Part shown: in pieces, positions 1-23,304 of the stretch
Layout: the number at the start of each line of letters is the position of its first letter
How positions within the stretch are numbered: position 1 is the first letter of the stretch
From: Pseudomonadota bacterium
GTDB taxonomy: Bacteria; Bdellovibrionota; FAC87; UBA2466
Assembly (NCBI GenBank): GCA_043718025.1
Contig: JAYSWN010000155.1
Location: forward strand, 1 to 23,304
Direction: 5' to 3'
DNA length: 23,304 nucleotides
The notes under the pieces: generated by a model
What the model was told of the DNA's origin: nothing
The model's database searches: none
What the model saw: only the letters and a program-made list of their open reading frames with translations
Made by a program: the position numbers and the translations under genes

Positions 1-161
1 GCTTTCGTAAAGCCTTCGTAGATCAGCGTTTTGTAGGAGCTGATCATTTTTACTTGTTCCGGAGTGGGCTTACCAAAAATCCCAAACATCTTTTCTTGAA
101 ATGACGCTCTGTGATCAAAAGGAAGGACCAAAAGTTCTTGAGTGTAACCGTGCTTCGCCAT
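1..161 (-). CDS. DUF2090 family protein (IolC C-terminal-like, aldolase-type), N-terminal fragment running off the window
   Basis: Absent from the ORF track and translated by hand from the ATG at 161: MAKHGYTQELLVLPFDHRASFQEKMFGIFGKPTPEQVKMISSYKTLIYEGFTK. The LPFDHRxSF...KxxIYEG motifs are typical of DUF2090. A GAGG Shine-Dalgarno lies just upstream of the ATG. Confidence 0.8.
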   Translation of the reverse strand, partial: MAKHGYTQELLVLPFDHRASFQEKMFGIFGKPTPEQVKMISSYKTLIYEGFTK

Positions 162-190
162 GTTTTTCCTCGTTATATTAAAGGGTAGTC

Positions 191-218
191 TCGACTCCCT
201 AAAAATCTGTGCTAACTT
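191..218 (+). promoter_or_regulatory. Possible sigma70 promoter for the cysteine dioxygenase gene
   Basis: TCGACT (191-196), 16 nt spacer, TAACTT (213-218) preceded by TGn. Pattern match only. Confidence 0.3.
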
Positions 219-231
219 TATTACTAGCCCT

Positions 232-804
232 GTGAACCCTGTCAAACTTCAAGAATTTCTCCAGTTTTTGAACAGCCAGGACGCAACTGAATTTCAAGGT
301 GACGCAACGAGTCGCTTCCTTAAAAAGCGTACTTTTGCTCCCGACGCCTTTGCCCCTTTTACTTTCTTCAGAGAAGACACTTACGGCCGAAACTTGGTCA
401 GCAAAAACCAAAACTACGAACTGATCGTGCTGACTTGGCAGCCACGCCACTTTACGCCAATTCATGATCACGCCAGCTCTCGCTGTTGGATGTGGCTGAT
501 GAAGGGTACCCTCACTTTTCGCAACTACGACTTTCCGACCCCCCAATGCAAAGGCTTGAATTGCCAGGGCAGCACCGAAACTCGCACGGCGGGTGACCTA
601 GCCTACATCGACGACGAAATGGGAGTTCACTCGATCGCCAATGCCTCGAACGAAACTGCGGTAAGCGTTCACCTATACGCCGGCCCCATACCGCGCTGCC
701 AGATTTATAGCGAAGCGGAGAGAAAATTGAAGTGGGTAGATCTTTGCTACTTCACCGAGGAAGGGCGCACCCTTGCTCAGCCAGCTGCCGCGTTACGGGC
801 GTAG
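232..804 (+). CDS. Cysteine dioxygenase type I (cupin)
   Basis: Motifs YGRNLV, WQPRHFTPIHDHASSRCW, GVHSIAN and SVHLY give the 3-His iron site, substrate Arg and Ser-His-Tyr triad. The start was moved from 160 to the GTG at 232 because 160 overlaps the divergent DUF2090 start and its RBS. Confidence 0.9.
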   Translation: MNPVKLQEFLQFLNSQDATEFQGDATSRFLKKRTFAPDAFAPFTFFREDTYGRNLVSKNQNYELIVLTWQPRHFTPIHDHASSRCWMWLMKGTLTFRNYDFPTPQCKGLNCQGSTETRTAGDLAYIDDEMGVHSIANASNETAVSVHLYAGPIPRCQIYSEAERKLKWVDLCYFTEEGRTLAQPAAALRA

Positions 805-1720
805 CTAGATTCAAAGTCTCTCCCGCTAAAACCTGCTCGTATTTTTCTACATACCGTTTCGCCATTAACCGATAATCAAAATTGGTTAAGACCCATTCGC
901 GGCAGGCCTTCGGTGAAAAACGGCCAAGATTCGCCGCCGCCTCAACAAATTCGCTTTCGGAGCGGCAAATCTGCCCGACGTGCGGGGGGATAAGCTCCGG
1001 CAACGAACCAAACGGAGTGCCCAATACCGGGGTTCCCGATACCAATGCCTCAATGACGGCGATGCCAAATGGCTCGTGCCACACCACAGGAAAAAGCAAA
1101 CCGGCCGAAGCGGCAACCGTTTCGGATTTGGCCGCTCCGCCGACCATCCCCCGCCAATAAATTCTTTGCAGTCGATACCATGGAGCCATCAGGTGATTTC
1201 CACCTAAGATCTGTAGCGGTCGTTGGGCCTGCCGTGCAATGCGTATCGCCCCTTTTACGTTTTTCACCCGCCAGGATGCTTTGGCGAGAAACAGCAAATC
1301 GCGACATTTTTTTTCGGAGTAGATAGACTCACTGGGATCTAATCCATTGGGCACATAGGCCGTAGCGCCGTGCCGTTCGGCGTGATTGCGACAAAGAAAT
1401 ACGGTGTTATTCAAAAACACCTCGCCGCTTTTGCCATTCCCTTGAATGGTAACCAGGTGCGGCATTTCTATCGCCTCTTTGGGAGTCGCAAAAAAATGGT
1501 ACAAATCGGCGGGGGGAAGCTGAGGAACGAGCGGTTTTGAAAAATCAATTCCTAAAACGTTTAGCGGCGCCAAGTGCGAGCCTTTTCGGCACGCCAGAGT
1601 AACGCTGACACCCAGTTCGGTAAGCCCTTTGGCCAGCCAGCCCAATACGCGTTCAGTACCGCCGTACTTGAGCACCGGCAGCTGGGTGTCGTGCACAATA
1701 CAAACCTTGAGTTTTTTCAC
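752..1720 (-). CDS. Glycosyltransferase family 4 (GT-B)
   Basis: KYGGTERV N-terminal motif, KNVKGAI, and WHEPFGIAVIEALVSGTPV (E-x7-E). It overlaps the CDO 3' end convergently by 53 nt. Confidence 0.93.
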   Translation of the reverse strand: MKKLKVCIVHDTQLPVLKYGGTERVLGWLAKGLTELGVSVTLACRKGSHLAPLNVLGIDFSKPLVPQLPPADLYHFFATPKEAIEMPHLVTIQGNGKSGEVFLNNTVFLCRNHAERHGATAYVPNGLDPSESIYSEKKCRDLLFLAKASWRVKNVKGAIRIARQAQRPLQILGGNHLMAPWYRLQRIYWRGMVGGAAKSETVAASAGLLFPVVWHEPFGIAVIEALVSGTPVLGTPFGSLPELIPPHVGQICRSESEFVEAAANLGRFSPKACREWVLTNFDYRLMAKRYVEKYEQVLAGETLNLATPVTRQLAEQGCALPR

Positions 1721-1735
1721 TGGCCCAAGCTACCA

Positions 1736-2908
1736 CTACAACTTGAACTTGAGAACGACCCCCATTGTAACCAAGGCGGTCGTGATTGGGGTTTCGGTGG
1801 TGGTCCCCGAAAACTCATCGGGTTGAGAATTTCCCGAAAAGACTTGGGCTCGGACTTGAAGGCCGGGCGCGAAACTGGCGAGCCTGGTGTAAACCACGGA
1901 AAAGTCGCCGACCGCCGAAATCATTTTGCCCGCGAATACGGAATAGCCCAACTCACCCGAAATGTAGAAGCGCAGCGGATCGATGTTGTAATCTGCCCAA
2001 AATACGGCCGCCGCGCCTTCGATATAACGGGGCACTTCTGAGTCTAACGGCGCATTGCCGGCCCCGCGCAGAGTGGTAGAAAAAAGACGGAACCCCACTT
2101 CGGTATTTAGGCCATCGCCGTAGAGTCGCGGGGCGTTTTCAAAGTTAAATTTCTTTCCACGGCCAGTGGGATCTTCAGGGGGAAAGCTGGGCGTGCGCAC
2201 CGGACTGCCCAGCAGTCGGTATTTGTAAAAGAACGAGATGTCAGAGTAAAAATAGCCGTCGGCAGTAGGCTTGATACCGAACAACAAGTTCGAAGACGCC
2301 TCTATTTTCAACATCAGCGTGTGTGTATTTTCGTAAATTAGCTGAACATCGCCGTATACATTAGGAAAATTGAAGGCCTTCTGAGATTTGGTTAGCAGCA
2401 GCATCGAATGCACGGCGCCATTGGGCAAAACGTATAGCGAAAGAGTCGTCTGCCTCACCCTTTTAGCTTCGTCATAGACGCTTCTCTTTTTAACGTTAAA
2501 AGGGCTCCAAGCCGAAGAAAGTGACTTCCCGTTTTTTAAGTACAGTATGCCGCGCACTAAATAGTGAGTGCCCGGTTCAATCTCTTTTCGCCCCGAGAAC
2601 TCACCGTTCCAAGTGATGACCGACCTAGGCGTCGAACCGACGTCAATCGTTACGCCAATCGATTTTTCTTTGTCGGCAATTTCGATAACCGCACGTTTGT
2701 AACCCGCGTAGCGTGGGTCAATGCTGAAACGAAAGAACAAATTACGGTCACTCGGATTTGAAGGCATGGCAAACGTCTTGATGGCCCGGCCATCGTCATT
2801 GACCAGAGCCACTTTGATATCGCTAACATCAAGTTCGGCGGCCGCGGCCGCGTAGCCTAACCATGAACTAATAAGAAATACGGCGGTGATGGGATGTAAA
2901 AGGCGCAT
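1736..2908 (-). CDS. Secreted hypothetical protein, probably an N-terminal Ig-like domain plus a C-terminal outer-membrane beta-barrel
   Basis: Signal peptide (MRLLHPITAVFLISSWLGYAAAAA), an ITWNG motif reminiscent of FlgD-type Ig domains, and amphipathic beta-strands ending MGVVLKFKL. Confidence 0.6.
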   Translation of the reverse strand: MRLLHPITAVFLISSWLGYAAAAAELDVSDIKVALVNDDGRAIKTFAMPSNPSDRNLFFRFSIDPRYAGYKRAVIEIADKEKSIGVTIDVGSTPRSVITWNGEFSGRKEIEPGTHYLVRGILYLKNGKSLSSAWSPFNVKKRSVYDEAKRVRQTTLSLYVLPNGAVHSMLLLTKSQKAFNFPNVYGDVQLIYENTHTLMLKIEASSNLLFGIKPTADGYFYSDISFFYKYRLLGSPVRTPSFPPEDPTGRGKKFNFENAPRLYGDGLNTEVGFRLFSTTLRGAGNAPLDSEVPRYIEGAAAVFWADYNIDPLRFYISGELGYSVFAGKMISAVGDFSVVYTRLASFAPGLQVRAQVFSGNSQPDEFSGTTTETPITTALVTMGVVLKFKL

Positions 2909-2922
2909 GGGGGAGTTTTATT

Positions 2923-2931
2923 ATTGTAACA
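2923..2931 (-). promoter_or_regulatory. Extended -10 promoter element (TGnTACAAT) for the 2908-752 operon
   Basis: The minus strand reads TGTTACAAT 14 nt upstream of the ATG at 2908. No -35 or Shine-Dalgarno is evident. Confidence 0.45.
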
Positions 2932-3027
2932 TCTTCCGCACGCCGAGCCCCGCTTTTGAGGGTTAGACTCGCATCGCCAAAGAGCCTCCCCTGTGAAAAG
3001 CGCGCCGTTCTGTGTTAGACCGGCGTC

Positions 3028-3492
3028 ATGATTCGTATCGCGCCCGCATCCTTAGCCCTGCTTCCAAAAATGATGCCCCTCATCGCCAACTACCAGCGTT
3101 TTTATGGCATGGAGCCCAATCCAGACCGCAATCTCAACTTCTTTTCGGATTTGCTCGAACAGCCAGAACTGGCGGTGCAATTTGTGGCGCTAACCCCTGA
3201 AGATCGGGTGATTGGCTTTGCCACCCTCTATTTTCTTCCCTCATCTTTAAGCGCCCGAACTTACTGCATGCTCAATGACCTTTATACTTTGCCTGAATTC
3301 CGCGGCCAGGGAATCGGCCGGCAACTGATAAAGCGCTGCCAAGAGCTTGCGAAAGAGCGCGGATTATCAACGCTAGAGTGGTTAACGCAAAAGGAGAATC
3401 AGGCCGCTCAGCGACTTTACGATTCTCTTCCCGCCGAAAAGAGCGAATGGCTTACGTACACTCTCAAGTCTGCTCCGGAGGCTACCGCGTGA
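3028..3492 (+). CDS. GNAT family N-acetyltransferase (SSAT/YhbS-like)
   Basis: LNDLYTLPEFRGQGIGRQL acetyl-CoA motif A, and NQAAQRLYD. Confidence 0.92.
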   Translation: MIRIAPASLALLPKMMPLIANYQRFYGMEPNPDRNLNFFSDLLEQPELAVQFVALTPEDRVIGFATLYFLPSSLSARTYCMLNDLYTLPEFRGQGIGRQLIKRCQELAKERGLSTLEWLTQKENQAAQRLYDSLPAEKSEWLTYTLKSAPEATA

Positions 3493-4610
3493 AACAATAC
3501 GATGTGATTGTTGCGGGATTAGGGGCCATGGGTTCGGCTTCGGTTTACTCGTTAGCCAAGCGAGGCCTTTCGGTTCTGGGGTTAGAACAGTTTTCGTTGG
3601 GTCATGATCGGGGAAGTAGCAACGGCCAACGTCGTATCGTTCGCCGCGCGTACTTTGAAAAAAACGATTATATTCCGCTGCTAAATGCCGCCTACCCCTT
3701 GTGGGATGCGTTGGGAGAGCGATCCGGACGCGAGCTGTTTCACCGCGTCGGATTGGTGGTCTTTGGCGAAAAAGGGAGTAGTCGACTTGCCGATCGCATT
3801 CGCACGGCCGGTCAGGCCTTTAAAATTCCACTCGAGTTTTTAACCGCCGATCAGGCTGGAAAACGCTACCCGTTTTCCATCCCCAGTACGTTTGAAGGAA
3901 CTCTAGAACCCGAAGCGGGCTACGCTGACGTTGAGCTTTCACTCGAGGCTTTGCGCCTTTTCGCCGTTGAAGATGGCGCTGAACTACATGGCGAAGAGGG
4001 GTTGCAAGGATGGAGGGCCACCAACGGTGGAGTTGAAGTCACCACAGAAAAAGAGACTTACGAAGCCAAAAGCTTGGTACTTACCACCGGCGGATGGAGC
4101 GCCCAATGGCTAAAGACAGACCGGGTTAGGTTACGCCCGCGGCGGGCTCCTCAAATGTGGTTTGCCGCGTCAAACCGCTACGAAAAAATTCCGTGCTACG
4201 CTTTCGATCTGCCGCAAGACTTTTATTACGGCTTTCCGAGCCAGTCTGAATGGGGCATTAAACTCGCGGCCTATAAACCGGTCGATGACGTTGAAAATCC
4301 AAGCGCGGTCAGTCCGCTTATTCCCGAGTCTTCTAAAAAAGAGATGGCCGCCATTATCGAGCGCTTTCTTCCGGGAGTGTCGCCAATCCACAGTAAAGAG
4401 AAAATGTGCTTTTATACCCTTACGCCGGATGAAGATTTTATTCTGGATCGTCACCCCCAGCACGCCAATGTGGTGGTGGCCACCGGGGGATCGGGGCATG
4501 CCTTCAAATTCACGCCGGTCATCGGCGAGGTGGTAGCCGATCTGATTAAGGCGGGTTCAACCCGCCATTCGATAGAGTTCTTAAGCTTTCGCCGCTTTCG
4601 CGCGGGCTAA
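3489..4610 (+). CDS. solA: N-methyl-L-tryptophan oxidase / monomeric sarcosine oxidase family flavoprotein
   Basis: YDVIVAGLGAMGSA, GHDRGSSNGQRRIVRRAY, CFYTLTPDEDFILDRHP (covalent-FAD Cys) and GHAFKF. The GTG at 3489 overlaps the GNAT stop (GTGA), so the start was moved from 3378. Confidence 0.88.
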   Translation: MKQYDVIVAGLGAMGSASVYSLAKRGLSVLGLEQFSLGHDRGSSNGQRRIVRRAYFEKNDYIPLLNAAYPLWDALGERSGRELFHRVGLVVFGEKGSSRLADRIRTAGQAFKIPLEFLTADQAGKRYPFSIPSTFEGTLEPEAGYADVELSLEALRLFAVEDGAELHGEEGLQGWRATNGGVEVTTEKETYEAKSLVLTTGGWSAQWLKTDRVRLRPRRAPQMWFAASNRYEKIPCYAFDLPQDFYYGFPSQSEWGIKLAAYKPVDDVENPSAVSPLIPESSKKEMAAIIERFLPGVSPIHSKEKMCFYTLTPDEDFILDRHPQHANVVVATGGSGHAFKFTPVIGEVVADLIKAGSTRHSIEFLSFRRFRAG

Positions 4611-6017
4611 CTCAAGCTGCTCAATCAACATGGTTAAGTGCTCTAAACCAGTAAGCCCGTTCGAAATGCCGGCGCGTAAAACTGTTTTTCCGTGGTGAGT
4701 GAGTTGGGTGGTCGTCACCCACGCTTTTCCTGCCGCCGCTACCGCTTTCGCCACTTCACCGGCGCTCGCCCTTTCATCCGAAAAGCAGACTACCGGCAGG
4801 GGGGTTTCGTTTTCTAAATGCCATCCGGCGGCGCTCAGTTTTTTTCGCAGCTCTCGCCCCATTTCAATTTGCTGGCGCAACACTCTCTGGTATCCGGGCA
4901 CACCGGCCGAAGCTAACGACAGAAATAATTTCAAGCCGATGAACCGCCGAGACCACCCCATTGATCGGTGATAAGGCGGGGCCACGTCCTCAGAATCCGT
5001 TGGCATGTAGGGACTAGCGGTAACTCGAAATGCTTTTTCTAAGACCCTATTTCGTCGACAAAAAAACATTCCCGCCGTCATCGGCACGTTAAGCCACTTG
5101 TGGGCGTCCAGGGTAAGTGAATCAGCGGTTTGGCACCCGTCGAAAAGGGCGGCAAATTCCGGTAACAAGCAAGCCGCTCCCCCCCATGCCGCGTCGACGT
5201 GAAACCAGCATTTTTCTTGGGTCGCCAACGAGGCCAGCCCCGACAAGTCATCGATGACCCCCGCGCTGGTGGAGCCCAAGGTTCCAACAATCAAAAGGGG
5301 AATATTACCCTGCAACCGATCTTGAGAAATCTGAACGCGAAGGGCCGCAATGTCGAATTTCAAATCCGGAGTAACCGGCAGCTCTACGATCGCCGCTAAC
5401 CCGAGGCCCACCATTTTGGCGGCTTTCAAAAACGAGTGGTGGGTTTCGCTAGACACATAGATTCGCGGCAGCCCAGAAATCGCCCGTAAGCCGCCCTCTT
5501 CAAATTCAGGGAAACGCTCGGCCAAGGCACAGAGCACGGCGGAGTAATTGGCTTCGGTGCCACCGCTTGTGAAAATGCCTCCCGATTCGGGACCATCGAG
5601 GCGCAAGTGTTTGGCAAAAAACTTAATTAAATGATCTTCAACTACCACTCCGAAAGGGCTGCTTACCGCAGAGGCCAACTGAGAGTTGCGGGCGCTAGCA
5701 AAAAAGTCACCCACCACGCCCATGGCTGAGGGGTTGGGATTAAACACACCAAAATAATTGGGGTCGCTCAAATTGAAATCGAAACCGCAAAGCTGCTCGG
5801 CGGTCCAGCGCAGAAGTGCTTTATCATCGCACTCGGCCGCAAAGGTGAAAGCCGCCAGCCGCCCTTTTACTTCTGTTAACGAAGGAAGGGGTGCGAGCGC
5901 GTCGTTTTGATGCGATTGCGCTACGGTTGAAAAAGTGTCGGCGGCTAAGGCAATTAGCGAAGCCAACTCAGATTGGTTTAGAAACATTGGTTTTGGTGAC
6001 TCGCTCACAATTTGCAC
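4581..6017 (-). CDS. Group II PLP-dependent amino-acid decarboxylase (DDC/GAD/CSAD family)
   Basis: GIFTSGGTEAN, SSETHHS, WFHVDAAWGG and DSLTLDAHKW (PLP lysine). An alternative ATG start lies at 5987. Confidence 0.93.
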   Translation of the reverse strand: MQIVSESPKPMFLNQSELASLIALAADTFSTVAQSHQNDALAPLPSLTEVKGRLAAFTFAAECDDKALLRWTAEQLCGFDFNLSDPNYFGVFNPNPSAMGVVGDFFASARNSQLASAVSSPFGVVVEDHLIKFFAKHLRLDGPESGGIFTSGGTEANYSAVLCALAERFPEFEEGGLRAISGLPRIYVSSETHHSFLKAAKMVGLGLAAIVELPVTPDLKFDIAALRVQISQDRLQGNIPLLIVGTLGSTSAGVIDDLSGLASLATQEKCWFHVDAAWGGAACLLPEFAALFDGCQTADSLTLDAHKWLNVPMTAGMFFCRRNRVLEKAFRVTASPYMPTDSEDVAPPYHRSMGWSRRFIGLKLFLSLASAGVPGYQRVLRQQIEMGRELRKKLSAAGWHLENETPLPVVCFSDERASAGEVAKAVAAAGKAWVTTTQLTHHGKTVLRAGISNGLTGLEHLTMLIEQLELARAKAAKA

Positions 6018-6043
6018 ACTGACACAGTGAGAAGGGACTCGCG

Positions 6044-6886
6044 ATGAAATTTTTTATTCTTTCGATCTTGGTTGTGGCCCAGTCTGCTTGGGGTTTAGAC
6101 CAAAAAGAGATTCAACAACGGTACGACGACATCGAACTGCGGAGTCCAGAAACTAAAATTGGAATGAGCCGTGACGAGAGGATTGCCCTTCTGAAAGAGG
6201 TAACCGACCATCCGGTGGCCTCGCTTGAAAAGCTAAGCAAATACGACCCACCCCCCGGTGAGATCGGTTTTTGTTACGGAAGGGCCATGACCGCCCACTT
6301 ATTAGCCCGCAAACATGGGGTGGCCCGAAACGGAATTTTAAAACTCTTCGTGGCCGGCGACATGACCCCCGGTCCGAATCGCCGTTGGAGATTTCATGTC
6401 ACCACGCTGGTGCGCGATGAAACCGGTCAAAAATGGTATTCGATTGACCCCGTGGTCGCCAGCCTCGGAAACCCTGATCCGCTTTTGCCCAATCAGTGGT
6501 TGGCTGCCGCCAAGGCGGAGTTTGATCCGACCGCCACGACCAAAAACTATGTGACGAGTACCGAATCAATCATGGTGGACATGCGTGAGATTCCATCCAC
6601 GCTCGCGATGGAAAACAACGAACGGATCATTGAGGTTAAATTCAACCCTGACCGCCCGGGTTTTACGCCTGAGACTGAGGTTGGGGAACTTGGTTCGTAT
6701 CCCGTTTATCGCTTGGATGCCGACGCCCAAGCCAAATATTTTATTAAACGCCATGAGCTCACCGAGGCCGATGATTTTAATTTTTTGGGCATCTCGGTGA
6801 AAATTTTGACGCCTACCCAGGTGATTTCGCGCGTATATGATTACCGCGCCTATTTCAGCGATCTAATGGAATCTATGGGCCAATAA
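6044..6886 (+). CDS. Secreted protein-glutamine glutaminase-like (Cys-His-Asp) enzyme
   Basis: Signal peptide, then GFCYGRA (C77), WRFHVTTLV (H118) and SIDPV (D135), paralleling the GCYARA/WxxHVA/DP motifs of protein glutaminases. Confidence 0.7.
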   Translation: MKFFILSILVVAQSAWGLDQKEIQQRYDDIELRSPETKIGMSRDERIALLKEVTDHPVASLEKLSKYDPPPGEIGFCYGRAMTAHLLARKHGVARNGILKLFVAGDMTPGPNRRWRFHVTTLVRDETGQKWYSIDPVVASLGNPDPLLPNQWLAAAKAEFDPTATTKNYVTSTESIMVDMREIPSTLAMENNERIIEVKFNPDRPGFTPETEVGELGSYPVYRLDADAQAKYFIKRHELTEADDFNFLGISVKILTPTQVISRVYDYRAYFSDLMESMGQ

Positions 6887-6911
6887 ATTTGCCACTCCGT
6901 TGTGGACCGTT

Positions 6912-8165
6912 TTATTCTTTGACCACAAACAATTCCCCGCGATCTTCCATCGCGCGGATGGTTTGGTAATCTTCTTCGATTGCTATTTTACTTTCGTGCA
7001 CCAGAGTGAGAAATCCGGGCGCCGTAAAATAATCGATCGTCTTTTTCAACTGAGATCCGGGCTTCACCCGCAGTCGCATCTGAAAGAAAGACTTCAAATT
7101 TCTAATGTTCTCTTCGCCGGGAATAGCCGTTACCTCTCCCGCCTGATACGAAGTCAAATATACGGTATACGCCTGTTTCTTTAATCGGTAAGGCCGCAGG
7201 GTCTTGCGCGCGAAGGCTGGTTCGTTGGCGTAAATGTCGGCGGTTAGATCGAGCGGACCAAAACCAACGCACGCCTGATTCACCGCGGGAACCGAAAGGC
7301 CATCCAGTCTCGTTCCCACTTCGACCAAAGCCGGGCCATCGGGGCCCATCATCACTTCGGTATGAGCGGGTCCATACTTAACCTCCAGGGCCGTCAGAAC
7401 CGCGCTTACGTAATCGCGCATCTGCCCCTCTTCATCGCCGTCAAAGGCAAGCAGTTCGTTGCGGTCGTATACGCAGTCATGACCATTGATAGAACGCTTT
7501 TTGTACTTCCAGATCTCGGTAAAATGATGGGCGCCATCAAAACTCACGGTATTTAAAAAGTGTTCGGTCCCCTCTAAAAACTCTTGAATAAGGGCTTCAT
7601 TGTTAGTGAGCCCCAGCATGTTGGTTTTCCCCACAATCGCATTCACGGCGCGCTCAACCTGCTCGGGGTTGGTGCAAACGGCCACGTTGTCGGTACCGGC
7701 GCTGTGGAGTGGCTTCACCACCACCTTTCTAAGATTCTCCTTTTTAAACCACGCCACCACTTCAGCGGGGGTTACCCCTTTAAACTGCTTGGCGGCGCGC
7801 AATCTGGCGTTTCGAACGGTCTCCACCATTTCAAATTTGTTTCGGCGGGCCGAACTCTTTCGCAAACCGTTGGGTTTAATATTTAACCCGGCGCTAAGGC
7901 TATCGGCCAACTCCACTCCAGTTTCCGTTCCCGGCACCACTCCCAAGGGATTGAACTTACGAAGTTGGGCGATTAAACCTTCTATATTTCCATCGAACGC
8001 AAAATTCTGGTCGTAGTCCTCGGGACGAAAGGTGGGGGCCAACACTTTCCAAATTTCTTTGGTGCTTTGCACGTGGGCGACGAGAAAACCCCGGCCGCGA
8101 AATTCGGGCGCCAGCAAATTGCCTGCTGAGTAACCATCTACAATCACTATCCAACGATCGCTCAT
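6912..8165 (-). CDS. ATP-grasp amino-acid ligase, DdaF/NikS-like
   Basis: IVIVDGYSAG...HVQST, ARRNKFEM, VVVKPLHSAGTDNV, QEFLEGTE, GPAHTEV and LVEVGTRL match the ATP-grasp fold and, from memory, the DdaF/NikS subgroup. ATGA overlap with the MATE gene and a GGGGAG RBS. Confidence 0.88.
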   Translation of the reverse strand: MSDRWIVIVDGYSAGNLLAPEFRGRGFLVAHVQSTKEIWKVLAPTFRPEDYDQNFAFDGNIEGLIAQLRKFNPLGVVPGTETGVELADSLSAGLNIKPNGLRKSSARRNKFEMVETVRNARLRAAKQFKGVTPAEVVAWFKKENLRKVVVKPLHSAGTDNVAVCTNPEQVERAVNAIVGKTNMLGLTNNEALIQEFLEGTEHFLNTVSFDGAHHFTEIWKYKKRSINGHDCVYDRNELLAFDGDEEGQMRDYVSAVLTALEVKYGPAHTEVMMGPDGPALVEVGTRLDGLSVPAVNQACVGFGPLDLTADIYANEPAFARKTLRPYRLKKQAYTVYLTSYQAGEVTAIPGEENIRNLKSFFQMRLRVKPGSQLKKTIDYFTAPGFLTLVHESKIAIEEDYQTIRAMEDRGELFVVKE

Positions 8166-9493
8166 AAACTCCCCTTCACTTCAATGCTAAACACTCTCCG
8201 CCATCGGTAGAGCAGAAGCAGGCTAGAGGTCAAAAGGCCAAAGATAAGCCCCACCCAAAGACCAACCAGACCGTATTCGAATACAAAACCAAACAGCAAG
8301 GCCGACGGCAAACCCACCATCCACAATCCCAGAACATTAGAGGACAAAGCGGCTTTAGAGTCACCAAAACCGCGCAGGGTTCCAATTACCGCCATTTGGT
8401 AGCCATCAAACAACTGCAGCACCGCTACCAAGATCATAATGGCTGAGCCCAACTCAATGACCGCAGGATCGACGGTAAACGATTGCATCAGGAAATTTCG
8501 CTTCGCAAACAGAATCAGACCCACCGCAACCATAATTGCCGTGGTCACTCGAATGGCAATTTTACCCACCTGAAAGGCCCGATCCCGATCACCTTGCCCC
8601 AAGGCGTTCGCCACCAGCAAACAACCCGCCGTGCCCATCCCCATTGGAATCATGTAAAAAAATCCGCCGAGATTCAGGCTGATGGTATGCGCCGCCATTG
8701 CGGCGGGCCCCAGCTTGGCCACCAGTATTCCGACCACCGAAAAAGCGAGCGAGCGCGCCAACATTTGCGAGCCAGTGGGAATTCCCAACCGACACAGCGC
8801 TTTTAGCGCCATCACATCCAGTCTGATAATCCGCGGGCTTTTGGTTATATACCCAATATAGAGAATCAACGCCGACGCCATCCCGCCTCGAGTCAAGAGG
8901 GTAGCTAGCCCGCTGCCGGCCACGCCGAGCGCAGGCGCGCCCCATCTGCCTTCAATGAAAGCGGCGTTAAACAGAAAATTGGCGCCGTTGCCCAACACGA
9001 TGGTTGCGGTCGAAAATCGAAGCCGGTGGTGCGACGCCAAATACTGCCGCGCCGTAAAGAACATAAACATGGGGAAAAAGCTTAAGCCCAGGGGCAGCAA
9101 AAATGAGCAAGTGCTCGCAACAAGTTCGGTACTAATTCCAAACCAGGGAAGTAAACCCCTTAGCACCAACGTCGATAAAAAGGCTCCCCCCCCTAAGCCA
9201 ATTGCTAAGTAGCTCGCTTGCCAATACCAAAACCAAGATTTGGCGGCGTCATTTTCTCCCACGGCTCGCGCCGAGTAATACTCAAGCGCAGTGAGCGTGC
9301 CGGTGCAAAAGAGGTGGATCGAAATCGCCAGCGTACTGCCGAGCCCCACGCCCGCCACCGCTAAGGGGCCAAGTCTGGCGACAAACAGGGTATCGACCAG
9401 CACCATCGACATCATTCCGCCCTGAATCAAAACTACCGGAAGGGCCAATCTCAAAAATTGTTTGGTCAGGGTCGGGGTGGCAAAACTTCGCAC
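8162..9493 (-). CDS. MATE family efflux transporter (NorM-like)
   Basis: LALPVVL, VDTLFVARLG, LGVAGSGLAT, QLFDGYQ...GTLRGFGD and GLVGLWVG, with about 12 hydrophobic segments. Confidence 0.95.
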   Translation of the reverse strand: MRSFATPTLTKQFLRLALPVVLIQGGMMSMVLVDTLFVARLGPLAVAGVGLGSTLAISIHLFCTGTLTALEYYSARAVGENDAAKSWFWYWQASYLAIGLGGGAFLSTLVLRGLLPWFGISTELVASTCSFLLPLGLSFFPMFMFFTARQYLASHHRLRFSTATIVLGNGANFLFNAAFIEGRWGAPALGVAGSGLATLLTRGGMASALILYIGYITKSPRIIRLDVMALKALCRLGIPTGSQMLARSLAFSVVGILVAKLGPAAMAAHTISLNLGGFFYMIPMGMGTAGCLLVANALGQGDRDRAFQVGKIAIRVTTAIMVAVGLILFAKRNFLMQSFTVDPAVIELGSAIMILVAVLQLFDGYQMAVIGTLRGFGDSKAALSSNVLGLWMVGLPSALLFGFVFEYGLVGLWVGLIFGLLTSSLLLLYRWRRVFSIEVKGSL

Positions 9494-10074
9494 TCAAATC
9501 CTTTCCAGTTGGTCTTGGCGAGTGAGTATAGAAACATATCGAGGTAGCGCGATTCGAAGGGGTCGAAAGAAAGCTCAGGAATCAATCCAACTTTCAAAAA
9601 CCCAATTTTTTCTACCAACCGCAAAGACCCTAAATTTTTGGGATCGATATTGCCTTCCACGCTATGCAGACCGAGCTCAGCAAAGCCATAGTGAATCACC
9701 GCCGACAGTGCTTGGGTCATCCACCCTTTTTGCCAAAATCGTCTCGCCAGTTTGGCGCCCAGTTCGCCGCGACGGCGAACCCGTACGAATCGCCAAAAAC
9801 CTACATCGCCGCACAAAACGCTGGGGTCGTGTTTTTCGGTGATGGCCCAGCGAATGAGTTCGCCCTTTTGCATCTGATCGGCAACCAGATCGATCAGCTT
9901 TTGGGTATCCCCTCGCGATTGGTGCGCAGGGGTGCCCCAGCCTCTCATCACCTCAGGGTCAGAGTAGAGCGCAAACAGAGCTTCGAGATCGCTTGCGACA
10001 ATGGGCCGTAACAACAGATCGGCAGTAGCGATTGGCTGCGGCGAGAAAGAACTCGGTACGTTAGCGTTTGTCAT
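9466..10074 (-). CDS. RimJ/RimL-type GNAT N-acyltransferase
   Basis: TADLLLRP, FWQKGWMTQAL and NLGSLRLVEKIGF. It overlaps the MATE start by 28 nt. Confidence 0.92.
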   Translation of the reverse strand: MTNANVPSSFSPQPIATADLLLRPIVASDLEALFALYSDPEVMRGWGTPAHQSRGDTQKLIDLVADQMQKGELIRWAITEKHDPSVLCGDVGFWRFVRVRRRGELGAKLARRFWQKGWMTQALSAVIHYGFAELGLHSVEGNIDPKNLGSLRLVEKIGFLKVGLIPELSFDPFESRYLDMFLYSLAKTNWKGFECEVLPPRP

Positions 10075-10158
10075 GAAAGAACCCCACCCTAGTTGACCTT
10101 CTGCATCAAAAGCCGGACTAATGAAAGGGGTAAGTCGTCGTAAATTGGGGTAGGGGAT
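10075..10158. promoter_or_regulatory. 84-bp divergent promoter region shared by the two arms of the cluster
   Basis: Head-to-head starts at 10074 and 10159 with G-rich RBSs on both sides. TTGACC at 10093-10098 is followed by a weak -10 (ACTAAT, 10117-10122). Confidence 0.5.
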
Positions 10159-12195
10159 ATGTTTGTTAAGCGGTTTGATTCGTCAAAAGCCGAAGAGGCT
10201 TACGGAATTCTTTGCCAACGCATCTATCCCCTAGCCAATGGCGAAAGTAGTCTAGAGCTAGCGCCACCGCCTTTTGGCAGCACCTATTGCGAAGTTGAAC
10301 CGCTTGGGGCCACCTCACCGCACAATCACTACGACGGCGAAACTTTTATTATCTTGAAGGGGCAGGGGCGCATGCAGATCGGCGACGAAGCCCAAGACGT
10401 GAGCCCGGGCGACGTTGTGCTGATTCCCCCGTTTTCGCACCACACGCTTACCAATATTTCGAAAATCGATCGGCTTCAGTTCTTGTCGGTTTATTGGGAG
10501 GCTCGCGGCCGCGCGTTTGATGACACTCCCCCAAAAAGGATTTTTCTGGCTTCGGCGCCGCCCACCCCCAACGGTGAGCTGCATCTTGGCCACCTTTCGG
10601 GACCCTACGTAGTCGCCGACATTCTTCGCCGGTTTTATCGGTTGCAAGGGGCGGAGGTTCACTACGTTTGCGGTAGCGACGATAACCAAAGCTTCGTTCC
10701 CGCAAAGGGGGTGGCCCTAGGCCTTACCGCCGAAGGCGTAATCGACAAATTTGTCCCGCAAATCACCGCGGTTCAAGAAAAGATTGGGGCCAAGGCCGAT
10801 TACTTTCTACGCCCGCACGGCAACGCCGCGTACGTATCTTTCGTGCAAGATTTTTTTCTGCAACTGGTTAACAAGGGGCACCTCGTTCTTAAAGACAGCG
10901 AAGTGCTTTACTGTGAAAGCTGCCGAGCTTACTTGCATGAAGCGTATGTAAAAGGCGGCTGCCCCTCGTGCCAGCTACCAACCAGTGGCAACGGTTGTGA
11001 AGCCTGTGGCCTTACCAATGACTGCGTCGATCTCACCGATCCACAATGCAAGCAATGCAATTCAGTGCCGGTGCGTAAACGCATGGCTAAGTACTATTTC
11101 GATTTGGCGCCGTGGAAAGAAAAACTAAGCGCGTTTCTAAACAAGGCAACCGTGCCCGTGCCCTTCCGTCCCTTCGCCAACACCGTGCTTGAAAAAGGGA
11201 TGCGTGAAATTTCGGGAACTCACCCCTGCCCGTGGGGGATTGCACTACCACCCTCGCTCGTCACCGATCAGACTCAGGGGCAGACGATCTATGCGTGGTT
11301 AGAAATGGCCGCAGGTTACGTTTACATGGCGAAAGCACTTGGCAAAGATGGCGACTACACCACCCTTTTGGCTAGTGCAGAGTCGCGCTTCATACAGTGC
11401 TTCGGTTTTGACAACACTTACTTCTATCTCGCATTAGTGCCTGCGCTGTTGATGGCCTACGATGAAAAAATTACGCCGCCCGATTCTTTCGTGATCAATT
11501 TCTTTTATTTGCTCGACGGCAAAAAGTTTTCGACCAGCCGTAACCACGCGGTGTGGGGAAAAGACTTTTTAGATAAAGTTCACCCCGACGTGGCCCGCTA
11601 CTACCTCGCCGCAACGCGGGCCGAGACGTCAGAAAGCAATTTTTCACTTAGCGAATGCCAGGCGCGGGTGGCCGACCAGCTCGAAGGGCAATGGAATCAG
11701 CTCGCCCTCAAACTTGAAAGTTTGTGTACGGCAAACGGCAATCAGATGCCGGGGCGCGAAAGGTCTCTACGGCCTGATCAACAAGCCTTTTTACGTCGTT
11801 TGGAAGATGCGTACTCTCAAGCCACGTACTGTTATCGCGCCGAGAGCTTTTCGATGAACCGTTTAGCCACTTTGCTCGACACCTTGGTTTGCGACGTACA
11901 GGCCAGGGCAACTGGCGCTTTGGCGCTTGCTGAAAACCAGTCACTACTGCCCCTTTTTAAAACGGAATCGGCGCTGGTGTTTACCGCCGCCAAGTATTTG
12001 GGCCTGATCGCCAGTCCCCTTATGCCGCAAATTGGCGGCGAGCTTTATGCCAAGTTTGGGGGGGCAACGGCCGTTACGTGGGGAACTCACATTGAAATTA
12101 TTTTGGAAGGAAGGCCGTTTTTAGAAAATCGCCTGTGGTCCGACCGTTACGTAAAATCATTAGAAGGCATCCAAGCGCTCATCAACGTAGATTAG
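10159..12195 (+). CDS. Cupin / methionyl-tRNA synthetase-like fusion, putative hydrazine (N-N bond) synthetase of the Spb40/Tri28/PyrN type
   Basis: N-terminal cupin with H55-x-H57-x3-E61...H95, followed by a class I aaRS domain (PPTPNGELHLGH, four CxxC zinc-knuckle motifs, KFSTSR in place of KMSKS). The Met-pocket residues are altered, and the gene sits beside a Lys N-hydroxylase and an FAD oxidase. Confidence 0.9.
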   Translation: MFVKRFDSSKAEEAYGILCQRIYPLANGESSLELAPPPFGSTYCEVEPLGATSPHNHYDGETFIILKGQGRMQIGDEAQDVSPGDVVLIPPFSHHTLTNISKIDRLQFLSVYWEARGRAFDDTPPKRIFLASAPPTPNGELHLGHLSGPYVVADILRRFYRLQGAEVHYVCGSDDNQSFVPAKGVALGLTAEGVIDKFVPQITAVQEKIGAKADYFLRPHGNAAYVSFVQDFFLQLVNKGHLVLKDSEVLYCESCRAYLHEAYVKGGCPSCQLPTSGNGCEACGLTNDCVDLTDPQCKQCNSVPVRKRMAKYYFDLAPWKEKLSAFLNKATVPVPFRPFANTVLEKGMREISGTHPCPWGIALPPSLVTDQTQGQTIYAWLEMAAGYVYMAKALGKDGDYTTLLASAESRFIQCFGFDNTYFYLALVPALLMAYDEKITPPDSFVINFFYLLDGKKFSTSRNHAVWGKDFLDKVHPDVARYYLAATRAETSESNFSLSECQARVADQLEGQWNQLALKLESLCTANGNQMPGRERSLRPDQQAFLRRLEDAYSQATYCYRAESFSMNRLATLLDTLVCDVQARATGALALAENQSLLPLFKTESALVFTAAKYLGLIASPLMPQIGGELYAKFGGATAVTWGTHIEIILEGRPFLENRLWSDRYVKSLEGIQALINVD

Positions 12196-12203
12196 GAACC
12201 AAA

Positions 12204-13340
12204 ATGTCAAAAAGTTACGATGTCATTGTGGTAGGAGGGGGCGCCGTCGGCGCTTCGGCCCTCTTTCGCCTGGCCGAGAGAGGCATCACCAATACGCTTC
12301 TCATCGAAGGAAAAAAAAACCTCGGCCGTGGTTCGACCGGATCTTGGGGTTCGCTCATTCGCGTTTATCATCGTAATCCGCGCACTACCGCCCTGGCGGC
12401 AGAAAGCGTGCCCTTTTACCTCGATTTCAAACGACACGTAGGGCGCGATGCCGGCTACGTGAGAACCGGGTCGCTCTATTTTTTAAAGCGGCACTGCCTT
12501 GAGTTGATCAAAAATCAAATGGTGGCCTTGAACAAAGGAACTTTGAAGCTCGAGATCATTGAGGCGGCCGAAGGTAAAAGACGCTACCCAAACTTTCACT
12601 GGTGGGAAGATGACTTTGCGATTTATGAATCGCACTCAGGCTACGCGTGCCCCTGGGCCACTACTGACGCCTGGGTCGATTCAGCGCGCGATGCCGGGGC
12701 CGAGCTAGAGACCGACAACGCCGTGGTGGATTTTTTAACCGAGAATAACCGCGTCACCGGTGTGGTCACGCGCCGAGGCGATGAGTTTCTGAGCGATAAA
12801 GTGGTACTGGCCACCGGAGCGTGGTCTCCCGCGCTATGCCTAAAGCTTGGCATTGAGCTGCCGATCGTCAGTCGGGTGATTCAAGTAAATCACTTTCACC
12901 GCCAAGTGCGTGAAAACGCCGACCCTTTTTTTATTGATTTGGAAGCCCTAACTTTCGGCCGACCCGCGCCCGATGGATCGTTCGTCGGAGGTTGCATGAA
13001 AGAAGAGTCGGAATCGGCCGACACTCTTGTGCAGTCAATTAGTCTGCGCGAGGCCCACGAGGCCAAGCGCCGTTTGTCGACGAGAGTGAATTGGATTAAA
13101 AACGCCAGCATTTTGGGCGGCGTGCGGGCGGTAGAGGCATACACCGGAGACCTCAATGGCCATCTCGAGTATTCGGCTAAATACGAAAACTTGCTAATCG
13201 CGGTGGGTTGGAGCTGCACCGGGTTTACCCTAGCGCCGGTTATCGGCCAGCGCATTGCCGAGTCCATTGAACAAAAAGGGGTCACCAAAAACCTCTGGAA
13301 CTTAAAGCCACCTGGGCTTTTGGTAGACGCTCATGTTTAG
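12204..13340 (+). CDS. FAD-dependent oxidoreductase, DAO/glycine oxidase family (Spb39/Tri27-like role)
   Basis: YDVIVVGGGAVGAS, GRGSTGSWGSLIR, VVLATGAWS and GWSCTGFTLAPVIG. The start was reassigned to the ATG at 12204, which has an AGGA RBS and lies 8 nt after the upstream stop. Confidence 0.9.
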   Translation: MSKSYDVIVVGGGAVGASALFRLAERGITNTLLIEGKKNLGRGSTGSWGSLIRVYHRNPRTTALAAESVPFYLDFKRHVGRDAGYVRTGSLYFLKRHCLELIKNQMVALNKGTLKLEIIEAAEGKRRYPNFHWWEDDFAIYESHSGYACPWATTDAWVDSARDAGAELETDNAVVDFLTENNRVTGVVTRRGDEFLSDKVVLATGAWSPALCLKLGIELPIVSRVIQVNHFHRQVRENADPFFIDLEALTFGRPAPDGSFVGGCMKEESESADTLVQSISLREAHEAKRRLSTRVNWIKNASILGGVRAVEAYTGDLNGHLEYSAKYENLLIAVGWSCTGFTLAPVIGQRIAESIEQKGVTKNLWNLKPPGLLVDAHV

Positions 13341-14619
13341 AAAGCGGCTTTGTATCGTGGGCGCCGGACCAAAGGGATTGGCCATCGCCACCAAGGCGGC
13401 GGCTCTCAGGAGGTTGGGCTTTCAGACGCCCGAACTCTGTTTAATCGATCGCCGAGGGGTAGCGTCGCATTGGGTAGCAGATTCGGGCCTGACCAACGGA
13501 CTGCAGAGTTTGGGTACCTCTCCCGAAAAAGATGTCGGATTTCCGTACGCGTCGTTTTGCTGGGGCAGCGTGAACAACCCCAAAGTGAATCACTTGATGC
13601 AGGAGTACTCGTGGACGTCGTTTCTTATCGACGCCCATTGTTACTCCGACTGGATCGATCGGGGAAAACCTGCCCCTAGTCATCGCCGCTGGGCAGAGTA
13701 TTTGAAGTGGGCTTGGCAAAAAGTGAAGGACGAGACCGAGCTTGTGATCGGACGTTTGGACTCCGCATCTTGCGATGGTGATAAGTGGATTCTGTCGGTT
13801 GATCAGAAAGCGGGTGCACTCAAAACCATTACCGCCAATGGCCTCGTGCTCACTGGCCCCGGCCGGCCGCGCATGCCGGCAGATCTGCCCAATGACGATC
13901 GCATTCTTTCGACCGATCGCTTTTGGCGGGGGTGGGAACAGTACGCGAACCATCGGGGGGCCCGTATCGCCGTGGTCGGAACCGGCGAAACCGCCGCCTC
14001 GATCGCGGTAACCCTGGGGGCCGCCCGGCACGTAGCGGCAGTAGATATCATCAGCCCGCTGGCGATGAATTATTCGCGGGGAGAAAGTTACGTGGAAAAC
14101 CACGTCTACACCGACCCATTCCAGGCAAACTGGTTTGGCCTTACGGTAGAAAACCGCAAAGACTTTATTCAACGAACCGATCGCGGCGTTTTTTCGGTGG
14201 TGGTAAAAAAACAGCTCGATGAAATGGATTGCCTGGAGATCATTCCAGGTCGGTTAACTAGAGTAGAGGTTGATTCACTAAACCAGCTCATGGCCACCGT
14301 GCAGTACGCCGAAACCAGCGAAAAGCGCGAATACCATTACGTGATTTTTGCCACTGGCTTTGAACCGTGGGCGTGGTTCCGCGATATCATGACGCCAGAA
14401 ACCCGCGCCCACTTTCAATTAGGGCTCGGAGTGAACGACCTTGCCGATGGCACGGTAGAGCTAAATATCGAAGAGTCGCTCACTTTAGGAAAAGTGCGGC
14501 CGGCGCTGCATCTGCCGATGATGGCCGCAGTGAATCAAGGGCCCGGCTACCCCAACTTAAGCTGCCTGGGGCGGTTATCGGATCAGATTTTATCGGCCTA
14601 CGTGCCGCTCGAAACTTAA
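13333..14619 (+). CDS. Flavin-dependent L-lysine N6-monooxygenase, MbtG/NbtG subfamily
   Basis: VGAGPKGLAIATKA, LGTSPEKDVGFPY, AVVGTGETAAS, RTDRGVFS, FATGF and QGPGYPNLSCLGRLSD are all characteristic MbtG/NbtG segments. It overlaps the oxidase by 8 nt. Confidence 0.93.
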   Translation: MFRKRLCIVGAGPKGLAIATKAAALRRLGFQTPELCLIDRRGVASHWVADSGLTNGLQSLGTSPEKDVGFPYASFCWGSVNNPKVNHLMQEYSWTSFLIDAHCYSDWIDRGKPAPSHRRWAEYLKWAWQKVKDETELVIGRLDSASCDGDKWILSVDQKAGALKTITANGLVLTGPGRPRMPADLPNDDRILSTDRFWRGWEQYANHRGARIAVVGTGETAASIAVTLGAARHVAAVDIISPLAMNYSRGESYVENHVYTDPFQANWFGLTVENRKDFIQRTDRGVFSVVVKKQLDEMDCLEIIPGRLTRVEVDSLNQLMATVQYAETSEKREYHYVIFATGFEPWAWFRDIMTPETRAHFQLGLGVNDLADGTVELNIEESLTLGKVRPALHLPMMAAVNQGPGYPNLSCLGRLSDQILSAYVPLET

Positions 14620-14675
14620 TCGAACTCACTAAATCTACTTAGGTTTTTGCATGGTTTAGCCGATATCCCAGTTGC

Positions 14676-15905
14676 ATGCCTGCGCCGAAACTAAAACAGA
14701 TCACCCAAGACTTTCTCTCCATTGTTCCTCATTTTGCGGACTTTTCGAGCACGGCGAACCTTGCTGATTACGCCGATGTTCCCAAAGACTGGTTTCTCTT
14801 TGTCAGCGATATCCGCGGAAGCACCAAGGCCACCGAAGCGGGTCGGTACAAAGACGTAAACGTAGTAGGAGCCTCGGCGGTGATGGCGGTGCTGAATAAA
14901 ATCAAACCGCACGAAATTTTTTATGTGTTCGGGGGAGACGGCGCCACCTTTTTGAGCCCGCCTGAACTCGCCGACGAGATCACTGCCGCGCTGCTCGAAG
15001 CGCGCGTAATGGCAAAGCGAGAATTTGATTTTGAACTGCGAGTTGGAAAAGTTCCGCTGCTAAATTTGTATGCCGCCGACTGCGAAGTGAAGGTGGCTCG
15101 TTTTAGGGTGTCTCGCCACATCACTCAAGCCGCTTTGGGCGGCGACGGAATAGCGCAGGCGGAGAAGTGGGTAAAGAATCCCTCTGCGGGTGAAACGTAC
15201 GAAGTGATGGAGACCGCCGGCACCCTTAATGCGAACACCGAGGGGCTCGAGTGCCGATGGAACCCAATAAAAAGTAAACGCGGCAAGATGACTTCGATTA
15301 TTGTACAGAGCCTAAATCTAGATCCAAAACGGGCGGCGGCCGACTATCGAGAAGTGCTTACTTTGGTAGATAGCCTCTTCCTTACCAACGAACCGCCGGT
15401 AATTTCATCTGACGGGCTTACCCTCGCCACTAACCCTAAAGCCTACGCCGCCGAATCTAGCTCGCGGCAGAATGGGCTCTCTTTCTGGTCCAGATTAACC
15501 TATGGACTTAAGGCCTATTCGTTAACCGTCGCCTGCTTGTTTCTCTGGAACAGTTTCTGGAAAAGGGCAGGTGAGAAATATAAAAATGAGCTGGTCGTAA
15601 ACACCGATTACCGAAAGTTTGACGGCGTTTTGCGCATGGTGCTCGACCTTTCCGTGAGTCAGATCAAACTTCTTGAAGCCCTTTTAGAAAAAATGGCCGC
15701 GGATGACGAAATTGCCTACGGCCTGCACTTCTCGGATTCGGCGCTCATGACCTGCCTCATCTTCGACCGGGCCCAAGGCAACCATTTGCATTTCGTCGAC
15801 GGAAACGATGGTGGCTACTCCGCCGCGGCTAAAACATTGAAAAAAAGTTTGAGTGCCCGCAATGACCGCGTCTGCTCGGTTAAACCCAAACGGGTTCACG
15901 CCTAA
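14676..15905 (+). CDS. DUF3095 family protein (nucleotide-cyclase-like fold)
   Basis: SDIRGSTKATEAGRYKDVNVVGAS, VFGGDGATF, GLECRWNPI, DYRKFDGVLRM and HFVDGNDGGYSAAA. Confidence 0.88.
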   Translation: MPAPKLKQITQDFLSIVPHFADFSSTANLADYADVPKDWFLFVSDIRGSTKATEAGRYKDVNVVGASAVMAVLNKIKPHEIFYVFGGDGATFLSPPELADEITAALLEARVMAKREFDFELRVGKVPLLNLYAADCEVKVARFRVSRHITQAALGGDGIAQAEKWVKNPSAGETYEVMETAGTLNANTEGLECRWNPIKSKRGKMTSIIVQSLNLDPKRAAADYREVLTLVDSLFLTNEPPVISSDGLTLATNPKAYAAESSSRQNGLSFWSRLTYGLKAYSLTVACLFLWNSFWKRAGEKYKNELVVNTDYRKFDGVLRMVLDLSVSQIKLLEALLEKMAADDEIAYGLHFSDSALMTCLIFDRAQGNHLHFVDGNDGGYSAAAKTLKKSLSARNDRVCSVKPKRVHA

Positions 15906-15910
15906 TTGCA

Positions 15911-16369
15911 TCACTCAAAAAAGACGTGTCGATCGTAGTAACCCTGTTGTTTAGATATTTTATTTCCTTCAAACTCAATAACGTCTATGCCCCGAAAATT
16001 CTTGATCGTCTTTCCCCCGGCTTGCGGCACCGTGCCCAAATACTGAAGAATGAAGCCTTTAGGTGTGGGGTAGACCGAAACGATTTCAAACTTCCAGTCC
16101 GGATACTTTCCAAGCAATAATTTTAAAAACCCACCCACTTCGGCCTGCCCTTTCACTCCTTGCGGAACGTTGGGGTCTTCGTAAACCGCGTCGTCGGTAT
16201 AGAAAGTGAGCAACTTTTCCACCGCCGCCGCTCCCCCTACCCAGTGGGGCAACCATTTTTCACAAAAACTGATGGCTTCAGCTTCGCTCATGGCCAACGC
16301 CCGCGGCGGTTCGGCGGCAAACAAGGCGGCATTTAAAAACAGAACGGTGGCAAAAAACAATGACTTCAC
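15911..16369 (-). CDS. Secreted SnoaL-like / NTF2 family protein
   Basis: FYTDDAVYEDP...G and GIDVIEFEGNKISKQQGYYD. Start reassigned to the GTG at 16369, which follows an AGGAG RBS and gives a clean signal peptide. Confidence 0.85.
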   Translation of the reverse strand: MKSLFFATVLFLNAALFAAEPPRALAMSEAEAISFCEKWLPHWVGGAAAVEKLLTFYTDDAVYEDPNVPQGVKGQAEVGGFLKLLLGKYPDWKFEIVSVYPTPKGFILQYLGTVPQAGGKTIKNFRGIDVIEFEGNKISKQQGYYDRHVFFE

Positions 16370-16397
16370 TTTAACTCCTATTTTTTTAACATTCACA

Positions 16398-17966
16398 TCA
16401 CTCGTCGGCTCCAAGGTACAGGCGGAGCGACTGTTTTTCTTTTTCCGATAACATGCGTTCAGGGGGCATCCGAACCTTGGGGTCGGAGCTATTCACCCGA
16501 TTCATCACTTTGGCGACGAAAGAAGAGGTAAACTCTCCGGGCTTTTCCAATGGCAACGGGGGCGCTGAGCCATTCGAAGGCGAGTGACAGCTAAGGCACA
16601 TTGGCACCGGGTTGATTAGCAATGCCGTCGAAGCGATAGGCTCAACTGGCCCATTCCTCTCATCTTCTTTTTTCAAAACATCGCAGATCGTTGGTTCGCT
16701 CTTTTCGAGTGGAGACGCTGACTCAGGATCCTCATCGTGAAATGGCTGACTCTCTTTAACCTGTAAATTGAGCTCTCCGGTGTGCTCCTCGGCCACGGCG
16801 GCGGGTAAGTTCGGATTCTGCTTTCTCAACTCGGTGAAAAGGATTTGGGCTAAAGGTGCAGATAAATAATTAGAGCCAACATAATAGCTCCAGTTTTTTG
16901 GATCCCGGCTAAGCACAAAGTCGGTGTGTTCAATGCCGAAGGAGGCGGCTAACCACCCCGTTTCTAAATCACTCCCTACGTACCCAACTCGCGCCCAAGT
17001 TGCCAGGTTTCCATGCGGCAATTTTTTTTGAAAAAGAGTCCGGCTGAGAGCCAAACGATCGGCAAAGAGCGCCTTGTATGGATAGCTGCACCGGGCGATC
17101 AGTCCCGCGGTAAGCGCAGGTCCAAAGACCCTAAAGAGGGCCCGATCGGCCACGATCTGATTGGCGAGATGCCTTGCCTGCAACGGAGCAAGTAGTGCAG
17201 TGAAACGCAAGTTGGGTCTAAATTGATAGCCCGATCGCGTTACCGTGTTGTAGGGGCTAACTGGAGAGCCCTCGGGGAATTGTAGATAGCGGTAGCGCGA
17301 ATGCTTCGGTACCAGCTGCTTAAAACGGCGAAACGCATCGAGCTCCGCTAATCGAACGGCGATAAAGCCTGCGGTTTTATCGAGCCCGGCGTACTTCTCG
17401 GCGCGAAAATCAATGAGGGCGTCGTCATCGTGACCATAGGCGCCGGGCCATTGGTCGTATGGCTCCCAGATTGGCCGCAGTGGCTGGTAATGACACCGAG
17501 CACACTTGGCGGGATTGGCCTCAGAAAGTGCGGGTCGCGACTCGCCTGAAAAAATGATTTCACGAAACTGCCACGATTGTGGTGCAGTTGATTCGAAGGC
17601 GATGATCTCAACCGCGTTGTAGCCAGCCTGTTTTGGATGACCATTGAAGGTGTAGATAAATTTTGCATCGGGCCCAAAAACGATGGCCCGTGGAAACGTT
17701 TCTGACCCCCGCTGCAAGCTCAAGCTATGATTCATCAGCGTGAAACCCGACAGATGAAGTGGGTGATTTTGCTTTACCCACTCCAAAAAAGTTTCCACGC
17801 TGTTAAACGCAGGGACCTTAGCTTCAATCGCTTTTTCAAGGTCAGAAAGAGTGAGCGTCGAAGGTAGGGTAGAGAGTTTGTCGTAGTTTAAATCACCGCC
17901 GGCGCCAAACGCCTCAACAACGTAATGGAGAACCACGATCCCCACGATCAGTATAAAACCCCTCAT
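16398..17966 (-). CDS. Exported c-type cytochrome with two CxxCH motifs
   Basis: CARCH and CLSCH, a C-terminal RMPP axial-Met motif and an N-terminal signal/anchor from the ATG at 17966 (GGGGGG RBS). The ORF-track start at 18068 would leave only 3 nt to the divergent gene. Confidence 0.75.
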   Translation of the reverse strand: MRGFILIVGIVVLHYVVEAFGAGGDLNYDKLSTLPSTLTLSDLEKAIEAKVPAFNSVETFLEWVKQNHPLHLSGFTLMNHSLSLQRGSETFPRAIVFGPDAKFIYTFNGHPKQAGYNAVEIIAFESTAPQSWQFREIIFSGESRPALSEANPAKCARCHYQPLRPIWEPYDQWPGAYGHDDDALIDFRAEKYAGLDKTAGFIAVRLAELDAFRRFKQLVPKHSRYRYLQFPEGSPVSPYNTVTRSGYQFRPNLRFTALLAPLQARHLANQIVADRALFRVFGPALTAGLIARCSYPYKALFADRLALSRTLFQKKLPHGNLATWARVGYVGSDLETGWLAASFGIEHTDFVLSRDPKNWSYYVGSNYLSAPLAQILFTELRKQNPNLPAAVAEEHTGELNLQVKESQPFHDEDPESASPLEKSEPTICDVLKKEDERNGPVEPIASTALLINPVPMCLSCHSPSNGSAPPLPLEKPGEFTSSFVAKVMNRVNSSDPKVRMPPERMLSEKEKQSLRLYLGADE

Positions 17967-18071
17967 CGCGCCCCCCAGCACCCTGTGCTTAATGCGTAGC
18001 GTAATCGACGAATTTAACAAAGGGATAAATAAGCGCTTGCCCCCTTGGCTGGTAACGAATGAAATCACCCG

Positions 18072-19283
18072 ATGAATAAAAAAAGCAGCAAGGGTTTGGC
18101 CGTCGTGGCCCCGGCCCTCTTATTGCTGGTTTACATGGCGGCCTACTTTGGTTTTGCTAGGCTTGGGTTTGCGATTGAAAAAGACGAACTCCATTTTTGG
18201 CCAACGGTCCTGTTTTTTAGCCATCACTTACTTCCGACCGCTGAGCAACTTCGCAGCTACAACGACCTCAACACCCCGGTTCCGTTTTTAATTTTCGGAG
18301 CAATTGAGTCTTGGTTTCATCAGGGCCTTTGGCTAGCGCGCCTTAGCAATTTGCTGATGAGCCTAACTTGCGCGGCGATAATATTATTGCCGACCAAAAA
18401 TGCGACTCGTGATTCGGCGCTGGCAACGCTGGGACTACTTTGCTTTCCCTATTTTGTTGGCGTCAGCACCCATGTTTACACTGACACCATCGCCGCGGCT
18501 TTCACGCTGGGAGGAGTGGCCCTGTTCATGAACGGCCATCGCTTTGTCTCTCTACTCTTTTTCGTAGCGGCCGTAAGCAGCCGTCAATATGCGGTCATCT
18601 TTCCGGCCGCGTTACTTTTATTTTTACTACGTACGTCGTGGGCTAAGCGACAATCTCCGGATTGGATTTCGGTGGGTTGCCTTACGGCTTCGCTTTTTTC
18701 GTTAGTAAGTTGGTTTATCTTTTGGGGCGGGCCGGCCAATGCAGTGGCACTCAATTCTCAGGTGGTGGCCACGACCCAATGGCTGAGTTTCCTTCCCGAA
18801 AACGTGGGCTACTTTCTTGCGTGCGTGGCGACGTACTATTGCCTTCCTGAATTTCTTTTTTTTAGCGCAAGTAGAGAGCTATTTAAGCAGCGCTTCGCTC
18901 AACGCAAAAAAGTGGCCGTCATTGTTGTAATGATAGTCAGTCTCTTTGCCCTTTTTCCCCCGCTGGGAAATCACTATCCCTACCCCATCGAAGAGATGGG
19001 TTTTCTCGATAAGGGACTGCGCCTTGGGTTTAATGATTTTTGGAGAGTGGTAGCACTCTGTGGGCTTGCCATTTTCGCCGTCATTCGCTTTGCAGAAGAT
19101 AGTTTGCCGGCCTATTTCGTGGTGTTAAACGCCGTTTTAATGGCCAAAGCGCACATCGCTTGGGATAAATACGTTTTTAGTCTGCTTCTCGTGCTTTGGT
19201 GGTTCCGTAGTGATTCCAATAGATTAAATAGCCAAAAAGGGATTGCTTCGGGATCCGTTGCCATTCGCCCTGGTACCAAGTAA
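18072..19283 (+). CDS. Polytopic membrane protein, likely a GT-C fold glycosyltransferase
   Basis: A DE motif after TM1 (KDELHFW), YTD, SRQY and WDKY segments, and about 10-11 transmembrane helices. Confidence 0.65.
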   Translation: MNKKSSKGLAVVAPALLLLVYMAAYFGFARLGFAIEKDELHFWPTVLFFSHHLLPTAEQLRSYNDLNTPVPFLIFGAIESWFHQGLWLARLSNLLMSLTCAAIILLPTKNATRDSALATLGLLCFPYFVGVSTHVYTDTIAAAFTLGGVALFMNGHRFVSLLFFVAAVSSRQYAVIFPAALLLFLLRTSWAKRQSPDWISVGCLTASLFSLVSWFIFWGGPANAVALNSQVVATTQWLSFLPENVGYFLACVATYYCLPEFLFFSASRELFKQRFAQRKKVAVIVVMIVSLFALFPPLGNHYPYPIEEMGFLDKGLRLGFNDFWRVVALCGLAIFAVIRFAEDSLPAYFVVLNAVLMAKAHIAWDKYVFSLLLVLWWFRSDSNRLNSQKGIASGSVAIRPGTK

Positions 19284-19405
19284 TAGATTTACTTCGGTTT
19301 TTTCAAAGTCGAAATTTTCATCTTAGCAATCCACAGCACGAAAAAACCGGAAGCGCACTCTCGGGGCCGTTGAACAAACATCAACTTCATGCTCCTCTAG
19401 AGTGA

Positions 19406-20140
19406 ATGTGGCTTCTTTTTTTTCTATTCATTGCCATCTCAACTACTAACGCTGGCACGGCACCGAATACTTGTCCGCCTGGTCACCATTGGGTGAAGGA
19501 GCACCATCGGCGGGCCTATTATCGCGCGGAGGGGACGCTTGTTTCAGCAGCGGATGTAGCAGCGCATTGCCGGAAGAATCCATCAGGGTTTCACGCGTGG
19601 AGTGGGTTACTGAAAGAAGGCCGTCCTCCAAACTGGCGGCATCCCAACGAACAATCAAAGAATTGGTCGGTGGAGGAAACCGAGCGAATGTTAGAGGCAT
19701 TGGGTGAGACGCCCGCTATGTTGAAGGAACAGGGAGTTGATGGATTTTATAGAATGGCAAAGGCGAATGCTCCGGGTAATCCAGCGTCCCTGCGTGGAAC
19801 TAGCGTCGCCGTGTATGACGAAGCATTTGAGAAAGAACATGTGCTTGCTCACGTCTTGGCACATGAACTCGCCCACCGATTGTTTGAAGGCCTTTCTGAG
19901 GATGAAAGAAAGTCGTTCCTGCGTGCCGGAAAGTGGAAAGACGTCGGTGGTGGGCGTTTCTCCACTCAACGCGTCGAGACCACATTTCTTCGAAAAGTCG
20001 GAATGATAAGTCCCGAAGAGGACTTTGCGGACGGCGTCAGTGCCTGTTTTCATCAGCCGAAAAAGTTAAGGGAAACCTCCCCCGCTCTGTATGACTGGAT
20101 GGAAAAGCACGTTAAACTGAAAACCAAGGAAATAAAATGA
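19406..20140 (+). CDS. Secreted zinc metallopeptidase-like protein (HExxH)
   Basis: Signal peptide, VLAHELAH and a downstream SPEEDFAD third-ligand motif followed by PxxL...PxxY, as in anthrax-lethal-factor-like/MtfA-type gluzincins. Confidence 0.7.
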   Translation: MWLLFFLFIAISTTNAGTAPNTCPPGHHWVKEHHRRAYYRAEGTLVSAADVAAHCRKNPSGFHAWSGLLKEGRPPNWRHPNEQSKNWSVEETERMLEALGETPAMLKEQGVDGFYRMAKANAPGNPASLRGTSVAVYDEAFEKEHVLAHVLAHELAHRLFEGLSEDERKSFLRAGKWKDVGGGRFSTQRVETTFLRKVGMISPEEDFADGVSACFHQPKKLRETSPALYDWMEKHVKLKTKEIK

Positions 20141-20769
20141 AGCATGTGGTCTGTGCCATTTTCATAGCCGCACTATCCCAGCTAGCGCGGAACGCCGACG
20201 GATCTGAGGCTAAACCCATACCTTTTACCCTAGGCATGGTTCGGCAGTTGAAGCTTCACGTATCCGATAAAGATTCTGTAACCAAACTGTTCGGCCGCCC
20301 GAAAGAGGTTTCCCAACTCACGAATATTCCGGGGCGGAAGGGTACCGTGGAGCTTTGGGAGTATTTCGAAGGCGGTAGCACGAGGCTCTCGGTTTCGTTC
20401 GCATCGGAGAATGATTTCGTCGACTCGTGGACGTGGCATGTTTCTGCCGGTGATCCTGAGAAAAAACTAGGGTTCGCCCTTAAGAAGTTTCGCGGCGCTT
20501 CATGGGTGGGTGAAACAGAAAAGTGGATTAACCCCCATCACGATCCCGTCACCTGTTTTTACAAAGATAAAAAGGTGGGCGTTACCGTAAGGTATAACGA
20601 GTTTCGAAAAGAGGTTGAATCGATCTCAGTTCTCGATCCAGCTCGCGAGCTAGCCGCTTCAACCGCCGACGAAAAACCACCAAAGTTTTGCATCGGTGAT
20701 GCTTGCGTTGATGGCATCCCTGCCAAAGAATGGGCAAAGACGGGTCCGACGTGCGAGGTACCAAAATAG
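20137..20769 (+). CDS. Secreted hypothetical protein coupled to the HExxH peptidase
   Basis: ATGA overlap, AAGGA RBS, signal peptide, a VxxLFGxP...WEY motif (SmpA/BamE/BLIP-like) and a Cys-rich tail. Confidence 0.65.
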   Translation: MKHVVCAIFIAALSQLARNADGSEAKPIPFTLGMVRQLKLHVSDKDSVTKLFGRPKEVSQLTNIPGRKGTVELWEYFEGGSTRLSVSFASENDFVDSWTWHVSAGDPEKKLGFALKKFRGASWVGETEKWINPHHDPVTCFYKDKKVGVTVRYNEFRKEVESISVLDPARELAASTADEKPPKFCIGDACVDGIPAKEWAKTGPTCEVPK

Positions 20770-21216
20770 GCTTCTCACGCCGTTTACCACTTAAAAATCG
20801 GCAATGGTCTCAATCGCGCAAGCCACAGTTGCCCTACTGCAAAATTCTTTCCAGAAAGAAAAGATCTCGTGCGGCCAAAGAGCGTACTGAGTGGCTAGGC
20901 GATTGGTCCCCCGAGGCTTTCGACTTGGCTCGAACCAAGAGAGCGTTTGAACGCGGAGCTTGATCCGAACGCCGACGGGAATCACTTGAACACCGAACCC
21001 CCAGATTAGAAAGCAAGCTTAGGCTAACTGGGAAAAGTCAGGGTTGAGGCTGAAAATTAACTTTATCGATGATATCGGCAAGGTTCGACTGACCGTTATA
21101 TTCACCGGCCGTTAGGGAATCTCGAGCGGTTGGCGAAGGTCGTTAAGCTCTTTCCAGACAAGACGCAGCGCGTCTGTTCCACGAATGTTACATGAAGGGG
21201 TAAAACCAGTAACGCA

Positions 21217-21245
21217 TTGCAAATCGACGAGTCACAAGCTAAGAG
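21217..21245 (+). promoter_or_regulatory. Possible sigma70 promoter of tRNA-Pro
   Basis: TTGCAA, 17 nt spacer, TAAGAG, ending 21 nt before the tRNA. Confidence 0.3.
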
Positions 21246-21266
21246 AAACACCACAGTTTTCATCAT

Positions 21267-21343
21267 CGGGGCGTAGCGCAGTTGGCTAGCGCATCTGCTT
21301 TGGGAGCAGAGGGTCGTGAGTTCGAGTCTCGCCGCCCCGACCA
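21267..21343 (+). tRNA. trnP: tRNA-Pro (anticodon TGG)
   Basis: 77-nt cloverleaf: CGGGGCG/CGCCCCG acceptor stem, GCGC D-stem, TCTGC/GCAGA anticodon stem with TGG at 21301-21303, GTTCGAGT T-loop and an encoded CCA end. Confidence 0.98.
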
Positions 21344-21347
21344 TTTT

Positions 21348-21374
21348 AACCCTCAGCGATTGCTGGGGGTTTTT
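21348..21374 (+). terminator. Rho-independent terminator after tRNA-Pro
   Basis: AACCCTCAGC-GATT-GCTGGGGGTT hairpin running into a T tract. Confidence 0.8.
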
Positions 21375-21400
21375 AGTTTCTACTTTTCCTGAAGCGTGGA

Positions 21401-21603
21401 TAGAACGTGGGAAAATCGGCGGCAGCGCCGTCGTTGCGAACCCGTGAAGCGGGTGAAGCAATCCCATCCTTAAAAAACATTCCACGAAAGAATCGGCATT
21501 TTGTGATGACGTTGCGAGAGGTGAGCGTACCTCTGCGTCGTCTGAACATCGCCCGCCAGCTTTCGATTCAGGATTCGTTTCACGCTCGCGCCGTTTTTTC
21601 ACG
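21401..21603. repeat. Palindromic intergenic element, copy 1 (REP/MITE-like)
   Basis: Core CGCCGTCGTTGCG-hairpin(ACCCGT-GAA-GCGGGT)-GAAGCAATCCC at 21426-21465, with imperfect inverted ends at 21406-21427 and 21583-21603. Confidence 0.45.
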
Positions 21604-22414
21604 CGACCTCGCCTAGCGCCGCCACACAAGTTTGCGGAAGAGGAAGGAGTCTAGCGGCCCCAAAAACGGGTTTCGATAATCCGAGCTTGGCGAATACCGA
21701 ACCCACGGTGAAGTAGGTCGGAAAGGCGACGGGCCGGACATTGCGAAGTCCACCGGCACTGAGCGACTCCATCAGGGAGTGCTGGGTAAAGTGGAATAGA
21801 TGTTCGGGGACTTTAAAGGAGGGCCAGTGGCGTCCCATCCACAATCTCCAAAAGCTGCCGAAATTAGGAACGCCTACCACCACCACGCCCCCCGGTTTCA
21901 ATACGGAGGCCAATTCCCTTAGGAACCCGATGGGGTCGGGAACATGTTCAAGCACGTGCAGGGCGGTCACACAGTCGAATGAACGGCGCGGGACCTCCGC
22001 CACGCTGGTAAAAACTCGATCGCTCACGCGTGATGCGCGCGCCCGCCCAGACGGAGAAGGCTCCACTCCACAACGCTGAGCGAATTTCCCCCGCGCCTCA
22101 TCGAGAAGAAAGCCGAAGGCGCACCCTACGTCCAAGAGGGACGAAGTTGTCGGCGAAAAGGGGGGCATCTTCTGCAATAACGCGCGGAAAGTCCTCCTTA
22201 GCGCCAGCTCCTGACTGAAATAGGCCGTCTCCGCGTACCCCTGCTCTCCGCCCGCGGAAAAGTAGTCGCCGGCATAGGTTTGAAAAACCTTCTCGGCGAG
22301 TGGCTGGGGCGAAAGCAGGCCCGTACCGCAATGGGGGCAGACCAGAATGCGATATCCGTCCGAAAACCGATAACGCTCTGTCTCAACACTAATCTGGCAA
22401 AGAAAGCACTTCAC
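21599..22414 (-). CDS. Class I SAM-dependent methyltransferase with an N-terminal Zn-ribbon
   Basis: CFLC...CPHC, LLDVGCAFG, FDCVTALHVLEHVPDP, LKPGG and PEHLFHF. Start placed at the GTG at 22414 after a GGGGAGG RBS. Confidence 0.92.
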   Translation of the reverse strand: MKCFLCQISVETERYRFSDGYRILVCPHCGTGLLSPQPLAEKVFQTYAGDYFSAGGEQGYAETAYFSQELALRRTFRALLQKMPPFSPTTSSLLDVGCAFGFLLDEARGKFAQRCGVEPSPSGRARASRVSDRVFTSVAEVPRRSFDCVTALHVLEHVPDPIGFLRELASVLKPGGVVVVGVPNFGSFWRLWMGRHWPSFKVPEHLFHFTQHSLMESLSAGGLRNVRPVAFPTYFTVGSVFAKLGLSKPVFGAARLLPLPQTCVAALGEVA

Positions 22415-22691
22415 CGGTCGCCTCCCCAACTCGTCCCATCGGTTTTTCTGCCAAAAAACTTCAGGAAAACATCAATAGACGGTAGTCGAAAGGCACCTTT
22501 ACCCCTTCCCGACAGGCTCCAGCTCAAGCCGGGGTGACAAAAATTGCAGTATTACGCTTCGAACGCGTTTGCCCTATATTTCGTCCCCAGGCCATTTTCA
22601 AGAACCCAAAGACTTGGCCACTGACATCGTTGACAAGTTGTCCGGCAAAAAATGACGGTCGGTCGACAGGCCCTCGGACCTAAGTTAGAGG

Positions 22692-23075
22692 ATGGGCATG
22701 CAGTACCTCCACACTATGCTTCGCGTTTCCGATCTCAAGCGCTCGATACAGTTTTACACCGAAGTTCTGGGTTTCCGTCTGCGCCGGCAGAACGACTACC
22801 CCGGCGGTAAATTCACCCTCGCCTTTTTGGGTGGGGAAGAGGGGTCCGAACCCTTCCTAGAGCTGACGCACAATTGGGAAACCTCTTCTTACGAACTGGG
22901 CACGGCCTACGGCCACATGGCCTTCGGCGTACCCGACATCTACGCCACCTGCGATAAAATCAAGCGGGCCGGGGGCACCATCACGCGGGAGCCAGGTCCC
23001 ATGAAGCACGGAAACTCCCTCATCGCCTTTCTCAAAGATCCCGACGGGTATTCCATCGAGCTGATTCAGCGGTAG
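22692..23075 (+). CDS. gloA: Lactoylglutathione lyase (glyoxalase I)
   Basis: YLHTMLRV, FTLAFL, LELTHNW, YELGTAYGHMAFGV and DPDGYSIELIQ. Confidence 0.97.
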   Translation: MGMQYLHTMLRVSDLKRSIQFYTEVLGFRLRRQNDYPGGKFTLAFLGGEEGSEPFLELTHNWETSSYELGTAYGHMAFGVPDIYATCDKIKRAGGTITREPGPMKHGNSLIAFLKDPDGYSIELIQR

Positions 23076-23168
23076 TCCCACCGGCAATTGCGCCTCTGTG
23101 AATGCGCTACAATGCCTACCAGCAGCAACGGTCCACAAGCAGTTACAATTAATACAGACTTATTTCCT

Positions 23169-23304
23169 TAGAGAGTGTCTCAAAAGTTGTATTTCGCCGT
23201 CATTGCGCCGAAGGCGCACGCAGTGCGGCTGAAGCAACCCTTTCACTATGAGTGAAGAGGGACGTCGACAAAACCAAGCAGGCCAAAGGTTGCCGCGCCT
23301 GCTA
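23169..23304. repeat. Palindromic intergenic element, copy 2 (REP/MITE-like), truncated by the window end
   Basis: Core CGCCGTCATTGCG...TGAAGCAACCC at 23195-23240, with hairpins TGCGCC-GAA-GGCGCA, CGCAC-GCA-GTGCG and TTCACT-ATG-AGTGAA. GCAACC (23234-23239) pairs with GGTTGC (23288-23293). Confidence 0.5.

Follow-up and report, generated by a model that had tools for sequence, protein, structure and literature searches.

The window, by which we mean the whole 23,304-nt stretch of DNA analysed, carries two divergent three-gene operons at 6912-14619. Coordinates and junctions were recomputed, and the six genes, their overlaps and the 84-bp spacer are as the first-pass annotation had described them, with all six open reading frames found at the same coordinates and strands. 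The minus-strand operon encodes an ATP-grasp amide ligase (6912..8165), a predicted MATE exporter (8162..9493) and a RimJ-fold GNAT (9466..10074), with overlaps of 4 nt between ligase and exporter and 28 nt between exporter and GNAT. Across the spacer (10075..10158), the plus-strand operon encodes a predicted cupin-MetRS-like hydrazine synthetase (10159..12195), a DAO-family FAD oxidase (12204..13340; PF01266) and an NbtG-type L-lysine N6-monooxygenase (13333..14619). The oxidase ATG at 12204 follows the synthetase after an 8-nt gap, and the oxidase and hydroxylase genes overlap by 8 nt. Pfam assigns ATP-grasp_4, MatE, Acetyltransf_3, Cupin_2 plus tRNA-synt_1g, DAO and Lys_Orn_oxgnase to the six genes. 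No promoter-like site was called within the spacer, and neither promoter-like sites (8 vs 7.6 expected) nor terminator-like sites (18 vs 21.0 expected) rose above shuffles.

Motifs and predicted fold indicate that the fusion protein is a true member of the cupin/MetRS-like hydrazine synthetase family, and it is likely to form an N-N bond. Its best match in the PDB is PyrN-C (9VQ4, E 1e-65). The predicted model (pLDDT 90.7) aligned in Foldseek to 9L8V with a TM-score of 0.93 and an rmsd of 2.6, compared with 0.74-0.85 and 4.2-6.8 for MetRS structures. The zinc-cupin residues H55/H57/E61/H95 are intact, catalytic Glu included, and match H50/H52/E56/H90 of the PyrN cupin (PMC8664883). The MetRS-like domain carries HLGH at 142, KFSTS at 456 and four CxxC motifs, along with the conserved site residues T136, N138, Q177, D418 and N419 (residue roles from PMC8664883 and bioRxiv 2025.08.22.671884). 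The N-hydroxylase gene (13333-14619) is a neighbor. These motifs, the PyrN-C match and a separate MetRS in the same genome bear out the hydrazine-synthetase identity first proposed.

Databases name the fusion 'methionyl-tRNA synthetase', a label that would suit a cluster making no N-N product, in which the fusion is a tRNA-charging MetRS or the product is a siderophore-like hydroxamate built by N-hydroxylysine formation, an acyltransferase and a decarboxylase. NbtG-type hydroxylases, GNATs and group II decarboxylases do all occur in siderophore pathways. We regard this reading as very improbable. The fusion scores 269.9 against a MetRS cut-off of 587, PyrN-C fits it much better than MetRS does, the catalytic cupin Glu is kept, a canonical MetRS with HIGH lies on contig C64, and the scan of 21 window ORFs turned up no siderophore synthetase family.

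The pocket code of the synthetase, APDQWMNY, is sized for Gly or Ala, suggesting Gly as the most likely amino-acid substrate and Ala as a possible one. The code agrees with the Gly code TPDQWMNH at 6/8 positions and is not identical to it; in a control, an azaserine-type synthetase mapped in the same way gave TPDQWMNH. It retains the pocket Asn, a residue proposed to let Thr in when lost (PMC12376268), and it is the commonest code among the nearest synthetase relatives (73/129 sequences). No paper covered here ties APDQWMNY to a substrate; published codes of Ala and Ser enzymes may already do so. The available part of the Zhao 2021 supplement gives synthetase substrates without pocket codes.

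The hydroxylase has L-Lys monooxygenase 4D7E as its nearest solved relative (E 6e-90; KtzI merely E 6e-6), in keeping with the earlier suggestion that lysine is the likely N-donor. Cadaverine or another diamine is thought an unlikely donor because the hydroxylase is NbtG-type. The adjacent oxidase stands apart: all 15 of the cluster-type oxidases form one exclusive clade in the tree (support 1.0). They have W48 and no Lys/Arg in the Lys348-equivalent column, whereas the 25 other synthetase-adjacent oxidases all have Ser, and Lys/Arg, at those columns, and the change maps to a single event on the tree. Proline dehydrogenase 1Y56 likewise has no such Lys. The oxidase model (pLDDT 86.3) matches sarcosine-oxidase and proline-dehydrogenase folds generically and does not discriminate between the two cleavage sides. 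In a six-sequence comparison with the azaserine-type cluster of locus L201, which is itself uncharacterised and stands in for the known clusters on the basis of its gene order, hydroxylase and oxidase matched their counterparts at only E 0.037 and 0.023. Thus the orthology to Spb38/39 assumed at first is not supported, the oxidase also falling in another clade, and by sequence the cassette is an analogue rather than an orthologue of Spb38/39/40.

The ligase, first likened to DdaF/NikS-type enzymes, scores 223.6 against a cut-off of 840 for the DdaF profile NF041595, and 424.6 against 302 for NF005543 (PRK07206). Its closest structure is 30VH (E 7.5e-66), identified by sequence as TabS from the supplement of PMC13338154, and PRK07206/TabS-like is the better description. 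The exporter matches TIGR00797 (222.5 vs cut-off 147.4). The RimJ-fold GNAT (PF13302, E 1e-32) shares a fold family with the AzsS/Tri31 acyltransferases and appears to be a distant homologue of them, aligning to the AzsS-like protein of L201 at 24% over 184 aa (E 7e-13, same six-sequence comparison). Succinylation of hydrazinoacetate by a GNAT has precedent (PMC10445470, bioRxiv 2021.05.12.443849).

Further genes flank the two operons. Upstream are a short GNAT acetyltransferase (3028..3492, plus strand; PF00583), which overlaps by 4 nt a sarcosine-oxidase/SolA-like flavoenzyme (3489..4610, plus strand), then a 468-aa group II PLP-dependent decarboxylase (4581..5987, minus strand; PF00282, E 3e-53) and a protein-glutaminase-like (Cys-His-Asp) protein (6044..6886, plus strand). 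Downstream are a DUF3095 protein (14676..15905, plus strand; PF11294) and a SnoaL/NTF2-like protein (15911..16414, minus strand; PF12680). Linkage was counted over 160 synthetase loci, 13 with an ATP-grasp gene and 147 others, with 74 long synthetase loci lacking the ligase as a second comparison set. Presence was also scored in 34 family genomes, 23 of them synthetase-negative.

The decarboxylase is found at 11/13 ATP-grasp loci, at 0/147 of the remaining synthetase loci and at 0/74 of the long ones. Eight of the 34 family genomes have it, all eight synthetase-positive, and none of the 23 synthetase-negative genomes does. The sarcosine-oxidase-like gene occurs at 10/13 ATP-grasp loci and 0/74 long loci without ATP-grasp, but is not exclusive to the cluster because 23/34 family genomes, cluster-less ones included, carry it. 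For comparison, MATE is present at 10/13 and the RimJ-fold GNAT at 9/13 ATP-grasp loci. The six-gene minimal set of the first-pass annotation is therefore too narrow, as the decarboxylase and sarcosine-oxidase-like genes outside its coordinates are linked as tightly as MATE or GNAT. The left operon does co-occur with the cassette in other genomes, as that annotation required. Locus counts such as these overstate independence because the surveyed genomes are related. The conserved cluster numbers about ten genes and reaches outside 6912-14619; the decarboxylase, a core member, and the sarcosine-oxidase-like gene travel with it. Two more genes probably travel with it: the SnoaL-like gene (6/13 ATP-grasp loci; 5/34 family genomes, all five with synthetase and decarboxylase), which is embedded within planctomycete clusters, and the short GNAT (5/13 ATP-grasp loci, 17/160 synthetase loci), a frequent companion of hydrazine synthetases.

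The protein-glutaminase-like gene (3/13 ATP-grasp loci, 3/160 overall) may be an accessory gene or a passenger; it has a weak PF18626 match (21.8 bits, cut-off 25), an apparent signal peptide read by eye and paralogues on two further contigs. DUF3095 is a probable passenger (2/160 loci, both of the same genus). The CDO gene (160-804; 0/160 at a 60-bit cut-off) and the glycosyltransferase gene (752-1720; 0/160) are syntenic within the genus only and were rejected as members. Twelve loci show 11 different gene orders. The grouping is more than chance, since the set recurs, rearranged, in other genomes. In genome G061 the cluster is split, and synthetase and decarboxylase are both kept about 290 kb apart. 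Three related loci additionally encode an adenylation domain whose signature, as read by eye, is of the Gly type (PMC12283262 gives a related Gly code).

The decarboxylase has its PLP lysine motif and loop tyrosine. In the tree, general homologues form an 82-row clade that includes none of the 21 decarboxylases labelled cluster-linked, and these also differ from it in a pocket-lining motif; the count of label changes was left aside, most rows being of unknown context. No characterised enzyme is nearer than E 4e-50, and ESM Atlas returned only generic PLP-decarboxylase clusters. The sarcosine-oxidase-like protein scores 353.5 bits for NF008425 (cut-off 257), has sarcosine oxidases as its closest structures and keeps the equivalent of the Arg52/Tyr55/Lys348 carboxylate clamp (roles in PMC12582975).

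We tentatively favor a model in which the cluster makes and exports a small hydrazine amide or hydrazide without a carrier protein, via an N-N conjugate of lysine with Gly or Ala. The NbtG-type enzyme, on strong homology, would N6-hydroxylate L-lysine. The synthetase, a family member by motifs and fold, would O-aminoacylate N6-hydroxylysine with a small amino acid, most likely Gly and possibly Ala, and its zinc cupin would rearrange the ester to Lys-NH-NH-CH(R)-COOH. The adjacent FAD oxidase, by analogy with Spb39/Tri27/FuzF, may then cleave the lysine C6-N bond and release a hydrazino-acid unit; its remoteness from the AzsM-like enzyme (E 0.02), its different clade and the ability of this family, seen in Apy10, to cut on the other side count against this step. 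The AzsS-like GNAT could acylate the unit at its free hydrazine nitrogen, protecting either the unit or the producing cell. In the weakest step, the PLP decarboxylase would supply an amine that the TabS-like ligase joins to the hydrazino-acid carboxylate, perhaps before the oxidase acts. To our knowledge, TabS-type ligases take a pair of amino acids as substrates rather than an acid with a bare amine. The sarcosine-oxidase-like enzyme may oxidize an N-substituted amino acid, turning hydrazine into hydrazone or acting on a pipecolate by-product, and MATE would export the product.

There are two other ways to read the same genes. First, and close to the first-pass interpretation, the freed hydrazino acid could be the nucleophile, onto which the ATP-grasp enzyme transfers an aminoacyl group to form a hydrazide dipeptide, leaving the decarboxylase and the sarcosine-oxidase-like enzyme merely to supply precursors or clear by-products. 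FuzC of the fuscazine pathway performs such a reaction (PMC13149037), TabS is itself a dipeptide ligase, the decarboxylase of the E-64 cluster was dispensable in the host tested (PMC12568646), and the sarcosine-oxidase-like gene is found without the cluster. We nevertheless consider this route rather unlikely, as no gene is linked more exclusively than the decarboxylase (11/13 vs 0/147). That linkage, its retention in the split cluster and its changed pocket motif exceed what is usual for a dispensable supply gene.

Second, the lysine carbons could be retained. An oxidase cutting on the C-alpha side would give N6-amino-lysine, the decarboxylase would remove the lysine carboxyl, and oxidation or SnoaL-assisted cyclization would lead to a hydrazine, aminocadaverine-type or cyclic, as the substrate for ligation. 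The lysine alpha-amine is the sole primary amine of the conjugate open to a PLP enzyme, the cluster has two amine oxidases, and the adjacent oxidase, in its own clade, lost the carboxylate-binding Lys exactly in decarboxylase-bearing clusters (15/15 vs 0/25). Apy10 shows that the oxidase family can cleave on the other side of the N-N bond (PMC11705231). This route also seems unlikely to us. Neither 5O5C of the desferrioxamine pathway (E 2e-28) nor 2QMA, a DABA decarboxylase, is nearer to the cluster's decarboxylase than aromatic decarboxylases are, this enzyme has no acidic residue at what we take to be the distal-amine position of 5O5C/2QMA-type enzymes, and 7/13 ATP-grasp loci are without SnoaL.

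A hydrazide-type product, as first envisaged, is plausible. The fuscazine (fuz) cluster of Microbispora fusca makes a hydrazide with a carrier-free synthetase cassette and ATP-grasp ligases (PMC13149037, 2026). That publication means that the biosynthetic logic is not new, contrary to the first claim that precedent was lacking. As described there, fuz shares lysine N-monooxygenase, cupin, MetRS-like enzyme, flavin oxidoreductase and carrier-free ATP-grasp ligation. By description, fuz differs in its split cupin and MetRS, its use of Arg or hydroxy-Arg, its two ligases, its Fe/aKG dioxygenase and its tRNA deacylase, whereas in the present cluster the two are fused, the pocket suits small residues, and a single ligase is accompanied by a PLP decarboxylase, a second oxidase, two GNATs and MATE. 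The 21 window ORFs scanned include no Fe/aKG Arg hydroxylase, tRNA deacylase or second ligase. The Spb38-40/Tri26-28/AzsLMN systems share the triad of hydroxylase, didomain synthetase and DAO-family oxidase, a GNAT of the AzsS/Tri31 fold family and 6/8 pocket residues (PMC11705231, bioRxiv 2021.05.12.443849, PMC10445470, in the parts available). The present cluster differs from them in its NbtG-type hydroxylase, oxidase clade and APDQWMNY pocket, and in that a Pfam scan of 21 window ORFs of 90 aa or more found no carrier protein, AMP ligase, NRPS or PKS, and a six-frame search of the window detected neither a carrier motif nor an A3 motif.

According to the available text of a review (PMC11705231), actinopyridazinone (apy) and por share a small amino-acid synthetase and an oxidase family able to cut on either N-N side; they differ in that their hydroxylases act on DABA or ornithine and that apy has a carrier protein. 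Stand-alone ATP-grasp amide ligation is shared with TabS/PRK07206/DdaF enzymes, which have no N-N chemistry. The E-64 cluster uses a decarboxylase, an ATP-grasp enzyme and an adenylating ligase to build acid-amino acid-amine compounds, and so shares a stand-alone ATP-grasp enzyme and a cluster-encoded PLP decarboxylase that supplies the amine. As far as its description goes, it has no N-N chemistry, and its amine is attached by an adenylating enzyme of a kind absent from our window and present in the three related loci (PMC12568646). Our literature search found no publication on this gene set.

Hydrazine synthetases are widespread, and the few tied to products are mostly from actinomycetes (PMC11705231). 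A host outside that group, first presented as a surprise, is not one, since Table 2 of the same review lists active synthetases from Microcystis, Pseudomonas, Bacillus, Colwellia, Corallococcus and others. The cluster family is compact, and synthesis and testing in E. coli are feasible, as done for fuscazine. Identifying the product would assign a substrate to the pocket code most often seen in the nearest relatives and would reveal the role of a decarboxylase in N-N chemistry, and these lineages could gain their first defined small molecule.

The same finishing enzymes occur together again in relatives of Bdellovibrio and in planctomycetes that engulf cells. It is tempting to speculate, though we think it doubtful, that unrelated bacteria-eating lineages share an undescribed carrier-free class of N-N compound, a hydrazinoacetyl-amine or lysine-derived cyclic hydrazine made via a dedicated decarboxylase and a re-tooled oxidase, and that its use in predation, for example as a prey-directed enzyme inhibitor, is the reason why the genes moved between Bdellovibrionota and the phagotrophic Uabimicrobium. 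The tie to predation is suggestive only. Ca. Uabimicrobium amorphum, which is in culture, carries one member of the cluster family (L097).

The six open reading frames that the first-pass annotation placed at 6912-14619 are present there. Its junctions of 4, 28, 8 and 8 nt (overlaps or gaps) and its 84-bp spacer were recovered on recomputation, and its gene labels are backed by Pfam and NCBIfam. GC content is 53.6% over the six genes and 51.9% across the host assembly (4.14 Mb, 234 contigs, 92.4% complete), and thus gives no sign of a recent arrival.

The six-gene boundary itself proved too narrow. Among 160 fetched synthetase loci (80 of 500 confirmed on genome contigs and 80 of 272 from metagenomes), 13 carry a close ATP-grasp ligase. 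The PLP decarboxylase (4581-5987, minus strand, in the window) occurs in 11 of these 13 and in none of the other 147, and the sarcosine-oxidase-like gene (3489-4610, plus) in 10 of 13. The MATE gene (8162-9493, minus) is found in 10, the RimJ GNAT (9466-10074, minus) in nine, SnoaL (15911-16414, minus) in six, the short GNAT (3028-3492, plus) in five and the glutaminase-like gene (6044-6886, plus) in three. Because many fetched loci are short, loci of at least 15 kb were counted separately (85); the 74 of them without the ligase hold no decarboxylase, sarcosine oxidase, RimJ GNAT or SnoaL gene, one MATE gene and eight short GNATs. Two ATP-grasp loci lack a nearby decarboxylase: L078 is a different cluster with the Gly code, and in L075 the enzyme is encoded about 290 kb from the cluster on that contig, next to a ligase fragment. 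Two copies of one apparent transposase ORF (L075:6785-7828 and 17075-18118) flank the partial cluster of L075, with which locus L196 is listed.

The same association is seen in the 34 family genomes. The synthetase is present in 11 and the decarboxylase in eight, all within those 11; the remaining three carry a synthetase locus of another kind, where the neighbours are a GNAT and an EamA-like transporter gene. SnoaL occurs in five genomes, all with synthetase and decarboxylase. The sarcosine-oxidase-like gene occurs in 23 of the 34 and is therefore not exclusive to the cluster. Nine loci with G handles are duplicates of loci in the scan and were counted once, and the co-occurrence counts overstate independence since the genomes are related. 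Gene order is fluid, with 11 arrangements among 12 loci. What is shown directly is which genes are present, their family motifs, the fold and the joint inheritance.

The synthetase tree holds 145 distinct sequences; 152 had been extracted, and matches shorter than 430 residues were left out. One 13-row clade (FastTree support 0.94) unites 11 of the 12 intact-cluster enzymes with two from clusters split or broken by a contig end; the synthetase of L069, an intact cluster, falls outside. The oxidases of this cluster type, 15 in number, group in a single exclusive clade (support 1.0). Every one has Trp at 48 and neither Lys nor Arg at the column of sarcosine oxidase Lys348, a residue whose role is discussed in the accessible text of PMC12582975, whereas the remaining oxidases encoded next to a synthetase carry Ser and Lys/Arg at these positions (25 of 25). 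This hints that the substrate carboxylate may have been removed or masked, a weak hint because the change arose once on the tree and the Lys348 equivalent is also missing from proline dehydrogenase 1Y56. The decarboxylases of the cluster fall outside a clade of general homologues (82 rows), and most have lost a Trp in a pocket-lining loop. A route in which the lysine carbons are kept, by Apy10-type cleavage and decarboxylation, would also employ the decarboxylase; we regard it as unlikely.

The nearest synthetase loci are labelled Bdellovibrionota, Pseudobdellovibrionaceae, Bdellovibrionales, or with the older names Deltaproteobacteria or Pseudomonadota, and on this basis the host is termed Bdellovibrionota-like. 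Among 301 genomes from the window's phylum, nine have the cluster-type oxidase (E <= 1e-50), G016 of these with the other locus type. In the phylum to which genome G065 belongs, the count is three of 301: L097 (Ca. Uabimicrobium amorphum), L104 (Uabimicrobium sp.) and L086. These three have a compact nine-gene block, and all nine genes have homologues in the window. Uabimicrobium engulfs bacteria (excerpts of PMC11032199) and Bdellovibrionota are described as predators (excerpts of PMC8067016), which suggests that the cluster may be tied to predation. The link is not exclusive, as the L069 record is labelled 'Cyanobacteria bacterium'. The SnoaL-like protein has a hydrophobic, signal-peptide-like N-terminus in the window and genus relatives that is absent from the Uabimicrobium copies.

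The synthetase (10159-12195, plus) is closest among solved structures to the PyrN C-terminal domain (E 1e-65). Its AlphaFold model (pLDDT 90.7) superposes on PyrN-C with TM 0.93 and rmsd 2.6, and on MetRS structures with TM 0.74-0.85 and rmsd 4.2-6.8. Cupin residues H55/H57/E61/H95 are intact, the cupin Glu being essential in PyrN (accessible text of PMC8664883), and HLGH, KFSTS, four CxxC and conserved site residues are present. A separate canonical MetRS is encoded on contig C64 of the same genome. The eight-residue pocket reads APDQWMNY, common to 73 of 129 aligned synthetases and without a match in the literature search; published codes are TPDQWMNH for Gly and SADQWYGH for Thr (PMC12376268, in part). 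The column mapping was controlled with the azaserine-type plasmid cluster L201, which gave TPDQWMNH. The pocket points to a small amino acid, likely Gly or Ala. The cluster very probably forms an N-N bond, and a pathway with no N-N product is highly improbable. One further protein, P0072 (1154 aa), is a single chain that unites three Pfam domains: a cupin, a MetRS-like domain and a lysine monooxygenase.

The first-pass annotation had equated the hydroxylase (13333-14619, plus) and DAO-family oxidase (12204-13340, plus) with Spb38 and Spb39; at E 0.04 and 0.02 against the AzsL-like and AzsM-like genes, they are analogues and not orthologues. The hydroxylase matches L-Lys monooxygenase 4D7E, which we take to be NbtG, at E 6e-90. 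The ligase (6912-8165, minus) had been likened to DdaF/NikS-type enzymes; it scored below the DdaF cut-off and above that of PRK07206, with TabS nearest. The RimJ GNAT is a distant homologue (24% identity, E 7e-13) of the AzsS-like acyltransferase, whose family succinylates hydrazinoacetate (PMC10445470 and bioRxiv 2021.05.12.443849, both in part).

We infer every catalytic step of the following route, which as a whole is our favoured but tentative reading, at slightly under an even chance. The hydroxylase would hydroxylate lysine at N6, the synthetase would couple it to Gly or Ala through an N-N bond, and an oxidation would set the hydrazino unit free. The AzsS-like GNAT would N-acylate this unit, the ATP-grasp enzyme would couple it to an amine made by the decarboxylase, and after one more flavin oxidation MATE would export the product.

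The claim that such a cluster had no characterised precedent did not hold. The fuscazine cluster, in the accessible text of PMC13149037, already combines a carrier-free synthetase cassette with an ATP-grasp enzyme making a hydrazide, so this logic, shared with the window, is known. A fuscazine-like hydrazide dipeptide, with the decarboxylase as an accessory, is a doubtful alternative to the route through a decarboxylase-derived amine. Azaserine and thrazarine clusters also include an ATP-grasp gene, its role unassigned (PMC12376268 and PMC10445470, in part), and the azaserine-type enzyme is only weakly related to the window ligase (E 3e-5). Association of such synthetases with lysine monooxygenases and GNATs was recorded in 2010 (PMC2922099, in part). 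The decarboxylase, ligase and oxidase set beside a hydrazine synthetase appears to be new: the combination was not found in a literature search outside subscription papers, MIBiG and bioRxiv supplements, nor is it described in the accessible parts of two reviews (PMC11705231, PMC13755311) or of PMC13274452 and PMC13338154, and the accessible part of a planctomycete preprint does not mention hydrazine.

In one subtype (L016/L057, L017/L033, L069/L197) the RimJ GNAT is missing, and two further parts are present: an FAD oxidoreductase and a carrier-free adenylation domain with a Gly-type signature (L016:1032-2477; L017:3-2774, fused to the ATP-grasp; L197:6233-7561). Read by eye, the signature is DILQLGLIWK-like, presumably a Gly-type code. 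The related code DILQLGMIWK is assigned to Gly (PMC12283262).

Several other loci were seen. A second synthetase locus type (L020, L021, L022, L070, L073, L082, L171, L176, L178, L185, L186) has the APDQWMNY pocket and an NbtG-type hydroxylase, with neither ligase nor decarboxylase; in L020-L022 its neighbours include GNAT-like and EamA-like genes. Many synthetases of L031-L056 and similar Thermoanaerobaculia/Acidobacteriota loci have APDQWMNY or APD[SC]WMNY with Arg at 386, and no homologue of the window oxidase or hydroxylase nearby. L203:7424-8986 (genome G006) encodes a second DAO-family oxidase, with a short GNAT and no synthetase match in the 12.7 kb retrieved. L201, Streptomyces lavendulae plasmid pSA3239, has its azaserine-type set in azs order, adjoining a serS paralogue and a VlmB-like gene.

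The glutaminase-like Cys-His-Asp protein adjoins the decarboxylase in differing gene orders (window 6044-6886; L030:7272-8564; L047:5141-6499) and may be a target or a maturation enzyme, if not simply a passenger. A cysteine dioxygenase gene (160-804) also lies near the decarboxylase; a taurine-type link was dropped because its synteny is confined to the genus. A two-gene pair of unknown function at 19406-20769 is paralogous to another pair, on contig C227 of the same genome, and is followed by a tRNA-Pro gene at 21267-21343.

Follow-up and report, generated by a model that had tools for sequence, protein, structure and literature searches.

Closest described systems

Hydrazine synthetases (HS) of the family that includes Spb40, Tri28, PyrN and AzsN have been known since 2018, and PMC13149037 puts the family at an estimated >1,200 members. 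PyrN of the pyrazomycin pathway, whose C-domain (PyrN-C) is represented by 9L8V, 9VQ4, 9VQJ and 9VR2, is a didomain enzyme with two zinc knuckles that binds glutamate through R390 and R425. AzsN, Spb40 and Tri28 belong to a glycine-using hydrazinoacetate cassette of three enzymes (HS, N-hydroxylase and a Spb39-type oxidase that frees hydrazinoacetate), for which the glycine-type AzsN pocket code is TPDQWMNH (PMC12376268). In the fuscazine cluster (FuzD/E/F/G with FuzC and FuzH as ATP-grasp ligases; PMC13149037), a hydrazine cassette and NRPS-independent ATP-grasp ligases yield hydrazide peptides, the fuscazines; the cupin and the MetRS-like unit are separate proteins, the substrate is Arg or hydroxy-Arg, and the two ligases are accompanied by a tRNA deacylase and an alpha-KG dioxygenase.

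The window (the whole 23,304-nt stretch of DNA that was analysed) encodes an HS with the same didomain layout and zinc knuckles as PyrN, and with HLGH and KFST[GS] likewise replacing HIGH and KMSKS. As in the AzsN/Spb40/Tri28 cassette, the locus combines HS with an N-hydroxylase and an oxidase; however, HS lacks the C-terminal carrier domain that AzsN and AzaE reportedly possess, the hydroxylase is NbtG-like instead of the classical PF13434 type found beside other hydrazine synthetases, and a Pfam scan of 22 ORFs in the window showed no NRPS, adenylase or carrier protein. The locus shares with the fuscazine cluster (PMC13149037) the pairing of a hydrazine cassette with ATP-grasp ligation, but contains one ligase together with a decarboxylase, two GNATs, a second oxidase and a MATE pump, and neither a tRNA deacylase nor an alpha-KG dioxygenase was among the same 22 ORFs (Pfam). 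By homology, structural model and analogy to these systems, HS is a didomain cupin/MetRS-like enzyme that probably couples a small amino acid to N6-hydroxylysine through a nitrogen-nitrogen bond, with glycine as the likeliest amino acid.

Domain architecture and family assignment

The HS gene and its parts are as follows.

10159..12195, + strand: predicted hydrazine synthetase gene (P0001), cupin plus MetRS-like domain (Pfam; PyrN-C match)
10288..10494, + strand: Cupin_2 core with H55, H57, E61 and H95 (residues 44-112, Pfam)
10546..11703, + strand: MetRS-like Rossmann core (residues 130-515; HLGH 142-145, KFSTS 456-460)
11704..12192, + strand: C-terminal alpha-helix bundle without OB fold (residues 516-678; PyrN-C alignment, AlphaFold model)

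The gene is a single open frame from ATG at 10159 to TAG at 12193-12195 and encodes 678 amino acids, in which the Pfam matches to Cupin_2 (residues 44-112) and tRNA-synt_1g (residues 130-515) reflect homology and not chance, given their E-values of 1.4e-12 and 4.5e-75, respectively. The translated cupin reads H55-N-H57-Y-D-G-E61 ... H94-H95, and the tetrad H55/H57/E61/H95 has the same 2-4-34 spacing as D63/H65/E69/H103 of RHS1. This H-H-E-H tetrad is present in 116 of the 117 nearest homologues (alignment A1, compiled from 120 listed matches minus three). The preliminary description had called the catalytic pattern of the cupin intact, which agrees with the alignment of E61 with PyrN E56, as the PyrN E56A mutant is inactive.

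The synthetase part contains A133-PPTPNG, H142-LGH, W380-LEMAAGY, G416-FDNTYFY and K456-FSTS, so that every cupin and synthetase motif quoted earlier is present in the translation, as well as two Cys4 zinc knuckles (C252/255/297/300 and C268/271/280/283). The reported absence of a C-terminal tRNA-binding OB domain also holds: a Pfam scan of the protein gave no match to PF01588, and residues 497-677 are nearly all helix in the AlphaFold model (pLDDT 95.4). The alignment with PyrN-C extends to residue 637.

As judged from sequence and model, the product of 10159-12195 is a member of the known hydrazine synthetase family of Spb40, Tri28, PyrN and AzsN. Its best PDB sequence matches are the PyrN-C entries 9VQ4 (1.3e-65) and 9L8V (4.4e-65), compared with 1.6e-59 for the methionyl-tRNA synthetase (MetRS) of P. 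abyssi and about 7e-31 for that of E. coli. PyrN-C is likewise the first-ranked Foldseek match of the model (TM 0.94, rmsd 2.4 A), whereas the best MetRS structures reach TM 0.77-0.84; identity to PyrN-C in the Foldseek alignment is only 28%. Residues were mapped onto PyrN by sequence alignment and published PyrN numbering, a procedure that places HLGH, KFSTG and each of the eight zinc cysteines at their published positions. Of the PyrN residues that contact the aminoacyl-adenylate backbone and the hydroxylamine, T141, N143, Q182, D420, N421 and E286 are retained in HS as T136, N138, Q177, D418, N419 and E281, while the hydroxylamine contact E284 is lost (G279).

The 117 nearest homologues share the consensus motifs PPTPNG, W.EMA, FGFDN.FFY and KFSTSR, and KFSTS occurs in 116 of these proteins. 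Since the motifs of HS equal this consensus, they are not peculiar to this protein, and the earlier view of an unusual MetRS paralog with a specially remodelled pocket is not supported, the family having been described since 2018 (PMC13149037). HS is thus a new member of a known family and not a new kind of enzyme, and because this enzyme type is already established the gene adds nothing to enzymology.

Pocket code and activated amino acid

The pocket-code positions of HS are 133, 134, 174, 177, 380, 383, 386, 419 and 423, and its eight-residue code APDQWMNY is shared by 62 of the 117 nearest homologues. The code agrees with the AzsN code at six of eight positions, including W380, M383 and the common core PDQWMN, and is not identical to it: position 133 is A for T and position 423 is Y for H. 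The exact AzsN code occurs at the same eight columns in 19 of the 117 homologues, which therefore validates the choice of columns. Both glutamate-binding arginines of PyrN are absent, R390 and R425 corresponding to G386 and Y423. Together, the partial match to the AzsN code and the missing arginines argue for glycine as the likeliest substrate of HS, with Ala or Ser as alternatives. Position 423, a side-chain contact in PyrN, is thus Tyr in HS, His in AzsN and Arg in PyrN. In the text of the papers searched, the string APDQWMNY was not found and no enzyme with this code was traceable to an assayed substrate. Pocket codes are said to be tabulated for 401 enzymes in a ChemBioChem 2024 paper. Of the earlier proposal of a small substrate (Gly or Ala), the part based on pocket residues is favoured by W380, M383 and the 6/8 agreement with AzsN, while an assayed enzyme with the exact code that would anchor it was not found in the same papers. 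Lys-Gly has been obtained from mined homologues, which are specified in a figure only (Zhao 2021).

It is rather unlikely that HS follows the same mechanism but activates alanine, serine or another small residue, in which case hydrazinoacetate would give way to another 2-hydrazino acid as the building block. The substitutions at 133 and 423 depart from the one glycine code that could be documented here, changes at few code positions can broaden specificity, and enzymes using Ala, Ser, Ser/Gly or Ala/Gly have been reported; however, W380, M383 and N419, which take up the side-chain space, are identical to the glycine-type code, G386 is the same as in the TPDQWMNH group, and the Thr-using ThzN needs an N to G change at the position equivalent to 419. 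A possible counterpart of the published Ala/Gly enzyme, a standalone homologue on a Ralstonia megaplasmid, carries TPDQWGCH; we did not equate the two and retain it as a lead only.

Operon partners and neighbouring genes

HS is the first gene of an operon that also encodes a sarcosine-oxidase-like flavoenzyme and a predicted lysine N6-hydroxylase of the NbtG-like type, and further genes surround it.

3028..3492, + strand: second GNAT acetyltransferase, 154 aa (Pfam; relatives in loci L021, L026 and L033)
3489..4610, + strand: second FAD amine oxidase, SolA / N-methyltryptophan-oxidase-like (NF008425, 353.5 bits, cut-off 257)
4581..6017, - strand: group II PLP-dependent decarboxylase (Pfam, NCBIfam)
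6044..6886, + strand: 280-aa protein of no clear family (weak Gln_deamidase_2 match, Pfam)
6912..8165, - strand: ATP-grasp L-amino-acid ligase (NF005543, 424.6 bits, cut-off 302)
8162..9493, - strand: MATE efflux transporter (Pfam, NCBIfam)
9466..10074, - strand: GNAT acyltransferase, 202 aa, separated by 84 bp from the divergently oriented HS gene (Pfam)
12205..13340, + strand: FAD amine oxidase, sarcosine-oxidase (DAO) family; likely start ATG 12205, 9 nt past the HS stop
13333..14619, + strand: NbtG-like flavin N-monooxygenase, predicted lysine N6-hydroxylase; 8-nt overlap with the oxidase gene
15911..16414, - strand: SnoaL-like protein (Pfam; also in clusters L019, L020, L033 and L051)

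The hydroxylase matches 4D7E (NbtG, an L-Lys monooxygenase) at 6.1e-90, the only other PDB match being KtzI at 5.7e-6; NbtG itself has been used in E. coli to supply the substrate of an HS. The oxidase 12205..13340 is predicted by analogy to cleave the hydrazine intermediate. It adjoins HS in 14 related loci, namely in all seven of L019-L025 and in seven of 80 public loci (L026, L033, L041, L042, L051, L058 and L061). GTG 3489 is the likely start of the second amine oxidase gene, which there overlaps with the stop codon of the GNAT gene upstream. The GNAT 9466..10074 is conserved in L019, L020, L023, L026, L033, L042 and L051, and the ATP-grasp protein matches an L-amino acid ligase at 7.5e-66 and is DdaF-like, although it falls under the DdaF cut-off. 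Relatives of the 280-aa protein occur only in L019 and L026, and it has no PDB relative. Scans for promoters (8 promoter-like sites, 8.2 expected) and terminators (18 terminator-like sites, 23.7 expected) did not rise above chance.

Two other assignments of these partners appear quite unlikely. In one, HS would take as its hydroxylamine partner a shorter diamino acid or a diamine in hydroxylated form, to whose formation the clustered PLP decarboxylase contributes, for instance by supplying a diamine. This decarboxylase is conserved in the cluster and resembles DABA, Asp and aromatic decarboxylases, some reported hydrazine synthetases use DABA, 1,3-diaminopropane, putrescine or ornithine derivatives, and some accept hydroxylated diamines; on the other hand, the hydroxylase is far closer to the lysine enzyme NbtG than to KtzI, and the PyrN residues that contact the alpha-carboxyl and alpha-amine of hydroxylysine (D420 and N421) are kept in HS. 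In the other, equally improbable, the oxidase would cut on the amino-acid side, as described for Apy10, such that N6-amino-lysine is retained, glycine serves as nitrogen donor only, and the decarboxylase acts on the N6-amino-lysine product. Both regiochemistries are known in the family and the decarboxylase is conserved, whereas the combination of GNAT and ligase has precedent for free hydrazino acids.

Relation to methionyl-tRNA synthetases

HS has in common with canonical MetRS (P0122 of this genome; E. coli MetG) the class I Rossmann fold, a helical bundle and a CP domain that carries zinc knuckles, and differs in its replaced signature motifs, added N-terminal cupin and missed family cut-offs. 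It reaches 269.9 for NF001100 (cut-off 587) and 229.3 for TIGR00398 (cut-off 336.35), has KFSTS instead of KMSKS, and M383, N419 and Y423 occupy the methionine-pocket positions. The genome encodes a canonical metG elsewhere, the housekeeping MetRS P0122 (656.8, cut-off 598), with the motifs WFDALTNY, GKDIIKFH and KIGKS. A PF09334 match on contig C72 was considered as a second MetRS-like gene and rejected as the N-terminus of LeuRS. The preliminary description had held that HS is not a Met-tRNA ligase and named a separate housekeeping metG as a check; the sub-cut-off scores, a hydrazine synthetase domain as nearest solved relative and the finding of P0122 all uphold this view. That HS is a true second MetRS, perhaps a back-up or resistance copy incidentally bearing a cupin, is exceedingly improbable and was rejected, because only the general fold speaks for it, while scores below every NCBIfam MetRS cut-off, the altered KMSKS motif, the methionine pocket filled by M383 and Y423, the greater proximity to PyrN-C than to any MetRS, the separate metG and the constant neighbourhood of an N-hydroxylase speak against it.

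Proposed pathway

Taking glycine and N6-hydroxylysine as the probable substrates of HS, the steps from hydroxylation to oxidative cleavage can be proposed from the published mechanism of the hydrazine synthetase family. The hydroxylase would form N6-hydroxy-L-lysine, and the MetRS-like domain would adenylate the amino acid and move it onto the N6-hydroxyl group to give an O-aminoacyl-hydroxylamine ester, which the zinc cupin, with E61 as key residue, would rearrange to the hydrazine. The adjacent oxidase would then likely cut the lysine-side C-N bond to release hydrazinoacetate. More speculatively, the GNAT could acylate the free hydrazine nitrogen, for which acylation of hydrazinoacetate by a GNAT is a precedent (PMC13061610), the ATP-grasp ligase could form an amide or hydrazide, the decarboxylase, second oxidase and SnoaL-like protein might tailor the product, and the MATE pump might export it.

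By analogy, the uncharacterised cluster around HS likely yields a small exported metabolite with a nitrogen-nitrogen bond. It is possible, and proposed here only tentatively, that a conserved set of nine of its genes (those for HS, the NbtG-like hydroxylase and both amine oxidases, the ATP-grasp ligase and the PLP decarboxylase, the GNAT, the SnoaL-like protein and the MATE transporter) directs the NRPS-independent synthesis of an undescribed N-N-bonded small molecule of the hydrazide, hydrazone or diazo type, and that this set has passed between Bdellovibrionota and Candidatus Uabimicrobium amorphum, a planctomycete that engulfs prey, serving bacteria that feed on other cells as a chemical tool.

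Cluster recurrence and homologue sample

In 7 of the 87 related loci examined (L019, L021, L022, L023, L026, L033 and L051), HS is accompanied by oxidase, hydroxylase, ATP-grasp ligase and decarboxylase. The gene set around HS is also found in Candidatus Uabimicrobium amorphum and in further Bdellovibrionota; no description of it was found in the literature searched. The HS gene is thereby a pointer to a compact cluster, without NRPS or carrier genes seen, that is kept in uncultured Bdellovibrionota and one planctomycete. Furthermore, HS samples the large APDQWMNY group, for which no published substrate assignment was found, and knowing what a single member uses would give an annotation to many genes whose present labels are 'methionine-tRNA ligase' or 'class I tRNA ligase family protein'.

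A contig scan of genomes with the single HS protein returned no relative, and its repetition with alignment A1 gave relatives. The A1-based scan, with the search patterns PPTPNG.., KFSTSR.. and FG[FIY]DN.., comprises the 80 public loci; pocket-code counts from these loci are biased, because the three patterns favour codes like APDQWMNY. The HS tree was calculated with FastTree only and carried long-branch warnings. The matches left out of A1 were P0069 (515 aa, partial), P0074 (813 aa) and P0072 (1154 aa), the last of which is fused to an N-monooxygenase domain.

P0001 is a hydrazine synthetase

The gene at 10159-12195 (+) is a single long open frame encoding a 678-aa protein (P0001), for which Pfam reports Cupin_2 (residues 44-112, E 1.4e-12) followed by a class I methionyl-tRNA synthetase (MetRS) catalytic domain (residues 130-515, E 4.5e-75). 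The translation contains the intact cupin motif H55-x-H57-x3-E61 ... H95 and the synthetase motifs PPTPNG (from 134), HLGH (142-145), WLEMAAGY (from 380), GFDNTYFY (from 416) and KFSTS (456-460); all motif strings of the preliminary description were recovered at their implied positions. The lack of a C-terminal OB-type tRNA-binding domain noted there also holds, as Pfam gives no match and there is no space for one, the alignment with the C-terminal domain of PyrN extends to residue 637, and residues 497-677 are helical in the AlphaFold model (mean pLDDT 95.4, pTM 0.92).

P0001 is a hydrazine synthetase (HS) and not a MetRS. Its top solved sequence relatives, 9VQ4 (1.3e-65) and 9L8V (4.4e-65), both represent the C-terminal domain of the pyrazomycin-pathway HS, PyrN (bioRxiv 10.1101/2025.08.22.671884), and MetRS matches rank lower (archaeal 1.6e-59; E. 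coli ~7e-31). The same domain is the best fold match of the model (TM 0.94 on target, rmsd 2.4 Å, 28% identity), with MetRS structures ranking after it, and both NCBIfam MetRS models score P0001 far below their cut-offs (269.9 vs 587 and 229.3 vs 336.35). Residue mapping to PyrN recovers the published numbering of HLGH (147-150), of KFSTG (458-462) and of each of the eight cysteines that bind zinc (C252/255/297/300 and C268/271/280/283 in P0001), and was therefore trusted for pocket residues. The PyrN backbone and hydroxylamine contacts T141, N143, Q182, D420, N421 and E286 correspond to T136, N138, Q177, D418, N419 and E281 in P0001, while the contact of E284 is not kept (G279). Spacing within the cupin tetrad equals that of the RHS1 zinc site (D63, H65, E69, H103), and E61 occupies the position of PyrN E56, where substitution by alanine is reported to abolish activity (both PMC8664883). 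The HS family has been known since 2018 (PMC13149037) and is already structurally characterised; P0001 therefore belongs to a known kind of enzyme, to which it adds another member.

The preliminary description had made its reading depend on P0001 not being the sole MetRS of the genome. A second PF09334 locus (contig C64) encodes the 514-aa P0122, which scores above the MetRS equivalog cut-off (656.8 vs 598) and carries the canonical motifs HIGH, WFDALTNY, GKDIIKFH and KIGKS. P0122 is 66% identical to the MetRS of G010, a genome of the same family, and its named relatives at ~60% identity carry a Deltaproteobacteria label. The third PF09334 match (contig C72) is the N-terminus of a LeuRS.

Substrate pocket

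Pocket residues were compared across 117 of the 120 homologues listed (P0069, P0072 and P0074 were left out for length). The consensus of these nearest homologues reads PPTPNG, W.EMA, FGFDN.FFY and KFSTSR, so the motifs previously regarded as remodelled are shared with the nearest relatives of P0001. Published eight-residue codes include SFVQALNR (PyrN, Glu), TPDQWMNH (AzsN, Gly) and SADQWYGH (ThzN, Thr) (PMC12376268). The corresponding columns (133, 134, 174, 177, 380, 383, 419 and 423 in P0001) reproduce the AzsN code TPDQWMNH without change in 19/117 homologues, which supports the choice of columns. P0001 reads APDQWMNY, a code found in 62/117 in all. Where R390 and R425 of PyrN hold the glutamate side chain, P0001 has G386 and Y423. 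With the glycine-type AzsN code it has the pocket-filling W380, M383 and N419 in common, whereas T is replaced by A at 133 and H by Y at 423. The pocket residues thus partly bear out the small substrate (Gly or Ala) proposed earlier, and glycine is, with moderate confidence, the likeliest substrate. The literature searched contained no enzyme with code APDQWMNY and an assayed substrate; mixed Ser/Gly and Ala/Gly HS enzymes are described in bioRxiv 10.1101/2025.08.22.671884.

Under the seven-residue scheme of the latter source, P0001 reads APDWMGY (23/117 homologues). Arg occupies position 386, equivalent to PyrN R390, in a large sister group composed mainly of Thermoanaerobaculia (APDWMRY, 42/117; loci L027, L030-L032, L035-L039, L044-L045, L047-L048, L050, L052-L053 and L057), whose enzymes may use an acidic amino acid. 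At L030, the one locus of this group scanned with Pfam, the HS gene adjoins a classical PF13434 hydroxylase, and no oxidase like that of the window was detected.

Gene cluster and proposed pathway

Genes surrounding the HS gene
160-804, +: type I cysteine dioxygenase, ~4 kb from the PLP decarboxylase
3489-3492 (GTGA): GTG start of a SolA-like amine oxidase gene overlapping the stop codon of another GNAT gene
4581-6017, -: group II PLP decarboxylase
Farther upstream than the ligase: 280-aa protein, family unclear
6912-8165, same strand as GNAT: ATP-grasp L-amino-acid ligase
Beyond GNAT, same strand: MATE exporter
Upstream of the HS gene across an 84-bp spacer, divergent: GNAT
12205-13340, +: oxidase (flavoenzyme), ATG 9 nt past the HS stop, N-terminal GxGxxG FAD-binding motif
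13333-14619: hydroxylase (N-monooxygenase)
14676-15905, +: DUF3095 protein
15911-16414, other side of the HS operon: SnoaL-like protein (Pfam)
16398-18068, -: 556-aa protein whose end weakly matches cytochrome c
18072-19283, +: 403-aa membrane protein

The best solved relatives of the oxidase are sarcosine oxidases, and the only strong solved relative of the hydroxylase is the L-lysine N6-monooxygenase NbtG (6.1e-90; KtzI, 5.7e-6). The genes of these two partners share 8 nt (13333-13340), which, like the overlap at 3489-3492, suggests translational coupling within each pair. The ATP-grasp ligase exceeds the NF005543 cut-off and matches an L-amino acid ligase in the PDB (7.5e-66).

Based on the published mechanism of the HS family, lysine would first be N6-hydroxylated; the MetRS-like domain would then form an aminoacyl adenylate and transfer it as an ester to the N-hydroxyl, the zinc cupin would rearrange this ester to create the N-N bond, and the sarcosine-oxidase-like enzyme would cleave a C-N bond to release a free hydrazino acid. 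Subsequent steps are conjectural and draw on two precedents, the use of a hydrazine nucleophile by ATP-grasp ligases in fuscazine biosynthesis (PMC13149037) and the acylation of hydrazinoacetate by a GNAT in a diazo pathway (PMC13061610). Full-text searches for Bdellovibrio or Uabimicrobium with hydrazine or N-N bonds returned no description of the gene cluster, and those on hydrazinoacetic acid, ATP-grasp, hydrazide and N6-hydroxylysine no paper with the same gene set.

Solved relatives of the PLP decarboxylase include cysteine sulfinate decarboxylases (~1e-30), and together with the cysteine dioxygenase it could form a hypotaurine-type branch; the 80 public HS loci yielded no relative of the dioxygenase. 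The DUF3095, 556-aa and 403-aa genes occur in the same order across the genus (L019, L020) and were not found in HS clusters of the other genera examined; they are therefore probably flanking genes.

Distribution of the gene set

Orthologues of P0001 are present in all three other genomes of the genus (63-69% identity), and a cupin/MetRS-like match occurs in 10 of 24 genomes of the family; the nearest named synthetases derive from Bdellovibrio and Bdellovibrionales MAGs. Among 87 loci compared (7 from relatives, 80 from named public genomes), seven combine HS, oxidase, hydroxylase, ATP-grasp ligase and decarboxylase: those of the relatives G002, G019, G006 and G024, an uncultured Bdellovibrio sp., an unclassified MAG and Candidatus Uabimicrobium amorphum. 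This conserved set is usually joined by genes for a MATE pump, a GNAT and the SolA-like oxidase; the contig of G001 begins partway through its MATE gene. At L042, from a Bdellovibrionales MAG, only GNAT, ligase, HS and oxidase are present, and the cassettes of G016, G021 and an Elusimicrobia MAG (L040) lack the ligase, with the oxidase not detectable at L040 either. Hydroxylases beside HS in other lineages are of the classical PF13434 type (E ~1e-100, vs 1.3e-15 for that of the window).

A FastTree phylogeny built from 88 synthetases separates the ten encoded in ligase-type clusters from the rest by a single branch (support 90); these ten are nested in a group of 14, mostly Bdellovibrionota (support 95). 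The planctomycete Uabimicrobium carries the same set of nine genes, SnoaL-like protein included, on its chromosome (L051, 9001-19516), and its synthetase branches among ligase-type Bdellovibrionota sequences (support 99, with a program warning of long branches), which suggests horizontal transfer, subject to this long-branch caveat.

In two other genera of the family, an AMP-binding adenylating enzyme lies beside the ATP-grasp ligase (L021, 2432-5117, -) or is fused to it in one 924-aa frame (L022, 1000-3774, -); none was noted in the window. The Ralstonia pseudosolanacearum megaplasmid (L106, 5995-7485) encodes a MetRS-like protein that stands alone and has PPTPNG, DFSTS and the code TPDQWGCH; its gene adjoins those for an AMP-binding enzyme and a serine acetyltransferase, and the nine ORFs scanned there include no cupin or hydroxylase. 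P0072 (1154 aa) combines HS and a lysine/ornithine N-monooxygenase domain (PF13434) in one fusion protein.
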